64,000 nt of DNA from positions 192,001 through 256,000 of the forward strand of contig CAVSBQ010000002.1 of the NCBI GenBank assembly GCA_963726265.1, written 5' to 3'. Of this stretch, positions 1-64,000 are shown one piece after another. How positions within the stretch are numbered: the stretch's first letter is position 1; the number at the start of each line of letters is the position of its first letter. The notes under the pieces were generated by a model. The model searched no databases, was not told the DNA's origin, and was given only the letters and a program-made list of their open reading frames with translations. The stretch is from Candidatus Aenigmatarchaeota archaeon. Its GTDB lineage: Archaea; Aenigmatarchaeota; Aenigmatarchaeia; QMZP01; QMZT01. The position numbers were made by a program, and so were the translations under genes.

Positions 1-1
1 G

Positions 2-178
2 AAGCTGAGCCGTTCGCTGTTCGAACACGGCGTGTTCGTGAAGCCGATATTATATCCGCTGGTCTCGAAAGACGCCGCCAGGGTGAGGAACATCGTCACG
101 GCGGAGCACACGCAAGAAGACCTGCAGTTCGCGCTCGACGTCTACAGGAAGGTCGGCAGGGAAATGAAACTCATCTAA
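2..178 (+). CDS. kbl: Glycine C-acetyltransferase (2-amino-3-ketobutyrate CoA ligase)/AONS-family PLP enzyme, C-terminal fragment
   Basis: Frame 2 reads ...GVFVKPILYPLVSKDAARVRNIVTAEHTQEDLQFALDVY...*, a typical class II aminotransferase C-terminus; adjacent to threonine dehydrogenase. Confidence 0.75.
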   Translation, partial: KLSRSLFEHGVFVKPILYPLVSKDAARVRNIVTAEHTQEDLQFALDVYRKVGREMKLI

Positions 179-216
179 AGTTTTATAACTTACCTTCACT
201 TTATTTTCATAAAAGC

Positions 217-289
217 GGGCCGGTAGTCTAGCGGTTATGACGTCGCGCTTACAACGCGAAGGCCGCAGGTTCGATTCCTGCCCGGCCCA
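217..289 (+). tRNA. tRNA-Val(TAC)
   Basis: Acceptor GGGCCGG/CCGGCCC, anticodon arm TCGCG-CTTACAA-CGCGA, T-loop GGTTCGATTCC; no encoded CCA; upstream TATA-like TTTTATAA. Confidence 0.97.
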
Positions 290-323
290 TTATCGCAAAG
301 ATAATTATAAGGGGTTAGGTGGA

Positions 324-1280
324 ATGGCAAAAATTTTGGTTACAGGCGCAACGGGCCAGATAGGCACGAGCCTCGTGCCCGCCCTGAGGGAGAAGTATGG
401 CAGCAGCAACGTAATCGCGACAGGCCACAGGAATATGCCTGATGAAGCTTTCATAAAAGCCGGGCCCTTCGAAATCGCCGATGCGACCAGCAAGGAAGCC
501 TTGCGCGGCATGATAGAGAAATACCACATAAACACGGTTTACCACCTCGTCTCGCTGCTTTCCGCTACCGGAGAGAAGAACCCCGACCTCGCCTGGCACG
601 TCAACATGACGAGTCTGAAGAACGTCCTTGACCTGGCTAGGGAATATGAAATGCGGGTGTTCTGGCCCAGTTCCATTGCCGCTTTCGGCCCGACGACGCC
701 CAGGAACAAAACGCCCCAGGCGACCATACTGGAGCCGAACACGATGTATGGCGTGACGAAAGTCGCGGGCGAGCTGCTTTGCAATTATTATTTCCACAAA
801 TACGGCGTCGACGTCCGAAGCCTCCGCTACCCCGGCATCATAAGCTACAAGGCGCTGCCGGGAGGCGGGACGACTGACTACGCCGTCGAAATATTCTACG
901 AGGCGCTGAAAAACAGGAGATACAAATGCTTCCTGCGCGAGGACTCGACGCTCCCCATGATGTACATGGACGACGCGATACGGGCGACCATCGGCATCAT
1001 GGACGCGCCGCCGGAGAAGATAAAGACCCGCACCGGCTACAACCTGGCGGCCATAAGCTTCTCGCCGGGAGAAATCGCCGCGGAGATAAGGAAACACATC
1101 CCCGCCTTCGCATGCACCTATGAGCCCGACTTCCGCCAGGCCATCGCGGACTCGTGGCCGAAGGTCATCGACGACTCGCAGGCGAGGAAGGACTGGGGCT
1201 GGAGGCACGCATACGACCTCGCGAAAATGACGAGAGACATGCTTGACAAGCTGGGCACGAAACTGGGCGTAAAGTACTGA
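324..1280 (+). CDS. tdh: L-threonine 3-dehydrogenase, SDR (NAD-dependent epimerase/dehydratase) type
   Basis: TGATGQIG Rossmann motif, PSSIAAFG, YGVTK, GGGTTDYAV signature; start moved to MAKILV because the ORF-track start overlaps the tRNA. Confidence 0.85.
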   Translation: MAKILVTGATGQIGTSLVPALREKYGSSNVIATGHRNMPDEAFIKAGPFEIADATSKEALRGMIEKYHINTVYHLVSLLSATGEKNPDLAWHVNMTSLKNVLDLAREYEMRVFWPSSIAAFGPTTPRNKTPQATILEPNTMYGVTKVAGELLCNYYFHKYGVDVRSLRYPGIISYKALPGGGTTDYAVEIFYEALKNRRYKCFLREDSTLPMMYMDDAIRATIGIMDAPPEKIKTRTGYNLAAISFSPGEIAAEIRKHIPAFACTYEPDFRQAIADSWPKVIDDSQARKDWGWRHAYDLAKMTRDMLDKLGTKLGVKY

Positions 1281-1369
1281 TGGGCATGTTTTGCAGGAGT
1301 TCGTGGCACAAAAACCTTTTTTAAGTCTAAATGTGATTTTTTTATTTACCGTGCGGGTTTGGGGTTTAT

Positions 1370-3382
1370 ATGGCCAAGGCGAAAATGACAAGGGAAGAAA
1401 CGCTGGAAAAGTTCAACAAGTTCATGGACGAGTTCTACACGAAAGAGCTCGCGAAGGCTGCGAATGACGGCAAGCCGCTTGTCATCGACTTCGCCAACCT
1501 GGACAAGTTCAATGCCGACCTTTCCGACATGCTGCTCAACCACCCGAACGCCTTCATGGAGCTTACGGGCGAGGCGCTGGGCCAGATGGACCTCGCCAAC
1601 ACCGTAAAGCTCAAGTTCCAGATGAGCGAACCGTTCAACATACGCGACCTGCGCTCCAGACACATAGGCAAGTTCATGTGCATCGAGGGCATCGTGAGGC
1701 GCTCCAGCGAGATAAGGCCTGAGATAACGGAAACGACCTGGCAGTGCCCGGACTGCGGCGAGATATTCCCCCAGCCGAGGAAGGCGAACTTCATCGCCGA
1801 GCCTTACCAATGCCCGAAATGCAGGAACAAGAACGGGCTAAAACAGATAGACAAGAAGATGATAGATACGCGATGGATAACGATAGACGAGCCCTTCGAG
1901 CTCACGGAAGGCGAGAGGCCGTCGCAACTCAATATTTTCCTCACGGAGGACCTGGTCTCGCCTGAGGGCAGGCGCATGACGGACCCGGGGAACCGCATAA
2001 GGATAAGCGGCGTCCTGCGCGAGATGCCCAAAGTCAAGTCCATGGTGAAACTTGACTTTTATTTTGACGCCAATCACGTCGAGCCGACCGAGATAGGCTG
2101 GAGGCAGATGGAGGTGACGAAGGAGGACGAAGAAAAGATAAAGGAATTCGCAAAAGATCCCATCATTTACGAGAAGCTCGTCGATTCCATCGCACCGTCG
2201 CTTTACGGCATGCGCGAGATAAAGGAATCCATCGTCCTGCAGATGTTCGGTGGGGTTCCTCGCACGCTGAAGGACGGGACTAAGTTCAGGGGTGACATAC
2301 ACCTCCTGCTCATAGGCGACCCGTCATCCGGTAAATCGCAGCTGATGAAGCTCATCCCCCAGATAGTCCCGCGCGGCAAGTATGTTTCCGGTAAAGGCGT
2401 CACAGGCGCCGGTCTTACCGCAACCGTCGTTAAGGACGAGCAGTTCATGGGCGGATGGGTGCTCGAGGCAGGAGCGCTTGTCCTGACCAACGGCGGGCTG
2501 CTCGCGATCGACGAATTTGAGAAGATGTCGCAGGACGACCAGGTCGCCATGCACGAGGCGCTCGAACAGGGAACGATATCGATAGCGAAGGCTTCGATAG
2601 TCGCGACGCTGCCTGCCCAGACTTCGGTGCTCGCGGGCGGCAACCCGAAGTTCTCGAGGTTCGACCCTTACATGCCCATAGCGAAGCAGATAAACATCCC
2701 GGATACCCTGCTCACGCGTTTCGACCTCAAGTTCGCGCTGAGGGACGTGCCTGACGCCGAGATGGACAGGAAGATAGTGGAGCACGTTCTCAAATCGAGG
2801 GAACATGATTTCGAGACGACCAAGCCGCTCATAGATCCCGCCTTCATAAGGAAATACGTGGCCTATGCGAAGAAACACTACACCCCCGTCCTTACCACGG
2901 AGACGGGCAAGACGCTGAGGAAGTTCTACATAAACATGAGGAAGCGCGCGGAAGAGCGCGGCGGCGCAGGCGGGCCAATCCCCATAACGCTTCGCCAGTT
3001 CGAGGCACTCATCCGTCTTTCCGAGGCGTCGGCGCGCATCCAGCTCAGCAACGAAATACGCAAGGAAGACACGCAGCGCGCGATAAGGCTCATGCGCTTC
3101 TCGCTGGAGCAGCTCGGCCTCGACACGAAAACCGGCGAGATCGACATAGACAGGGCGGAAGGCGCGACGACGACGTCGAGCGACAGGTCGAAGATAAGAA
3201 TCGTCTTGGACATAATCAGGGAGCTTTCCGAGAAGTCGAAGGAGGTCCCTGTCGCAGAGATACACAAGCTCGCGCTGAAGGGAGGGCTTGAAAGCGACGA
3301 CGAGGTCGATGACGTTATAGAGAAGCTCAAGCGCGAGGGCCTGCTGTTCGAGCCCAGCCCCAACTACGTGCAGAAGGTTTAA
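1370..3382 (+). CDS. mcm: MCM replicative helicase
   Basis: CPDC/CPKC zinc finger, GDPSSGKSQ Walker A, IDEFEKM Walker B, LLTRFDL arginine finger, ITLRQFEALIRL. Confidence 0.97.
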   Translation: MAKAKMTREETLEKFNKFMDEFYTKELAKAANDGKPLVIDFANLDKFNADLSDMLLNHPNAFMELTGEALGQMDLANTVKLKFQMSEPFNIRDLRSRHIGKFMCIEGIVRRSSEIRPEITETTWQCPDCGEIFPQPRKANFIAEPYQCPKCRNKNGLKQIDKKMIDTRWITIDEPFELTEGERPSQLNIFLTEDLVSPEGRRMTDPGNRIRISGVLREMPKVKSMVKLDFYFDANHVEPTEIGWRQMEVTKEDEEKIKEFAKDPIIYEKLVDSIAPSLYGMREIKESIVLQMFGGVPRTLKDGTKFRGDIHLLLIGDPSSGKSQLMKLIPQIVPRGKYVSGKGVTGAGLTATVVKDEQFMGGWVLEAGALVLTNGGLLAIDEFEKMSQDDQVAMHEALEQGTISIAKASIVATLPAQTSVLAGGNPKFSRFDPYMPIAKQINIPDTLLTRFDLKFALRDVPDAEMDRKIVEHVLKSREHDFETTKPLIDPAFIRKYVAYAKKHYTPVLTTETGKTLRKFYINMRKRAEERGGAGGPIPITLRQFEALIRLSEASARIQLSNEIRKEDTQRAIRLMRFSLEQLGLDTKTGEIDIDRAEGATTTSSDRSKIRIVLDIIRELSEKSKEVPVAEIHKLALKGGLESDDEVDDVIEKLKREGLLFEPSPNYVQKV

Positions 3383-3439
3383 AAATTAGTTTCTTTTAAG
3401 TGGTGAATATAATATAAATGTATTTGCCATAGAATAAGC

Positions 3440-4150
3440 ATGGCAAAGGTGGATAAGATATTCTATCTAACTCCCGGTACTGAAACTTTAGTTCATTATT
3501 TGAGCCAGGGCGTTCTAGAGTGCATGAAATTTGTCCCTGTCAAAATTTTTTATGGAGATTTGAGAGATCCGCTACATCGCATACAGATAGATGACGAAAA
3601 CGCTGTGCTGATATGGGGTGACGGGTATGACCACGGCATAACATATTTTTTCAGGCCCAGCGTCCCTTATCGCAAATCAGTCGACGACGCACACGGAGAT
3701 GCCGTCTTTTTCAGGAAAGGCCATAAGGTGGGCATGACAAATCACAATAATGCGCTCGCGGTTCTTGACCCAAACCTGATTGAACTGGAGGTTCTCGGAG
3801 TAAAGGAGCCGGGCCCAGACCGCATGTCTCCAGAGACGTTCTCAGTTAACGGCAAGGTCATAAGATTTTCTGACAAACTGAAAACCGGCTTCCTGCCACC
3901 GAAGGCGGGGATAGTCCACAAAAGCATAGATTTGGACGTCATAAAGGATTATTCGTGCTGTTATGCGTTTGACCGAGGCGAAAGCTCTTACGAAGATGTC
4001 AGGAGGTCTTTTGAAGAAGTTCTTGCAAACAACAGAGTTGTAAGATTCGATATAGGCGGGCTGGATGTTTACCAAGGAGTCAGGCAAAAAATCATGGATG
4101 GGATTAAAATCTACAGTGATTTGATAGAGCTTTATCTTGACAGCGCATAA
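3440..4150 (+). CDS. Hypothetical protein, arginase/ureohydrolase-like fold
   Basis: GDGYDHGIT, DAHGD and SIDLDV resemble arginase metal-binding motifs; lower GC than MCM. Confidence 0.5.
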   Translation: MAKVDKIFYLTPGTETLVHYLSQGVLECMKFVPVKIFYGDLRDPLHRIQIDDENAVLIWGDGYDHGITYFFRPSVPYRKSVDDAHGDAVFFRKGHKVGMTNHNNALAVLDPNLIELEVLGVKEPGPDRMSPETFSVNGKVIRFSDKLKTGFLPPKAGIVHKSIDLDVIKDYSCCYAFDRGESSYEDVRRSFEEVLANNRVVRFDIGGLDVYQGVRQKIMDGIKIYSDLIELYLDSA

Positions 4151-4210
4151 GGCGCTTTTATCTGATGTCCAGTAATCAACAATTTATACGTTTCAATCCA
4201 ATTACTTCTC

Positions 4211-4525
4211 ATGAACTGCCCCAAATGCGACGGAGGAGCTTACGTCTCGGAGGAAGAAGTGGTGAACGTCCTGGAGAACACGCTGCCCGTCAAGGTCATC
4301 CTCAAGGTCACCTACGTCTGCAAGTCGTGCAGCGAGCGCTTCTCGAGGGTCTTCTGGGAGGACGTGGAAGCGGCGAGGAAGAGGACTGAAGCAAAGGACA
4401 GGAAGGCCAGAGACTGGAGGCCATCGCCGGGCATGCCGACGAGCGAGTTCTCTGCCGGGTCTGAGGTTCAGTCGTCCGGCAACATCGAGGTCAAGGACAA
4501 GCTGAAGTTCCTCGACGACATCTAG
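4211..4525 (+). CDS. Small zinc-ribbon protein
   Basis: CPKC...CKSC. Confidence 0.7.
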   Translation: MNCPKCDGGAYVSEEEVVNVLENTLPVKVILKVTYVCKSCSERFSRVFWEDVEAARKRTEAKDRKARDWRPSPGMPTSEFSAGSEVQSSGNIEVKDKLKFLDDI

Positions 4526-4868
4526 AACGAAACCTAGGTAGTGCGGATGGATGATAAGTGAATCGTTCGCCCCACATGTCTTTATACGCCTTATCCCTTT
4601 CCGTTTCTCCTAAAACAGGCGCGCCTTCAACTAGGGCACCATTGTTTAGTGGAAGCGTAGCACGAACACCGCTGTTTTCGTAACACCATGGCCCCTCAGG
4701 ATCTCTTTCCAGAAAAAGTCCGATGGCTTTAACATAAACTCTCCATTTTCCATCAAAATCATCTACTTTCGGCAGCTCGTCCACGGACGGTCCACACCCA
4801 TACGGGCCAAAGCCATTGCCTCCCGTGTGCTTTCCACTGCCCCTCGCATGCCTTCCATTGTCTCCCAT
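4491..4868 (-). CDS. Hypothetical protein
   Basis: GGGGTGA Shine-Dalgarno before the ATG and an upstream TTTATAT box; 3' end overlaps the convergent gene. Confidence 0.45.
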   Translation of the reverse strand: MGDNGRHARGSGKHTGGNGFGPYGCGPSVDELPKVDDFDGKWRVYVKAIGLFLERDPEGPWCYENSGVRATLPLNNGALVEGAPVLGETERDKAYKDMWGERFTYHPSALPRFRSRCRRGTSACP

Positions 4869-5185
4869 ATGCTCTCACCCCTTTCATAGCGGAATTCTTG
4901 GAGAAGGAGATGCGATTCCCGGGCCCGCGAAGGCCCTGAAGCGACCCACACATAGTATATCAGCAAACATATAAATAGTTTCGCCGCTATCGGTTTAGGT
5001 AGAAAAAGCTGACCATGCTTTTCGCCCTTAAAATGCTCCTTGGGCTGAGGAGGAAGCAAAAAAGAACCCTTCAATAATTGTTTTGGGATGTTTATATTGA
5101 TTTCTATCCTGCAAGAATTATTTTCCAAAAAATATTTTCAGGCCGTAATTTGCCTGTTAGCCTTGCCTGTCAGTTTACCTGTTAG

Positions 5186-6013
5186 CTACCGGACCTTCAT
5201 GTCCATGCAGAACTTGAGGGTTTTCGGCCCGTATTCCGAGACCTTCGCTATCTTGACGCCCGTTACCTTCCTCTTCTGAGAGCGTATGTCGACGTCGGCG
5301 ATTTCCTTTATGTCGTCCAGCGCCTCTGCGGATGACCAGAAATAATAGTGTATCACGCCGCCCTTCTTCTTCAAGCATTTGGCGGCGAGCTTCAGGTATT
5401 CGTATGCTCCTTTTGGCAAAGGCATGACGACCCTGTCGCATGCGCCGAAATGCTTCGTGCATTCGGCTTCGACGTCGCCAAGAAGGGGGATGATCTTGTC
5501 GCCGGCCTTGTTTATCCTGACGTTCTCAACCATGTATTTGTAGGCGTCGGGATTCAGCTCGACCGCGTAAATCTTCTTCACTTTAGGCTGGCGCTTCGCG
5601 ATGGCAATCGCGTACGGACCGGCGCCCGCGAACATGACCATGACCGTCTCGCCTGTTCTGACCTGTTTCGCTATCCTTTGCCGCTCGTTCGCTTCGCGCG
5701 GCGAAAAATAGACTCTCCTCACATCCAGGCGGATGCGGTAGCCGTTCTCCTTGTGCTCCGTTTCTCTTTCATCGCCGTAAAGCAGCTTCATCTCGCGCAG
5801 GCGGTATGCGCCCTTGCGCTCGCTGCCCTTGCTGTAGACCGTTTTCACGCGCGGGTGGATCTCGAGCAGGGCGTCGACTATGTCGCGCTCCCTGTGCGCA
5901 AGCTCGTCGGGAATCTCGACTATCGCTATGTCCCCGACGATGTCGAACGAGCCTTTCAGCAGCCTGAGCTCATGCTCCGGCAGGCGCCTTTCGAGCAGCT
6001 CCCTCATGTCCAT
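5186..6013 (-). CDS. trm5: Trm5/Taw2-family tRNA methyltransferase
   Basis: FDIVGDIAI, HKENG, YFSPR..ER.RI, MFAGAGPY, DRVVMPLP. Confidence 0.85.
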   Translation of the reverse strand: MDMRELLERRLPEHELRLLKGSFDIVGDIAIVEIPDELAHRERDIVDALLEIHPRVKTVYSKGSERKGAYRLREMKLLYGDERETEHKENGYRIRLDVRRVYFSPREANERQRIAKQVRTGETVMVMFAGAGPYAIAIAKRQPKVKKIYAVELNPDAYKYMVENVRINKAGDKIIPLLGDVEAECTKHFGACDRVVMPLPKGAYEYLKLAAKCLKKKGGVIHYYFWSSAEALDDIKEIADVDIRSQKRKVTGVKIAKVSEYGPKTLKFCMDMKVR

Positions 6014-6103
6014 ACTTAATAGTGTGCGGTTTCCTATAAAAATTTGAAGAAGTTATTAAAGTCCCGCGGAATAAGAATACTATCTGATGGAGCGGTTGGG
6101 AAA

Positions 6104-6733
6104 ATGCGGAAACTGGACATCGAAACGGAGCGTGATTTCAGGGGCGATCTCAGAAGCGACATCAGCCTCGAGATGCTCAGCGAGGCGTTCCTGAAGGAGC
6201 TTGAAAAGGTAAGGCAGCTCGTGGACGACTCTGAATTCGAAGATGAGCCCGCGGATGACGAAAATGGCGACGATTCCGAATACTCGGAGGTCTACGGCGG
6301 GGACAAGGGCGACCTGAAAAAATACCAGGAGAAGTTCATGGCATACGCCGAGAAGCTGAAACAGGCCGTCGAGCAGCTCTACGGCGAGAAGCATGCGAAG
6401 GAGAGCGCCAATGAAAAGACAGAAAAGGCGACCGAGGAACAGATGAAAACGCCGTGGGAGCGCGGGCATAAGCTCGGCTGCGGCTGCCCTGGATGCAGCG
6501 CGTACCGAGAGTTCCACGGCATAAGGCTCGACGGGAAAAACCAGGGCTACATGGGCGGTGCCATGGCGATGAGGACGGCAGAGGGAAAGAAGGAGACGTC
6601 AAAATACGAGGAGGCGTCTTCGAAGCCGTGCGGAGGCAAGCTTTACCACCATTTCCACGGCGAGCGCGCCGAACTGAGGAACGTGTTCGGCCAGCAGACC
6701 AAGAGATTCAACTTCGGCCGCGCCGGGTATTAA
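6104..6733 (+). CDS. Hypothetical acidic protein with HxxGCGCPGC motif
   Basis: Long ORF with host-like codon usage. Confidence 0.65.
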   Translation: MRKLDIETERDFRGDLRSDISLEMLSEAFLKELEKVRQLVDDSEFEDEPADDENGDDSEYSEVYGGDKGDLKKYQEKFMAYAEKLKQAVEQLYGEKHAKESANEKTEKATEEQMKTPWERGHKLGCGCPGCSAYREFHGIRLDGKNQGYMGGAMAMRTAEGKKETSKYEEASSKPCGGKLYHHFHGERAELRNVFGQQTKRFNFGRAGY

Positions 6734-6779
6734 TCTTAATAACCAACACTAATTAATAGGAATTAATAATAATTGTGAT

Positions 6780-7976
6780 GTGATTACAGTGCTTGAACTG
6801 AAATTCGATGCTGAAAGAGGCGTGTGGGCCGACGCGGCCGAAACAGTGGAAAAACTGGCGAGCGATTTCTTCGGCGACAGGGAGAAGGACGTCGTAAAGC
6901 TCATGCCGGAGGAGGCGCTCTACCTCATGCTCTTCAGGAACGCGGTCGTGCACGACGGCGGCAGGGATATGAACTTCAACGACGTCGCAGGCCATTTCGT
7001 GAAGAAGGAGCCAAGGCTTTTCATCCGCTATAACGCCTACCGCGACTGGCGCGATCGAGGCCTTGTCATCAGGAGATTCCGCCTGAACATACAGGGCAAG
7101 CACTCCAAGAAGACGTACAAGAAATACCCTGCGCAGAAGTTCAGCGGCGACAAGATAAAGGCGAAGGCATTCTGGTATCCCGACTCATTGTTTTCCGTCC
7201 TCGACAACGAAGAAGCCGGCAGACAGCTGTTCGAAAGGTTCTGGCTCGGGCAATACGGCGTCTACAAGCAGGAGAGGGGGCAGCAGTCGAAGCTCGACTT
7301 CTTCGAGACCATTTTCATAGCCAAGCATCTCGGCGCCGAGATAATCAACAGCGAGAGCGGGAAGCGGATGACATACCAGGAGGTCGTGAAGGAGGTCGTC
7401 ACCAGACGCGAATACGCGAAGCAGCTGTACGACGTCTACGAGGACTGGCGCATGAAGGCATACGTGGTCAAGACCGGCTTCAAGTTCGGCTCGCACTTCA
7501 GGATTTACTTCCCGGGCGCTTCGCCTGTGAAGGAGGACGAGTGGATACATTCGAGGCACGTTCTCCACGTCTTCCCCAAGGAGCAGAAGCTGCTGATTTC
7601 GGAATGGTCGCGCGCCGTCCGCGTGGCGCATGGCGTCAAGAAGACGTTCATCCTCGGCGTGCCGGAGCTGACGAAGGACGACTACATCGACCTCCCTGTG
7701 GACTTCGTGGCCTACAGGAGGAAGAAGGGCGCGGGCGCATGGGTGCGCGAAACCCCGAAGGACAAGCCGAGATACATGCTCATCGCCGTATCGGAAGACG
7801 AGCACATCGGAGGCGTGGAACTCGCGTCGCTCCTTAACAAGGCGAAGGAGATGGGTCTCAATCTCCTTCTTTCGATCACGGACAGGGAAACCAGCATAAC
7901 CTATTACGAACTGAAGAAGATAATCCTGCCCAAGTCCAAATACGAATACTACGAGATAGAATGGTTCAAGCCGTGA
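6780..7976 (+). CDS. endA: tRNA-intron endonuclease, three-unit (epsilon2/ARMAN-like) architecture
   Basis: N-domain (LMPEEALYL, YRDWRDRG), full catalytic unit (KTGFKFGSHFRIY, HS, RVAHGVKK), C-terminal structural unit ending YYEIEWFKP. Confidence 0.9.
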   Translation: MITVLELKFDAERGVWADAAETVEKLASDFFGDREKDVVKLMPEEALYLMLFRNAVVHDGGRDMNFNDVAGHFVKKEPRLFIRYNAYRDWRDRGLVIRRFRLNIQGKHSKKTYKKYPAQKFSGDKIKAKAFWYPDSLFSVLDNEEAGRQLFERFWLGQYGVYKQERGQQSKLDFFETIFIAKHLGAEIINSESGKRMTYQEVVKEVVTRREYAKQLYDVYEDWRMKAYVVKTGFKFGSHFRIYFPGASPVKEDEWIHSRHVLHVFPKEQKLLISEWSRAVRVAHGVKKTFILGVPELTKDDYIDLPVDFVAYRRKKGAGAWVRETPKDKPRYMLIAVSEDEHIGGVELASLLNKAKEMGLNLLLSITDRETSITYYELKKIILPKSKYEYYEIEWFKP

Positions 7977-7984
7977 GAGGACGG

Positions 7985-8332
7985 ATGTCTATGGCCCTGT
8001 TTGACCAGAATCTTCTCATTTATGCGATATACGTGTTTATAGGCTTCGTAGCCGGCAGGATACTTACGGCAGTCGAATACGCGGTCCTCAAGTCCAAGCA
8101 CGAAAGCTACAAAATCCTCAATGTCAGCGAAAGGTTTTCCCACTCTTTCAGCACTGCGAAAAGCCCGCCGGTTCCGCTCGATATCTCGCATGAGGTTTCC
8201 GGCAGCTCCGGAAGCTTCTACGTGCTCGACCCCAATTACTACAGGGAGCTTACGCCGCAGGAGACGGCCGCCAAATATTACATCGAGATGGAAAAAAGGC
8301 ACGCAGCCCATGCGTTCAAAAAAACGGCCTGA
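7985..8332 (+). CDS. Hypothetical membrane-anchored protein
   Basis: N-terminal hydrophobic helix. Confidence 0.6.
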   Translation: MSMALFDQNLLIYAIYVFIGFVAGRILTAVEYAVLKSKHESYKILNVSERFSHSFSTAKSPPVPLDISHEVSGSSGSFYVLDPNYYRELTPQETAAKYYIEMEKRHAAHAFKKTA

Positions 8333-8388
8333 TAAAACGGGCGCTGCATTGCTTGCATGTTTTTAAAACCATCCGCGAAATAAATAGC

Positions 8389-8970
8389 ATGAAATTCGGA
8401 CTGCAAACCCTTACTGGCGGACTCGTGAAGGCTAAAGTGGATGAGCACCACCACACATCGCTTACCAAGCCATCCGTCAGCGAGATATCCATTTTCGAGG
8501 GCCATCTGAAAAGCCTGCATCCCAAGGCGGACACGAGCGTCCTCATACTCGGCTCCAGCCCGGAGCTGCGCGAGCTTGCGGCCAAGATGAAAGTCAAGGC
8601 GACCGTCATCGCGAACGACCTGGAAGTCATAGAGAGGACCGCCGTCCAGATGAAAAAGCGGAACAAGAACGAGCACTGGCTCGAGGGCACCATCATATCG
8701 CTTCCGCTGCAGAAGAACAGCTTCGACGTCATCTTCAGCGACCACGTTGTAGCCAGCATCTCGCCTTTCAACAAGGATGACTTCTACGTGAGAATGAAGG
8801 AAATCCTCAAGGACGACGGCTTTGTCGTCCTGCGCTCAATGGTGCTGAAGAAGACTGAAAAGCCGTTCGAAAACAGGGTAACCAAATACTTCACCATAGT
8901 CGAGAAGAAGTTCGGCAAGGAAGGCGTTTTCTCGAACTACTTCCCGATATACCTGATGAGGCCGAAGTGA
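8389..8970 (+). CDS. Class I SAM-dependent methyltransferase-like protein
   Basis: VLILGSSPELR, LPLQKNSFDVIFSD, LKDDGFVVL. Confidence 0.65.
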   Translation: MKFGLQTLTGGLVKAKVDEHHHTSLTKPSVSEISIFEGHLKSLHPKADTSVLILGSSPELRELAAKMKVKATVIANDLEVIERTAVQMKKRNKNEHWLEGTIISLPLQKNSFDVIFSDHVVASISPFNKDDFYVRMKEILKDDGFVVLRSMVLKKTEKPFENRVTKYFTIVEKKFGKEGVFSNYFPIYLMRPK

Positions 8971-8979
8971 ACGCGCCTT

Positions 8980-9690
8980 CTAGAAAAACAGCACCACGAG
9001 AACCGCCAGGACCATCATGTTGCCGAAGTCGGCGACTGACGTCGTTATCGGGATGAGGAAGTTGTTAGGATCCTCGCCTTTTTTGTAGAAATGAATGCCT
9101 GCGACGACCGCTATGACGAACAGCGCGCTCACGAGCACGAGCACGTCGGCGACGACTAGGAACAGAATCCTGAATATGAGCGAGGCGTCGACCGCGTATT
9201 CCGAAAACGAGGCAATCACGAGCGCAACGCTCGAGCTGAAGAGGGCGGTAAGGAAGGCGATGAATATGAGCTGCAAAAACAGCTTCCGCAACTCTAAATT
9301 CTTCCACCATGCGCTTTTTATTTTCCCCTCGTACAGCAACGTGGAGAATTTGGACGAGATAACCGTTCCGTAATTGCCTATCATGTCGTTGAGGACGGGA
9401 AGCAGTATGAGCAGCGGGATTATGGAAACGAAAAGCGTCTTTATGTTTTCCAAAGCGAGGCCGCCAAAGGAACTTATGAGCGAGGCGAGCAGGAGGATGC
9501 GTATGCTCTCCCTGATTATCGTCCTGGGCACGTTGGAATGAGGACCATACTCCTTGACGTAGAACAGCGTCTTCTTGGAAATGTTGTGCTTCTTGTGTAT
9601 CGTGTGTATGAGCGGGTGATAGTGCTTCCTCTTGAGTTTCTGCAGCTTCTTCAGATGCCTGTGCGCGGGATGATGCTTGATCCGTGTCAT
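8980..9690 (-). CDS. MgtE-type magnesium transporter membrane domain with His/Lys-rich N-terminus
   Basis: LLPVLNDMIGNYG and EDPNNFLIPITTSVADF; ATGA overlap with the upstream paralogue. Confidence 0.8.
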   Translation of the reverse strand: MTRIKHHPAHRHLKKLQKLKRKHYHPLIHTIHKKHNISKKTLFYVKEYGPHSNVPRTIIRESIRILLLASLISSFGGLALENIKTLFVSIIPLLILLPVLNDMIGNYGTVISSKFSTLLYEGKIKSAWWKNLELRKLFLQLIFIAFLTALFSSSVALVIASFSEYAVDASLIFRILFLVVADVLVLVSALFVIAVVAGIHFYKKGEDPNNFLIPITTSVADFGNMMVLAVLVVLFF

Positions 9691-10229
9691 ATTATCACCA
9701 GGGCGATGAGCAGCGAAACGATGCTGCTTATGTCGCCGGTCGACGTGACAAACGTGCCCATTATGTTGTTGGGGTCGTGGCCTTTCCTGAAGAGGTAAAG
9801 GGTCATGAAAAGCGTGAGCGGGATTTCGATCGCATTGGCGATTATCCCGGCGATGACGGGGAGGATGATTATTTGCAGGGTATATATCCCGAAAACGAAA
9901 AGGCTGAAGAGGAAGGCAATGGAGCCGAGGACGAACGTGAGAACAATGACCATGAGGAACGACGCGATGAGGTTGCCCCTGGTTATCCTCGTGTTGTATT
10001 TGTCCGGCCTGACCACTCCGAGGAACATCCCGGAACTGAGGCGGCACGCCATCGAGCCGCTTATGTTGCCCCTCATTTCAAGAAAACCCGGAAGAAGTAT
10101 GAGCATGCCAGGTATGAGCAGTATCTTGCCCGTGCATATGGCGAGGATGGTCCCCGCCACAAGGTCTATGAGCACGCACAACATCTGGGACGACAATATC
10201 TCCCCGAAGTTCCTGTCAAAGAACCCCAT
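9687..10229 (-). CDS. MgtE-type magnesium transporter membrane domain
   Basis: LLPGFLEMRGNISG and HDPNNIMGTFVTSTGD. Confidence 0.8.
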   Translation of the reverse strand: MGFFDRNFGEILSSQMLCVLIDLVAGTILAICTGKILLIPGMLILLPGFLEMRGNISGSMACRLSSGMFLGVVRPDKYNTRITRGNLIASFLMVIVLTFVLGSIAFLFSLFVFGIYTLQIIILPVIAGIIANAIEIPLTLFMTLYLFRKGHDPNNIMGTFVTSTGDISSIVSLLIALVII

Positions 10230-10287
10230 AATATTATTTTAGAACCATTCTCAATATAATATTAATAAATTCAACTGGAGGTTGGCA

Positions 10288-10551
10288 ATGAAAGAGTTTA
10301 AAGGCATAAAGGAAGTCAAGCATGTCAGCACGGTGATGGAAGAGGTCAAGAAGCAGTCGCTTTCGCTGGTGACTGCGGCGTTCGGTTTCGTGGCGGCGCT
10401 GGTATGGAAGGACGCGATAACGGCATGGATGGCGCCTCTTTACCAGAGCGCGAACGGCGCCATGAGCCTGACCATCGCAGCGTTTGTCGTGACCATCGTC
10501 GTCGTAATCGTGACCATCGTCCTGGCAAAGCTGTTCGCTCCGAAGAAATAA
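10288..10551 (+). CDS. Small two-helix membrane protein (DUF5654-like)
   Basis: LVTAAFGFVAALVWKDAI motif. Confidence 0.7.
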   Translation: MKEFKGIKEVKHVSTVMEEVKKQSLSLVTAAFGFVAALVWKDAITAWMAPLYQSANGAMSLTIAAFVVTIVVVIVTIVLAKLFAPKK

Positions 10552-10671
10552 CGGCAATCAAGCGGGCATTATATGCAGGGAAGCTTGGCTGGATACTGCT
10601 TATTCTGAATTTTCAATTCCAAGTAGCCAAAATTCAAAATCAATTTTATTAGGTCCTGACAAATATTAAGC

Positions 10672-12012
10672 ATGGCTTTGCTCAAGAGCAGGTTCCTGGC
10701 CGAGGACGTGAGGCCCGGCAAGGTTGTCAGCAGGCTGGCCGACCACATTCTCGTCGACGGCTTCCACCTTGTCGTCGATCTGGAACGCTCGCGCGGCAGC
10801 TACATGGTGGACGCGCGCAACGGAAAAAAATACCTCGACATGTACACATACTTCGCCACGCTGCCCATAGGCCATAACCACCCGAAAATGTTCGATAAGG
10901 ATTTCCTGCGCGAGCTGCAGGCTGCGGCGCTTGAGAATCCGGCGAATTCGGATGTTTATACCGAGTCATTCGCCAGCTTTGTCGAAATTTTCACCAAGTA
11001 CGCGAAGCCGCGCCACATGAAACACTTGTTCGTCGTGGCTGGAGGCGCGCTCGCCGTGGAAAACGCCCTGAAGACGGCGATGGACTGGAAGATACGCAAG
11101 AACCTTGCCGCAGGTGTAAAGGGGGAGAAAGGCTCGCAGGTCATGCATTTCAAGGAGGCGTTCCATGGTCGCAGCGGCTATACGCTGTCGCTCACCAACA
11201 CCGCCGAAACCAAGATAAAGTACTTCCCCAAGTTCAAGTGGCCGCGCATCATAAACCCGAAGCTCAGCTTCCCCGTGACGCGCGAAGTCCTCCGCGACGT
11301 GATAAAAACCGAGGAGAAGGCGCTCCACCAGATAAACTCCGCACTGAAGAGGCACGGCAAGGATATATGCGGCCTGATAATAGAGCCTATACAGGGAGAG
11401 GGCGGCGAGAATCATTTCCGCAAGGAGTTCTTCCAGGACCTGGAAGCGGTTTGCAAAAAGAATGACATCATGTTCATCGTCGACGAGGTGCAGACCGGCC
11501 TTGGGGCGACAGGCAAGTGGTGGGCTCACGAGCACTACGGCGTGGAGCCGGACATACTAGCCTTCGGCAAGAAGACGCAGATCTGCGGCATAATGGCGAA
11601 CCCCAAGGTCGATGAGGTGAAGGACAACGTGTTCCACGTTTCCAGCAGAATCAATTCGACATGGGGCGGCAACCTGGTCGACATGGTGCGCGGGAAGCGC
11701 TACATAGAAATTATAGTCGAGGACAGGCTCCTGAAAAACGCCGAAAGGATGGGCAGGTATTTCCTGAAGCGCCTGAACGAGCTTGACGAGAGACGCGACG
11801 ACATCTCCAACGTACGCGGCCTCGGATGCATGCTGGCTTTCGAGATGCCGAACGAAAAGGAGCGCGACAGGTTGAGAATGCGCTGCTGGAAGAACGGCCT
11901 CGCTATCCTCTCTTCGTGGCCCAGGTCAATCCGTTTCCGCCCGCCGCTGACCGTGAACGAGGAAGAGATTGATGAAGCGATGGAGAAACTCGAAAAGTCG
12001 CTGAAAAAATAG
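10672..12012 (+). CDS. lat: L-lysine 6-transaminase (class III aminotransferase)
   Basis: HILVDGF, GALAVENALKTAMDWK, DEVQTG, FGKKTQ, SSRINSTWGGNLVDMVR. Confidence 0.88.
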   Translation: MALLKSRFLAEDVRPGKVVSRLADHILVDGFHLVVDLERSRGSYMVDARNGKKYLDMYTYFATLPIGHNHPKMFDKDFLRELQAAALENPANSDVYTESFASFVEIFTKYAKPRHMKHLFVVAGGALAVENALKTAMDWKIRKNLAAGVKGEKGSQVMHFKEAFHGRSGYTLSLTNTAETKIKYFPKFKWPRIINPKLSFPVTREVLRDVIKTEEKALHQINSALKRHGKDICGLIIEPIQGEGGENHFRKEFFQDLEAVCKKNDIMFIVDEVQTGLGATGKWWAHEHYGVEPDILAFGKKTQICGIMANPKVDEVKDNVFHVSSRINSTWGGNLVDMVRGKRYIEIIVEDRLLKNAERMGRYFLKRLNELDERRDDISNVRGLGCMLAFEMPNEKERDRLRMRCWKNGLAILSSWPRSIRFRPPLTVNEEEIDEAMEKLEKSLKK

Positions 12013-12016
12013 AAAA

Positions 12017-13480
12017 TCATTTCGCTGGTTTGCCTTTCTTCTTCCTGCCTTTCGTTTCGTCTTTTACTTCGGCGTATTCTTCCTCAAGCTTTTTGGACGG
12101 CTCCTTGACGTGCTCGTCCGCGAACTCGTCGAGCTTGACGTCCTTGAATTTTTCATGGAATGCCTGCTTGACCTTTTTGGGGGCCTCTTCCTTTTTCTTT
12201 TCCCATTCTCCCGTTCCTTTCTTCGGTAAAGGCAAATTTACACTCATCTCCTGGACCTTCTTGCTGCCCATCACGAGAGCGACGATGGTAGAGAAAAGGA
12301 TGGAGAACATTATGACCAGGAAGATTATGTTCATTATCTGGTTGCCGGCTGCTACCGCTCCGGCACCGATGAGCGTCGCCGCGACAAGCGGCGCTAAAGC
12401 GGCCTCAGAGTCGCCTTTCGGCGCGATGAAGCTCATGACTAATATGTCTTTCTTCGTGTAGCTACTCCTTTCCTTCCCCAGCAGCGGTATCACGAAGACT
12501 GGCCTGACAAGGAACAGTATGAGGAAGAAAGCGAAGCCGAGGAGAAGCTGGTTCACGTCCAGGATAAGCATCACCTGCGCTCCCAGAAGAGTGAAAATTG
12601 AAATCCTGAGCATCTCGGAAAACTGGTCGTCAAATTTGTTCACCCCTTCCCTCTCCTTTTCCGGAAAGCCGAAATTCCCTGCCATCAGGCCGCAGACTGC
12701 GACCGCGAGTATGCCCGAGCCGCCGACGTTTTCGGCAAGCGCATAAGTTATCAGGGCTATCGCGAAAAGTATGAGCGATGAATATTCGCTGAGCATCCTT
12801 TTCATGAGCTTCGATACCGCCAGGCCGACTACGATGCCTGTCCCGATGCCGGCGACTATCATCAGCCAAAGCTGGCCAGCGTACGCGAGGGGCTGGAATA
12901 ACGCTCCAGGTTCCATCGTCACCATGCCCAGGAAAAGCAGCAGGAACACTGCGGCGAAAGGCGAGTTGAATATCGATTCGACGTTTATCACCGTTAGCGA
13001 ATTCTTGTATTTCGCGAGCGAGTCCTTGAACGTGAGTATTACGCCTGTGCCTGTCCCGCTTATGGTCGCCCCCAGCAGCAGCGCATAAATCGGGTTCATG
13101 CCGAACATTAAGTGCGCGACGAGGCCCGCGAAGGCCGTGTTGAATATCACGCCGACCATCGCCAGGTTGATGGAGATGTTGGAAAACTTCTTGAAGACAC
13201 TCAAGCGCAGGTTGAACATCGCGACAAAGACGGTCAGTATGATGGCAAGCGTCCTCAGGAAGTCGGGTATCGCGCCCATCGCGCTCACGTCGACCAGCGT
13301 CAGGTTCACGTACTGCTGGACCGCCGGGTTCATGAAAACGGTCGGGCCCAGCACGAGGCCGAGCAGGAGCAGGAAGAAGGCGTCAGGTATCTTCCTTTTT
13401 TTCATCAGGTTCGCTATTATGACGCCGAAGCCGAGAAGGAAGGCGAAATAAGTGACGGTCAGCGTGAGGTCGAAGGCCAT
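12017..13480 (-). CDS. Cation:proton antiporter (NhaP/CPA1 family)
   Basis: About 12 TM helices, VESIFNSP, GGSGILAV, APKG; charged C-terminal tail. Confidence 0.85.
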   Translation of the reverse strand: MAFDLTLTVTYFAFLLGFGVIIANLMKKRKIPDAFFLLLLGLVLGPTVFMNPAVQQYVNLTLVDVSAMGAIPDFLRTLAIILTVFVAMFNLRLSVFKKFSNISINLAMVGVIFNTAFAGLVAHLMFGMNPIYALLLGATISGTGTGVILTFKDSLAKYKNSLTVINVESIFNSPFAAVFLLLFLGMVTMEPGALFQPLAYAGQLWLMIVAGIGTGIVVGLAVSKLMKRMLSEYSSLILFAIALITYALAENVGGSGILAVAVCGLMAGNFGFPEKEREGVNKFDDQFSEMLRISIFTLLGAQVMLILDVNQLLLGFAFFLILFLVRPVFVIPLLGKERSSYTKKDILVMSFIAPKGDSEAALAPLVAATLIGAGAVAAGNQIMNIIFLVIMFSILFSTIVALVMGSKKVQEMSVNLPLPKKGTGEWEKKKEEAPKKVKQAFHEKFKDVKLDEFADEHVKEPSKKLEEEYAEVKDETKGRKKKGKPAK

Positions 13481-13528
13481 GTTTATAATTTGGAAGGGTT
13501 AAATAAATCTTTTTGCGAAGAATAGAGC

Positions 13529-14491
13529 ATGAAGCTGAAAATGGACGGGAAAACAGATAAACAGCTGAGGAAAGCGAAATACGGCGTGTTCAACCACTCT
13601 GCCGTCCAGATATGCGCGTGGACCAAGAGAAGCCTGCATAACGACGGCGTATGCTACAAGCAGAAATTCTACGGCATCCCCACGCATCGCTGCATGGAGT
13701 TCTCGCCGGCTGCGGCGTTCTGCGAGAACAACTGCGTCTTCTGTTGGAGGCCGACGGAGTTCATGCGCTTCAGGCGCATGAAAGCGAAGGAAGCGGATGA
13801 GCCGGAAACCATATATGAGAATCTGATAACGGAGCGGAGAAAACTGCTGTCCGGTTTCCCGGGCGACGGCAATACGGACATGAAGAAACACGCTGAAGCC
13901 ATGCTTCCCATCCATTTCGCCATCTCGCTTTCAGGCGAGCCGACTTTGTATCCCAAGCTCCCGCAACTGGTCAAATTCCTTAAGGCGCTGCCGCAGACGA
14001 AATCCGTTTTCATCGTCACGAACGGTCAGGAACCTGATGCGCTGGTCAAGCTGGCGCACTCGCCTCCAACTCAGCTTTACATCTCGGTTAACGCGCCTGA
14101 CAGGACGCTATTCAAGCGCATAAACTGCCCGGTGTATAAGGACGCATGGGACAGGTTTTTGAAATCGCTCGGAATCCTCAGTCGGATGAAAACGAGGCGT
14201 ATCCTGCGAATGACGATGATAAAGGGCATGAACATGGATGCCAAGTTCATAAGCGGCTACGCTTCGCTGATTCGCAGGGCGAAGCCGCACTTCGTCGAGG
14301 TGAAGGCATACATGTGGATCGGCTTCTCGCAAAGGCGCCTGAAAAAGGAGAACATGCCATTCCACAAGGACGTCCGCGCCTTCGCGGAAAAACTGGCGAA
14401 AGAGATTGATTTCGAGATAACCAACGAGACGACCGATTCCAGGGTCGTGCTGCTGAAGGCGAAAAGCCCGCACATCAGGACACTTATTTAA
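13529..14491 (+). CDS. taw1: 4-demethylwyosine synthase (radical SAM)
   Basis: CYKQKFYGI, CENNCVFCWR, HFAISLSGEPTLY, VEVKAYM. Confidence 0.95.
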   Translation: MKLKMDGKTDKQLRKAKYGVFNHSAVQICAWTKRSLHNDGVCYKQKFYGIPTHRCMEFSPAAAFCENNCVFCWRPTEFMRFRRMKAKEADEPETIYENLITERRKLLSGFPGDGNTDMKKHAEAMLPIHFAISLSGEPTLYPKLPQLVKFLKALPQTKSVFIVTNGQEPDALVKLAHSPPTQLYISVNAPDRTLFKRINCPVYKDAWDRFLKSLGILSRMKTRRILRMTMIKGMNMDAKFISGYASLIRRAKPHFVEVKAYMWIGFSQRRLKKENMPFHKDVRAFAEKLAKEIDFEITNETTDSRVVLLKAKSPHIRTLI

Positions 14492-14514
14492 AAACGGTTT
14501 TCCAATATTGACAC

Positions 14515-15015
14515 ATGAATAAAAAAATGGCAGCGGCCAACTATCTCGGAATTGTCCTGATAATTCTCAGCATAGCGCTTTTCTTCATAATGTTCAACTT
14601 CTCAAACGAGATGCTGCAGCTCATAGACAGCGAGCACGGCGGCTCGTGCTCGACATACGAGGGCTGCCCGCACGTCGCGGTTCTGAACCAGGCATACATG
14701 GGCTACGGCCTTTCCGCGATAATCTTCGTGATAGGCGTTTTCCTTTTTTTCTACGGCGGCAGGCCTGCTGTGAGCGAGACGGGCATAAGCGGCAACAAAA
14801 AGAAGTGGGAAGATAACACCAAGACCCTGACAGGCGACGAGAGGAAGGTCTACGAAACCATAATGGCCGCGAACGGCGTGATGTTCCAGAGCGAGCTCGT
14901 CGAAAAGTCAGGCTTTCCCAAGGCGAAGGTGTCGCGCATCCTTGACAGGCTCGAGGCGGGCGGACTCGCCGAGCGGAAACGACGTGGAATGGCGAACGCA
15001 ATCGTGCTCAAGTAG
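14515..15015 (+). CDS. Membrane-anchored winged-HTH transcriptional regulator
   Basis: Two TM helices, then LTGDERKVY...QSELVEKSGFPKAKVSRILDRLE..GL.ERKRRGMAN. Confidence 0.8.
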   Translation: MNKKMAAANYLGIVLIILSIALFFIMFNFSNEMLQLIDSEHGGSCSTYEGCPHVAVLNQAYMGYGLSAIIFVIGVFLFFYGGRPAVSETGISGNKKKWEDNTKTLTGDERKVYETIMAANGVMFQSELVEKSGFPKAKVSRILDRLEAGGLAERKRRGMANAIVLK

Positions 15016-15034
15016 CCCTGAAGGATTCTGTTTT

Positions 15035-15080
15035 TGAAACCGGCCTGAAACTAGGGCGACCGATGCTGAAACCAGTTTCA
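15035..15080. promoter_or_regulatory. Candidate operator: TGAAACCAGTTTCA palindrome plus two TGAAAC half-sites
   Basis: Palindrome at 15067-15080, half-sites at 15035 and 15046; same motif recurs at 54479-54492. Confidence 0.6.
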
Positions 15081-15118
15081 CACAAGGGATTATATGCCGT
15101 TCCAGCCAAGAAAGGAGC

Positions 15119-15319
15119 ATGAAATGCATCGTTTGCGGAAACCCCCTCACGAGCTATGCGCTGATAGGCAAAAAGAAGGATATGAAAGTTGCCTTCTGCG
15201 CAGGGCATCTTCCCGACTGTGCGGCATGCGACTCGTGCGATCTGCGCTGCATAAGCTGCGGGAAGGAGATTGAACTGGAGGGCTCGGCAGATGGGAAAGC
15301 AAAAGGAGCGATAACATGA
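15119..15319 (+). CDS. Small Cys-rich (metal-binding) protein
   Basis: AAGGAG RBS; CIVC, CAGH, CAACDSC, CISC. Confidence 0.65.
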   Translation: MKCIVCGNPLTSYALIGKKKDMKVAFCAGHLPDCAACDSCDLRCISCGKEIELEGSADGKAKGAIT

Positions 15320-15561
15320 AAGGAGTGACGAAACTGGCAATGGCCTTCGCAGTGCTTGCCGTCGTGACGGCAGCGCTCTTCGTGACCGCGCAGCCGATAA
15401 AGGCGGATGTCGCCTCACCGGCAAACAGCCTTACAGGCGAAACGGTCAACGAAAATAGCGCTTCGTCTGCGAGCGGCAGCTGCGGCGGTGCCGGCGGCTG
15501 CAAGGCGGCTTGCGGCTGCGGATGCGGCGGAAACCCCAACCTTTGCGGATGCGGCCGATAG
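15316..15561 (+). CDS. Small secreted protein with Cys/Gly-rich tail
   Basis: Signal-peptide-like N-terminus; tail SCGGAGGCKAACGCGCGGNPNLCGCGR; AAGGAG RBS; ATGA overlap. Confidence 0.7.
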   Translation: MKGVTKLAMAFAVLAVVTAALFVTAQPIKADVASPANSLTGETVNENSASSASGSCGGAGGCKAACGCGCGGNPNLCGCGR

Positions 15562-15680
15562 GCCGCCCGCCCTTTTTTATTCAGAAAGGGGCAAATGGCG
15601 AAAAACGATTATTAGGGAGAAAACGAAATATTCAATAAGGCTTAAAAACCTGGCTGACAGAAGAATATAATTTGATAATT

Positions 15681-16610
15681 ATGATATGCATAATAGCGCT
15701 CGTGGTCTTCAGCGTGCTCGGAATTTTCAGCGCCAAATACAGGACCATCGCCAAGGAAGCGTTTGACTGCGTCTTCAAACGGCTGACCCTTCGAAAATGC
15801 ACGACTGGCCTTGACAAGCGCCTGAAGTCCCAGATAACCGGCAATATCATGCGACGCCATCCGAGATTCGGAGCGGCGGTATACAGGCATTTCGAGGCGA
15901 TATCGTGGGCTTTCACCATAGCCATGATACTGAGCCTCGGCTACTCGGCATACAGCATAGGCAATCTTTTTGTTTACGGCAACTGCAACGGCCCGATACC
16001 CGATGCCTTCTGCGTCTTCGATCCGCTGATTCACGGAGGGACGCAGGACCAGTGCACCGTAGAGGGAGCGAAGCGCGAGATAATAGGCGTTCTCAACGTC
16101 ACTGCGAACGACCCGGCCATTGGGCCAGACACGGCGAAAGTCACTATAATTGAAGCAGGCTGTTTCGTCTGCCCTTACACAAAGCAGGCCGTGCCCACGA
16201 TGCAGCAAATAATATCTTATTACGGCGACAGGATACGCTTCGTCTACAAGGACTTCCCGCTCAGCTCGTCACATTCAGGTGCGCAGGAGGCGGCCGAAGC
16301 TTCGCACTGCGCGCGCGAGCAGGGCGAATACTGGGAATACTTCGATCTCCTGTTCGATAACCAGGGCAAGACCAGCAACGACGACCTTATCGGCTACGCC
16401 AGCCAGCTCAATCTTGATACTGCGCAGTTCTCCGAATGCCTTTCGACGCACAAATACAAGGCGAAGGTCGACGCGGACTTCGCAGAGGGATTCAAGATAG
16501 GCATCTACGGCACGCCGACGTTCTTCATAAACGAGCAGGTCGTGGTCGGGCCGAAGAACTTTGATGAGTTTAAACAGATAATAGACGGCGAGCTGGCAAA
16601 AGGCGGTTAA
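15681..16610 (+). CDS. Membrane-anchored DsbA/thioredoxin-fold protein
   Basis: CPYT, FVYKDFPL, AAEASHCA.EQG.YW, GIYGTPTFFIN. Confidence 0.85.
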   Translation: MICIIALVVFSVLGIFSAKYRTIAKEAFDCVFKRLTLRKCTTGLDKRLKSQITGNIMRRHPRFGAAVYRHFEAISWAFTIAMILSLGYSAYSIGNLFVYGNCNGPIPDAFCVFDPLIHGGTQDQCTVEGAKREIIGVLNVTANDPAIGPDTAKVTIIEAGCFVCPYTKQAVPTMQQIISYYGDRIRFVYKDFPLSSSHSGAQEAAEASHCAREQGEYWEYFDLLFDNQGKTSNDDLIGYASQLNLDTAQFSECLSTHKYKAKVDADFAEGFKIGIYGTPTFFINEQVVVGPKNFDEFKQIIDGELAKGG

Positions 16611-17668
16611 TCCTGTCTGATTAACTGGCTTATCTCTTTGGCCATCCCTTCACTGATGTTATAGCTGTTCGCCCATTTCGCATGCGCACTCCACCCATGA
16701 AAGCTTCTGGCAAGCTCATCGTAGTCCATTTTCCCGCGGGCGAAGAGCGCTATCCTGCCTCTCATTTTTCTTATGCTTCTTTTTCTTAGAAGCCTGAAAT
16801 GATAGAAATTCCTGAAGCCCACGAAGTCGACGCCTCTCGATAACGGAATCACCCTTGATTTCTCGGGATGAAGTTCAAGTTTCAATTCATCTTTCAGGAA
16901 TCCGTTAATCTGCTTCTTCCATTTCTCAAGTCGCGATTTTGATGTATGCAGGATTACAAAATCGTCGACGTATCTTATGTAATGCTTTGCCTTTAACCCA
17001 TGTTTTATGAAATAGTCCATTTCATTGAGATAGACATTGGCGAAGAACTGCGAGGTCAGGTTGCCGAGAGGCATGCCCTTGCCTTTTGTTTCGCCGGGAT
17101 GGTTTTCCAGAATCCGTTCAACCAGCCATATTATCCTTTCGTCCTTTATTCTTTTTCCGATTATTCCTGCCAGAATTTTATGGTCGACCTCCCGAAAATA
17201 GTGCCTTATGTCCGCTTTCAGGCAATAGCCCCGAACATAGTTCTTATCGCCGAAATTGTTCGGCAGAACCCTGCCGTTTCCCGAAACCTTTCTCTTGAAT
17301 TTGTCAAAGCGCTTTATGGCGAACAGGTTTCCTTTGCCTTTTCTGTTCGCGCAGGAATCGTAAATGAAAGTTCTGTCGAAAAGCGGCTCTATGATGTTGC
17401 ACAGCGCATGATGGACTATCCTGTCCCTGAAATCCGATTTTGATATTTTTCTCGTCTTCGGGTCATGGAGGATGAAGGTTTTCAGCGGCAGGGGCTTGTA
17501 AGTCTGATTTTTCAGTTTTTCTCGAAGTTTAAGCAAGTTGCCAGCCAAGTCCCTTTCAAATTCGATGACATAGCGCCTTTTTGTCTTGCTCTTTCTCGCC
17601 TTGCTCCACGCAAGAACCAGATTGTCCATCGAATAGACCCGTTCGTAAAGGTTTTTGCAGGTTTTCAT
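16607..17668 (-). CDS. DGR reverse transcriptase
   Basis: DPKTRKI, FRDRIVHHA, SCANRKGKG, LKADIRHYF, GMPLGNLTSQFFANVYL, YIRYVDDF, GVDFVGF; start placed at MKTCKN (17668; 17686 possible) because the longer ORF reads through the TR. Confidence 0.95.
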   Translation of the reverse strand: MKTCKNLYERVYSMDNLVLAWSKARKSKTKRRYVIEFERDLAGNLLKLREKLKNQTYKPLPLKTFILHDPKTRKISKSDFRDRIVHHALCNIIEPLFDRTFIYDSCANRKGKGNLFAIKRFDKFKRKVSGNGRVLPNNFGDKNYVRGYCLKADIRHYFREVDHKILAGIIGKRIKDERIIWLVERILENHPGETKGKGMPLGNLTSQFFANVYLNEMDYFIKHGLKAKHYIRYVDDFVILHTSKSRLEKWKKQINGFLKDELKLELHPEKSRVIPLSRGVDFVGFRNFYHFRLLRKRSIRKMRGRIALFARGKMDYDELARSFHGWSAHAKWANSYNISEGMAKEISQLIRQD

Positions 17669-17675
17669 ATCAGAA

Positions 17676-17936
17676 TGTCTTGGCATAATCCGGGCTATTC
17701 CAACGAAACGGCCATTGCTGTTGAGGTCGTTGTTGCCGTTGAGACCATTGTTGTAGTCGTTGCCAACGTACAGCAGACGGCCGTTTAGTAGCTCTTTTAC
17801 CGAATGCAACACCGCCGCTTCATATTTCGGCAAAGCCTACTTAATGTCGTGGCTGAATTTCATGCCCGCCTGTTGCAGGGCTATAAAAGAGCGTGTAGCC
17901 CGGACATCGCCCTGATTTCAGGGCAATGCCAAGACA
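17676..17936 (-). ncRNA. Putative structured TR-containing DGR RNA
   Basis: Nested inverted repeats of 11, 9, 9 and 7 bp enclose the TR; TATA-like TTTTATAA about 20-25 nt upstream (17958-17965). Confidence 0.65.
17696..17784 (-). repeat. DGR template repeat (TR)
   Basis: Minus strand acggccgtctgctgtacgttggcaacgactacaacaatggtctcaacggcaacaacgacctcaacagcaatggccgtttcgttggaata; AAC-rich. Confidence 0.95.
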
Positions 17937-17986
17937 AAAATAGTATGATTAGGCGGCTTATAAAATTTGTTCATACGACGCGTTTA

Positions 17987-18697
17987 CTATTTTTCACGTA
18001 CCCCAACGAAACGGCCACCGCTGCCGAGGCCGCCGCCGCCGAGACCATCGTAGCCGCTGCCAACGAACAGCAGACGGCCGTGTGGTTCGTTCGGTTTGGT
18101 GGATAAATCGTCAGAATACCAGATGCTTATCCTATCTCCCTTGACTTTTTTGTGTCTCTCCAAATATCTTTCAGCTCTTTCCTTCCCGCCGAGGAATGGT
18201 TTTGTCTGCGGATGCGTCAGCGCCTGGCCAACAGGAATTATTCCTCTCTGAGAATTCATCAAAGCATCATGTCCGATTGCAAAGACTTCTTCGTCATCTG
18301 CCATGTCCAGAAGCCTTTGAAACTCTTTCTGGGGCATTATCCCGGCGCCGTTGACCAGTCCTTTATTTATGGCTTCCATTATGTTTTTTGGTTTATAAAA
18401 ATGAGTAGGAACGTGAGCATAAACGACGAATTCCGTTCCGCCTTTATGGGACGCGTTTGTTGATGCTCCTCTTCCTGCCACCCTCACGCTGGGGCTATCA
18501 AACCAAACCTGCCAGATTCTGTCCCCCTTGTCTGCCGCAATTCTCGCCTCGGCGATTTCCGGCATGAACAACGGCCTGTACGCCGTGTTTAGACATTCTT
18601 TCAGCGCGTCTGGAATGCCATAATTGCGTCCGCTTGTTTCACGATAAAATTCCCTTGCCGTTGTTCTGATGTTTATGGGGAACGTGTTTTCTGCCAT
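17987..18697 (-). CDS. DGR target protein with C-terminal variable region
   Basis: C-terminus GRLLFVGSGYDGLGGGGLGSGGRFVGVREK is encoded by the VR; no signal peptide. Confidence 0.92.
   Translation of the reverse strand: MAENTFPINIRTTAREFYRETSGRNYGIPDALKECLNTAYRPLFMPEIAEARIAADKGDRIWQVWFDSPSVRVAGRGASTNASHKGGTEFVVYAHVPTHFYKPKNIMEAINKGLVNGAGIMPQKEFQRLLDMADDEEVFAIGHDALMNSQRGIIPVGQALTHPQTKPFLGGKERAERYLERHKKVKGDRISIWYSDDLSTKPNEPHGRLLFVGSGYDGLGGGGLGSGGRFVGVREK
17999..18081 (-). repeat. DGR variable repeat (VR)
   Basis: Aligns to TR with 15 substitutions, all at TR adenines, plus two 3-nt deletions. Confidence 0.95.
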
Positions 18698-18798
18698 GCT
18701 TTTTATATGAAGATAAGCTTTATAAACCTTTGGTTTGTTGCCACCGAAGAGATGTAAATTAACGATAATCAGTGACCAACCAGTGGCAAAGATTTATA

Positions 18799-18836
18799 TA
18801 TTACTTTTTGTAATAATATTATTACATAAAGTAATA
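18799..18836. promoter_or_regulatory. 38-bp near-perfect palindrome abutting the TATA box of the MNT-HEPN operon
   Basis: tattactttttgtaataat|attattacataaagtaata, one mismatched pair; two TTAC-N5-GTAA units. Confidence 0.65.
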
Positions 18837-18849
18837 ATTAGGGGGATTT

Positions 18850-19416
18850 ATGAAGAGCGACATAGCGATACTGAAGCTCCTGCTCGGCAGGAAGGATGAG
18901 AAATTCACGATTAAAAAAATAGCCGAAGCCCTGAAAATCAACTACAGGATAGCTTATGAGCAGGCCATGGCGCTGGAGAAAGGAGGCCTGCTCAAAATCA
19001 CGAAAACGGGCAATTCCAACTTTTGCGAGTTCACGTATGCGTTTGACAGCAGGGTTTTCGAAGCGGAGTATGCAAGAAGGAAGGAGCTTCTGAAAAACAG
19101 AGACTTTCTTGTGCTCCATAACAGGCTGGCGGAGCTCAGGTTTCCTTTCATCGCCTTGCTGTTCGGCTCTCATGCAAAGGGGGTCGCTGACAAACATTCA
19201 GACATTGACATTCTAACGATTGGCGGGGATGCAAAGGAGATAAAGGCGGCAGTTTCGCTGCTGCCATACAAAATTCATCTGACATCCGTGGACTACGAAA
19301 ACTTCATCGCCATGGCAAAAAGCAGGGAATTCACGGTGGTGAGCGAAGCGCTCAAAAACAATGTTATATTAATCGGGATAGAAGAATATTACAGGTTGCT
19401 GTCAAATGCTGGATGA
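18850..19416 (+). CDS. wHTH-fused minimal nucleotidyltransferase (MNT antitoxin)
   Basis: N-terminal HTH (FTIKKIAEALKINY), LFGSHAKG...SDIDIL. Confidence 0.85.
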   Translation: MKSDIAILKLLLGRKDEKFTIKKIAEALKINYRIAYEQAMALEKGGLLKITKTGNSNFCEFTYAFDSRVFEAEYARRKELLKNRDFLVLHNRLAELRFPFIALLFGSHAKGVADKHSDIDILTIGGDAKEIKAAVSLLPYKIHLTSVDYENFIAMAKSREFTVVSEALKNNVILIGIEEYYRLLSNAG

Positions 19417-19939
19417 AAAGAGAGTGAAGGAAGCCGGAGATAATGTCAGGTCCTACCTGGAAGAAGGCCTGCTCAGAAAAACGGCCGTGAACAGGCAGGT
19501 AATGGACATTCTGATAAAAAACGCTAGGGAAAGCCTGAGGGTAGCGGAAGAAATCCGGCAAAAAAATCTGTCGGATTTGTGGGTTATCGTATGCTCGTAT
19601 TATGCAATGTTTTATTACGCAAATGCCGTTCTCCTGAAACTCGGCTACAAGATGGGGGACAAGATTGTCCACAAGGTGACTTCGGACTCGATGATTGTCT
19701 ATGTCAGAGGGAAGCTGAAGGAGTCTCTGATAGAAGATTACGAGCAGACAAAGGAAGAAGCGCTAAACCTTGCCGGCATGAAAGCGGACTCGCTGATTGA
19801 ATCATTCGAGTTTGAAAGGAACAAACGAAGATTAATCCAGTATAAAACCATAGAAGTCGAGAAGCAATCCAAAGCCAAAACGTCGCTGCAGAGAGCTAAG
19901 GAATTTGCAAAGGAAATGGATAAATTGCTTGCTGTATAA
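19406..19939 (+). CDS. HEPN-domain protein (putative toxin)
   Basis: SYYAMFY.A.AVL, H, ER.KR...QY; overlaps the MNT gene. Confidence 0.8.
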   Translation: MLDEKRVKEAGDNVRSYLEEGLLRKTAVNRQVMDILIKNARESLRVAEEIRQKNLSDLWVIVCSYYAMFYYANAVLLKLGYKMGDKIVHKVTSDSMIVYVRGKLKESLIEDYEQTKEEALNLAGMKADSLIESFEFERNKRRLIQYKTIEVEKQSKAKTSLQRAKEFAKEMDKLLAV

Positions 19940-19978
19940 ATTATGGCAACAATAATTATAATGAAGAATGGTGGCTGA

Positions 19979-21190
19979 ATGGGCTTGAACGTCGAAAAGA
20001 TACGGCAGGATTTCCCAATCCTGCAGAAGACTGTAAACAACAAGCCGATAATTTACCTAGATAATGCGTGTATGACCCTCCGTCCAGTGCAGGTCATCGA
20101 CAAGATAAGGGAATATTATCTCGAATACCCCGCCTGCGGAGAACGAAGTCTCCACAAGCTCGGCAGGCGCGTCGACGAGGAAATCGCCAAGGCAAAGGAG
20201 ACGCTGAAGAAGTTAATCAACGCGAAGGATGCGAAAGAGCTCGTTCTCACCAAGAACACGACCGAGGGCATAAACCTGGTCGCCAGTTCGTTTCCGCTCA
20301 AAGCGGGCGACATCGTGCTCGGCACGGACAAGGAGCATAACTCCAACCTGCTTCCCTGGCAGAAGCTCGCTGCAAAAGGCGTGGTTTACGATTATGTCGA
20401 AGCTGATGATGACGGCAGTTTTTCAATCGAGAACTTCAAACGGAAACTCAACAAAAAGGTCAGGCTTGTCGCAATGGTCATGACGTCCAACATGGACGGG
20501 ACCAGCACACCAGCGAAGGAAATCATAAAAATAGCGAAGGACAACGGCTCGCTCGTCATGCTCGACGCTGCGCAGGCGGTGCCGCACAAGGAAATCGACG
20601 TCAGAAAGCTCGACGCTGACTTCCTTGCCTTTTCAGGTCACAAGATGCTCGGCCCGACAGGAACGGGCATTCTATACGGCAAGGAGCGCGCGCTTGAAAT
20701 GCTTTCCCCTTTCATCGTCGGCGGCGGAACCGTCATCGACTCGACGCATACCACAGCGAAGTTCGAGGAGCCGCCCCACAAGTTCGAGGCAGGGCTTCAG
20801 AACTACGCTGGTTTAATCGGCCTCGGAGAGGCAGCGAACTACATAACGAGGATTGGCAGGGATAACGTGGAGAAACATGAAACCATGCTCAACAAGATCG
20901 TGACCGAAGGCCTCGCTGGCATGGTTGACGTGATCGGACCGAAAGACGCGGAAAAGCGCGGAGGCATCTTCAGCTTCAACTACCGCGGCGTCGATCCTCA
21001 CGAGATCGCGATGATGCTGGATCAGATGGAGAACATATGCGTCCGCTCGGGCGCGCACTGCGTCCACTCCTGGTTCAACGCGCACAACCTGCGCGGCAGC
21101 GTGCGCGCTTCTTTCTACCTCTACAACACGCCGGAAGAATGCAGACAGTTCGTTGAAACGCTCAAAATGGTAATGAAAATCGTGAAATAG
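19979..21190 (+). CDS. sufS: Cysteine desulfurase, SufS type
   Basis: IRQDFPIL, IYLDNA, EHNSN, SGHKMLGPTG, KFEAG, VRSGAHC, RASFYLYN. Confidence 0.92.
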   Translation: MGLNVEKIRQDFPILQKTVNNKPIIYLDNACMTLRPVQVIDKIREYYLEYPACGERSLHKLGRRVDEEIAKAKETLKKLINAKDAKELVLTKNTTEGINLVASSFPLKAGDIVLGTDKEHNSNLLPWQKLAAKGVVYDYVEADDDGSFSIENFKRKLNKKVRLVAMVMTSNMDGTSTPAKEIIKIAKDNGSLVMLDAAQAVPHKEIDVRKLDADFLAFSGHKMLGPTGTGILYGKERALEMLSPFIVGGGTVIDSTHTTAKFEEPPHKFEAGLQNYAGLIGLGEAANYITRIGRDNVEKHETMLNKIVTEGLAGMVDVIGPKDAEKRGGIFSFNYRGVDPHEIAMMLDQMENICVRSGAHCVHSWFNAHNLRGSVRASFYLYNTPEECRQFVETLKMVMKIVK

Positions 21191-21356
21191 CGAACGCCTG
21201 TCAAAACGATTTAAACTACGGAAACAAGATTTATTCAGGTAACCAAAATATGGAAACCCCTCCCGTGAAATACGTAAGGATATTGCTTAAATAGCGCAAA
21301 GGCAATTGCTGGTTTTGCGTTTTCGCGCAAAGGTATTTATATAACAGTGTTATATA

Positions 21357-22545
21357 ATGTCTATGAAAATTTCTCGTATTGTCTACCTGGACAACGGCAA
21401 GACGACGAAAGTCGACGCTGCTGTCCTCGAGGAGATGAAAAAATATTTTGTCCAGCATTACGGCTCGCCTTCAGCGACGGAATACGGCCATTCCTTCGGG
21501 CTGAAGACGAGGGAGGCGGTAGATAAGGCGAAAACGGTCATCGCGAAAAAAATCAACGCTGACCCCTCCGAAATCGTCTTCACCTCGGGCGAGGTCGAGA
21601 ATGACAACCTCGCGATAAAGGGCTTCTGCTTCGCGCAGGATCTGGGCAAAGGCAAAAACCGCATAATCACCACTAAAATCGAGCGCAAACCCGTTCTCGA
21701 CGTTTTCAAAATGCTCGAGTCCATGGGCTGCTACGAAGCCGTCTATGCGGACGTTGACGGTGAGGGCTTCGTGAAGATGGACGCACTGGAAAAGGCGATG
21801 AACGAGAAGACGCTGCTCGTCGCGGTGCAGCACGCAAATCAGGAAATCGGGACGCTCCAGGACATCGCGCGCATAGGCGGGCTGTGCAGGCGGAAGAACG
21901 CGATTTTTTACGTTGACGCGACGCAATCGTTCACGAAGGCGCCGATAGACGTAAAGAAGATGAACATCGATTTGCTTTCGGTTTCTTCGGACAAGATACA
22001 TGGGCCGAAGGGCGTGGGAGCGCTTTATGTCAGGAACGGCATACGCCTCCAGCGCCTGTTCGAGGGCGGAGAAGCGGACGAGGCAAGGCCGGCTGGGATT
22101 CCCAACGTGCCCGGCATAATGGGCTTCGCGAAGGCGGTCGGGCTCGCGAACGAGAAGCAGAACGCGCAGATGCTTAAGATGAGAGACTATCTCATAACGG
22201 AGCTGCTCAAAATACCCGACACGCGGCTGAACGGTCCGAGGAGCGAACGCCTCTGCAGCAGCGTCAACGTTTCGTTCAAGTTCATCGAGGGCGAAAGCCT
22301 GCTCATGCATCTAGACGCGAAAGGGATAGTCGCGACGACGGGCTCCGCATGCTTCAGCATCGAACCTCCAGCCCAGCCATGTCATACTCGCGCTCGGCCT
22401 GGCGCACGAGGACGCGCACGGCTCGCTGCGGTTGACGCTATCGAAGTTCAACACCATGCAGGAAATGCGCTACGTCGTGGCTTCGGCGAAGGAAATGGTC
22501 ATGCGCCTGCGCGAGATAAGCCCGTTCAGCGCAACTAAAGGATAG
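21357..22545 (+). CDS. iscS: Cysteine desulfurase, IscS/NifS type (frameshift near 22360)
   Basis: NQEIGTLQ, KIHGPKGVGALY, EGESLL, GSAC; after the shift PSHVILALG...GSLRLTL...LREISP. Confidence 0.85.
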
Positions 22546-22588
22546 ATAAAAATAAAGCCAATAATAGTATAATGGCAAGGTTTTTCTT

Positions 22589-23641
22589 ATGAAAAATTCG
22601 AAGGGGAAGGAACATGCGTGTGCTGCCTGCGCCGCTGAAGCGAAAAAATGGTATAAGGAAAGGGTATTCATAATTTTAGCGTTCGCGGCGGCCTTGCTGG
22701 CTGCGGCTTACGCGTTCGAAGCGACAAGGCCGTTCACCGTCGCCTTCTTCGACTACATCGGGATGATATGGTGGGCGCTGCTGCTGGGCTTCCTGCTCGG
22801 CGGCCTGATCGAATACTACGTACCGAAGGAATACATCCAGAAATATTTTTCAGTCCACAAGAAGAGGACGATATTCTACTCGGTCGGCCTGGGATTCCTG
22901 ATGTCTGCCTGTTCGCATGGCATACTGGCGATATCCATGGAGCTTTACAGGAAGGGCGCTTCGACGGCGTCTGTAATCGCGTTCCTGCTCGCTTCGCCGT
23001 GGGCCAACCTTCCCGTCACCATCCTGCTGTTCGGCTTCTTCGGGCTCAAGGCCCTTTACATCGTGATATCCGCGATAATAATAGCGATAATAACCGGCCT
23101 TATTTACCAGGTCCTGGACAGGAGATGCATAATCGAATGCAAGAGCCACAACCTGAAGGTCGACGAGAAGTTCTCGGTCAGAGGCGATATAAGCAGGAGA
23201 TTCGGAGGCTACAAGTTCACCGCGGCCAACCTGAAAACCGACTTCAAAGGGGTCATGAAAGGCTCGTGGGCGCTCACCAAAATGATCATGTGGTGGATAA
23301 TACTGGGCATGCTCATGGCCAGCTTCGCGCGCGCGTTCGTGACGCACGAGCTGTTCATGATGTATCTCGGCCCGACCGTTCTCGGCATGGCCTTGACGCT
23401 TGTCGTGGCGGCGGTGATAGAAGTATGCTCCGAAGGCTCGTCGCCGCTCGCCTTCGAGATATTCAAGCAAACAGGCGCCTTCGGCAACGCCTTCGTCTTC
23501 CTGAACGGGGGCGTCGCCACGGACTACACTGAAATCGGCATCATATGGTCCAACATAGGGAAGCGCGCGGCCATTCTGCTGCCCATAATCACGGTGCCGC
23601 AGATACTGCTTCTCGGATACGTGTTCAACGTGTTTTTATAG
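22589..23641 (+). CDS. Permease (ArsP/DUF318 family)
   Basis: SACSHG, AFLLASP, EVCSEGS; multiple TM helices. Confidence 0.82.
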   Translation: MKNSKGKEHACAACAAEAKKWYKERVFIILAFAAALLAAAYAFEATRPFTVAFFDYIGMIWWALLLGFLLGGLIEYYVPKEYIQKYFSVHKKRTIFYSVGLGFLMSACSHGILAISMELYRKGASTASVIAFLLASPWANLPVTILLFGFFGLKALYIVISAIIIAIITGLIYQVLDRRCIIECKSHNLKVDEKFSVRGDISRRFGGYKFTAANLKTDFKGVMKGSWALTKMIMWWIILGMLMASFARAFVTHELFMMYLGPTVLGMALTLVVAAVIEVCSEGSSPLAFEIFKQTGAFGNAFVFLNGGVATDYTEIGIIWSNIGKRAAILLPIITVPQILLLGYVFNVFL

Positions 23642-23739
23642 AACTTTTTATAGAGCCTTTTGCTATGCTGCAGCGCACCAAAGAAAGCTTTATAAAGCCA
23701 ATTATTTAACACTTATTAGTAGTAATTATTTAATAATAA

Positions 23740-24123
23740 GTGGCTCTTATGAAGAAAGGAACTGACATGATGATAGCAAGCGGGGTTCTGATGTGCGCAG
23801 TTATAGCCACGCTTTTTTATTCCATAAACCAGCCGACCGGCTACATGAGCGCGGCGCCTGCGGATGAAAGGACGGATGCGTTCGTCAGCTGCGTTTACGA
23901 GAGCGGCGCGACGCTTTACCTTTCGGACAGCTGCGGCCCGGAGTGCGAAGAGCAGAAGGCGCTTTTCGGCGACAGCTTCGGGACAGTGAAAATCATTTTC
24001 TGCGAAGGCGCATGCGCCAGGAGCGACGTGACGAAATTCCCCACGTGGATGATAGACGGCGGGAAATACGAGGGCGTTCTCTCCCTGGATGAGCTGGGCC
24101 AGCTGACGGGCTGCAAATTGTAA
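23740..24123 (+). CDS. Membrane-anchored thioredoxin-like protein
   Basis: CGPECEEQKALFG, FPTW.IDG..Y.GV.SL.EL..LTGC. Confidence 0.7.
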   Translation: MALMKKGTDMMIASGVLMCAVIATLFYSINQPTGYMSAAPADERTDAFVSCVYESGATLYLSDSCGPECEEQKALFGDSFGTVKIIFCEGACARSDVTKFPTWMIDGGKYEGVLSLDELGQLTGCKL

Positions 24124-24186
24124 GCCGGCGCATGCCTGCATCCTGCTTTTTCCAGACATTTATTAATTTGTCGGACAATTATTCTT

Positions 24187-24585
24187 ATGGTCAAAAGCTA
24201 CGCGCGCGGCAGGCGCTTCGAATACCACGTCGTCGACAAGCTTGCGAAAAGCGGCATAAATAGCAGGCGCATCATCCTTTCGGGCCGCCAGCCGGCATGG
24301 GGCCAGCAGCCGGTTTCTGACATTCCCAACTGCGACATAATCGTCGAGGGAAAATTCAAGGGCAAGGCCAAGACGACGAAGGCGAAGAAATACGTCTCGT
24401 TCCCGGAGAAGGAGATACTCGAGCTCGAGAAAGGCGACATAAACTTCCTTGTTTTCAATTATTCGAGAACGAATCCGTTCGTCGTGATACGCTTCGAGGA
24501 TTTCGTCGAGCTGGTGAAGATGTGGAAAGAGAAAGACAAAGCCGGGACCACCCAGGCTAGTCAACCTTCTTCTCAATCTCCATGA
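24187..24585 (+). CDS. hjc: Holliday junction resolvase-like PD-(D/E)xK nuclease
   Basis: SYARGRRFEY.V...L, R..LSG, VEGK. Confidence 0.6.
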   Translation: MVKSYARGRRFEYHVVDKLAKSGINSRRIILSGRQPAWGQQPVSDIPNCDIIVEGKFKGKAKTTKAKKYVSFPEKEILELEKGDINFLVFNYSRTNPFVVIRFEDFVELVKMWKEKDKAGTTQASQPSSQSP

Positions 24586-25297
24586 TCCTTCTGAGATAGT
24601 CCTCCTTCAGCATGCCCAAGGATTCTGACATCGCCTTCTCCTTCGGGTCGGCGCATTCCCTCATCCTGGCAAGCATCCTGTTTATGTCAACCACATGATT
24701 CTCGCATATGGCCGTTTCCAGCCTGCGCACATACGGAACCGGGTACGCCTTGTGCGCCCATATGTCGTCAAGCATCCCGTCCGTCTTCGGGTCGCTGCCT
24801 ACCACGTATTCGTCGACATCGACCGTGAAGGCGTATTTTTTCGCCAGCTTCTTCGCCTTCCCCAGGATGTAGAAGTTGTAAATCTCGAAAAACCTGGACA
24901 CGACCCTGAATCTGCTTATCACGAAACCGATGACTATCACGAAGAATATGTAGTAGTTTATGAACAGGAACGAGTATATCAGCGCAACGAGCGACGGCAG
25001 TATCCATACGAGAAAGAAGGTCGAGCCCAGGGTCCACAGCGCAAGCACCAGGTAAGGGACTAAATAAACCCTTATGACCCTTATGGGCTGGGCAATCTCC
25101 CTGTAGTTCCTGAAGAAATAATGCGCGACAACGAGGCTGGAAGCGCAGTAAAAGATGCTGAGCCCGAAGAAGCTGAAGGACTCGAATTTCGCGAAGTCGA
25201 AGAAGAATATCCCTGCCGCGAGCGAGAAGACGGCCATGGAGAAAAAAAGATAATGAAATGTTTTCAGGTAATATATACTCACGTAAATTCTTTGCAT
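24557..25297 (-). CDS. Hypothetical membrane protein
   Basis: Four TM helices and a soluble C-terminus. Confidence 0.7.
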   Translation of the reverse strand: MQRIYVSIYYLKTFHYLFFSMAVFSLAAGIFFFDFAKFESFSFFGLSIFYCASSLVVAHYFFRNYREIAQPIRVIRVYLVPYLVLALWTLGSTFFLVWILPSLVALIYSFLFINYYIFFVIVIGFVISRFRVVSRFFEIYNFYILGKAKKLAKKYAFTVDVDEYVVGSDPKTDGMLDDIWAHKAYPVPYVRRLETAICENHVVDINRMLARMRECADPKEKAMSESLGMLKEDYLRRIMEIEKKVD

Positions 25298-25306
25298 GGC
25301 AACCCT

Positions 25307-25816
25307 TCATCCTCCGCCGAAGACGGCGAGGACCCACTGCATCCCGTAATAGCCGCCCAATGCAAGGGAAAGATTGAGGATGAGCTTTCCCGCAAGAGAG
25401 GCGATGAAAAACTTGCGTATGTCGTATTTTATCGCGCCGCAGAATATGCCTACCACGTCGTCCGGGAGCGGCGTCGCGGCGAATATCACTATGACCGTGA
25501 ACGCCCTGTATTTCTCCATCCACGCGTTCGCCCTCTTCAGCCATTTGTCGTGCTTCTTCTCAAGCGCCTTCTTGCCAGCGAGGCCTATGCCATACCCCGT
25601 GAGCTCGCCGAGAGCGCAGCCCAGCGCAGCGGAAACGCCGACCAGCCAGGGATTTAGGACCGCGCCAAAGGTGAAGACGATTATGAACGAGGGGAAGGGC
25701 AAGATGACCGTCGCCGAGCCGATTAGGTTTATTATGAATATGCCCAGATAGCCCCACGCGGAGGCGACGGAACTGGACCATGCGGAAAACGCGGCGAGGA
25801 GCGAAGCGAAATCCAT
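25307..25816 (-). CDS. DedA/VTT-domain membrane protein
   Basis: GCALGELTGY.IG, FAATPLPDDVVG. Confidence 0.85.
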   Translation of the reverse strand: MDFASLLAAFSAWSSSVASAWGYLGIFIINLIGSATVILPFPSFIIVFTFGAVLNPWLVGVSAALGCALGELTGYGIGLAGKKALEKKHDKWLKRANAWMEKYRAFTVIVIFAATPLPDDVVGIFCGAIKYDIRKFFIASLAGKLILNLSLALGGYYGMQWVLAVFGGG

Positions 25817-25849
25817 GTAAAATATTTATCCTGAAGTTAATATAATACA

Positions 25850-26122
25850 ATGAGCTACGGCAAGTCGCCCTGGATAGCGGCCTTCATGAACTTCGTGGTC
25901 TGGGGTTCGGGCTACATATACATAAGGCACAGGATGGTGCTTGGCGCGGGCCTGCTGCTGGTCATGTTTTTCAACGTGTCGATACTGCTGACCATCCCGG
26001 ACGTCATTATTCTCAGCAGCTCGGAGCTTTTCTTCCTATGGATTTCCTTTTTCTGGGTCGCCCTGAGCGTGCTTTTCGCGATAGACGTATACAGGGAAAC
26101 GCAGGAGCTTAACAGGATTTGA
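25850..26122 (+). CDS. Small membrane protein
   Basis: KSPWIAAFMNFVVWGSGYIY motif. Confidence 0.7.
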   Translation: MSYGKSPWIAAFMNFVVWGSGYIYIRHRMVLGAGLLLVMFFNVSILLTIPDVIILSSSELFFLWISFFWVALSVLFAIDVYRETQELNRI

Positions 26123-26419
26123 AAGCGGCGAGGGGGAATGCGAATTTTCTGCCCAATATTTATATGAATATACTATTCCAGGCTACCCCGTCCGGACCCA
26201 CCCCCCTTCCCGGAACATTAACCGTTTGTTGGAACGACCTGAAAATCAACTAATTTTTTACACGGATGTCCTATTTATTCGGTGCATTAAGCAGTTCGCT
26301 GAACGTCATCCTGTCCGGCAGAATCCATGTTATCATTTTTGAGCAGAACGGGGTCGTTTTAACCTATATAAAGTTTCGGCCCGAAAAAATATTTATCGCG
26401 TCACTGCAGCAGGTGCAAA

Positions 26420-26563
26420 ATGGACAAATGGAAATGCAGACGGTGCAATTACATTTTCGTGGGGAACGAAACGCCCAGGATGTGCCCCAACTGCGGTCAC
26501 AAGACGGAGTTCGACCTTTTCGTCGACATGCTGCCGCCTTTCTCGGAATTATACGACGAATAG
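26420..26563 (+). CDS. Rubredoxin-like 47-aa protein (absent from the ORF track)
   Basis: MDKWKCRRCNYIFVGNETPRMCPNCGHKTEF...; AGGTG RBS. Confidence 0.75.
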   Translation: MDKWKCRRCNYIFVGNETPRMCPNCGHKTEFDLFVDMLPPFSELYDE

Positions 26564-26627
26564 AGGCATTTCTGCAGTAAAAATCAAAGCACGAAAGAAA
26601 ATATAATTTCATTTATGTTTGCTGTGT

Positions 26628-27860
26628 TTAGCCGCACTGCGAAGCCGAACCGCTGCTGGCTGATCCGGATCCAATCGGGCCCAGTCCGGCGGCTTCCGCG
26701 GACGCGCTCAGCTGCGTGTTGCATTCCGCTGGCGGCGTGTTGAAGGCGGCGCATATGGCCTGCTTTATGGCTTCGGGCGATCTGTTGACGCTGACCTCAG
26801 CGCCGTTAAGTATGAACGTCGGCGAGCCGCCGACTCCGTATTGCTCGGCCAGTGCCGCTTCGACCGGGTATGCCGGGTAATTGCCCGTGCTCTCGTTGAA
26901 GGTCTTCCTCACCTGATATTGGGCATCCACAGCGTTGAAGCAGGTGTCAAGCTTCGTGCTGTCCACGCCCGCCACGCCGATGCATCTGGTGGCGTTGCCG
27001 TCCTCGACGAAGCACCTGAGATACTGCGTGAACTTGTCTTTCTGCTCCTTCTGGATGCAATACATCCTCGTGTTCTCAAGCATTTCCTTCTCGCCGTGCA
27101 TCGTGTATTGCACGAAGTTAACCTGGATGTCTGCCTTGCTGCCGAGCAACTCTATCACGGGAACGTATGCCTTCATGAACTGGAGGCCATAAGGACAATA
27201 TGACATTACGAAAGCATTAGCCACTGGCTTGTCGCTCTTCGTGACCTCGGGTGTCGTTTGAGGCTGCGTGATGTCCGCGGGCTGGAGCGTCTTGGCCTGG
27301 TTGCATATGTCCGTGTTCTTGGTGATGAGGCACACCTGCGTCTTGAGCGTGTATTCGCTGTCCATGCCTGTTATGGTGGAAACGTTCTGGTAGACGAGGA
27401 ATATGCCCGGGGTCTGCAGCTGCTGGCTGTAGCCCGTCTTCACGAAGGGGATGTTGAGCGTCTTTGCGACCTCCTTCGCAATGGGCTCCAGTTGGGTGCA
27501 ATTAGCGCAGCCCGGAGGTGAAATGAAAATGAGCTGGTCAGTGGTTTTCGCCATGCCGAAGCCTGCGAGCGAAGTCACCAGAAACCCGGCCGCGAAAAAG
27601 ACCGCGGCTATCGCAACAAGAGTAACGTATTTCATTGCCTTCGGGCTCAGCTTCACCGTTTTCTCATGATGTTCTGCGTGGTGCTCCGAATGCTCGGCAT
27701 GCTCGTGGTGTTCTGCATGGGCATGTTCGGCATGGGCGGCATGCTCGTTGTGCTCGTGATGAGCGTGCTCGTCATTGGCATGGTGCTCCGAATGCTCGGG
27801 ATGCTCAGAATGTTCGGAGTGCGCAGAACCTTCAACTTCGTTGTGGCGTCTCTTTGACAT
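26628..27860 (-). CDS. Membrane-anchored double thioredoxin/DsbA-like protein with His-rich N-terminus
   Basis: His/Glu repeats, one TM, CANC, FVMSYCPYG, GVGGSPTFILNG. Confidence 0.85.
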   Translation of the reverse strand: MSKRRHNEVEGSAHSEHSEHPEHSEHHANDEHAHHEHNEHAAHAEHAHAEHHEHAEHSEHHAEHHEKTVKLSPKAMKYVTLVAIAAVFFAAGFLVTSLAGFGMAKTTDQLIFISPPGCANCTQLEPIAKEVAKTLNIPFVKTGYSQQLQTPGIFLVYQNVSTITGMDSEYTLKTQVCLITKNTDICNQAKTLQPADITQPQTTPEVTKSDKPVANAFVMSYCPYGLQFMKAYVPVIELLGSKADIQVNFVQYTMHGEKEMLENTRMYCIQKEQKDKFTQYLRCFVEDGNATRCIGVAGVDSTKLDTCFNAVDAQYQVRKTFNESTGNYPAYPVEAALAEQYGVGGSPTFILNGAEVSVNRSPEAIKQAICAAFNTPPAECNTQLSASAEAAGLGPIGSGSASSGSASQCG

Positions 27861-27990
27861 AGACTTAATTTTGGCTTTGATATTTAAATACTTGACGATT
27901 TGCTGCGGCTTTTCCCTGCTTTCCTTTCTGTTAAATTTGAACGCACTCGTCAGTAGTAACATTTATAAATATTCATTCCAATTCTATTTC

Positions 27991-28380
27991 ATGGGACTTG
28001 AATATTCAGCGAAGGAAAAATATCTGGGCGACCCAAACGACGTAATCATAGTCTTCAGAACACGTGGCGAAGTTAATTCACCAGACGGAGTTAATTTACC
28101 AGGCGGATATCATTGCGCCTTCAGGACTTTAGACACAAAAGCCTTTGACGCTACCTTAGAAATGCTGAGAGGACGAGGAATTCAGATAATCGATGCATTA
28201 ACCTCTCCCAACCGCGAAGCGCTCGATTTCGTTGATAAAGCTGTCCAAAAATATTCAAAAAGATTAAGGGACGCCATTAAAGATTCAGCACCCTCATCTA
28301 AAATTAGAGAAATGGATGACGGGCTGGAAAAAGAACTGACAACAGAACTTCATGAGTCTTCTTGCAAAGTTACTGGCTGA
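27991..28380 (+). CDS. Hypothetical protein
   Basis: TTTATAAA box upstream of the ATG; AT-rich ORF. Confidence 0.55.
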   Translation: MGLEYSAKEKYLGDPNDVIIVFRTRGEVNSPDGVNLPGGYHCAFRTLDTKAFDATLEMLRGRGIQIIDALTSPNREALDFVDKAVQKYSKRLRDAIKDSAPSSKIREMDDGLEKELTTELHESSCKVTG

Positions 28381-28801
28381 AATACTTCCCGGCTTCCTCA
28401 GCGGTCATGTAGCTGAATTTTATGACGTCGCCGCTGACGGGATAGTAATAGTCGCATGCTACTGATGGCAGCTTGTCGTTGACGAGGAAAATCCACGTGT
28501 GCTCGCTGTCCTCCTTTATGCCGTTTATGCTCGTTATTTTAACGCTCGGTGCTACCATCCTATAGTCCGGGGTCGCCACCCTCTTGAGCGCGTCGAAGGC
28601 GGTTTCCATCCTGTTCAGCGTGACCTGATACGTTGAAGCCTTTGAGCCGTCGTCTATGACGACCTGGATGCCCTGGCTAGTCTGGCCTGCTGCGGCCGCG
28701 CCGCCGGTGATAGCAAAACCAGTGAACTGCGCAAGCTGTACGCCTGCTCCTATAACCAGAAGAACGGCCATTGCGGCCAGCACCAAAAACTTTGAGTTCA
28801 T
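28370..28801 (-). CDS. DUF4430 / transcobalamin-C-like beta-grasp surface protein
   Basis: TAFDALK, ITSINGI, WIFLVNDK, GDVIKFSY; N-terminal TM. Confidence 0.75.
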   Translation of the reverse strand: MNSKFLVLAAMAVLLVIGAGVQLAQFTGFAITGGAAAAGQTSQGIQVVIDDGSKASTYQVTLNRMETAFDALKRVATPDYRMVAPSVKITSINGIKEDSEHTWIFLVNDKLPSVACDYYYPVSGDVIKFSYMTAEEAGKYFSQ

Positions 28802-28890
28802 AGAGGAAGGCCCCTGTTTAGTTCTGGTATTTTATCTTTAAATCCGTATGTCACCGGAGAAAAACCTGAGCTGCCAATCGCTTATGCCGT

Positions 28891-29401
28891 CTATCTGTCT
28901 TTCCTTTTGCCCGTGATTTTCCTCTGGCCGGAATATTTGCCCGCGTAGCCTTCGCTCTCGCTGTCCAGCCTCATGAGTATCAGCTGGGCGAATCTCGTGC
29001 CCTTCTTTATTTTCACCGGGCAGCTGTTCGAGTTGAAAACGCTGAGCGTGAGCGTCCCCTTGAAGCCGGGGTCGACCCAGCCCGCGTTGTTGAAGATGAC
29101 GCCGATGCGAGAAAGAGAGCTGCGCAGCTTGGTCATGCCTCCGACGTCGTTCGGCAGTTCGACGTATTCGATGCTTCTGACCAGGACGTGCGTTTTTGGC
29201 GGAAGGACGAGCTCGCCGCCCTTTATCTTATCATATGCCTGCTCCGCGTCGAAATCGATCTCCTTCCCCTTTCAGAATGAGCATTTCGCCGGCAAGCCGC
29301 AGGTCGACCGAAGCGGGCTGGATCTGTTTCTGCTCCAGCGGCTCGATGACCAGCCTGCGCGAGCGCAGGAGCCTCTTTATGGTTTTTCCTGAAAGAATCA
29401 T
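28891..29401 (-). CDS. dcd: dCTP deaminase (frameshift near 29270)
   Basis: QIQPASVDLRL in one frame; RSSLSRIG, AGWVDPGFKGTLTL, RFAQL, YAGKYSGQ in another. Confidence 0.85.
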
Positions 29402-29435
29402 GCCATCACTTTCCTGCGTTCCCTTGTGCAGGGCT

Positions 29436-29951
29436 TCAGTATTCGATGCCTTCCTGCGCCGCCTTGCCCTTCGCGTGCGGATGCCTGATTTCCTTCATCT
29501 CCGTGACCAGGTCCGCCTTCTCTATTATTTTCTCGCTCGCCCCCCTTCCCGTGAGGACGAGGTTCATTTCCTCGGGCAGGTCCTCCATCAGCTCCAGTAT
29601 GTCCGCGTCGTCTATGAGGCCTGCGGAGGCAGCGACGTTAGCCTCGTCGAGTATGATGAGATCGGGCCTGTAGCTGCCCGTCATGACTTTCCTGGCATAC
29701 ATGAGCGCCTCGATGGCGCGCTGCTTGTCTTCCTTGGCGGGGTTCTTCAGGTCGACGAAGTTCTCCGTCCCGAACTGCACGATGTCGAGGCCGGGCAGGT
29801 TTTTCTTAATCAGCAGCTCGCCCGTCTTCGTGCCTTTCAGGAACTGCACCACCACGACGCGCTTGTTGTGGCCTAAAAAGCGAAGGGCCATGCCGAACGC
29901 GGCGGAAGTCTTGCCTTTGCCGTTGCCCGTGAACACGCAAACCATTCCCAT
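29436..29951 (-). CDS. cobO: Cob(I)alamin adenosyltransferase (CobO/BtuR family)
   Basis: TGNGKGKTSAAFG, QFLKG, ILDE, LTGR, ADLVTEM, HP, GIEY. Confidence 0.93.
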   Translation of the reverse strand: MGMVCVFTGNGKGKTSAAFGMALRFLGHNKRVVVVQFLKGTKTGELLIKKNLPGLDIVQFGTENFVDLKNPAKEDKQRAIEALMYARKVMTGSYRPDLIILDEANVAASAGLIDDADILELMEDLPEEMNLVLTGRGASEKIIEKADLVTEMKEIRHPHAKGKAAQEGIEY

Positions 29952-30016
29952 ACCATCACCCTCTTCCGTATGCCTACACTCCTATTATATATACAGATAT
30001 TATATTCGCGTGTCGC

Positions 30017-32398
30017 TCAACTGCACTTGGAGTAGCCGCAGCTCAGGCATGTGTAGCAGCCTTCTGCGCAGTAGAGCTTAGCCTTGCAGACAGGGCAGTT
30101 CTCGTCGGATTCATCGAGCTCTTTCTTATCTTCCTCTGCCTTCACCATTTTCATCTTCTTTCTCTTTTCCTCGCCTATGTGTATAACCTGCACGGCCTTG
30201 CTCATGTCGCGGTATATCGTCACGCCTTTGCACTTCAGCTTGTGCGCGAGTATGTAGGCGTTCTCGACGTCCTTTATGCCCGCCTCGTTGCGCATGTTTA
30301 TCGTCTTGCTGACCGCGTTGTCCGTGAACTTCTGGAAGGCTGCCTGCATCTTTATGTGCCATTCGTAGTCGATGTCATGCGCGGTCTTGAACAGCTCCTT
30401 CGCTGACTTGGGGACGCCTTCTATGTCCTCGATGGAGCCGCTCTTCGAAATCTCGTGCATCAGCTCTTCCGTATAGAAGCCCTTGTCCCGCGCGTATTTT
30501 TCGAACATCCTGTTGACCTCGACCAGCTCGTCGCCGCTGAGGACGTTCTTCCTGACGAATGCGACGGCGAATAACGGCTCTATCCCGCTGGAGCAGTCGG
30601 AAATTATGCTTATCGTCCCCGTCGGCGCGATGGTCGTGACGGTCGCGTTTCTCATGTTTTTGTAGTCCTTCTCGTCCCACCTGCTGCCCTTGAAGTTGGG
30701 AAAACTCCCTCGTTCCTTGCCGAGCTCCACGGATTTGTCGCGGCCGGCCTCCGCTATTGACTTCATCACCTTCTCCCCGATCTTTAGCGCGTCCTCGGAA
30801 TCATAGCGTATGCCGAGCTTTATCAGCATGTCGGCGAAGCCCATGACGCCCAGGCCGATTTTCCTGTTGGCGTGCGTCATGAACTCTATCTGCTTTATCG
30901 GGTACGAGTTCGCGTCTATGACGTTGTCGAGGAAATGCACGCAGGACCTCGTAACCTTTTCCAGCTTTTCCCAGTCTATCTCGCTCTTGCCGTCCTTTTC
31001 CTTGACCATCTTGGAAAGGTTTATCGAGCCGAGATTGCAGGACTCGTAGGGCAAAAGTGGCTGTTCGCCGCATGGATTGGTCGCCTCTATCTGGCCTATG
31101 TGCGGGGTCTGGTTGAACTTGTTTATCTCGTCTATGAAGATTATGCCGGGGTCGCCGGTCTTCCAGGCCTGGTAGGTTATCATCTCCCAGACCTGGCGCG
31201 CGAACAGCTTCTTGAATGGCACGCCGGTCCTCGGGTTCAGCAGGTCGTATTCGCTTTCGTTTTCGAGCGCCTTCATGAACTTGTCCGTGATCGCGACGGA
31301 GATGTTGAAGTTCGTCAGCAGCCGGTTCTCGCTGTCCTTCGACGTTATGAAATCGAGCACGTCGGGATGGTCTATCCTCATTATACCCATGTTAGCACCA
31401 CGACGCCTCCCACCCTGTTTTATGACATCGGTCGCCACGTCGAACACACGCATGAAGGAAAGCGGTCCTGATGCGATGCCTTTCGTCGACTTGACCATGT
31501 CACCGTTCGGCCTGAGCTTCGAGAACGAGAATCCCGTCCCCCCTCCGCTCTGATGGATTATCGCGGTATATTTCAGCGAATCGAAAATGCTGTCAAGCGA
31601 GTCGCCTATGGGAAGCACGAAACATGCAGAAAGCTGACCCAGCTGAGCGCCCGCGTTCATGAGCGTCGGCGAGTTGGGCATGAACTCGAAGCTGGTCATC
31701 ATGGCATAGAATTCGTCCTCCCTTGCCTTCACCTCGCCCCACTTGTTCTTCAGTATCTCGAGCAGCTCGCTGAACGTGACCTTCATCTGCTTTCTCAGAT
31801 TCAGCCTCTGATACGCCCTGTGCAGCATTTTGACGTTGTGCATGGTCAGGCCGATTTCCTGCGCCTTTTTGGGCAGGCCGTCCAGCTCGGGCAGGTCTCT
31901 TATCCTCTGCTCCTTGCCCTTGTCGAAAACCAGATCATGATAAAGCATGTCTATCAGCGAGATATGGCGCGCGACGCGCCTGAACAGCTCGCCCGTCGAT
32001 TCGGTGACGTTGCCTTCTTCGTCCTTGAGCAGGTAGCGCGCCTTCAGGACCTTTATCGTGTTGACGGGAAGCTTCAATTCGTCGCGCACGCCGAGCATTT
32101 CCTTCGCCTTTCTCGACTCCTCGCGCTCCTTCCTGTAGATTATGTACGCTTTCGCGGTCGCCGCATGGCCGTTCTCTATCAGGACCTTCTCCACGATGTC
32201 CTGTATCTGCTCGACGGTCGGGATTTCCTTGTCGAACTTCTCCTCGACCAGCTGGACCACTTTCTCGGCCAAGCTTTTAGCGAGCCCGAGATCCTCGCCT
32301 CCGACCGATTTCGCGGCCTTGAAGATGGCGCTGACTATCTTTTCAGTGTTGAAATCGACGACTCTTCCGTCCCTTTTCTTCACCTTGCTGACCGTCAT
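30017..32398 (-). CDS. nrdJ: Adenosylcobalamin-dependent (class II) ribonucleotide reductase with ATP-cone and C-terminal Zn ribbon
   Basis: VKKRDG ATP-cone, PNSPTLMNAG, LSACF, TNPCGEQPL...CNLGSINL, TIAPTGT, C-terminal CPVC/CLSCGYSKC. Confidence 0.95.
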   Translation of the reverse strand: MTVSKVKKRDGRVVDFNTEKIVSAIFKAAKSVGGEDLGLAKSLAEKVVQLVEEKFDKEIPTVEQIQDIVEKVLIENGHAATAKAYIIYRKEREESRKAKEMLGVRDELKLPVNTIKVLKARYLLKDEEGNVTESTGELFRRVARHISLIDMLYHDLVFDKGKEQRIRDLPELDGLPKKAQEIGLTMHNVKMLHRAYQRLNLRKQMKVTFSELLEILKNKWGEVKAREDEFYAMMTSFEFMPNSPTLMNAGAQLGQLSACFVLPIGDSLDSIFDSLKYTAIIHQSGGGTGFSFSKLRPNGDMVKSTKGIASGPLSFMRVFDVATDVIKQGGRRRGANMGIMRIDHPDVLDFITSKDSENRLLTNFNISVAITDKFMKALENESEYDLLNPRTGVPFKKLFARQVWEMITYQAWKTGDPGIIFIDEINKFNQTPHIGQIEATNPCGEQPLLPYESCNLGSINLSKMVKEKDGKSEIDWEKLEKVTRSCVHFLDNVIDANSYPIKQIEFMTHANRKIGLGVMGFADMLIKLGIRYDSEDALKIGEKVMKSIAEAGRDKSVELGKERGSFPNFKGSRWDEKDYKNMRNATVTTIAPTGTISIISDCSSGIEPLFAVAFVRKNVLSGDELVEVNRMFEKYARDKGFYTEELMHEISKSGSIEDIEGVPKSAKELFKTAHDIDYEWHIKMQAAFQKFTDNAVSKTINMRNEAGIKDVENAYILAHKLKCKGVTIYRDMSKAVQVIHIGEEKRKKMKMVKAEEDKKELDESDENCPVCKAKLYCAEGCYTCLSCGYSKCS

Positions 32399-32856
32399 GC
32401 TTTCCCCCCTTTGCCGCTCAGCTTCCTGAGCTCTTCCTGGAAGCTCTCGATGTCCTCGAACTCGCGGTAGACGGAAGCGAAGCGGATGTAGGCGACTTTG
32501 TCGGCCTTCTTCAGCTTTTTCATCACAAGCTCGCCTATCCTCTTGCTCGGTATCTCGATGCTGTCCTCCCCGCGCAACTCGGCTTCGATTTCTTCCACCA
32601 TCTTTTCTATGGCTTCGTTCGTGATGGGCCTCTTCTCGCAGGAACGGATGATGCCCTTCTTCACCTTGTCCCTGTCGAATCGCTCTCTCCGCCCGTCTTT
32701 CTTCACGACGATAAGCTCCGCCGATTCCACCCTCTCGTATGTGGTGAAGCGCTTGCCGCATTTCAGGCATTCCCTTCGTCGCCACACTGACTTCTCGTCA
32801 GAGCTTCGCTTGTCTATGACCTTCATCTCCTCGCTCGAGCAGTAGGGGCAGCGCAT
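32395..32856 (-). CDS. nrdR: Transcriptional repressor NrdR
   Basis: MRCPYC, RRRECLKCGKRFTTYERVE, ATP-cone, DKVAYIRFASVYREF. Confidence 0.96.
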   Translation of the reverse strand: MRCPYCSSEEMKVIDKRSSDEKSVWRRRECLKCGKRFTTYERVESAELIVVKKDGRRERFDRDKVKKGIIRSCEKRPITNEAIEKMVEEIEAELRGEDSIEIPSKRIGELVMKKLKKADKVAYIRFASVYREFEDIESFQEELRKLSGKGGKA

Positions 32857-32935
32857 TTTTCCACCATTCACTCCTGTCCGGCCCTTTTCATGGCCTTTTT
32901 ACAAGAGTTTTTACTACCGTTTGCTACCGAAAAAA

Positions 32936-32982
32936 ATCCCAATATGTTGGGCTTCGGAAGTTTAAAACACCAATATATTGTA
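32936..32982. promoter_or_regulatory. Tandem NrdR boxes
   Basis: atcccaatatgttggg (32936) and acaccaatatattgta (32967), 31 bp apart, matching the acaCwAtATaTwGtg-type consensus. Confidence 0.8.
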
Positions 32983-33097
32983 GTCATGCATCCTTTATAA
33001 ACATTTCGTTCCTGCAAAATATATTTTATGTTTTGAGATTTTTCCGGGCGGCCGGCGGCCAGGAAAATTATTTTAAAAACGTGGATAATGTATTACC

Positions 33098-34130
33098 ATG
33101 TCCAAAGTTTACTTCTTCCCCGCGGCGCGCAAAGAGGATATGGAGAAGGCGCTGGAAAGGCTCTACGAAAAGATCTCCGGCAGTTTCGACGTCCGAGGAA
33201 AGCGAATCGCGATAAAAATGCATTTCGGCGAGAAGGACAACACCACCCATCTCGATCCCGCCTTCGCCAGAAAGATATGCGAGCTCGTGCGAAGCCGCGG
33301 CGGGACGCCAGAGCTTGTCGAATGCAACACGCTTTATCGCGGCGAACGCCTGCACACGAACGAACACCTCGCGCTCGCTAAGGCGCACGGCTTCGACTTC
33401 GCGCCCGTCGTGATATGCGACGACAAAAACAGGGAATGGCAAATCCCCGTCCGCGGCAAACATTTCAGGAAAGTCAGGGTCGGCGCGCGTCTTAAGGACT
33501 ACAAAATGATGATAGCCGTGACGCATTGCAAGGGTCATGTTGCGGCGGGGTATGGCGGCGCGCTCAAGAACGTGGGCATGGGTTTGGGAAGCCGCGGCGG
33601 GAAACTGGAAATGCACGCCAAGGTAAAGCCCATATTCAAACAAGACAAGTGCAAGGCGTGCGGAGCGTGCGTCAAGCGCATGCCCTGCGGACGCGATTGC
33701 CATGGAGAAATACGCGGTCATGGACTCTGCCAAATGCATAGGCTGCGCGACCTGCGTCGCAGTCTGCCCGTACGGCGCGGTCGAAATTCCGTGGTTCAAC
33801 ACGACCTCGCAGGAAATCCAGGAGCGCATCGTCGAATACGCCCGCGGCGTCACCAGCAAAATCAAAACCATCTATTTCAACTTCCTGCTGAACATCACGC
33901 CCCACTGCGACTGCGTCGCGGACTCTGGCAGGCCGCTGCTCAAGGACATAGGCATTCTTGCATCGGAAGACGTCGTCGCGCTGGAGCAGGCCTCCCTGGA
34001 CATGATAAAGGGGAGAGCAGGCCGCGACGTCTTCATGGAAAGCCACAAGATCGACGTCTCCGTCCAGCCCGCTTACGCGGAGGCGATGGGCATGGGCGAG
34101 AGGCGGTATGAAATAGTGAAGCTTGACTAG
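33098..34130 (+). CDS. DUF362 Fe-S protein with 2x4Fe-4S ferredoxin insert (frameshift near 33680)
   Basis: IKMHFGE, CNTLY.G.R, HCKGH...GYGGALKN.GMG, CKACGAC, CIGCATC...CP, ITPHCDC. Confidence 0.85.
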
Positions 34131-34184
34131 CTCGCCTATGCCGGCACAGCGGCCATTTTTAAAATTAATTATTACTCTTTAATT

Positions 34185-35366
34185 ATGAAACCACGACTAT
34201 TGATTGTTTATAAGCCCTCAATAATCACATACCCATTACTGGAAGAAAAACTTTTAGAGCTGCTCAGTCCTGTAGGAAATTTTATTGCTAGACGAAAATG
34301 GTATTCAATTCCTGAAGAACGGGTTAAGGAACTTTATACTGAACATATGAATAAGCCGTTTTTTGCACCTTTGTGTAATCTACTTTTAGGAAGACCCATA
34401 ACTACTCACGTATTTGAATCTAAGGGAGATGAAGATGAATCTTGGGTAAATTACGTCAGAACCGAGCTGATAGGGCACACAAATCCCCAGCTTTCAAGAA
34501 AAGGTACGTTTAGATATTATGTACATAAATTGACAGGAGAATCTTTGGAAAAAGCGGGCTCGGAAAGGAGATCTATTGACAACGGTGTTCATTGTTCTGA
34601 TTCCATTAAAAGCGGGCAAAGAGAATGCGCTATTTTTTATTGGGATTATATTCTTGATAACTCCAAAATATTATACTCGAATATCTCATTAATGGATGGG
34701 TCTCTTGCAAAAGATTTTGCAAAAAATGGGAGGGGTGTTTTCTTCGAAGAAAGGTTAGAATATTGTTTAAGAAAAAATAAACTTCTAAAAAAAGATGAAT
34801 TATTTGTTAAGTATGAGGAGTTACCTGTACCTGATAAAAATGGTGGATTTAGTTATGGTTGGAAACAGAGAGGTGCTGAAACTTTTACAGCAGGAGGTAG
34901 AGTAAGAAGTAGAAAGGGAGAAGACATTAATATTATAGATTTTGTTGCTAAAGCTTGTATCAATCTTCTTCCCGAAAAAAGAATCACTGAATGGCTTAAA
35001 AGAGGAGAAATTTTATCCACAGAGGGTGTTAAAACACCTAAATTATATTATCGTGAAAAAGGAGCTTATTATGAACAATATCTTAAATTTTCAGCCGAGG
35101 AAGTTCTAAGTAAAGCCGAGCCGATAAAAAGAGAAAAGCTCATAAGACAAATTGCAAGAATTGCTGGAGTTATAGATCGCAAATTTCTGTACCCTCAAGA
35201 TTTTATTGGTGACTTAAGAAGTGATGGTGAGGACATATTTTTTACTGATTTTGGTGAAGATTTAGGAGGTGCTGGTGAAGGTAAACACACAATTGGAAAA
35301 GATACGTTATTTAGCTATTTCAGAGGCAAGGATTTAGATTTATCATTAAAAGAATATGAGAATTAA
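34185..35366 (+). CDS. Nucleoside-diphosphate-kinase-like domain fused to a protein-kinase/APH-like domain
   Basis: KP, Y.EH..KPFF, IGHTNP...KGTFR, NGVHCSDS...RE (NDK); C-terminal AK, TPKLY, FTDFG. Confidence 0.75.
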   Translation: MKPRLLIVYKPSIITYPLLEEKLLELLSPVGNFIARRKWYSIPEERVKELYTEHMNKPFFAPLCNLLLGRPITTHVFESKGDEDESWVNYVRTELIGHTNPQLSRKGTFRYYVHKLTGESLEKAGSERRSIDNGVHCSDSIKSGQRECAIFYWDYILDNSKILYSNISLMDGSLAKDFAKNGRGVFFEERLEYCLRKNKLLKKDELFVKYEELPVPDKNGGFSYGWKQRGAETFTAGGRVRSRKGEDINIIDFVAKACINLLPEKRITEWLKRGEILSTEGVKTPKLYYREKGAYYEQYLKFSAEEVLSKAEPIKREKLIRQIARIAGVIDRKFLYPQDFIGDLRSDGEDIFFTDFGEDLGGAGEGKHTIGKDTLFSYFRGKDLDLSLKEYEN

Positions 35367-35415
35367 TTACTTAATAGATAGTAATATTTATAAAACTTCA
35401 ATTTCAACTAACAAT

Positions 35416-36423
35416 ATGAAACTAAGATCGGCCATTATAGGATTAGGTCATCAAGCAATAGAAGATCATATACCTGGTTTGAAAGATTCTCAACTTGCCA
35501 AATTGATCGCTATTTGCGATGTTGATGAGAACAAATTAAAGGAATGGCAAGATAAATTGGGTGTAAAAGGCTACAAATATCATCAAGATTTATTTAATGC
35601 TGAAAAATTGGATTTTGTTATTGCGGCTTTGCCGCATGACGAATACAGGAGTGTTATAGAAGAGGCCAGCAAAAGGCATTTGCACATTTTGAAAGAAAAG
35701 CCATTTGCCAGAAACTTGGATGAAGCTTTTTATTTCAAAAAACTTTGTGATGAGAATGACATACATTTAACAACAACCTTACAACGAAGATTCAATCCTA
35801 TATACAACACATTTTTCCAATTGAAGGATCAAATCGGAAAACCTTTCTTTGTGGATGCGAAATATACACTTTTTGTTGAAGCGCCGCATGAAGGATGGAG
35901 AGGTAAAAGAGATGAAGCGGGTGGCGGTGCCATAATAGATATGGGATACCACATGATTGACATGATTGTCTGGTATTTTGGCCTTCCAAATAATATACAT
36001 GCAGAATTCTCATCAAAGGCAAAACCCGAAGAAACTTATGATGCAGAAGATACAGCAGTTGTTTTACTTTCTTATGATGATGGTTTACACGGTTCATTGA
36101 CATTGTCAAGATATTATCCTCCAAAAACGGAAAGGATAAAGGTCATTGGAGATAACGGCATAATTGAAGTTGAAAGAGGCAGTATAAAGAGATTTAAAAG
36201 TGATGGTGAATTGGCAGAATCTTTGGTGAGAGAACATTCATGGCCAGTAGCAGCAACAAATCAAATTGATTATTTTTGCAGAGTAATAAAGGGAGAAAGA
36301 GAAAATATTGGAACTCCAGAGTATCATTTACAGCATGTAAGTTTTGTTGATGCTTGTTATAAATCAAAAAAAGAAGGCAAATATATAAATCCGAGGGAGT
36401 TGCTAGCTCGACATGAAAAGTAA
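35416..36423 (+). CDS. Gfo/Idh/MocA family NAD-dependent oxidoreductase
   Basis: IIGLGHQA, KEKPFA, QRRFNP, GGGAIIDMGYHMID; TTTATAAA box at 35387-35394. Confidence 0.92.
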   Translation: MKLRSAIIGLGHQAIEDHIPGLKDSQLAKLIAICDVDENKLKEWQDKLGVKGYKYHQDLFNAEKLDFVIAALPHDEYRSVIEEASKRHLHILKEKPFARNLDEAFYFKKLCDENDIHLTTTLQRRFNPIYNTFFQLKDQIGKPFFVDAKYTLFVEAPHEGWRGKRDEAGGGAIIDMGYHMIDMIVWYFGLPNNIHAEFSSKAKPEETYDAEDTAVVLLSYDDGLHGSLTLSRYYPPKTERIKVIGDNGIIEVERGSIKRFKSDGELAESLVREHSWPVAATNQIDYFCRVIKGERENIGTPEYHLQHVSFVDACYKSKKEGKYINPRELLARHEK

Positions 36424-37663
36424 GTTAGCTATACATGGCGGTGAAAGGGTTGTAAATATTGATGGACCACATTATGTATGGCCTGTGATTGGTGATAAAA
36501 CAAGAAATGCCGTTTTAAATCAGCTTTATGAGAGTATATCAATTTACAATAGATCCGGAATTATAGAAAGGTTAGAAAACAGACTTTCAGAATACTATGG
36601 GAAAAAACATGCTTTATTAACTAATTCTGGTACTTCTGCAATCCACTCCATGTTCGCAGGGAGTGGTTTGAACGAAGGAGATGAAGTTATTGTCCCAGCT
36701 TACACGTTCTACGCAAGCGCAACACCTTTATTTTTCACAGGTTCTATTCCAGTTCTGGCAGATTGCAGAAAAGATGGAAATATAGACCCTAGATATGTCG
36801 AAAGCAAAATAAGCAAAAACACAAAGGGAATCGCCGTTACACATATGTGGGGCTTACCATGTGATATGGAATCGATAGAGAAGTTAGCTAGAAAATTCAA
36901 TCTTATGCTTTTTGAAGATGCTTCTCATGCTCACGGAGCCAAATACAGAGGGAGGAAAATAGGGACATTCGGGAATGCTTCTGCATTTAGTTTGCAAGCC
37001 CAAAAGATTTTGACTGGTGGTGAAGGCGGGATTTTGTTGACAGATAATGATGAAATTTTTTATAGAGCATTGCTTCTAGGCCATTATAATAAAAGATGTA
37101 AACAGGAAATACCTAAAGATCATCCTCTTTATAAATTCGCAATAACAGGCATGGGATTGAAATTTAGAATACATCCCATCGCAGCAGCCATTGCCGATGA
37201 GCAATTAGATAATCTTGATGATATTTTACAGAAAAAAAGAGAGACTGCGGAGAAAATGATTAAAGTATTTGGTAATTTTCCTGGAATCGGTGTGCCTCAA
37301 GTACCTGATGGTGTGGAACCAAGCTGGTATGCTTTTCTCATGCAATACAAACCTGAAGAATTAAAAGGACTTTCTGTTGAAAAATTTTATGAAGCTTTGA
37401 AAGCTGAAGGTTGCGATGAATTAGACAGACCTGGTTCTACTTGCCCTCTTAATTATCATCCTTTGTTCCAAAATCCTGAAATTTTATTTCCAAAATACAA
37501 AGGAAAGGTAAATTATAGAAAGGGGGATTTCCCAGTTGCGGAGGAATTTCATGAAAATTCTTTAAAGTTACCAGTTTGGCATGATCCTAGAGATGAAAAG
37601 GTTTTAGATTTATATATCAAAGCATTTGAGAAAGTGATAGAAAGGAGTGAGGAGCTTTTGTAA
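36413..37663 (+). CDS. DegT/DnrJ/EryC1/StrS family PLP aminotransferase
   Basis: KLAIHGG, NSGTSA, GDEVIVPAYTF, EDASHAHGA, FSLQAQKILTGGEGG. Confidence 0.93.
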   Translation: MKSKLAIHGGERVVNIDGPHYVWPVIGDKTRNAVLNQLYESISIYNRSGIIERLENRLSEYYGKKHALLTNSGTSAIHSMFAGSGLNEGDEVIVPAYTFYASATPLFFTGSIPVLADCRKDGNIDPRYVESKISKNTKGIAVTHMWGLPCDMESIEKLARKFNLMLFEDASHAHGAKYRGRKIGTFGNASAFSLQAQKILTGGEGGILLTDNDEIFYRALLLGHYNKRCKQEIPKDHPLYKFAITGMGLKFRIHPIAAAIADEQLDNLDDILQKKRETAEKMIKVFGNFPGIGVPQVPDGVEPSWYAFLMQYKPEELKGLSVEKFYEALKAEGCDELDRPGSTCPLNYHPLFQNPEILFPKYKGKVNYRKGDFPVAEEFHENSLKLPVWHDPRDEKVLDLYIKAFEKVIERSEELL

Positions 37664-38113
37664 ATGAAACGGACTTTCTATAATACTCTGGTTAGTGAAG
37701 CCCAAAAAATAGGAATTAAAAGATACGTAGTTGGTGCCGTAATAAGAAAAAATTCTGAAATTTTGCTATTAGAAAGACCAAAAAATGAATTTATGGGAGG
37801 AATTTACGAATTGCCCAGCGGTAAGGTAGAGATAGGAGAGTCCCTTGATGCGGCTCTACGTAGGGAAGTTGAGGAAGAAACAAGTCTCCAAATTCATAAA
37901 ATACAAAAGTATTTAGGTCATTTCGATTATGATTCAAAAAAAGGTGACAGAACACGACAATTTAACTTTTCTGTCACAGTCAAAAAACCAATGGAAATCA
38001 GATTGCAAGAGCATGTTGATTATGCTTGGGTTAATAACGATGCATTACACGATCATCCTGTTACTGATAACGTAAAACAAATTTTAAGTTCATTCTGGGA
38101 GACAAATGGATAG
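37664..38113 (+). CDS. Nudix hydrolase
   Basis: ELPSGKVEIGESLDAALRREVEEETSL Nudix box. Confidence 0.92.
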   Translation: MKRTFYNTLVSEAQKIGIKRYVVGAVIRKNSEILLLERPKNEFMGGIYELPSGKVEIGESLDAALRREVEEETSLQIHKIQKYLGHFDYDSKKGDRTRQFNFSVTVKKPMEIRLQEHVDYAWVNNDALHDHPVTDNVKQILSSFWETNG

Positions 38114-38210
38114 AAAAGATCATTTGTTAACCTTTGAAGAACAAGATGCCCTCGGTAAGTCTGAATTATTAGATAGGGTCCATATTGTATTTGGTAATAA
38201 AAAACTATAG
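38106..38210 (+). pseudogene. Truncated thymidylate-kinase-like P-loop remnant (34 aa)
   Basis: MDRKDHLLTFEEQDALGKSELL resembles the ITFEGxDGxGKST N-terminus; start overlaps the Nudix stop. Confidence 0.4.
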
Positions 38211-38285
38211 AGGGGGGCTACTGCAGAAATTAGCGATATGCTTACTAAAATATTCTTTTTATTATAGTAATTAAAAGTGGATATT

Positions 38286-38894
38286 ATGAATTTAGATAAG
38301 AAAATCGTCGATGAAATAATAGAATACGTTAAAAATATTTACTCCAAATTAGAGTTAACACATGACATAAATCATATAGAAAGAGTTGCGAATTTAGCTA
38401 TTTTTTTAGCCGAAAGGGAAGGTGCTAATGTTGATATTGTGAAAGCTTCGGCCTGGTTGCATGACATAGGATACTCAGGTTTGACTAAAAAGGAAATGGT
38501 AGAAAAAGATCATGCAAATTTATCGATAAAAACAGCACAAGGTATTTTGATAAATAGAGGATTGGATAAAGATATTGTAGAATCAATTTGTAAGTGTATT
38601 CTTTTGCATGATAGTTCAAGAATTAAAATCGACAGTTCCATAGAAGCTAAATGTCTTCACGACGCTGATAAGCTTGATTGTGTTGGTGTGCGAGGAATGC
38701 TGAGACTTTTTGCATGGAATCTGACTATCGAACCAATGAATTGTAGTATTTCTGAATATATGAAACATTTGAAGAAAGGTGTATTAACAAAGGAGAAAGT
38801 TTTGATTACTAAAACCGCAAAAGAGCTCGCCAATAAATGGAATAAAAAGTTGTTAGAATTCTTTGATGCATATCAAGATGAAATAAATTTTTAA
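38286..38894 (+). CDS. HD-domain metal-dependent phosphohydrolase
   Basis: HDINHIERV, WLHDIG, DHA, H, DADKLD. Confidence 0.9.
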   Translation: MNLDKKIVDEIIEYVKNIYSKLELTHDINHIERVANLAIFLAEREGANVDIVKASAWLHDIGYSGLTKKEMVEKDHANLSIKTAQGILINRGLDKDIVESICKCILLHDSSRIKIDSSIEAKCLHDADKLDCVGVRGMLRLFAWNLTIEPMNCSISEYMKHLKKGVLTKEKVLITKTAKELANKWNKKLLEFFDAYQDEINF

Positions 38895-38986
38895 AGAAAG
38901 GATAAAATATAACGGCGTGATATATTTATAAACCCCTCCGCCAATAATTCAATCCGCTTAAACATACCATGATTACAGGTGATTAT

Positions 38987-39323
38987 GTGAAACCGTTATG
39001 CGAATACATGATAAATGAGATGCTTCCAGGGTTTCGAGCGCTCGTCGCGAAGAAGCTGATGGAAGACCATGGCCTTTCCCAGACCGAGGTCGCGGAGCTG
39101 CTCGACACGACGCAGCCGGCGATTTCGCAATACAGGCGCCAGCTGCGCGGGAAGAAGACTTCTGTTTTTATGAAGAACCACGAGCTGCTCGACTTCCTCG
39201 ACAGCGATGGCGCAAAGGATTGCGACGGGCAAGATAAGGCCGGACCAGACCGGCCTCGAGTTCTGCAGGGTGTGCAGGTTCATGCGCGACAGGGACATCG
39301 TTTCGGGCGTTTCCATGTGCTGA
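38987..39323 (+). CDS. Archaeal HTH transcriptional regulator (frameshift near 39205)
   Basis: KPLCE...LP.FRALVAKKL...GLSQ.EVA.LL.TTQPAISQY...RG; CRVC in the shifted frame. Confidence 0.8.
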
Positions 39324-39378
39324 GCGTTTTCTAAAAACCTTCCAAGTTTTTTTAAGCGGCGAACTACAAAGGAATATT

Positions 39379-39750
39379 ATGGACTACTGGGAAAAGAAAA
39401 TCGCGGCAGCTTCCATGGGAAACCCCGTCGACGTCCTGAAGAGGGACAAGGAGCTCTTCAAAAAGATGAGGCAGGAGATCGAGCAAACCAAGGAAAACAA
39501 CAGGAAGCTGCTCAAGAACAACGATAACCTCGTCAAGCTCGTGGAGCTGATGGAGGAGAAGATAAAGAACCTGACCGAGGACATGAAGAAGAATTACGTC
39601 TATTCGTTCGAGCACGGCGGCTGGGTCGAGAAAGGCGCGCTGGACCAGGGCAGGATAGAGCTCGCGCCTTCGCAGCTGAACATCGACTCCATAAACAACC
39701 AGCTGGCCGAAATCCTGAAGATGGTGGAAAGGCACAGGATGAAGGCGTGA
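39379..39750 (+). CDS. Hypothetical coiled-coil protein
   Basis: Host-like codon usage, heptad pattern. Confidence 0.65.
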   Translation: MDYWEKKIAAASMGNPVDVLKRDKELFKKMRQEIEQTKENNRKLLKNNDNLVKLVELMEEKIKNLTEDMKKNYVYSFEHGGWVEKGALDQGRIELAPSQLNIDSINNQLAEILKMVERHRMKA

Positions 39751-39808
39751 AAGCGTCTAAGGCTTAAATAGAAATGTAATGCTATTATAAAATAAGCGAG
39801 GTGTCTTG

Positions 39809-40234
39809 ATGGTGAAGAAATCGATGCAGAAGGTGCATGACGGGTTGGAAGGCGTTCTGAACACTCTCAGCGAGGATGTTACCAAGGCGTTGGACATAAA
39901 GGAAGAGAGGAAACTTCTTGAAAAGAAGGTGAGGCAGCTCAAGGATGAGGAGATCCAGCTCAGCGAAGTGGTCAGCCACCTGAAGAAAACGAGGGATAAA
40001 ATGCAGGACGAGCTGAAGGCAAAGACGGTGGAAGAAGAGGAGCTCAAATCGAAGGTCCTTACGCTCAAGGAAGACAAGGCGGGCATGGAATCCGAGAAGC
40101 TCACCCTCAACCAGCAGATAAAGAACCTCAAGAAGGAAAAGGAGCTTTCGCAGAAAGCGCTCGAGAAGACGAACGACCTGCTCGTTTCCCTGAAGCATCA
40201 CATTTCAGAATTCGATGAAGAAATCAGAGGGTAA
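39809..40234 (+). CDS. Hypothetical coiled-coil protein
   Basis: K/E/L-rich heptads; GAGGTG RBS. Confidence 0.65.
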   Translation: MVKKSMQKVHDGLEGVLNTLSEDVTKALDIKEERKLLEKKVRQLKDEEIQLSEVVSHLKKTRDKMQDELKAKTVEEEELKSKVLTLKEDKAGMESEKLTLNQQIKNLKKEKELSQKALEKTNDLLVSLKHHISEFDEEIRG

Positions 40235-40459
40235 GCGGAAGCCGTCTTTGGCAACCGCTCTGGATAAGGGCGGGTTCTAGTTATTTTTATTTTTGTTAAT
40301 ACCATTCATAATTGTGGGACTCGGCGACAAGGAAGCTCCCGGCAATGCGCAGGCTCATGAATTTTTTCTGAAAGTTTAATCGTACATCATGCCATCAAGC
40401 CTTTTAAACGCCATCAAGGCCGCTTAAAAAACTAATTTTCATCATATTAAGGTGGTCAC

Positions 40460-42362
40460 ATGACCCTCACCAGAAGGGAGTTCATGGAGCTTTCCGCCGC
40501 GGCTGCATCCCTCTATATTTTGAACCCGGCAAAGCTTATCGGAAAAGCCGGCGAAAACGCGGGCGGATGGACATCCTCTTCCGAAAAGGAATGGAGCTGG
40601 AGCGGGCATTTCAGCGAATGGATGGAGGGCAAGGAATTCAAATTCCCCTATGACTCTGAGCTTTTCTACTACCCCGAAAGAATCGTGGCCATGAGAGGCA
40701 ACCTTGCCAAAAGGCTTCTGTACCAGTCTGACGATTTGAAGCATGACCACGGGCAGCATATAATGAGACGCGGGGGCAATCTGGAAAACGTCTACTATGC
40801 GGACCTCAGCATACGAACGAAGAAAAAGCTGGACCTGCAGGTGCGCTTTGGCGACAGGCCGGACAGGCTGCCGGACCGCGAATCCCGCAGCCTCTCCTCC
40901 AACTGCATCGACCTCAAAGGCGTCGAAGGGGACGTACACGTAACGCTGCCGCTGGAGTTCATAGAAAACGACAGCGGCAGGGTCTTCTATCAGATTTTAT
41001 ACAAAGACGGCGGCGCCTACAGGCCCATCTCTCCTGTGCGCGCATCCAAAAACCTGAAATACAGCAAGAATCCGGATTTATACTTATTTGCCGACGACCA
41101 CAAGTTTGATGGCCGGTTCAACGAAGCGCTGCCGCTCCGCCGGGGCGTATCCAACATCATCAGCGGCCTGGAGGCGGAGTATTTTTACGATTTCCTGCAA
41201 AAATCCATCGAAAGAGTCGACTGGCTGAATAGCGCTGATATGGGTCTCAGGTACAACGTGGAAATGCTGAAGGACACATATCATCAAGCGCAGACATTCG
41301 CCTTCATGATAAAAGAAGGCATCCATCCTGACGCGATATTTGACGGCAACGATGGCCTGGGCATCCATCGCTACAGGCTCAAGCGCCAGGGCCTTATCGA
41401 AAACGATAACCAGATCCCTTCAGAAAAAGAATGGCTTGAAATTGCGCGGAAAATTTGGGAGCGCGAAAGGAGATATTACGGTCTTTTTACGCCTCTGGTT
41501 TCGGTGTATAAAGCTGAAGGGAATCACGACGGCGGCGGCATATACCACAACCCGGCGCATAAAGCAGCGGCAAAGGCGAGGATGGAGATGTGGACGCAGC
41601 CGGGTGAATTCGAAGGCTGCTCCCCGGAACAAAACTACTATGTAGTGCCGCTGGCGGGCGGGAAAGTGGAATTTCACGTCCTCGACATAGTCAAGTACTC
41701 GGCTTCATACGACAAAAAAAGCCCCAACAGGCCGGAGAATTTCAGGTTAGGCGACGGGCAGACGGCATGGCATGAAAGGAAGTCGGAAGAAAGCCAGGCC
41801 CTGATGAATTTCATTGTGATGCACCATCTTGCAGGCGGGTGGCCCAAAAATCCGGAAGGCACGAAATGGGGAGGCTACGGCAGGGGCCATGCTTTACACG
41901 CGCGAACACTACGAATATTACTGCAGGAATTTCGGAAAATATTTCAACCCGCCGCTTGACATCGAGCAAATACAGCAGTGGAAGATAACACAGAAAGCCC
42001 TGGACAACAATTTCAGGGGCATCATATCCAACCATGACCACTTGCAATATCTTGAAAACAATCGGGTGCAACAGGAGCGGCAAAGAAGTGTTTGGGATGA
42101 TCCCCGGAACCATGAACCAAGTCGGGGAAGAACCTGCATGGTCAATTGATCAGGACTGCTGGGTGAATGAATACGGCCCCTGGAAAAAGGGAATGTTCCT
42201 GAGCGCCCCTGTGATAAGCAGGATGAGAATAAGGCCGGGTTCGGACTCGATTGAAATACAAGCCATATGCAGCTCAACCCCGCCGGACCAATTTTCCAAT
42301 CTGAGATACATTGTAAAATGGGACGGAGAGTGGGAGAGGTCCTCAGGCAATACCTGTACTGA
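40460..42362 (+). CDS. Tat-exported metallophosphoesterase-like protein (frameshifts near 41885 and 42060; 3' end approximate)
   Basis: TRREF twin-arginine signal, ADDH, GND, GNHD, MHH, NHDH. Confidence 0.65.
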
Positions 42363-42407
42363 TGCATCAGACCAGTTTTATTTAAGTCCGTTCCACAATT
42401 CCTATAA

Positions 42408-42972
42408 ATGGCATTTCTCGTCCTCGGCCTCACTGGGAGGCGCGGCTGCGGCAAGGACACGATGGCCGATTATCTAGAAAGCGAGATACGGCTTCCGCGT
42501 CCTGACCTACACCAACGACGTGCTCGGCCCCGTCCTGAAGGAGCGCGGCCTCGCCGTCACGCGCGAAAACCTCATAGACCTCGCGCTCGAGATGCGCAGG
42601 GATTGCGGCAGGGACGTCCTGACCGAGCTCATCTGCAGGAGGATCGAACGCAGCGGCTTCTGGGCGATAAGCGGGGTGCGCTACCCGGAGGAAGTCGGCT
42701 ATTTCAAAAAGGCATTCGGCGACGCTTTCAGGCTGGTCCATGTCGCCTGCTGCACGAAAAAACGATATGCGCGCGTGCGGAAACGCGGCACCAAGGGCGA
42801 AGGCCGCATGAGCCTGAAGAAGTTCATGGAAATCGAGGGCAAGGAAACGGAAAAAATCATGAACGAGACGATAGGCCTCGCCGACTTCTCGGTCAGCAAC
42901 GACGGGACTATAAGGCAGTTCGAGACGGCGATAGATGGGCTGGCCAGGAAAATCGGCATCCCGAAAAGATAA
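42408..42972 (+). CDS. P-loop nucleotide kinase (archaeal dephospho-CoA/adenylate-kinase-like; frameshift near 42485)
   Basis: GLTGRRGCGKDT, GVRYPEEV, AD..V.NDGT. Confidence 0.75.
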
Positions 42973-42975
42973 ACG

Positions 42976-44140
42976 CTATTTCTCCCCGACGTGGAAAACC
43001 CTGAGGAAAAGCGCCAGCAGGAACGAGCACGATATTGTCGTGATGCCGGCGATTATCAGCGGTACATTGTATCCCATCATCTGCCCCATGGCGCCGAAGA
43101 CGAGCGAGCCCGCGACCTGGCCCATGAGCATGACCGCGAACATCACTCCCGAGCCGCCTCCGACCCTCTCGACGTTGAACAGCTTCGCGACCCAGAAAAG
43201 ACCGCTATGTCCGCCATGCCGTCCCCTGCTTCGTGGAATGATTCTCATGACGAACGAGAACCAGGGAACCGGGACGGTATTTAATATGAGCGACGCGCCG
43301 GAGACTATCAGGCCGGCGAGGAACACGTTCCTCATGTTGCTCTTGCCCTTGTCTATCCTCCTGCCGAAGTAGTATGAAGTGAGGCCGAGGAAGGGGAGCG
43401 TCAGAGATGTGTAGAGCCCTATCATGAACATGTCCAGGCCCAGGTTCGTGCTCAGGAACAGGCCGTACGAAGTCCTTTCCGCGCCCCAGTGCAGCGAGAA
43501 CAGGAACATCACTATGCCGATGGATATGACCTTCGCGTTCAGGAAATCCCTTTTGTACTGCCTGAGCTTTATGGTGTATTTCGAGGTCGACCTGAACGAG
43601 ACGAACGGTATGAGCACGAGGTATGCCAGGCCCATTATCTTGAGGCCGAGAGGGAACCCGATCAGAAAAACGAGAACGCTGCCGATGAATAAACCAAGGG
43701 AAGCGGAAAGCATCCTGACCAGGGTGAACGAGCCGAACTTCCTGCCCTCCCTGCCTTCGATATGCGTCTTGAACAGCAGACTTCGCAGTGAGACGTCGCC
43801 GAGATTGTTGCCGAGCCCGCCTATCAAAAACAGGGGTATGAATATCACAAAACTCTCGAACAGGCCCAGGCCGAAAAAGAATGCCGCCAGCATGGCCATG
43901 CCTGATGACCAGGGTAAGGCGTATCGTCCACTTGTCGTTTATCACGCCCGTCGGGAAGGCGACGAATATCGACGCGACCGCATAGACCGACACCAGCAGG
44001 CCTATCTGATAGCCGCTGAGCCCTACGGACGAAAGGTAGATGGGCAGCGCGAAGGACGTGAACGAGAAGAACATCGAGAAGAAGAACAGCAGCATGAGGC
44101 CGCGCCTGAAATCGGCATCTTCGCTGGCCGTCGCTTTCAT
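42976..44140 (-). CDS. MFS transporter (two or more frameshifts)
   Basis: Multi-TM pattern split across frames; GVINDKW and GRRIDKG motif-A-like loops. Confidence 0.75.
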
Positions 44141-44331
44141 CTCTTTCGCTGCCTTTCTAATCCTTCCCAGACCCCAATCATATTCTTAATATGGAGGCAA
44201 TCACTAATTTAAACATTCGGGAGCAAAAAGGTTAATTGAATAAACAGCAGACAAGCCGACACATGCGAAGCATGTGGCCTTCGCTGGTCACAGGCCGACA
44301 ATGGCGCAGGCAATTGTCTTTCCAAGGCGAC

Positions 44332-44482
44332 GCCTCAGTAGCTCAGCCTGGTAGAGCGATCGACTTGTATCGATATGACGAGGTCTCAACGGCCAATGAA
44401 TTCGGATATGCCGGCATGCACGAAGTGTATGCCTTTCGCGCAAGATATCGATAGGTCCTGGGTTCAACTCCCAGCTGGGGCT
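44332..44482 (+). tRNA. tRNA-Thr(TGT) with 77-nt intron at 37/38 (44370-44446)
   Basis: Acceptor GCCTCAG/CTGGGGC, D-arm TAGCTCAGCCTGGTAGAGC, ATCGA-CTTGTA^A-TCGAT, GGTTCAACTCC; BHB with CTTG:CAAG central helix and TAT/ATA bulges. Confidence 0.93.
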
Positions 44483-44485
44483 TTT

Positions 44486-45597
44486 CTAAGAAGGCAGCAT
44501 CCCGAAAATAAGCCCGCCAGCGCGGAATAAATTATCACCAGCAGTACGTAGGCTACCGTCTTTTTGTTACCCATGAATTGCCTTATCGCCAGCATGCTGG
44601 GAAGGCTGAGCGAAGGTCCCGAAAGCAGCAGGGCAAGCGCCGGGCCGGCATGCATGCCCTTGGCCATGAGCGCCTGTATTATCGGGATTTCTGTGAGCGT
44701 CGAGAAATACATGAAAGCCCCGAATACTGAGACCGCAAGGTTTCCCATGAGAGTGTTCTGCCCGGCGACGCTTCTGATGAATTCCTCCGGGATGAGGTAC
44801 ATGATGACCCCGGCTAAGAAAACGCCGATGAAAAGCATGGGAATGAGCTTTTTGGCGTAGAACCACGTCTCTCCAAGCCATTCCTTCGAGGATGCCCTGT
44901 TCAGGCCGAAAATGCCCACGATGGCCGCGGCCACAGCAAGCGCGGCCATGGCGCCGTATTTGATGAAAAAGCCTGTTTGTATGCCATTGACTATGAGTAT
45001 GCCGACGAGGGAAAGGAAAAGCACGATAACGAACGCCTTGGAATCCGGCTTGGCCTCCCTTTTCTTGACTTTCCACTTGCCTCTCCCGGCCTTCTCACGG
45101 AAGACGAAAGCCATGGTCAGTCCGACGAGTATTGACAGCGATATGGACGCGACGATCCTGGCGGCGCCTATCTGCCAGCCGAGCACGCTGATGGTCAGGA
45201 ACATTGCAGTTATGTTTATCGCGGGACCGGAGAAAAGGAATGTCACCGCCGGTCCGAGGCCTGCGCCGCGCTTCCTGATACTGGCGAACAGCGGAAGGAC
45301 CGTGCACGAGCACACCGCGAGTATCGCCCCCGACACGGAAGCTATGGCGTAAGACACGTATTTTTTCGCCGAAGGGCCCATGTATTTTATGACCGAATCC
45401 TTTTTGATGAAGACGGATATGGCGCCGGCTATGAAAAGTGCCGGCACAAGGCACGCTATGACGTGCTGGGTCGCATACTCGTGCAGTAGCGAAAAGGCGT
45501 TGAGCACCGCCCCGTCGAACAGCAGCGAACCGGCAGGCATGAAATAAAGGGCCAGAAAAACCGCAACCAGTATGATGAAAGCGTTCCTGTTTTCCAT
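44486..45597 (-). CDS. Permease (ArsP/DUF318 family; probable indel near the 3' end)
   Basis: HVIACLVPALFIAG, LAVCSCTVLPLF, FLFSGPAIN, YFSTLTEIP, GPALALLLSGPSLSLP. Confidence 0.88.
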
Positions 45598-45607
45598 AAA
45601 AACCACG

Positions 45608-45865
45608 TCATTCTATGTTTTTCGCCCCTTCGATTAGTTTGTAAATTTCTGGCCTGGCGACGCGATAAAGAATCTTCTTGCCGTCTTTCCTGCTGGCGAG
45701 TATGCCGGCGTCTTTCAGTATCTTGAGGTGCAGCGAAACGTTGGGCTGGGACTTTCCGACCTTCGAGGGAAGCTCGCAGGCGCATCTCTCGCCGTCCCTG
45801 AGAAGCTCGATTATCTTCAGCCTCGTCGGGTCGGCGAGCGCCCTGAAAACGACGGCCTTGTCCAT
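45608..45865 (-). CDS. ArsR/SmtB family repressor
   Basis: FRALADPTRLKI, CACEL, SQPNVSLHLKILKDAG; AT-rich inverted repeat at 45871-45894 upstream. Confidence 0.92.
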   Translation of the reverse strand: MDKAVVFRALADPTRLKIIELLRDGERCACELPSKVGKSQPNVSLHLKILKDAGILASRKDGKKILYRVARPEIYKLIEGAKNIE

Positions 45866-46081
45866 GTGAAATATATTTGTTTATTTAAATATATAAATAT
45901 CAGATGGGCGATTAGAGAGATAAATTAGGATGGCTGTTCGGAGGGGCTTTTGGGCCTTCCCTCCTGGGGCTTTCAACCCGAGGTTAAATCCCCAACGGTT
46001 CTTAGTCCTGGATCTTCTTTTTCTCTTTTACAGGGTACACGTAAAAATCAATTTATAAATATGTACCCCCTAATTATACAC

Positions 46082-47008
46082 ATGGCATATCATGAAGAGA
46101 AGAAAATCGGTGGGAAAAATTTTCATTACATCGTAAAGGTTGTAAGAATCGGTGGGAAAATAAAGAAATTGCGAGTTTATGCGGGTAAGGGTGAAAAAAG
46201 CAAAAAAGAAATCAGCGAACTTATCAGCAAATTCTCACCACAACTTGAAGATAAAACCAAAAAACTCCTTTCAAAAAAGGATCCGTTATATGGCATTTTG
46301 ACCGAAGAGGAAAATGAACTGCTTGAAAAAATAAAGTCAGATAACCAGAAAAAGATTAAAAAAATGGACAACCTTGCGTGGAAAAATTATTACGAATGGT
46401 TCATAGTCCAGTTCACCTACAATACGAATGCGATAGAAGGCTCGACGCTCAGTCAAGAAGACACAAACCTCATACTTTTCGAGAATACGGTACCAAGGGG
46501 CAAGTCAACGAGAGAGATAAACGAAGCTCAGAATCACAAGGAAGCATTCGATTTTATCATCGAATATGATGGAAACATGACAAAGCGATTCGTGCTGAAC
46601 ATACATAAAAAACTCATGCACAATATCCTTTGGAAGGCTGCCGGAAGATTCAGGGATGTCGATGTCTACATACGCGGTGTTGACATGATTCCGCCGCCGC
46701 ATAATATTGTTGAACAGGAGTTCAAAAAACTGATGGCATGGTATTCTAAAAGCCGACGAAAATACAACCCGATTGTCGTTGCCGCGTATTTTCACTCGGC
46801 TTTCGAGTCCATTCACCCGTTCAGGGACGGAAACGGCAGATCCGGCAGGCTCATTATCAATTTCATGCTCAGAAAGGAAGGCTTCCCTATGATAGACATC
46901 AAGAACAAAGACAAGGAAAGATACTACAAGTCTCTCTATGAGGCCCAGAAAAATTACAATCTAAGACCGCTTGTCGAGATGATTGTCGATTACCTAAAGG
47001 AAACCTAA
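46082..47008 (+). CDS. Fic family protein (class II, autoinhibited)
   Basis: HPFRDGNGRSGR catalytic motif; TNAIEG inhibitory motif. Confidence 0.93.
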   Translation: MAYHEEKKIGGKNFHYIVKVVRIGGKIKKLRVYAGKGEKSKKEISELISKFSPQLEDKTKKLLSKKDPLYGILTEEENELLEKIKSDNQKKIKKMDNLAWKNYYEWFIVQFTYNTNAIEGSTLSQEDTNLILFENTVPRGKSTREINEAQNHKEAFDFIIEYDGNMTKRFVLNIHKKLMHNILWKAAGRFRDVDVYIRGVDMIPPPHNIVEQEFKKLMAWYSKSRRKYNPIVVAAYFHSAFESIHPFRDGNGRSGRLIINFMLRKEGFPMIDIKNKDKERYYKSLYEAQKNYNLRPLVEMIVDYLKET

Positions 47009-47021
47009 AGCGGCCGTTTTC

Positions 47022-47486
47022 TCAGTTCACCAGGCCGGTCACGGTCCCTATCTCCGTGTGGTCGAGCCCGCCTGAATTGTAGACTATCGCTATCTTCACC
47101 GAATACGTCGACCCCGGCTCCAGCACAGGCGTTATAGGGAACGATACCTCGCTGGACGCACCGGGCTCGATTACCAGGCCAGGCGGGTCATACGAAGTGC
47201 TCTGGTCGCCTATGGTCGCCGTTATCGTGCGTATGGTTACGGGCGTCGAGAGCCGTCCGTTCGCGAGCTTCAGTACCAGGTTGCCGTTGGCGCTTTTCAG
47301 CTCCCAGTCGACCGGGGTTCCCAGCACCTGGAAGCCCGTAACCGTGCGGCCTGCGAAGGTCATCGGGTTGAACAGGCCCAGGCCGTAAAACGCCGCCGCC
47401 AGTATCACCACAATCAGGATGGCCCAGCCATACGACATGAGGTATTCCATCGCGGACTGCGCCTTCTCTTTTGCGAATTTTCTCAT
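47022..47486 (-). CDS. Class III signal peptide (type IV pilin-like) protein
   Basis: KAQSAMEYLMSYGWAILIVVI. Confidence 0.85.
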   Translation of the reverse strand: MRKFAKEKAQSAMEYLMSYGWAILIVVILAAAFYGLGLFNPMTFAGRTVTGFQVLGTPVDWELKSANGNLVLKLANGRLSTPVTIRTITATIGDQSTSYDPPGLVIEPGASSEVSFPITPVLEPGSTYSVKIAIVYNSGGLDHTEIGTVTGLVN

Positions 47487-47594
47487 AACCGACCGCCTTT
47501 GTAAAATTCAATGCAATTCCGATAGTATTATTATGGAAAAAATAAATAAAGAAAGGTAAGCAACGCACGAACATATTCAAGAGAGGTGACATGC

Positions 47595-47855
47595 ATGGAA
47601 GAAAAAATCTGCCAGAGCTGCGGCATGCCTTTGCGGAAGGACGTTGATTTCGGGACGAACGCGGGCGGGAACAAAAGCAAGGAATACTGCTTCCACTGCT
47701 TCCAGAAAGGCAAATTCCTGGATGAAGGCATAACCCTGAAGGCGAAGATTGACAAGAACGTCGGGTTTGCGGTCCGCATGGGAATGCAGGAAGCCGAAGC
47801 GAGAAAAATGGCGTCAAGCATCCTGCCGAAGCTCAAAAGATGGAGAAAGGCGTGA
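47595..47855 (+). CDS. Putative zinc-ribbon protein
   Basis: CQSCGMPL...GTNA.G..S.EYCFHC, LPKLKRW. Confidence 0.85.
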   Translation: MEEKICQSCGMPLRKDVDFGTNAGGNKSKEYCFHCFQKGKFLDEGITLKAKIDKNVGFAVRMGMQEAEARKMASSILPKLKRWRKA

Positions 47856-47884
47856 ATAAGTAAAATCATCACAAAAGCATCATT

Positions 47885-48619
47885 ATGTCGAAAAAGACTC
47901 GTTTGCTAGCGCTGCTCATGCGTTCCGGCGAATTCGAACGTACGGCGGAAGCGGAAGAAGCCGTGCGTGAAGGAAGAATCACAATCGACGGCAAGCCGGC
48001 AACGAATCCGCAGCACTCGGTCAAGGCCAGGGCAGTCATCAGCATCGACGGCCGCGAGCTTAGACCGGCGGAATTCGTTTACGCCATCCTCAACAAGCAG
48101 GCCGATATGGTCTGCCAGAAAACTGACAAGGAAAAATCGATTTACGACGTCATCGCCTCTATCGCGGAAATCGACGCTAAGACGCGGAAGCCTGTTCTGC
48201 GTAGGCAGGCTGGACAAGGACACGGAAGGCCTGCTGATTGTGACGAACGACGGACGGCTGGAAAAACTACTGACAAGGAAGGAGAACCGTGTTATCAAGA
48301 CTTATGCCGTCACGACGGTCGGCCCTGTCACAGAAGACGACATCGCAGCCCTCAAGAAGGGGGTGCAGATAACCGACGACGACACGAACAGGGCGTTCCT
48401 GGTCAAGGCCGCGGCCATCCGCAGGCTCGGCGGAAAACAGATAGAGATGGACATAGACGAGGGTAGGAAGCGCCAAATCAAGAAGATGTTCGAGGCGCTC
48501 GGTAACAGCGTGACGTTTCGCTTAAGCGCGTGGCAATCGGCCCGCTGAGGCTGGAGGACCTCGACTTCAAAGGGAAGCCGTATCTGATAGTCAAAAGGAG
48601 CGACCTGAAAATCAGGTAG
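47885..48619 (+). CDS. RsuA/RluB family pseudouridine synthase with S4 domain (frameshifts near 48190 and 48520)
   Basis: S4 domain, LNK, VGRLDKDTEGLLIVTNDG, EGRKRQIKKMFE. Confidence 0.85.
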
Positions 48620-48659
48620 CGCTTCGTGTGCCTTATTGGCTCTTTATGCTTCAGAAAAT

Positions 48660-48860
48660 TTAGGCTTTTCTCCTATCGTAGCATTCCCGGCAGTAGTATT
48701 CCCAGGCCTGCGAAGGATACAGCTGGACCGCGTTGGTCGAGTCCTTGCCGCACACCGTGCACAGGTTTTGCATGAGATGTCTGAGAATAAATTTGCCTGA
48801 CGTCTTGTCCATTCCAGTAGTCAACATTATTCTCCAAACGTTACTCGAACGATAACCCAA
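48660..48860 (-). CDS. Small CxxC-CxxC protein
   Basis: CTVCGK...CREC; start uncertain. Confidence 0.45.
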   Translation of the reverse strand: MGYRSSNVWRIMLTTGMDKTSGKFILRHLMQNLCTVCGKDSTNAVQLYPSQAWEYYCRECYDRRKA

Positions 48861-48997
48861 TGATGCCTTTGATATGCCTGTGTGTGCTTGTGTATACTAT
48901 ATATTGGAGCCGCCGACATATAAGGCCATATAAGGGCCTGAATTGGGTTTTTGGCGTTTAAACATAGCCTTTTAAGGCAAAATTCGAATTTTAAATC

Positions 48998-49198
48998 ATG
49001 AATATTAAAGTTGTTCTGTTTATTTTAGTCATCATTACCCTTTTATCCACTCTTTTGATTTCTGGTTGCACTAACATGATTGAAACATGCAAACAAAAAT
49101 ATGATAGGTGCGTTTCTGACTGCAAACAAAGAGGTGCTTTTCAACAACTATTGTGTCAGGCTGATTGTGAAGGCCAATATGCTAAATGCCACGACTAA
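48998..49198 (+). CDS. Small Cys-rich lipoprotein
   Basis: Lipobox LISGC; CX6CX3C...CX3CX6C. Confidence 0.65.
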   Translation: MNIKVVLFILVIITLLSTLLISGCTNMIETCKQKYDRCVSDCKQRGAFQQLLCQADCEGQYAKCHD

Positions 49199-49220
49199 AG
49201 ATTGAAAGAAGGTATGATGA

Positions 49221-49901
49221 ATGGTAAAACATCAAAAACTCCAATTTTATAAGAAATTGGCAATTGTTTTCGCCATCTCTAACATCGTTCTCGGCGTATG
49301 GCTTGGTGTTTTTTATTTAAATTCGAGTAGTTGGATTGAACACTATAAAAAATTGTATAATTGGAGTGAGTCAAATTGCACGAAATTCATTGAAGATTAT
49401 GAAAATTTATTAGATTCAAGCAGGTCGAATTTTAGTTATTACTATCATTCACTTGAATCAAATTGCACTTATTACCTAAATGCATGTTATGAAAGAGAAG
49501 AAGAATATGGAAATATGATAGACTTATTGCTGGGCAAATCGCATGTAAATTCAACTACAGCAAAGGCAAACAATCAGACAAACTATTCATATTTTGGAGG
49601 GCGCATTATTGCAGCCGATGGGCAATTTCTTGGGGTTATAAACAGCAATAGTTATGACCCAGACAGCATTGCAAATTCGTATGGAACATATGGTAATGAA
49701 TATAGTGCTAAATCGATATGGAACAAATATGGGACATATGGTAATCTTTACAGTACTTATAGCGTGTATAATTCATATGCGAATTCACCGCCTTCCGTTT
49801 ATTTGAATGGAGTATTTTACGCGTATTTAACCAAAAATACATTCAAATCTCCACGATTAGATCCTGACGTAGTAGCAATAGTTATTAGAACAAACACTTA
49901 A
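49221..49901 (+). CDS. Membrane-anchored protein with YGTYG-repeat domain
   Basis: TM helix; FLG.I.SN.YD.DSI.N.YGTYG..YS..SIWN.YGTYG; AT-rich. Confidence 0.7.
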   Translation: MVKHQKLQFYKKLAIVFAISNIVLGVWLGVFYLNSSSWIEHYKKLYNWSESNCTKFIEDYENLLDSSRSNFSYYYHSLESNCTYYLNACYEREEEYGNMIDLLLGKSHVNSTTAKANNQTNYSYFGGRIIAADGQFLGVINSNSYDPDSIANSYGTYGNEYSAKSIWNKYGTYGNLYSTYSVYNSYANSPPSVYLNGVFYAYLTKNTFKSPRLDPDVVAIVIRTNT

Positions 49902-49933
49902 CACAATATTTTTCTTCACGAATTTGCTGCCAG

Positions 49934-50443
49934 CTACTTCGACTTGATGTCGACGACCTTTATCTTAAAGATTAATGTTTTTCCTGCGAGCGGGTGGTTG
50001 AGGTCGAGGGTGACTTCTGTGGCTGCGACTGCCGTGATTCTTGCGGGAATCTGCTGGCCGTTCGGGAGGGTGGCGATGAGCATCATGCCCGCCTTGGGCT
50101 CCGGCTCCTTCGGGAGATGGATGCGCGGCAGCTTCTGTATGAGGGCGGGATTCGGGTCGCCATACGCCTCCGCCGGCTTGAGCTTTATTGTCTTCTCCTC
50201 GCCCTTCCTCATGCCAAGGACGGCGTTGTCGAAGCCCTTTATGATTTTGCCCGAGCCGGCCTCGAACTCGAGCGGCTGGTTGTTGTGGTTGGCGGAGCAG
50301 TCGAATACGGTTCCGTCTTCCAGCGAGCCCTCGTATTCGACCTTGACTATGTCGCCTTTCTTGACAACCTGAGCATCAGACTTGCCTGGTTTCCCGGCTT
50401 TTTCGCCTTTCTTTGAATTCTTTGAATCCTTTGGACCTGCCAT
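49934..50443 (-). CDS. slyD: FKBP-type peptidyl-prolyl isomerase (SlyD-like)
   Basis: VKVEYEGSLEDGTVFD, PAEAYG, DLNHPLAGKTL. Confidence 0.92.
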   Translation of the reverse strand: MAGPKDSKNSKKGEKAGKPGKSDAQVVKKGDIVKVEYEGSLEDGTVFDCSANHNNQPLEFEAGSGKIIKGFDNAVLGMRKGEEKTIKLKPAEAYGDPNPALIQKLPRIHLPKEPEPKAGMMLIATLPNGQQIPARITAVAATEVTLDLNHPLAGKTLIFKIKVVDIKSK

Positions 50444-50545
50444 ACAAAATCACATTCTCCTTAAGAAATCTCCTTAAGAATATTTATTGAATATTATGAA
50501 GCCTGTTGTTTATAAAATTCCCGCAGGATTCGCGCCCGCAGGGCT

Positions 50546-51832
50546 TCACTCGTATCTCAGCGCGTCCACCGGCTTCAGCTTGGACGCCCTGTAGGCCGGT
50601 ATGAGGCCCGCCACCACGCCGATGCCGACGGCGATGCCTAATGTGAAGACCAGCAGCTGCGGAGTGACGACGTTTTCGACGCCCATCCCTCCCCCGCCGC
50701 CTCCCATCATGGGCAGAGCGACGAACAGCGACGCCACTGAGCCGATGACGAGGCCTATGACCCCGCCCACCAGGCCGACCAGCGCCGAGTTCATCATGAA
50801 TATCATCATTATGTCGCGGTTCTTCGCGCCAATCGCTTTCATGATGCCTATCTGCTTCGTCCTCTCGAGGACCGTGGTGAACATGGTATTCGCTATCCCT
50901 ACAGCCCCGACGAGCAGCGAGACCGCGGCTATCGCACCCAAAAACAGGGTCACGGATTCAAGAGTCGAGCTTATGGTCTCCTGCATCGCTAGCGACGACG
51001 TCACGCTGTAGTCCTTGGTCTTGTTGGTGACATGGCGAGAGAGCATGAGCCTGGCGTCGATGTCGGCCATCGTGTCTTCGACGAGGTTCTCGTCATCCAC
51101 CTTTACCATGATGGAGTCGAACTCGTATGGTCCCACGTCGTCCAGAACCGCCCTCGCGGCGTCGATGGGCATGATTATGCCGCTGTCGCTTCCGCCGCCC
51201 ATCATGCTGCCGCTTTCGTTCAGTATGCCGGCAATCTTGAAGCTTACTCCCTCGATGGTTATGACCCTGTTCACGGAAAGCGACTGCTTGAACGTCCTGG
51301 TGGCCAGCCTGCTTCCCACCAGAATCATGTTATAGTCGCCCGCGCCCAGAAAACGGCCTGAAGATAGTGTTGACGTGGTTATCTCGTTCCATGCCACGGG
51401 GTCGACGCCCGTGACCGAGACTGTCGTCGTCTCAGCCAGATAATAAACCTCTCCCCTACCGGAAACGGTGCCCGTGACTATGTCGACGTTGTCCACGGCC
51501 TTGAGCGCCTGGATGTCCTTGATGGTCAGGTTCTTCGCTTCGCTGTTCGAGCTTCCCGTGCTGCCTGTGGCGATAGCGACTGACGACCCGCCGTCCATGT
51601 CCCTTGACATGAATCCGCCCGTCGTTCTCGAAGCGCCGGGAGAGACTGTGATGATGTCCGCCCCGAGACCGCCGAGCCTGCTCTCGAGCGATATCTGCAT
51701 TCCTGCGCCAATCGACATTATCGCGACTACGGATGCGACGCCTATGACTATGCCTATGATAGTCAGCCAGCTTCTCACCTTGCTGTGGCGCAGTATGTTC
51801 AGGGCCAGCTTGAATGATTTTGAGGGTTTCAT
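50546..51832 (-). CDS. ABC transporter permease, MacB/FtsX family
   Basis: RSWLTIIGIVIGVASVV, GIANTMFTTVLERTKQIGIMKAIGA, PA.RASKLKPVDALRYE. Confidence 0.93.
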   Translation of the reverse strand: MKPSKSFKLALNILRHSKVRSWLTIIGIVIGVASVVAIMSIGAGMQISLESRLGGLGADIITVSPGASRTTGGFMSRDMDGGSSVAIATGSTGSSNSEAKNLTIKDIQALKAVDNVDIVTGTVSGRGEVYYLAETTTVSVTGVDPVAWNEITTSTLSSGRFLGAGDYNMILVGSRLATRTFKQSLSVNRVITIEGVSFKIAGILNESGSMMGGGSDSGIIMPIDAARAVLDDVGPYEFDSIMVKVDDENLVEDTMADIDARLMLSRHVTNKTKDYSVTSSLAMQETISSTLESVTLFLGAIAAVSLLVGAVGIANTMFTTVLERTKQIGIMKAIGAKNRDIMMIFMMNSALVGLVGGVIGLVIGSVASLFVALPMMGGGGGGMGVENVVTPQLLVFTLGIAVGIGVVAGLIPAYRASKLKPVDALRYE

Positions 51833-51902
51833 GCTATCTTAATCTTCCTGCATTGAACCTTCCTTTTGCATTCTCCATTTCGCTTCTGTTTCGCTTTTTA
51901 CA

Positions 51903-53213
51903 CTAAACTTTCTTTTTGCCCGGCCTTCTGATACGGCTGCGCAGGTAATTCCTCTTCCAGTAGCAGACGACGCCCGCGATTGCTGCGACAACGATGATGT
52001 ATGGCAGGTAGCTCACGATCACATTGGACTGCTGCCTGCTCGAGTTGAAAGTCCCGTAGGCTGTCGCCGTCGAATCGGATGACCTGAACTGTATGGGCAC
52101 GCTTTTCTCGAGCGTGTGCCTCTTGCCGGTCGTGTCCGTGTAGTCAATCAGCACCTTGAGGTTGCTGTCCTGCGACGGTGCAGAGGCCTGGCTTTCAGCG
52201 GTCCTGTTCATCCTACCGAAAGCGACTGCCGAGCTTATCTGGAAGGAAACGATGGTGTAATCGCCCTTATCCAGGTTGCCTATTATCGAGGACGCGCTTC
52301 CCGTGACCGAGTAGCTCTGCTGGGTAGGTATCCTGACCGTGACCGACATAGCGGGGTTGTTGCCCGTGTTGGCGACGGACAGCGAAGTCGTGCCTGACGA
52401 GCTCTCGGAGAACGTCACGTCGAAGTCGGTTTCGCCTCCGATGAAAATCCCCGTCTTCATGGTCAGCTCCTCGGACACGCCCTGGTCGTTCTCATACGTC
52501 AGCGTCAGGTCCAGCCTGTAAAGGCCTGGATCGGCATTGACGTCCGCGACGACCGTGTAGTCCAGGTCTGCCGATTTGCCGACGTCTATATACTTGACGT
52601 ATTTGGTGTTGTCGGAATAGACCGGCAGGATGTAGCCGTTCTCCTCGTTCCACGAAAAGACGAGATTCTGCAGCGGCGAAGAGCCGGCGTTGGTTATCGT
52701 GAACTTGAGGGCGGTCTCCTCACCCGGGGTGAGCAGCGACTTGTCAAGGTATATGGTCTGCGCGTTTTCCGACCCGGTCACCTCGATGTCGAATTCCTTT
52801 ATGATGGAAACGTCCGAGCCCTCCTCGCTGAGTTTCAGGTTTATCTCGTTCGTCCCCTTGATGGCGTCCTTGTCCACCCTGACCTTGAATTTGACCGGGA
52901 CTGCATCGGCGCCAGTCTGGTAAGCCCTCAGGGCGCTGACGCTTTTGACGTATTCTTCACCGGGGATTTCCACGAACGGATACTGCGGCTGAAGTTCAAG
53001 CTGAAGATTGTTGGTCGCCTGGCCTCCGGTGTTTTCTATCACAAAGCGCAGCTCGACCATTTCACCGGCCCTTGCCGGATCCGGGGTCTGGCTCACCAGA
53101 GACACGTTCAAATTAGCCGAACTCGGGCTGGTAACGGCCGCTTCGGCCGCGCCTCCCAGCGCTATGATTAAAATTCCTGCCAAAAGACAAAACATCAACG
53201 TTTTAGTCTTCAT
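51903..53213 (-). CDS. COG1361-like S-layer/Ig-domain surface protein
   Basis: Signal peptide, QTPDPARAG, repeated N.G...A motifs, C-terminal TM. Confidence 0.8.
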   Translation of the reverse strand: MKTKTLMFCLLAGILIIALGGAAEAAVTSPSSANLNVSLVSQTPDPARAGEMVELRFVIENTGGQATNNLQLELQPQYPFVEIPGEEYVKSVSALRAYQTGADAVPVKFKVRVDKDAIKGTNEINLKLSEEGSDVSIIKEFDIEVTGSENAQTIYLDKSLLTPGEETALKFTITNAGSSPLQNLVFSWNEENGYILPVYSDNTKYVKYIDVGKSADLDYTVVADVNADPGLYRLDLTLTYENDQGVSEELTMKTGIFIGGETDFDVTFSESSSGTTSLSVANTGNNPAMSVTVRIPTQQSYSVTGSASSIIGNLDKGDYTIVSFQISSAVAFGRMNRTAESQASAPSQDSNLKVLIDYTDTTGKRHTLEKSVPIQFRSSDSTATAYGTFNSSRQQSNVIVSYLPYIIVVAAIAGVVCYWKRNYLRSRIRRPGKKKV

Positions 53214-53249
53214 ACTCAAACACCTCCTGAACTATTCCTGAAATCATAT

Positions 53250-53949
<700 letters not shown>

Positions 53950-53957
<8 letters not shown>

Positions 53958-54402
53958 CCACCATCCACTCCGTGAAAGAATGCATGATTATTTTTCCCGT
54001 ATCGATATTGACCAGATAAAAGTGGGTTTTAGTTTCCGACTGCAGGGATACGTGAAGCGTGTTGCCATCGCTTATCTCCTGGTTGAAGCCCGTGGTCTCC
54101 GGGCCCTCCATCCTGATGAACATCGGGGGCATCCTGTCGAGCTTTCTTATCATAGAGGATACCGTGACCTCATAGTTGCTTATGTCGTCTCCGCTTTTCG
54201 CCAGCTCCTGAGCCACGACATTCCTCGCCGAATCCATCTGCTCCTGCGTCGGGGCGCTGGGAAGAGGTCCGGAATTGTATATTCTAAATAGCCCGCCGGC
54301 CAGCGCCATGCCGAAAAGCACTATAAACACGACCGCGATAATTTTCCACACGTTCATTTCATTCTTTTTTTCCTTGCCTTTGGTTTTAACTTTCCTGTTC
54401 AT
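53950..54402 (-). CDS. Hypothetical membrane-anchored protein (PepSY-like C-terminus)
   Basis: One TM; YLVNIDTGKII; GGAGGCGGTGA RBS. Confidence 0.7.
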
Positions 54403-54455
54403 AACTTCACCGCCTCCCGCGCAGTTTAATCAGCATTGAATGAATAGTCTATGGC

Positions 54456-54504
54456 TGAAACCATTTATCTAGGTTTGCTGAAACTGGTTTCAGTTAAGTG
54501 AAAC
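54456..54504. promoter_or_regulatory. Candidate operator: TGAAACTGGTTTCA palindrome with flanking TGAAAC half-sites
   Basis: Palindrome at 54479-54492, half-sites at 54456 and 54499, in a divergent promoter region. Confidence 0.6.
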
Positions 54505-54558
54505 CACAGGCCGGAAACAGGAAAAATCTTTATAAGACATCCGGAGCAAAAATACAGC

Positions 54559-55044
54559 ATGAATCGGTTCAAGGTTATCCTTTCGATTGTCATACTCGCG
54601 GTCTCGATAATGCTCCTGTTCAGCAAACTCTTTTCGTCACAGCCGATCACCATAATCCTTGAGACCGGGCAGGAAGTGACCACGCTGGCCTCAGACTACT
54701 TCTCGCTGGCCGATGCCATGCTCCTTATCGTAAGCTCGTTCCTTATAGGCTCGGTTACCATTTACCTGTTTTACAACTCCGACACCAAGGAAGTGATAAA
54801 GTCCTTCCGGAAGGAGAACGGCATCAAGGAGAAATACGGGATGGTCATCCCGCTGCTGAGGTCGGATGAAAGAAGGGTTTTCCAGGAGCTCGTGGATGCG
54901 AAGGGTGAGATGCTCCAGAATGCGCTGGTGCTGAAATCGGGCATGTCGAAGGTCAAGATGACCAGGGTACTGTCCAGCCTCGAACGCAAGGGCCTGATTT
55001 TAAAGGAAAGGCACGGCCTGACGAACAAAATAAAGCTGAAATAA
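54559..55044 (+). CDS. Membrane-anchored winged-HTH transcriptional regulator
   Basis: Two TM helices, then L.SDERRVF...LQNALV.KSGMSKVKMTRVL..LERKGL..KER.GLTN; paralogue of 14515-15015. Confidence 0.8.
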   Translation: MNRFKVILSIVILAVSIMLLFSKLFSSQPITIILETGQEVTTLASDYFSLADAMLLIVSSFLIGSVTIYLFYNSDTKEVIKSFRKENGIKEKYGMVIPLLRSDERRVFQELVDAKGEMLQNALVLKSGMSKVKMTRVLSSLERKGLILKERHGLTNKIKLK

Positions 55045-55134
55045 TTAAGGCAGGTATGGCCTGCCGGAACACGACCAAAATGAATTTATAAGTTGGCGTC
55101 AATTTATTTTCTTGACGATATTCAGGAGATGTTT

Positions 55135-55920
55135 ATGAGCGAATACGGACATGATGCGCATTTAGTCCTGAGCTATTTCAAAAGCCAGGAAATTATTTTC
55201 AACGATTTTTACAGGATGCATGAAAGGGACACTCTCGGGATGTATTTGGAAAGCCTTGAAAACATGAGGGATGTTTTCCTGCTGGAAGACAGATGCTTCC
55301 GCTGCATCGACGAGCGCACGCCTGGAGGGCTTCACGCCGCCGGGCCTGTTATTCTTTTTGACCAGGCGAAGGGCATCGAGATGCTTAAAAAAGCGAGAGC
55401 CGAAGGCATCTACAGCCACGCCGGCTGCGGAGCCGCGGGCATAAAATTCGAAACGCTGGACGAAAAGATGAAAAGGTTTTACGTCAATTCCGACAATTAC
55501 GGCATGTTCTACGCGAAAAATATAGCCAAGGCAGCGGGAATCCCTTACAAAGGACATCTGGACGTTGAGACGCCTTTCCACGTGGCAAGGATGGCCGTGT
55601 ATGATGGCTCCGGAAGCTTCGACAACTCCGCTGATAAACTGAATAAAGCTGGATTGCCGCCCACGTTCGTGATAAGCAGGAGATACCACTCCGAACCGGA
55701 GAGCGCGATGAGAGAAGCTTCGATAGCGGCGACCATAGCGACCGGCGACCACGGCTTCGGAGGCCTGATAAAGGCGGACAAGACGCCGTTCCTGCTGCTT
55801 GTTATCGGAGGCAGGTACAGCAAGGAATTTTCCCAGAGCAGACTGACGGAAGAAGCGGAGGAAGTCGCAAAGGGATTCGGAGGCAAGGTCATCGTCGACG
55901 GCTTCGTGGCGCCGATTTAA
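55135..55920 (+). CDS. Beta-carbonic-anhydrase-like protein (CxD...HxxC), copy 1
   Basis: RCIDERTP, SHAGCGAA. Confidence 0.55.
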   Translation: MSEYGHDAHLVLSYFKSQEIIFNDFYRMHERDTLGMYLESLENMRDVFLLEDRCFRCIDERTPGGLHAAGPVILFDQAKGIEMLKKARAEGIYSHAGCGAAGIKFETLDEKMKRFYVNSDNYGMFYAKNIAKAAGIPYKGHLDVETPFHVARMAVYDGSGSFDNSADKLNKAGLPPTFVISRRYHSEPESAMREASIAATIATGDHGFGGLIKADKTPFLLLVIGGRYSKEFSQSRLTEEAEEVAKGFGGKVIVDGFVAPI

Positions 55921-56014
55921 GCCGCCTTTAGCCTAATCTGTCTAGGTTCAATCAAGATTTATAAAATTTACGAATAATTAAAGGATAATCTAAAACGAAT
56001 TATGGAGGATTGTT

Positions 56015-56782
56015 ATGAGCAGTCATTATGCAACGAACAAATTGGGAGAATTCATACCCAAAAGAAAGCATTTCGACCTTCTCAAAATGATTGGCGCGGA
56101 GTGCTTCTACGGCGCGAAACCAGACATATATTTGTCGTTCCCAGAAAACAACGGAGTGGTGAGCTGCATCGACGAAGGCACACCCCATGGTCATATCCGC
56201 TTCGCGGGTTCGGGCATACTCAATGATGATATCCTCGTGCTCATGGAGAACCTGCTCAGGGATGGCAAGCTCTGGTGCATAACAAGCCACGATGAGTGCA
56301 GCGCTGCGAAGCTTTTCGCGCAAATACATGATCTCAAGCTTTCAGAAGCCGATGCATACGCCGGGGAATTATTGGAAAATGTGGCAAGGCAACTGAAAGT
56401 GGGATATAAACACATACCTATTGGCGAAATGAAAAGGCCACCGGACCTGCACACCGCAAGAATAATTTATTATGCAGGAACGGATGCGTTCGATCCGACA
56501 AAAGCAATCGATATGCCGAACGGCTTCGTCATAAGCCGCGCACACATGGATGCAGAAAATGCGCAGAAAGAGGCTGGTATTGCGGCGGACATAGCTTTCG
56601 GCGACCACGGCTTCGGAGACCTTTTCACCGGCGATACCCCTCTGCACATAGTAGCAATAGGAAAGCCGAATAGCCAGGAATTTTCGGCCAAGAATCTTAC
56701 CGGAGAACTGAAACCCATAAAGTCGAAATACGGCGACAGGGTAATAATCGACGGCTTCACTGCGCCATTAGCGCCGCTTTGA
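56015..56782 (+). CDS. Beta-carbonic-anhydrase-like protein, copy 2
   Basis: SCIDEGTP, SHDECSAA; shares FVISR, GDHGFG, DGF.AP with copy 1. Confidence 0.55.
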   Translation: MSSHYATNKLGEFIPKRKHFDLLKMIGAECFYGAKPDIYLSFPENNGVVSCIDEGTPHGHIRFAGSGILNDDILVLMENLLRDGKLWCITSHDECSAAKLFAQIHDLKLSEADAYAGELLENVARQLKVGYKHIPIGEMKRPPDLHTARIIYYAGTDAFDPTKAIDMPNGFVISRAHMDAENAQKEAGIAADIAFGDHGFGDLFTGDTPLHIVAIGKPNSQEFSAKNLTGELKPIKSKYGDRVIIDGFTAPLAPL

Positions 56783-56831
56783 TTTTTACGGCAGCATTAT
56801 CTTTTTTTAAGCTTCCCTTCATTTTGTATTC

Positions 56832-57868
56832 ATGGTCCCCGAAAACGAGAGGAAGGAAGCCTTGTTCTACAAAAAACTTGCGGGGAAAGGCAAGCTTGTG
56901 AAGTGCGAGCTGTGCCCGCGCTTTTGTGTGATTGCGGACGGAGCGAAAGGCTTCTGCCGGGTGAGGATGAACGACGACGGCGTGCTCCGCTCGCTGGTTT
57001 ATGGCCTGCCGGTTTCTGTTGCAGTGGATCCCATAGAAAAGAAGCCGCTGTTCCATTTCGCGCCCGGCTCGCGTTGTTTGTCGCTCGCGACGGTCGGCTG
57101 TAACCTGCGATGCGCATTCTGCCAGAACGCCAGCATATCCCAGGAATACGACGCGATAAACGGCGAGCCGATGGAAGCGAAGGAAGTCGTGACGCTCGCG
57201 AAACGCGAGGGTGCGGATGGCATCGCGTACACTTATACCGAGCCGACCGTGTTCTACGAATACGCGCTAGACATCATGAAGCTCGCGAAGAAGGCCGGCT
57301 TGTATAATGTCTGGGTCTCGAACGGGTATACGAATCCGCGCCGATAAAGAAGATGGCGCCATACCTGGACGCCGTCAACGTCGATCTGAAAGGGAATGAC
57401 GAGTTTTACAGAAAGGTCTGCGGCGGCATCGGGATAAAGCCCGTTTTCGACGCGCTGAAGGCGTACGTGAAAAACGGCGTCTGGGTGGAGGTTACCAATC
57501 TGATAATTCCCGGTTATAACGATTCAACGAAAGCGATAACAAATCTTGCTGAGTGGGTGGGGAAGAATTTGGGGAAGGCAACGCCGCTTCACTTCTCGGC
57601 CTTCCATCCCCAGTATAAGCTTACGAATGCGAAGCCCACGCCCGCGGCGACGCTCGAGAAGGCGGTGGCGATCGCGAAAGCCAAGGGGCTTAAATGGGTC
57701 TACGCCGGCAACGTCTGGGGCAGCAAATACGAATCGACGTGGTGTTGGAAATGCGGCTCGCTGGTCATAAGGAGGGCGGGCTTCGACCTGCTTTCTTTCG
57801 TGGCGAAATGCGGCAAGTGCGGGGAACGCGTGGACCTGAAGGGCATGGGATGGGCCAGAAAGGTTTAA
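56832..57868 (+). CDS. AmmeMemoRadiSam-system radical SAM enzyme (PflA-like; frameshift near 57340)
   Basis: CELCPRFC, VDPIEKKPLFHF.PG, GCNLRCAFCQN, YTEPT, NVDLKG, PLHFSAFHP. Confidence 0.9.
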
Positions 57869-57901
57869 ATTGAACAAGCGAGATGAATTAATATGGACAA
57901 G

Positions 57902-58340
57902 ATGGCTGACAGCAAAAAAGAGGAAGACGCGAAAAGGCGCGTGAAGAGCGGCTGGATACGCGTGGGCATGATGATAGAGGCGCTGGCCATATCCGAGGAC
58001 GCGGCGCAGTCCGGCCCTGAAGAAGCACATAGAAAAGATGAAGAATGAGAAGGACATCATAATCTGCAAGCATAACTTCAGGGGGGTAAAGGAAGTCGCA
58101 ACGCCGCTGCCGCACATAGAGAAGGGTTATTCGGAAGTCCTGGACGTCGAGCTGGTGGCGGAGAACTTCGACAAGCTCGTCTACCTTGTAATGAACTACG
58201 GGCCGTCAGCGATAGAGATACTCGAGCCCAAGAACATAACCATGGACATGGGCGAGGCGCAGGGCGTCCTGAACTCGCTCGCCTCGATGATACACACCTT
58301 CGCCGCGATGGGCGCGGGCGGCATGCTGGTTTCTACCTGA
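57902..58340 (+). CDS. Conserved hypothetical protein (frameshift near 58010)
   Basis: MMIEALA...; YGPSAIEILEP motif. Confidence 0.65.
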
Positions 58341-58391
58341 GCGCCATGGCAACTTCTGATTGTGTCAATAAAATAAAAGCTGGAAGACGCC

Positions 58392-58876
58392 TTACTTCTT
58401 CTCTTTCTTGGCGCGCGCTTTCTTGGGCTTGGCCTCTTTGTGTTCCTTGTGTTCTCGTGCTCCTTCGCCTCTTTGTGTTCTTTCGCTTCCTTGTGTTCGT
58501 GCTTCTCTTCGCGCCTTTCCTCTTTGCTTTCCTCGTGTTTCGCTTCTTTCCTGTGCTCTTCCTTTTTCTCAGCCTCTTCGGCGAGCTTCGGCTTTGCCTC
58601 GCTTATCGTTATCGTCTTCACGTTCAGCTTGGCGAGAACGCCGTCTCTCTCGTAAGCGGCAGCGACTTCCTCGTCGGTCGCGTTCTCCTTTATCTCTATC
58701 TTTACCGGAGTGGGCTCGAGATGACGGAAGTTGCACTTCCTTCTCTTGACTTTAGTGACCGATTTCGGACCAGTGATCAGGACAAAATCCTTTTCCTTAT
58801 CCTTCGCTATCACTACACAGATTCTCCCGGCTTCGCGGCCGGCCGTCTTCATGCATATCCTTCCGATTTCGAACAT
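58392..58876 (-). CDS. rpl14e: 50S ribosomal protein L14e with charged low-complexity tail (frameshift in the tail)
   Basis: EIGRICMKTAGREAGR.CVV, ITGPK.VT.VKRRKCN..HLEP. Confidence 0.9.
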
Positions 58877-58899
58877 ATTTCCAACCTCCTAATAGTTGC

Positions 58900-59175
58900 C
58901 TATTGGACAGACTCTATGAGTCTTCTTTTGATTTCCCTGCGCGAGCAGGCTGAGCATAAGTTGCCGCCGAAAGGCCTATCCGGTCGCTTTTCGCTCTTCG
59001 AAAGCTTGGCTATGCCCGAGTCCCTCGCAATCGGAACCCCATGCAGCAGCTTCTTGCACACTGCGCATTTCGCGAAGGCGTTCTTCCTCTCGCCTAAATG
59101 GAGCACCGTTCTTCCGCCCGGAGTCTTGACCTTGAGCTTCCTGTACGATGTTGACCTTTGGCTTCTTTTGACCAT
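58900..59175 (-). CDS. rpl34e: 50S ribosomal protein L34e
   Basis: KTPGGR, KCAVC, LSKSEKRPDRPFGGNLCSAC. Confidence 0.95.
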   Translation of the reverse strand: MVKRSQRSTSYRKLKVKTPGGRTVLHLGERKNAFAKCAVCKKLLHGVPIARDSGIAKLSKSEKRPDRPFGGNLCSACSRREIKRRLIESVQ

Positions 59176-59309
59176 TCAAACCATCCCTGCCGTGAATATC
59201 CTGAACTTGGATAACACTGAGGATAACTAATAATTATCTTATATATATATTTAAAACTTTCAGGACCTCGGAACTTCTGGTTTCTGGTTTTGTATGTATC
59301 AGAAAACAG

Positions 59310-61613
59310 CTATGCCCTGTATTCCTTCTCGTTGTGCTTGACGGAGAAGCCCTTGTGGGTGGAGCGCGCATCGTATTCGATGTCCACCTCTTCGTTCGGC
59401 GCTAACCTGAGTATTTCCCACGTGAGGACATCGGACCCTGAAGTCCACTGCTCCACCTTCGGCATTATCCTCGAGCGGATGAATGCCCCGCGCGGGACAG
59501 AATCGCGCACGGTTACGTCCTGTAGCGTCTTTTTCGTTTTGTTCCTTATCTTCAGCATGACGTGCGGGATGCTTACGGTCTTCTCCAGCTTAAGCGAGCC
59601 ACCTCCGAAGGAAAGCGAAAAGCCGCCTCTCACCGCCTTGCCTATGGCTCAGAAGCCTGAACGCGGTGAAGGCGATGCCGCCGGCCGCTGCTATCAGGAC
59701 TATGACCTCTATGAGGAAAATGAAATTGAAAGGCTCCGGCACCTCGCCCGACGAATGGCCCAGGAAATAGCCGGTCTTCCTCGCGACGAACTCGACCCTG
59801 CCCGCATGGGTTATCTGGATCGTCGCCAGGCCCGAGCTGTCCGTGTAATAGGTCTCGATTGCGGGCGGGTCGGCCGCGGGGTATTTGACGTCTATCCTGA
59901 CCACGGGAACCGGGTCGCCGTCCTGGTCGACGACCTTGACCGTCATGTTGCTGCCGAAGGCCAGCTCGTCCTGGATTAACAAAGACAAGCGCCTCTCAAT
60001 GCATGCGTGGGTGGTCAGGTCGCACGTCTCGTTCTCCGCGCACAGCATGTCCTTGCAGCAGTAGCCGGGCTGCATGCTGCACTTGTGGTTCGCTATCTTC
60101 TCCGGACAGTCGCACAGGACGCGCTCGCATTCGTTCGTGTCGAGGTTGCAGCTCTGGTTGCCCGCGCAGTCGCCGTCGCCACAGCAGTCGTAGGCGACGC
60201 ATGCGTGATTCGCCGCGTAGCCGCAATCGCATTCCAGGCCGATGCATTTGTGCGAGGAGCATTCCTCGTCGCCCGCGCACTGCGCGTCGTCCTGACATTC
60301 GTAGGACGGGTGGATGGTGAAGAAAACGCCGGACGTGTTGGTCTCGTTATCTTCGGACCTGCAGGTGAACAGCGCATCGTATGGGCCATCCATGGCGCTC
60401 ACATTGGCGTATGCCTGGAACGTGTTGGAGTTTATCTCGTCGAGCGGCAGGAACCCGCCTCCGAAGGAATAGTTGCAGGACGTCATGTTATACGGGCTCG
60501 TGACGGTCATGTCAAGCTTTCCGTCACTCAGATTGAGCTGCATGTAGGTCCCGTTTTCCGGAGACTCGATGTTGAAATAGAACGCCTCCCAGCCAAGGAC
60601 CGGGTTTATGAACAAGCGCAGGTAAAGGTCTGCCGTGAGGCTGAAGGCGGTGGAGTTGCCGTAATAGCCGGTCTTGCTCGCGTTGATGGAATACGGACTG
60701 AAAACGAAGACGCCTGACGCGTTTTCGATGCGTTCATCTAACGTCTGCTGGGCGATGCTGCCGCTCGAGTTGGTGCTGCCCGAGAAGGCGGTTGCGGTGA
60801 AATTGTTTATTATCGCTACGCTCGCGCCTGAAACCGGCTCGTCTGCATCGTCAGAATCCTGGCATTCAGGCGCCATCTCCTTATCAGCGAAGTGTAATTG
60901 TTGCCGCTGAGCGTGACGGCCGAGGAAGACATGTATATGTCGTATTGGCCGCTCATGTTGATGAGGTTCCCGTCGAGTAGCACGTTAGCCGCGCCGTTGA
61001 GATAGATGCCGTAGTAGCCGCTCCCCGTTATCTTGTTACCGGTTATTTTCGTGTCCCGGCAATTCAAGGCATAAAGGCCGGTGTAGCTGTTGTTCGCTAT
61101 GGTGTTGTTCGTTATCGTGCAGCCATCCGAGCGCACGAGCAAAGCCATATAGCTTGTCCGAAAACGTAGTGTTGGTGACGTTCGCCCCGGCCGACTTGAT
61201 GTAAAGGCCCGTCTTAGCGGCGTCGGAAGAAGCGAAGCCGCAGTCATGGACGAAGGAATCGCGCAGCTCGAGTTGCGCGCCGGCGTTCGAGACGAAGGTG
61301 AATGCGCCAGTGGCGTCCGGGCCGTTACCGAGCGTCGAGCGGATGACCCGGAACGAGCCGTTGGACTCGATGCCGAATTCCCCGTCGAAGCTGGAATTGA
61401 AGCTGGAGTGATGGAGTCCTCGAGCGTGAGGTTGCCCGAGCCGTTGAGAGCAGGTCGCCATTGAGTATTATAGTCCTGGGACGAGCAAATGACGGTCTCG
61501 TTGACAAGCCAGTCGCCGTTCGAAGGCGGCTCGCAGCTCTGAGCGGCCGCGTGGCCCGAAAGCAAAGCCAAAAACACTATCGCCAGCGCTAAAGAGAAAA
61601 CCAGTCCCCTCAT
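59310..61613 (-). CDS. Large surface protein: beta-helix (NosD-like) repeats, Cys-rich repeats, TM helix, C-terminal Ig-like domain (multiple frameshifts)
   Basis: Signal peptide; ITNNTI.NN..TG.Y; CC.D.DC..N..C repeats; pieces lie in ORFs 60816-61613, 61036-61461, 59590-60876, 59310-59633. Confidence 0.65.
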
Positions 61614-61661
61614 AACTAAATGTTAAGCGAGCGCTCTTATATTGGTTTAATGCCGCCCGGA

Positions 61662-62813
61662 TTACTCCTCAATGACGAGGGAGAAGCCGTCGCTGAAAAC
61701 GCTTTTCCTTATCTTCTTCAGCTCCACCTTTTTGCCCGTCATGCCTGAGATGATGCCCGACAGCATGGCCCTGAACATGACGAATTCGACTTCGTCCGCC
61801 CACTCGTTCCACGGGAAAAAGCCCACGGTGATTTTGTATTTTCCACCTTCCGCGGACGCGAAAAAATCGCCGAAGCCGAAGCCCGGGAAAAGGTCCTTTA
61901 TGAATTTGCACGGGTCCTGCTTATCGAATTTTCCCGAAAAGGCTTTCCCCCAGGCGAAGCTTGTCCGCCACAGCAGGTCGAGGCCTCCGGGAAGCTTTTT
62001 CAGGCCCATCTCGAGCAGATACATCACCGATGACTCCAGCAGCAGGAAGCGCTCGTCCTTGTAGGTCATGGTGCCATGGGCGTATTTTATGAAGCCGGCA
62101 TCTATGATCGTCTTCAGCGAGTTCTTCGCGAACTTCGAGGTCCTTACGCAGTTGATGTTGTTGTACTGGGGCAGTCTTATCGAAAGGTTGTCCAGCCTCC
62201 CCTCGCTGAAGCATTTCATCCTTTTTTCTGCGAAATAGTCCCTGGGCGCGCACACCACTTCGCAGAAGGCGTCCTGCCTGCCCTGGCATTTCGTCTGAAC
62301 CCCTTCGATATTCATGTTCTGCACGACGTATGCCCATATCCCGGCTATCGAACCCTCCGTGAGCAGGTGGCCTATGCCGTTCCTGCTGCAGACTATGTAA
62401 TCGTTCATGGAGAGCGTGAAAAGCTGCCTGGCCATGTCTATTTCATGCGTCATCTTGGACGAGTATATGCTCTCGATGTATCTCACGACGAAATAGGCGA
62501 ATTTCAGGAAATCGCCTTCAGACGACTCCTTTATGGTGGGAAGGTGCGACGCCGAGGCATAGCGGTAGCCGAATCTCTTGCCTATCGAATAAAGGAGCTG
62601 CCTGCCTTTTTCTGCGTGCTTCGTCACTATGCCCTTTTCAAGCTCGGCGAATATGCCCTCCGGGATCACGACTTCCCTGAGGTTCGTGATGGCCTTCTTC
62701 TTGCCGATCTTGAGGACGATGAAGCCGGGCCTGTCTATTATTTCGTTCCTTGGAAGAAGCACGTTCCTTATGAACCAGGATACGGTCGCGTCTTTGATTG
62801 CCATGGACAGCAC
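61662..62813 (-). CDS. Tandem V4R-like domain protein
   Basis: LYSIGKRFG, GSIAGIW, QTKCQGRQDAFCEVV; second degenerate repeat (GFGFG, RAMLSGIISG). Confidence 0.6.
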   Translation of the reverse strand: MLSMAIKDATVSWFIRNVLLPRNEIIDRPGFIVLKIGKKKAITNLREVVIPEGIFAELEKGIVTKHAEKGRQLLYSIGKRFGYRYASASHLPTIKESSEGDFLKFAYFVVRYIESIYSSKMTHEIDMARQLFTLSMNDYIVCSRNGIGHLLTEGSIAGIWAYVVQNMNIEGVQTKCQGRQDAFCEVVCAPRDYFAEKRMKCFSEGRLDNLSIRLPQYNNINCVRTSKFAKNSLKTIIDAGFIKYAHGTMTYKDERFLLLESSVMYLLEMGLKKLPGGLDLLWRTSFAWGKAFSGKFDKQDPCKFIKDLFPGFGFGDFFASAEGGKYKITVGFFPWNEWADEVEFVMFRAMLSGIISGMTGKKVELKKIRKSVFSDGFSLVIEE

Positions 62814-62838
62814 CTGAATCTGCCGGATGCGCCGGGAT

Positions 62839-63672
62839 TCAGGCCCCGATTATAGTTAGGAAAGAAAGTATAAAAAACAGGAAAACGAACTCGCCGTCGA
62901 CGACCAGGCCGTAAAAGAAGCCGTCCTTTTTTTCCCCTGCGCTGCGGGTGTAGAAATATATGTAAGCGAGGAATGGGACAAGGACCAGCGCACCCACGGG
63001 CAGGACCCTGAGGAAAACCGAGGAGACAAGGACGACTAAAGCGAGCGCGTTCGCGGCATGGCATACGGTCCTGGTCTTTTCTATGCCCAGCCTTATGGGT
63101 ATGGTCCGTATCTTCGCGTTCGAGTCGCCTATCACGTCCTTGACGTCGAATATGACCGTGTTGACAAAGAACGCGATGGCGAAGAACGCCGCCAGCAGGA
63201 AGAATCCCGGGCCGAAAAGATTGTTGTAAAATCCCACTAGCAGCGGCGTCAGGCCCCACGAAAGGCCCACCAGCGCGTTCTTGAAAAAGAAAAGCCTCTT
63301 CAGCCTTTTTATCGAGTAAAGCGAAGCTATGGCGCCCGGCAGCGCGGCGACTAGCAGGACGTGCCATCCCCTCATGGAGGCGAGGTAAAGCGCTCCCAGA
63401 TACATGGCCGAACTGATGACCATGAGATAGAAGCCGTGCTCGCTTATGAACCTCCTCCTCTCGGGCACGTTTATGATGTCCTCCTTGTCGTCCGTGTGCC
63501 TGTTGAGGTTGTAGATGAACATGCCGCCAGCGAAGGGGATGAAAAGCAGCGCGGGCTCGAAGGGCAGCTGCATGACGAAAAGCGTGAGCCATGCCACCAC
63601 CGAGGCCCCGAAGGAAAGGTAAATGTTGCTGTGGACGAGAAAGCGCAGGCTTTTCCTTGCGAGCCTTATCAT
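62839..63672 (-). CDS. UbiA family prenyltransferase
   Basis: YNLNRHTDDKEDIINVPER, FDVKDVIGD...IRTIP..LG. Confidence 0.88.
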   Translation of the reverse strand: MIRLARKSLRFLVHSNIYLSFGASVVAWLTLFVMQLPFEPALLFIPFAGGMFIYNLNRHTDDKEDIINVPERRRFISEHGFYLMVISSAMYLGALYLASMRGWHVLLVAALPGAIASLYSIKRLKRLFFFKNALVGLSWGLTPLLVGFYNNLFGPGFFLLAAFFAIAFFVNTVIFDVKDVIGDSNAKIRTIPIRLGIEKTRTVCHAANALALVVLVSSVFLRVLPVGALVLVPFLAYIYFYTRSAGEKKDGFFYGLVVDGEFVFLFFILSFLTIIGA

Positions 63673-63752
63673 AATTAATAAATTTGAGCCCGCCCTCTTA
63701 AATATCACGGTTTTGGCTGCGGCTTTGGCTGCAGAAAGTTTTATTGCTTTTA

Positions 63753-64000
63753 TCACGCGGGTCTTCGCGTCCCGATTTTGGAAGCTGGAGTGGCTTTCCT
63801 GGAGCGCCTGATGACCTTCCTGGTCTCAGGCTTCGTTGCCGCCTTTGTTTCCGCTCTTTTTTCAACTAGAGCTGCAGGCTTCACCTCTATGTACTGGAAG
63901 TTGGTGGGCGGCGTGGCGGCTGCGGGCTTCACCTCAGCTTTAACCTGCCCTTTAATTTCCTGTTTTGCCGCAGGCTTCACTTCTTGTTTCAGTTCCGCCT
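63753..64000 (-). CDS. Low-complexity C-terminal fragment with VKPAA repeats (gene starts outside the window)
   Basis: Three VKPAA units; Lys/Ala/Glu-rich. Confidence 0.5.
   Translation of the reverse strand, partial: AELKQEVKPAAKQEIKGQVKAEVKPAAATPPTNFQYIEVKPAALVEKRAETKAATKPETRKVIRRSRKATPASKIGTRRPA

Follow-up and report, generated by a model that had tools for sequence, protein, structure and literature searches.

How does a DGR make its cDNA when it has no Avd? The reverse transcriptase (RT) of the BPP-1 DGR, bRT, is inactive without Avd. In the survey of Wu et al. (2018), avd was described as common and not universal, being present in 275 of 372 DGRs, and cDNA synthesis in the quarter or so that lack it has been an open question since then, with Avd-independent homing already inferred for some DGRs in the same text (PMC5758913). 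Here we analyzed a DGR in a window of 64,000 nt, the whole stretch of DNA under study, from the genome of Candidatus Aenigmatarchaeota archaeon (assembly GCA_963726265.1, contig CAVSBQ010000002.1; host genome of 1.13 Mb, 88% complete). We consider, with a probability of roughly 0.7 and from sequence comparison, that the RNA of this locus is the BPP-1 DGR RNA in circularly permuted form, in which helix P3 would prime cDNA synthesis at A17896, helix P4 would stop it, and the stem enclosed by P4 would bind RT. Compact and apparently active although avd-less, the locus offers a predicted priming nucleotide and a predicted stop helix, so that the question could be tested with one protein and a 260-nt RNA.

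A DPANN-type DGR in the Aenigmatarchaeota genome

The locus is a DGR, as a DGR-type RT lies beside a TR, the TR/VR pair differs in an adenine-directed manner, the target has a lectin fold, and IMH (TGGGGT) and IMH* (TGGAAT) are both present. One TR, one VR and one RT were counted across the whole assembly. Along the minus strand, the target gene (18697-17987) is followed by about 200 nt of non-coding DNA, TR, 29 nt and RT (17668-16607) (Table 1). The target gene matched AvpA (PDB 5IOO) with an E value of 6e-52 in phmmer, and VR is carried by the C-terminus of this lectin-fold protein. Fourteen of the 15 mismatches between TR and VR (locus L034 in our collection) fall at TR adenines, and there are in addition 6 nt of gaps in AAC repeats. 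The RT is 32% identical to BPP-1 bRT (E 6e-56) and does not belong to the retron clade, its score with the Retron NCBIfam model being 42 against a cut-off of 235. Since its closest relatives (55-62% identical) come from Nanoarchaeota, Aenigmatarchaeota, Pacearchaeota and Woesearchaeota, the locus was regarded as a DPANN-type DGR.

Within the same window, a gene pair resembling an MNT-HEPN toxin-antitoxin system (HTH-nucleotidyltransferase and HEPN, both by weak matches) is encoded at 18850-19939 on the plus strand, divergent from the DGR target, and a tRNA splicing endonuclease domain (PF01974, E 4.7e-20) is encoded at 7428-7670, also on the plus strand and about 9 kb from the DGR.

Table 1 Features of the DGR and of its RNA, listed in the order in which they are read on the minus strand (window coordinates).
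Feature	Position	Strand	Basis and remarks
DGR target gene, 236 aa	17987..18697	-	ORF; homolog of nanoarchaeal AvpA, a C-type lectin fold variable protein
VR	17999..18081	-	TR/VR comparison; 3' end is IMH TGGGGT
TATA-like box TTTTATAA	17958..17965	-	Its first T lies 29 nt ahead of P1; predicted to be the DGR RNA promoter
P1 5' strand, closing helix	17926..17936	-	Sequence; conserved in relatives
Rfam RT-16 (RF03019) match, full model 1-158	17783..17934	-	91.8 bits against a gathering cut-off of 50, E 1.1e-14
P2 hairpin, variable insert between P1 and P3	17909..17924	-	Fold; differs in length and content from one relative to another
P3 5' strand, predicted primer strand	17896..17904	-	Covariation and VR-defined register
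3-nt linker CAC, joining primer strand to stop duplex	17893..17895	-	Sequence
P4 5' strand, predicted cPRT-Stop duplex strand	17884..17892	-	Covariation
Variable hairpin 3' of the stop strand	17864..17881	-	Probable counterpart, by position, of BPP-1 Sp71-78
Conserved single strand AUGAAAUUCA	17854..17863	-	Candidate A-minor / thumb-ring segment
Two-internal-loop stem, predicted to bind RT	17810..17853	-	Sarcin-ricin-type loop AGUA 17838-17841 / GAA 17826-17828
P4 3' strand	17791..17799	-	Ends 7 nt before TR/VR identity starts; equivalent of avd369-379
TR	17696..17784	-	3' end is IMH* TGGAAT; copying predicted to begin at A17698
P3 3' strand, template strand of the predicted primer duplex	17689..17697	-	U17697 pairs with A17896
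P1 3' strand	17676..17686	-	Sequence; conserved in relatives
DGR reverse transcriptase, 353 aa	16607..17668	-	RVT_1; intact, with GNLTSQ and YVDD motifs

The helices around TR and their conservation in related loci

A first-pass annotation of the window had described P1 of 11 bp, a hairpin, P3 of 9 bp, P4 of 9 bp and P5 of 7 bp as a scaffold from which TR is looped out, and each of these helices was found on the minus strand exactly where it had been placed. The 261-nt region folds with a z-score of -5.2 relative to 100 dinucleotide shuffles, and it holds three perfect stems of at least 9 bp, which none of 2000 shuffles matched (shuffle mean 0.10). When this single sequence was folded, the pair probabilities were 0.81-1.0 over 9 of the 11 pairs of P1, about 1.0 for P2 and 0.88-1.0 for P3; those of P4 went from 0.95 at its base down to 0.18, and that of P5 was 0.09. 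In the same fold, the predicted RT-binding stem had a probability of 0.03 and the two ends of TR paired with each other at about 1.0, which means that the template would be hidden unless RT remodels the RNA.

RT homolog loci were drawn from genomes, metagenomes and viruses, and the anchor motif of the RNA was present in 86 archaeal-type loci, a count that covers the present locus and one duplicate; in a viral pattern scan, RT lay beside one of 37 matches. The TR 3' end was set from VR, which avoids circularity and could be done in 59 of the 86 loci, and the helix-defined and VR-defined ends were the same in 51 of the 56 loci having both. The relatives are non-independent samples, and the shuffles below serve as controls and not as probabilities. 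P3 was assessed in 57 loci, namely every VR-defined locus, with mismatching ones kept and two near-duplicates dropped: 84% of its pairs were formed, against 66% (maximum 71%) with shuffled partners and 24-45% in slid registers, and the exchanges among relatives were G-C/A-U and U-A/C-G. P4 was 93% paired in 46 loci, against 70.5% (maximum 76%) with shuffled partners. RNAalifold recovered P3 and P4 unprompted from a structure-blind MAFFT alignment of 26 compact RNAs picked for agreeing anchors, with compensatory change in 16 of 19 pairs; when P3, P4 and the inner stem were named, 90.6% of the pairs in these 26 RNAs were formed against 69.4%, and 0 of 500 shuffles came as high. The two-loop inner stem was 89.7% paired and showed compensatory change in 9 of 9 pairs. 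The linker reads CAC in 32, CAT in 23 and CAA in 2 of the 57 loci, a result partly fixed by the anchor motif.

The covariation check on homologous TR flanks, which the first-pass annotation had proposed, thus came out in favor of its scaffold, as P3 and P4 covary strongly relative to shuffled partners and conserved helices loop out TR in the relatives too. Its idea of a leader that acts as a clamp was borne out: the pairing of the 5' leader falls precisely on the TR 3' end, the expected priming site. P1 scored 8.9 with its own partners and 6.6-6.9 with shuffled ones in 52 loci, which agrees with its place in that scaffold, some of the automatic P1 calls being spurious AT-rich matches; in these calls, the insert between P1 and P3 that holds P2 measures 1-75 nt. 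The TATA-like box that had been noticed ahead of P1 is present as well, and TATA-like words in 46 relatives peak 27-30 nt before P1, with 25 at -30 to -27 and 42 over the other 66 positions.

Two other pairings were real at this locus and did not extend to the clade. P5 forms 7 bp here, but its helix score over 39 loci was 4.64 with its own partners and 4.66 with shuffled ones, and it competes with the covarying RT-16 inner stem, so it was ruled out as a conserved helix. The pairing of the TR ends is strong here but only weakly enriched in relatives (5.73 against 4.89), reaching a score of at least 6 in 15 of 39 loci, and was not retained as a general feature; the two ends code for one and the same G-R motif, so that the pairing may reflect protein coding. 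Two further candidates were discarded: P2 as a target-side DNA cruciform, P2 being about 75 nt from VR and not conserved, and re-circularization of the RNA through a terminal bulge-helix-bulge, for which scattered, unconserved candidates occurred in 12 of 77 loci and none occurred here.

The upstream part of the RNA is the orphan motif RT-16

The 5' part of the scaffold is the known orphan motif RT-16, in a known DGR clade. RT-16 matched 10 of the 11 archaeal RT homolog loci scanned, the eleventh being without upstream DNA, and was absent from all 9 bacterial loci scanned alongside them; in the phylum sample, it was above the cut-off in 15 of 151 genomes. In the passages of Weinberg et al. (2017) on these motifs, RT-10 alone is named as a likely DGR RNA and the others are only speculated upon (PMC5737381). 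The Rfam model of RT-16 ends at TR and has a local hairpin as its 5' end, whereas at this locus the same bases pair across TR in P1 and P3. That local hairpin of the consensus was not found here: its bases covary with the TR 3' flank, and only the short P2 core is local. The RTs that accompany RT-16 form one clade (SH-aLRT 99 in IQ-TREE; 0.925 in FastTree), the outgroups mostly having a downstream spacer.

The Rfam scan returned no match to RF03022 or RT-14 at the locus. It did return a weak match to RT-11 at 17810-17928 on the minus strand, and the RT-11 consensus contains GGACUACACGC and the inner stem of RT-16; RT-11 and RT-16 are likely the same RNA family.

A proposed circular permutation of the BPP-1 RNA

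In BPP-1, Sp47-56 pairs with the end of TR and A56, opposite U118, primes cDNA synthesis; a 2-nt linker (Sp57-58) follows, Sp59-70 pairs with avd369-379, and after it come a hairpin, an A-rich strand and a two-loop RT-binding stem (Handa et al., bioRxiv 10.1101/2023.10.23.563531). Priming there reportedly depends on the 2'-OH of Sp A56 and not on cleavage (PMC6182149). The avd:Sp cPRT-Stop duplex was predicted in 207 of 278 Avd-containing DGRs, including those of Nanoarchaeota, by folding 40 nt upstream and 100 nt downstream of TR in Avd-containing DGRs and five archaeal genomes (bioRxiv 10.1101/2023.10.23.563531), a span that necessarily leaves out any primer strand lying over 100 nt upstream of TR.

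For the RNA of this locus, we propose that the transcript would start near 17936 and that P3 would pair its upstream strand with the TR 3' end, setting A17896 opposite U17697 and beside the first template base. The 2'-OH of A17896 would then prime cDNA synthesis as the equivalent of Sp A56. After the 3-nt linker, the same strand would pair with the sequence just 5' of TR to form P4, at which RT would halt (cPRT Stop), and the elements that P4 encloses, namely the hairpin, the AAAUUCA strand and the sarcin-ricin stem, are predicted to bind RT. Such a topology would be obtained from the BPP-1 RNA if its 3' and 5' ends were joined and the chain were opened instead at the Avd-binding stem-loop. 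P1 stands in that place, and we infer that it is the opened equivalent of the Avd-binding stem.

The likeness to the BPP-1 RNA (RF03022, avd20-TR-Sp140) is seen in a TR looped out between a primer duplex that ends in A:U and an adjacent stop duplex, and in a short linker (3 nt here, 2 nt in BPP-1) followed in the same order by hairpin, A-rich strand and sarcin-ricin-like RT stem. Unlike in BPP-1, every module lies upstream of TR, with the primer strand 5' of the template; about 30 nt instead of 140 lie downstream of TR, the closing helix P1 takes the place of the Avd-binding stem-loop, and no avd was found. The spacing from the TR end to the RT start ranges over 15-54 nt in 55 loci (median 28), which is too short for a 140-nt Sp. 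The first-pass annotation had also suggested that the RNA does the job of the flanking RNA of other DGRs, and this part of its proposal fits well, since the RNA likely fills the role of the flanking (Sp) RNA.

As judged from the sequences of the relatives, the TR/VR boundaries fall where the permuted arrangement predicts. TR=VR identity continues for 2 nt within P3 before it declines, position j+1 being identical in 53 of 57 loci and j+2 in 20 of 57; likewise, U118 and G119 of BPP-1 are shared by TR and VR, and C120 differs. On the 5' side, identity rises 7 to 11 nt after P4 in relatives, and in BPP-1 TR starts 9 nt after avd379 with cPRT ending at avd383-387. The A:U pair was present in 57 of 57 loci, partly by construction, as the anchors required A and U. 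An automatic primer/stop search on Sp-type loci gave the wrong register for BPP-1 and was not used as support.

The same boundaries bear on an unlikely alternative, namely that the scaffold marks the limits of TR and that priming is by a 3'-OH after RNA cleavage at the site, by another nucleotide or by the target DNA. Priming by nicked TR RNA was reported in BPP-1 by Naorem et al. (2017) (PMC5703328). Furthermore, the first two predicted template bases (17698-17699) are adenines, and VR (18001-18002) reads GG in 47 of 57 loci and AG in 6, a fixed AA>GG outcome that priming at A17896 would leave unexplained unless that part of VR escapes replacement. The requirement in BPP-1 for the 2'-OH of Sp A56 and not for cleavage speaks against this alternative, and so do the P3 geometry and the 2-nt identity overlap, both of which reproduce BPP-1; priming by the 2'-OH of A17896 is thus the reading we prefer.

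Avd and the role of the RNA

Searches of this genome (88% complete) for avd were negative: bAvd gave no match at E up to 1 and a profile of six close Avds gave none. Among the 86 RT-16-type loci, 80 were without avd in the DNA fetched, and in the other six an ORF between TR and RT passed the bAvd Pfam cut-off, with P1, P3 and P4 kept. Five of these six come from genomes of the same family or order as the present one. Of 17 genomes with RT-16, those five had a bAvd match and the other 12 (87-93% complete) had none, so that, incompleteness allowing, lacking avd is the rule in this clade. Avd supplied in trans was set aside on the same data, neither this genome nor the 12 avd-less ones, all incomplete, having a bAvd match.

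The first-pass annotation had taken the RNA, in the usual avd slot, for a substitute that does the positioning job of Avd, and in its strong form this would mean that the upstream RNA evolved for that purpose. The rarity of avd in the clade agrees with such a view, but the six loci that carry the same RNA together with an Avd over the Pfam cut-off, between TR and RT, show that the fold cannot be what replaces Avd, and we regard the proposal as very improbable. The residue after the conserved N-terminal lysine of RT follows the presence of Avd, being Arg in 21 of 28 Avd-associated RTs (5 of 6 with RT-16) and Thr/Ser in 70 of 74 avd-less ones. This points to a change in the protein, although it is suggestive only, and Avd independence more likely lies in RT than in the RNA fold. 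In a quick IQ-TREE tree (52 rows selected from 106), the avd-bearing members formed one clade at a basal polytomy, which is compatible with permutation first and loss of avd later; FastTree disagrees, nesting them within the others. The avd-bearing relatives with the same RNA provide a matched control. In six loci (L045, L047, L048, L049, L050 and L108), avd and RT are connected by a stretch of about 7-13 G residues that preserves the reading frame in some of them and breaks it in others, possibly a slippage switch or an Avd-RT fusion.

That the helices mainly regulate expression, with P1 gating RT translation as had been suggested or the RNA serving as a switch while RT uses an unstructured TR, is the least probable reading and a far-fetched one. 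P1 does end 7 nt before the RT ATG, and in the pair-probability fold a longer P2 could compete with P1 for its last pairs. However, P1 is kept where avd is the next gene and in a cassette without a gene downstream, P3 and P4 match the TR/VR boundaries with single-nucleotide precision, for which regulation alone would give no reason, and nothing resembling a Shine-Dalgarno sequence can be seen between P1 and the ATG. In that cassette (locus L038, G122:C9:11243-11393), the target and a closed RNA/TR unit are followed by a T-tract and no gene, with RT about 1.4 kb off on the other strand, which supports a free-standing RNA.

Several other loci of the collection depart from the usual arrangement. 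Two decayed cassettes of one genome (L042 and L051, G055) have kept the RT-16 leader and lost TR, and no RT was found in that genome with the query used; in L011, L012 and L020, the RT gene is broken into two frames about halfway along the protein, as possible frameshifts or switches.

Diversification activity and inserts in TR

In run X1, a 264-nt VR contig (depth 6.2) differs at 18018, 18022, 18024 and 18054, and all four are TR-adenine positions, for which the chance is about 2e-5 (19 such positions); six flanking contigs (1,435 nt) showed 0 differences. These data, which come from one VR contig, indicate recent diversification by an avd-less element.

In 16 of 46 relatives (L001, L020, L033, L035, L037, L040, L045, L047, L050, L061, L074, L096, L099, L105, L113 and L124), TR contains inserts of 15-39 nt that are absent from its own VR; the TR of this window has none. 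Eighteen of 23 such inserts fit the geometry of bulge-helix-bulge introns, against 4.8 expected by chance. This suggests that the template RNA may be spliced by the tRNA endonuclease before copying, and intron-like inserts are indirect evidence that the TRs of the relatives bearing them are transcribed. No paper on bulge-helix-bulge template introns in DGR TRs was found in the open full-text literature.

A model for the clade

For the clade as a whole, we would give even odds to the following picture. This group of DPANN DGRs would use a permuted, self-closed RNA with its own promoter that primes at the nucleotide corresponding to A17896, most of its RTs would need this RNA alone and so make up one-protein DGRs, and the permutation would have come first, with avd lost later as the N-terminal interface of RT changed. 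If the permuted reading of this locus is right, the orphan motif RT-16 would gain a function and its Rfam fold would be corrected, a natural circular permutation of a retroelement RNA would have been found, and DGR-based mutagenesis tools for laboratory strains could be made simpler.

Comparison with known systems

The architecture of this RNA is distinct from that of Sp-type DGR RNAs, though both the DGR clade and the RNA motif were known. In the open full-text literature, with subscription journals mostly outside it, neither a link between RT-16 and DGR priming nor a permuted DGR RNA was found.

The module order is shared with other families. The consensus of Phage_DGR/RT-10 and that of RT-14 both run primer, linker, stop strand, hairpin, A-rich strand and AGUA..GAA stem, the A-rich strand being AAuACA in Phage_DGR, at the place of the conserved strand of this locus, and AAAaAU in RT-14. 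Like RT-16, the RT-14 (RF02921) spacer RNAs of avd-TR-Sp-RT DGRs have a stop strand, a hairpin, AAAAU and a UAGUAg..cGAA stem; unlike RT-16, they lie downstream of TR, are accompanied by avd and were missed by the RT-16 stem model. The AGUA/GAA pattern with its stem occurred in 36 of 80 RT-16 cores (shuffled mean 5.3, maximum 8) and in 13 of 47 downstream spacers (shuffled mean 2.3, maximum 6). A sarcin-ricin loop is given for RT-10, RT-14 and RT-16 in Table 1 of PMC13085918, where the loop of the solved structures is the AUUA variant; the AGUA/GAA pattern missed BPP-1 for this reason. When 74 other DGR loci were searched with a covariance model of the RT-16 inner stem, no Sp-type RNA was retrieved at E up to 5, so the case for common ancestry of RT-16 and Sp-type RNAs, which we infer, is made from motif order and topology. 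The sarcin-ricin loop is a recurrent motif and can converge.

In CPR DGRs of the layout TR-(avd)-RT (L015-L019 and L022), a different conserved RNA of about 200 nt lies upstream, with a short hairpin just after TR, and this is possibly another permutation.

The closest described elements are the DGRs of DUSEL4 Nanoarchaeota and other DPANN, for which the sections of Paul et al. (2015) on these elements describe IMH* and a target-side GRA hairpin and not an upstream RNA (PMC4372165). The present locus shares with them the target-TR-RT layout, the IMH TGGGGT / IMH* TGGAAT pair and an AvpA-like target, and L010, from one of the genomes concerned, carries the same RNA. It differs in having no clear GNA-triloop hairpin after VR, a feature present by a strict rule in 22 of 52 loci.

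Outside DGRs, the nearest parallel is the retron msr-msd, for which internal 2'-OH priming is described (PMC8867640) and in which 5' and 3' inverted repeats likewise close the RNA around its template. Unlike the retron, the system described here has a DGR-type RT and a TR/VR pair, its predicted priming base is A and not G, and its product is homed into a gene.

Follow-up and report, generated by a model that had tools for sequence, protein, structure and literature searches.

What does a short AT-rich operon, carrying what look like the opening enzymes of an aminonucleoside pathway, make in the genome of an archaeon, and for what use? The first-pass annotation of the window (the whole stretch of 64,000 nucleotides analysed here) had read these genes as a Pur10/Pur4/Pur7-like system serving antiviral defence or antagonism; the enzymatic core of that interpretation held, but the defence role did not find support. 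With slightly more confidence than doubt, we read the operon as a member of the aminonucleoside-core family (the AdgB-D, Pur10/Pur4/Pur7 kind), making a chain terminator, either nucleotide or nucleoside, for use in some conflict.

Composition, borders and layout of the island

The operon lies in an AT-rich, strain-variable island (34115..38987, no strand assigned), delimited by composition and strain contigs; its gene content, homology, conservation and mobility were directly observed. Over its 4.9 kb the G+C content is 0.346, against 0.524 in the remainder of the window, where no 4.9-kb stretch is lower, and GC3 is 0.23-0.27 in the island genes versus 0.60-0.64 in the two flanking genes. The G+C counts reported earlier for single rows (20/60 at 34201 and 38/60 at 34021) were exact, and the block is, as described then, same-stranded, with all genes on the + strand. 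Contigs of run X4 (records 16 and 22) with 95-99% likeness to both flanks lose the match at 34114 and 38988 and continue into unlike sequence, revealing a related strain without the island sequence at the same site, while the right border is bridged by an X1 contig (record 8). The operon is a recent acquisition, probably from a low-G+C DPANN archaeon. The host had been taken for an archaeon, in agreement with the SSU rRNA carried by this contig: the archaeal model gives 1381 bits, the bacterial model 1070. It is a small archaeon of symbiotic type.

The operon frames occupy the whole island in the order NDK fusion, dehydrogenase, DegT aminotransferase, Nudix, dTMP-kinase-like remnant and HD hydrolase, Pfam confirming the dehydrogenase, aminotransferase, Nudix and HD hydrolase as first annotated. 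Such a block could be inert cargo, a transferred operon unused by its host and starting to decay, given its wholly foreign codon composition, the reduction of the dTMP-kinase-like gene to a 34-codon frame and the related strain lacking it. Nevertheless, five frames of 149-416 codons run unbroken through DNA of 35% G+C with their catalytic motifs kept, and the frames are tightly joined, by 11-base overlaps and one 0-base gap. We consider this explanation highly improbable.

Domain searches matched no glycosyltransferase, acyltransferase or sugar nucleotidyltransferase in the island frames, an absence that the first-pass annotation had correctly noted. The island also holds no exporter or transporter, no resistance gene and no evident sensor or trigger; the nearest MFS-like frame lies 4 kb off in DNA of native G+C and has a weak score of 36 bits.

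The dehydrogenase, aminotransferase and Nudix trio

As described in excerpts of PMC9239236, adgA-E of Photorhabdus luminescens lead to 3'-amino-3'-deoxyguanosine, and adgB-E are homologues of pur10, pur4, pur7 and pur3. The Pur10/Pur4/Pur7 series converts an NTP, through 3'-keto and 3'-amino forms, to a monophosphate (PMC11641026, in excerpt). Our comparison with these three enzymes is indirect, as it runs through a cluster of plasmid pBMSBPS2 that we label adg-type from its genes and their order, together with a brief N-terminal match to a primer sequence given in PMC9239236. The pBMSBPS2 order (dehydrogenase, aminotransferase, Nudix, inositol-monophosphatase family) agrees with adgB-E and recurs on a second plasmid.

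The island aminotransferase (36413..37663, +; Pfam 253.6 bits), a DegT-family PLP enzyme classed as Pur4/AdgC-like, is 42% identical to the adg-type enzyme of pBMSBPS2 (331 bits) and scores at most 162 bits with any solved DegT enzyme. In a careful tree, the adg-type enzyme groups with every trio aminotransferase in one clade (support 97/90) which leaves out ArnB, WecE and other DegT paralogues. Counting against our reading, the aminotransferase of L095, a Streptomyces Nudix-dehydrogenase-aminotransferase cluster, falls outside this clade.

The Gfo/Idh/MocA NAD-dependent dehydrogenase (35356..36423, +), for which 592 homologues were found, was classed as Pur10/AdgB-like by Pfam, tree and reciprocal search; its true start is possibly the Met at 35416, with homologues aligning from residue ~20 on. 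A quick tree gave a trio dehydrogenase clade (98 SH-aLRT) whose nearest relatives are adg-type and BGC dehydrogenases. However, the island enzyme is just 26% identical to the adg-type dehydrogenase, and its place in the quick tree involves long branches and a support of 89 SH-aLRT, both of which count against our reading. When the adg-type dehydrogenase was used as query, only the trio dehydrogenase was matched in two whole Streptomyces genomes, one of which has at least 12 dehydrogenase paralogues, the next best scoring 79 bits versus 458. No viral contigs carrying the dehydrogenase were found, which speaks against an antiviral use. The third enzyme (37664..38113, +; Pfam 62.8 bits) is a Nudix (MutT-like) nucleoside-triphosphate pyrophosphohydrolase of Pur7/AdgD-like type, 45% identical to the adg-type Nudix across 66 residues and with MutT-type proteins as its best solved relatives.

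The same two superfamilies, and the same logic of oxidation followed by amination, are found in WbpB/WbpE (WlbA/WlbC), which serve UDP-GlcNAcA, and in NtdC/NtdA, which serve kanosamine. The operon could accordingly be an amino-sugar pathway for a surface glycan, with an NDP-sugar or a sugar phosphate as substrate and Nudix serving to recycle the nucleotide handle. Among NCBIfam models, the dehydrogenase scores best with inositol 2-dehydrogenase (93.9 bits) and the archaeal UDP-GlcNAc 3-dehydrogenase (86.9 bits), and among solved proteins with 3q2i and 3q2k (WlbA); the aminotransferase matches the PseC, LegC and WecE models. All these NCBIfam scores are nevertheless far under the cut-offs (355, 450 and 423 bits), and because adg-type enzymes give the same weak list, the sugar-model matches do not discriminate. 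Matches to the WbpB/WbpE and NtdC/NtdA systems reach only 82-88 bits (for the aminotransferase, 87.8 with WbpE and 84.4 with NtdA, as opposed to 331 with the adg-type enzyme), and the partner enzymes of these systems are missing, with nucleotide kinases and Nudix present instead. Moreover, the recurrent partner clusters and 46 scanned neighbours of related loci include no glycosyltransferase, acetyltransferase or nucleotidyltransferase, and a separate standard DegT gene (401.8 bits) sits elsewhere in the genome. We find an amino-sugar pathway quite unlikely.

Kinases and hydrolases beside the trio

The trio is a conserved cassette, with 207 related loci in species genomes and all three genes, Nudix included, syntenic in 77 of the 80 loci examined. 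Its carriers are DPANN archaea, numerous Actinomycetota and a small number of other bacteria. Rather than sugar enzymes, the genes recurring beside it encode nucleotide kinases and NTP hydrolases: an intact dTMP-kinase-like gene in 12 of the 80 loci (TIGR00041 42.5-77.4 bits, cut-off 83.25), an APH-type kinase in 21 and a second Nudix in 5. Given the trio clade, the adg-type matches and these kinase partners without sugar enzymes, a 3'-amino-3'-deoxy nucleotide chemistry is supported by homology; the aminotransferase identity and clade, the dehydrogenase search and the kinase and NTP-hydrolase partners likewise favour the Pur10/Pur4/Pur7 (AdgB-D) link first proposed. Against it, a Pur3-type (inositol-monophosphatase family) phosphatase was found in none of the 80 loci and not in the window.

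The first frame of the island (34185..35366, +) encodes an NDK and mini-kinase fusion protein, recognised by Pfam NDK, AF2 and Foldseek. A divergent nucleoside-diphosphate kinase (Pfam NDK 53.9 bits, cut-off 27) makes up residues 1-155 and retains its catalytic His in the motif NGVHCSDS. Residues 160-393, a 234-aa C-terminal domain matching no Pfam family, have 450 relatives and show an invariant Lys and two invariant Asp; the AF2 model (pLDDT 93.4) has PRPK/Bud32, Rio1 and TkArkI as best Foldseek matches. By fold the domain is a Bud32/RIO-like mini-kinase, which confirms the "kinase fusion" of the first-pass annotation. In other proteins this domain is joined to NDK or adenylate kinase. Counting against our reading, the fusion was present in none of the 80 trio loci and none of its 13 metagenome relatives is adjoined by a trio, so that it may have been added locally.

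The dTMP-kinase-like remnant (38107..38211, +), which keeps only the N-terminal P-loop region with a degraded motif, had also been correctly identified: it matches the N-terminal end of its counterpart in related locus L007 (14/25 residues, E 3e-5 in a small search), and its position is syntenic with L004 and with L007, where the kinase-like gene follows Nudix. The decay of this gene counts against our reading. The host also encodes a standard NDK (150.8 bits) and a standard dTMP kinase (148.9 bits) of its own, and the island copies are therefore extra.

The last gene (38277..38894, +, start possibly the ATG at 38286; Pfam HD 45.4 bits) encodes an HD-domain phosphohydrolase of YpgQ/YedJ/PenF type, with 5dqv (E 1e-13) and 3gw7 YedJ as best solved relatives. 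The gene in the equivalent position of L004 shares 50% identity with it, and an HD gene was found in 1 of the 80 related loci. Excerpts of PMC11592144 name 5DQW, identical in sequence to 5dqv, as YpgQ, and describe PenF as a YpgQ-like HD enzyme, the analogue-specific 5'-nucleotidase of a nucleoside-antibiotic cluster, acting on a sugar-modified nucleotide.

Proposed pathway and use of the product

In the pathway that we infer, in substrate, product and every catalytic step, from sequence, the dehydrogenase would oxidise a ribonucleoside triphosphate at its 3'-OH to give a ketone, the aminotransferase would make the 3'-amine from this ketone, and Nudix would cleave the toxic 3'-amino-NTP to the monophosphate. 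The HD enzyme would either duplicate the Nudix step or strip the last phosphate in place of Pur3/AdgE, and the kinases (the NDK/Bud32-like fusion and, before its decay, the dTMP-kinase-like enzyme) would most likely feed or re-phosphorylate the analogue. A dehydrogenase acting on an NTP already would not strictly need kinases, which counts against this scheme. The product is probably a chain-terminating nucleotide analogue.

Prokaryotic viperins, which make chain-terminating ddhNTPs, often pair with nucleotide kinases. By analogy, infection might trigger an intracellular flood of 3'-amino-NTP, with the kinases making this 3'-blocked triphosphate and Nudix and HD acting as safety valves. Kinase partners are indeed recurrent, and the trio family is mobile and patchy (its aminotransferase occurs in 15 of 401 Streptomyces genomes), with integrases and TrwC relaxases adjoining it in Nocardia and a copy near cas genes on Streptomyces plasmid pSGZL. 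Neighbours elsewhere include AbiEi (L007), AbiEii (L024), a PDC-M05A-like nucleotidyltransferase (L004) and mad1/mad2, and in actinomycetes induced expression is suggested by an HATPase_c_2 protein and by a divergent regulator of NsdA-family or XRE type. The island itself, however, has no radical-SAM viperin, no defence-island context and no PADLOC match for its dehydrogenase, aminotransferase or NDK fusion, PADLOC giving only a match between Nudix and candidate PDC-S07, besides weak matches for HD. In the neighbourhood survey that the first-pass annotation had suggested, PADLOC models were matched at 1e-10 by 10 of the 120 nearest neighbours, ~6 of them defence-type (a raw count), and DPANN trio neighbours were mostly housekeeping or nucleotide-metabolism genes. 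Together with the lack of an evident sensor, this makes antiviral use unlikely.

Alternatively, the operon could release a prodrug, a 3'-amino nucleoside similar to 3'-amino-3'-deoxyguanosine, that targets the host archaeon or competitors, with HD performing the last dephosphorylation as the nucleotidase activity of PenF might suggest. The nearest characterised systems, adg and pur, make exported nucleosides (PMC9239236 and PMC11641026, both in excerpt), and the island order of dehydrogenase, aminotransferase, Nudix and phosphohydrolase mirrors adgB-E. But the island has neither transporter nor resistance gene, HD and inositol-monophosphatase genes are rare or missing among related loci, and the operon's own kinases would re-activate the prodrug in its producer, so that we regard this use as unlikely.

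Returning to the aminonucleoside-core reading, the island shares with the adg clusters (P. luminescens; plasmids pBMSBPS2 and pPstS2 of stink-bug symbionts) its gene order and its low-G+C, easily delimited form, but differs in its archaeal host, its divergent dehydrogenase, its lack of the phosphatase and of an MFS exporter, and its additional kinase and HD genes. The puromycin (Streptomyces alboniger), A201A and cystocin sets, as excerpted in PMC11641026, share the three enzyme families in one logical series; relative to the puromycin cluster, the island lacks the tailoring enzymes Pur6, Pur5 and DmpM, the PAC and Pur8 resistance functions, and Pur3. A literature search found no publication describing a kinase-joined amino-nucleotide module. 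The trio family is widespread and uncharacterised, and its extra kinases distinguish it from the antibiotic clusters; its product in this archaeon would be a chain terminator for conflict, whether with viruses, with the host cell or with competitors.

A low-G+C insertion in an archaeal chromosome

The lowest-G+C 4.9-kb stretch of the window is the island at 34115–38987, whose G+C content is 0.346 against 0.524 for the remaining window; row counts reported in the first-pass annotation (20/60 inside the block, 38/60 in its flank) came out identical on recount. GC3 is 0.23–0.27 in the five island genes, and 0.60 and 0.64 in the DUF362 and HTH genes that flank them. That the host is an archaeon is shown by the SSU rRNA of this contig, which reaches 1381 bits with the archaeal model versus 1070 bits with the bacterial one. 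The assembly comprises 1.13 Mb in 4 contigs, with a completeness estimate of 88%.

Contigs of public sequencing run X4 that are 95–99% like both flanks cease matching at 34114 and 38988, where unlike sequence begins, and in run X1, which may be the source sample and covers 28 of 30 bins, one contig spans the right border. To the extent that contigs can show it, the island is therefore a strain-variable insertion and not the product of a chimeric assembly. Only small parts of the stretch are represented in runs X2 and X3. A search of the island borders for tRNA genes, an integrase and direct or inverted repeats gave nothing convincing, and a scan for bacterial-type promoters and terminators found no more sites than in shuffled sequence.

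Every frame of the island is on the + strand, and the gene junctions comprise two 11-base overlaps and a third with a 0-base gap. A nucleoside diphosphate kinase (NDK) fusion gene (34185–35366), recognised using Pfam, AlphaFold and Foldseek, is followed by a Gfo/Idh/MocA dehydrogenase (35356–36423, by Pfam), a DegT aminotransferase (36413–37663, Pfam 253.6 bits) and a MutT-like Nudix hydrolase (37664–38113, Pfam Nudix 62.8 bits), the three forming what we call the trio. A dTMP-kinase-like remnant of 34 codons (38107–38211) and an HD hydrolase (38277–38894) complete the block. The dehydrogenase may start at the Met at 35416, since alignments of its homologues begin at about residue 20.

Other parts of the window also drew our attention. 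A class II (B12-dependent) ribonucleotide reductase with an ATP cone is encoded on the − strand at 30017–32785, 1.3 kb upstream of the island; the nearness of nucleotide-metabolism genes to the module, both here and at the DPANN locus L005, may be due to chance. A second low-G+C islet at about 45.9–47.0 kb (1-kb windows below 0.40) lies 7 kb from the island and contains the gene for a 352-aa Fic/DOC-family protein (45950–47008, + strand, 75.3 bits), likely another foreign gene. A third low-G+C stretch (48473–50202) has an FKBP gene at its edge and contains a 226-aa frame (49221–49901) for which a Pfam search returned no match.

Relation of the trio to the aminonucleoside core

PMC9239236 describes the Photorhabdus genes adgB-E as homologues of pur10, pur4, pur7 and pur3 that sit in a low-G+C cluster and direct the synthesis of 3'-amino-3'-deoxyguanosine. 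As comparator we used the 6.3-kb plasmid pBMSBPS2 of Candidatus Pantoea carbekii, which carries repA and a four-gene set in adgB-E order, and nothing else: a Gfo/Idh/MocA dehydrogenase, an aminotransferase, a Nudix gene and an inositol-monophosphatase-family gene. Its dehydrogenase starts MKISIIGC, and the adgB forward primer printed in PMC9239236 translates as MKLVIIGC; the label "adg-type" rests on gene order and this primer match, the product of the cluster being predicted. The identical four-gene order occurs on pPstS2, a plasmid of the Plautia stali symbiont. Adg-type clusters are found on small plasmids of two stink-bug gut symbionts, which suggests that these symbionts make a 3'-amino nucleoside.

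The aminotransferase of the island is 42% identical to the adg-type enzyme (331 bits); the best solved DegT enzyme reaches 161.7 bits, WbpE 87.8 and NtdA 84.4. A careful tree of 34 sequences recovered a single clade (ultrafast bootstrap 97, not fully settled; SH-aLRT 90) that unites all 20 trio-type rows with the adg-type enzyme, that of the window and one further Streptomyces enzyme, the last from a cluster of dehydrogenase, aminotransferase and thymidine phosphorylase genes. E. coli ArnB, WecE, the host's other DegT protein, a Streptomyces paralogue and seven other Streptomyces enzymes, including that of locus L095, fall outside. By sequence, and by way of a comparator labelled by its gene order, the window's aminotransferase is placed in the Pur4/AdgC lineage. 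The closest solved full-length match to this protein (8gyh/8gyj) is Fic25 of ficellomycin synthesis, which we set aside as uninformative about the substrate.

A putative Nudix NTP pyrophosphohydrolase is encoded together with the dehydrogenase and the aminotransferase, as in the aminonucleoside core, and is 45% identical to its adg-type counterpart over 66 residues. The dehydrogenase is more distant (26% identity, 102 bits), the invariant motifs of the family being common to both proteins. When two whole Streptomyces genomes were searched with the adg-type dehydrogenase (E ≤ 1e-5), the sole match was the trio dehydrogenase; one of these genomes encodes at least 12 members of the dehydrogenase family, among which the trio enzyme scores 458 bits and the next 79. 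In a quick tree, the adg-type dehydrogenase and those of loci L095 and L082 adjoin the trio clade (SH-aLRT 89, long branches), apart from six paralogues. The initial reading of the three genes as counterparts of Pur10, Pur4 and Pur7 is supported, by way of the adg-type cluster, for the aminotransferase and the Nudix enzyme; the dehydrogenase, at its low identity and on long branches, may belong to the Pur10/AdgB lineage.

Dehydrogenase and aminotransferase pairs also act in sugar pathways, and two of these were considered. UDP-sugar 3-amination of the WbpB/WbpE type is unlikely: the curated UDP-GlcNAc 3-dehydrogenase model gives the dehydrogenase 86.9 bits against a cut-off of 450, and partners of that pathway (acetyltransferase, epimerase, glycosyltransferases) are absent from the recurrent gene clusters and the scanned neighbours of the trio. 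Glycosyltransferase, acetyltransferase and sugar nucleotidyltransferase genes number 0 among 18 partner representatives and 46 scanned neighbours at related loci. The kanosamine pathway (NtdC/NtdA/NtdB) is likewise unlikely, given the low NtdA score beside that of the adg-type enzyme and an island devoid of a HAD phosphatase. Weak NCBIfam matches of the island enzymes (inositol and UDP-GlcNAc dehydrogenases; PseC/LegC) are no argument for sugars, because the adg-type enzymes give the same ones.

The aminonucleoside core ends in the Pur3/AdgE phosphatase, whereas the island has an unrelated HD hydrolase in the last place. No gene of the Pur3/AdgE inositol-monophosphatase family was found by tblastn with the adg-type query in any of 80 trio loci or in the window. 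The HD hydrolase, identified by Pfam HD, is 50% identical to the gene in the same place at L004, and among solved structures it is closest to 5dqv (E 1e-13) and YedJ. PMC11592144 gives the name YpgQ, a nucleotide pyrophosphohydrolase, to 5DQW, an entry identical in sequence to 5dqv, and shows that the pentostatin/vidarabine cluster has in the YpgQ-like PenF its arabinoside-monophosphate 5'-nucleotidase.

Kinases, partners and spread of the family

The N-terminal half of the fusion protein is by sequence a divergent NDK: it scores 53.9 bits with Pfam (cut-off 27) and 55.9 bits with the NCBIfam equivalog against a cut-off of 155, and the catalytic His is kept in NGVHCSDS, aligned with the His of solved NDKs and preceded by an extra loop. 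The C-terminal 234 residues matched no Pfam family. This domain has 450 relatives among 1.84 billion representatives; 13 scanned free-standing relatives are 209–250 residues long and none has a Pfam match, and five others are fusions, four to an NDK and one to an adenylate kinase. An AlphaFold (AF2) model built from a 70-sequence alignment (pLDDT 93.4) had PRPK/Bud32, Rio1 and the archaeal RNA kinase TkArkI as its top Foldseek matches, with probability 1.00 and TM scores of only 0.40–0.52. K97, D184 and D196, invariant or nearly so across the 70 sequences, sit where the beta-3 Lys, catalytic loop and DFG motif of kinases stand. The model thus predicts a small protein-kinase-like fold of the Bud32/RIO type, and the first-pass description of the gene as a fusion of NDK and kinase was correct, as was its call of a dTMP-kinase-like remnant. 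The first 25 residues of that remnant share 14 identities with the N-terminus of a dTMP-kinase-like gene located 3' of the Nudix gene at L007, and its P-loop motif is degraded; the frame is a deletion remnant.

The entire fusion is rare, with only 4 homologues among 5.8 billion proteins. It is present in none of the 80 trio loci, and none of its 13 metagenome relatives has the trio beside it. On one metagenome contig (L116, 1470–3575), a 42%-identical NDK/mini-kinase fusion precedes a Nudix gene and a cytidylyltransferase-like gene, the dehydrogenase and aminotransferase being absent beside it.

At E ≤ 1e-10, a search with the dehydrogenase gave 592 homologues, and identity is 51–77% among the best 120. 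A survey of one genome per species gave 207 loci with a relative, of which the best 80 were kept for synteny analysis: 69 are from Actinomycetota, 8 from DPANN archaea and one each from Terriglobus, Bdellovibrionales and an unclassified bacterium. In tblastn searches, 79 of the 80 loci have the aminotransferase after the dehydrogenase and 77 have the Nudix gene, two of the three without it being at contig ends. The closest relatives of the island are low-G+C DPANN contigs at 72–77% identity (G+C 0.29–0.33 at L001–L003), and L004 shares the gene order of the island (dehydrogenase, aminotransferase, Nudix, dTMP-kinase-like, HD). The trio family is mobile, given the foreign island here, the relaxases and integrases that adjoin Nocardia trio loci and the copies on Streptomyces plasmids.

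Two of these plasmid copies deserve description. On pSGZL of Streptomyces sp. 769 (L081, 5421–13519), the trio adjoins an extra alanine--tRNA ligase gene (alaS); a second Nudix gene lies on the opposite strand, and remnants of type I-E cas genes are found about 9 kb off. On pKVP1 of Streptomyces viridifaciens (L083, 10001–16564), a decaying trio, with the dehydrogenase unannotated and the aminotransferase cut to 756 bases, precedes four Nudix genes and an ABC transporter.

Of 401 sampled Streptomyces genomes, 22 matched the aminotransferase at E ≤ 1e-70, at 44–55% identity in 15 and at 37–41% in seven. Six of those seven occur without the dehydrogenase, one of them (L094) with a nearby Nudix gene. 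The seventh, L095 (6663–14534 of Streptomyces genome G264, with an integrase nearby), is a Nudix-dehydrogenase-aminotransferase cluster with methyl- and carbamoyl-transferases, and is probably an aminonucleoside antibiotic cluster.

For a census of partners, 1362 called frames of trio loci were clustered, and the 18 representatives scanned stand for all partner clusters found in at least 5 loci. They include a dTMP-kinase-like gene found in DPANN archaea as well as actinomycetes (12 loci; TIGR00041 42.5–77.4 bits, cut-off 83.25), an APH-type phosphotransferase (21 loci), a HATPase_c_2 protein (22), a 5-formyl-THF cyclo-ligase (12) and a second Nudix gene (5). Regulators are a divergent XRE-TPR protein in 21 loci or an NsdA-family protein (218.9 bits) in 28, and mobility genes are TrwC relaxases (9 loci) and integrases (4). 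Six of the 8 DPANN relatives (L001, at 2685–3797, L002, L003, L005, L006 and L067) hold inside the operon an amidinotransferase-like gene of 365–374 aa (Atlas score 0.96; no Pfam or NCBIfam match; some of the nearest Atlas clusters mostly viral), a hint that the amine is converted to a guanidino derivative in these archaea. Comparison of the 370-aa partner gene of the six DPANN loci with the NDK fusion showed the two to be unrelated.

Proposed chemistry, role and meaning

On the sequence relationships of the operon, we lean slightly towards 3'-amino nucleotide chemistry. The dehydrogenase would oxidise an NTP at the 3' position, the aminotransferase would transaminate the resulting ketone and the Nudix enzyme would cleave the 3'-amino-NTP to the NMP. 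The HD enzyme, in place of the absent Pur3/AdgE, may either repeat the Nudix cut, like YpgQ, or take off the last phosphate, like PenF.

Antibiotic clusters have a phosphatase and an exporter, whereas the trio family is without both and has nucleotide kinases instead; a scan of the island for transporter and acetyltransferase domains, as signs of an exporter or self-resistance, found none. The host encodes its own standard NDK and dTMP kinase, and the island kinases would therefore be dedicated to the module. A standard NDK acts poorly on nucleotides without a 3'-OH, and a need to handle such nucleotides would fit the divergence of the NDK seen here. PMC9239236 describes how E. coli Gsk, Gmk and Ndk convert 3'-amino-3'-deoxyguanosine to a GTP mimic that stops RNA chains. 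The three kinase types that recur in the family (protein-kinase-like or APH, dTMP-kinase-like, and NDK) parallel these steps, which arm the Photorhabdus prodrug, and by this analogy suggest that the family retains or remakes the phosphorylated form instead of exporting a nucleoside.

The first-pass annotation proposed antiviral defence or antagonism, to be sought in the gene neighbourhoods, and here the evidence is weak. PADLOC 2.0 gave no match for the dehydrogenase, aminotransferase or kinase fusion; the Nudix protein matches the single-gene candidate PDC-S07 (75.6 bits) and the HD protein weakly matches Cas3 HD models. From 431 clusters of non-core frames, the 150 nearest of at least 180 residues were taken, one per cluster, and the nearest 120 scanned: 10 match PADLOC models at 1e-10, about 6 of them defence-type (AbiEi, AbiEii, PDC-M05A, mad1, mad2 and a UvrD/GajB-like helicase), a raw count without a control set. 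Neighbours in DPANN genomes are largely housekeeping or nucleotide-metabolism genes, such as those for a dCTP deaminase and a ThyX-like protein at L005. No IMG/VR contig carries a relative of the dehydrogenase, and matches to it in phage records are at only 21–28% identity. For the role, we divide our judgement among a chain terminator that acts inside the cell, a prodrug that is released, and some other function.

The most ambitious reading, which we regard as unlikely, is that the island is a self-contained weapon that is made, armed and disarmed on site: a 3'-amino-NTP chain terminator would be synthesised, the Bud32-like domain, as a nucleoside or nucleotide kinase, would form with a dTMP-kinase-like enzyme and the divergent, extra-loop NDK a dedicated cascade for 3'-modified nucleotides, and two pyrophosphohydrolases would act as safety valves, in a non-viperin immunity or anti-host system common to DPANN archaea and actinomycetes.

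Our literature search, mostly outside subscription journals, turned up no paper on an archaeal occurrence of the module or on its use in defence. The kinase-coupled, phosphatase-less form of the known aminonucleoside core is new and, as far as our searches go, is noted here for the first time in an archaeal chromosome. To our knowledge, natural 3'-amino nucleosides are only a handful (the puromycin family and 3'-amino-3'-deoxyguanosine), all from antibiotic clusters; the same core occurs in no fewer than 207 species genomes, and its range extends from DPANN archaea to Nocardia and Streptomyces. If the product were a retained 3'-amino-NTP, the module would stand beside viperins as a second way in which nature makes chain-terminating nucleotides, and would be a source of kinases that accept 3'-modified nucleotides, an acceptance that is a known bottleneck for nucleoside drugs. 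For the biology of DPANN archaea it would, if true, represent a rare small-molecule weapon in a 1.1-Mb genome.
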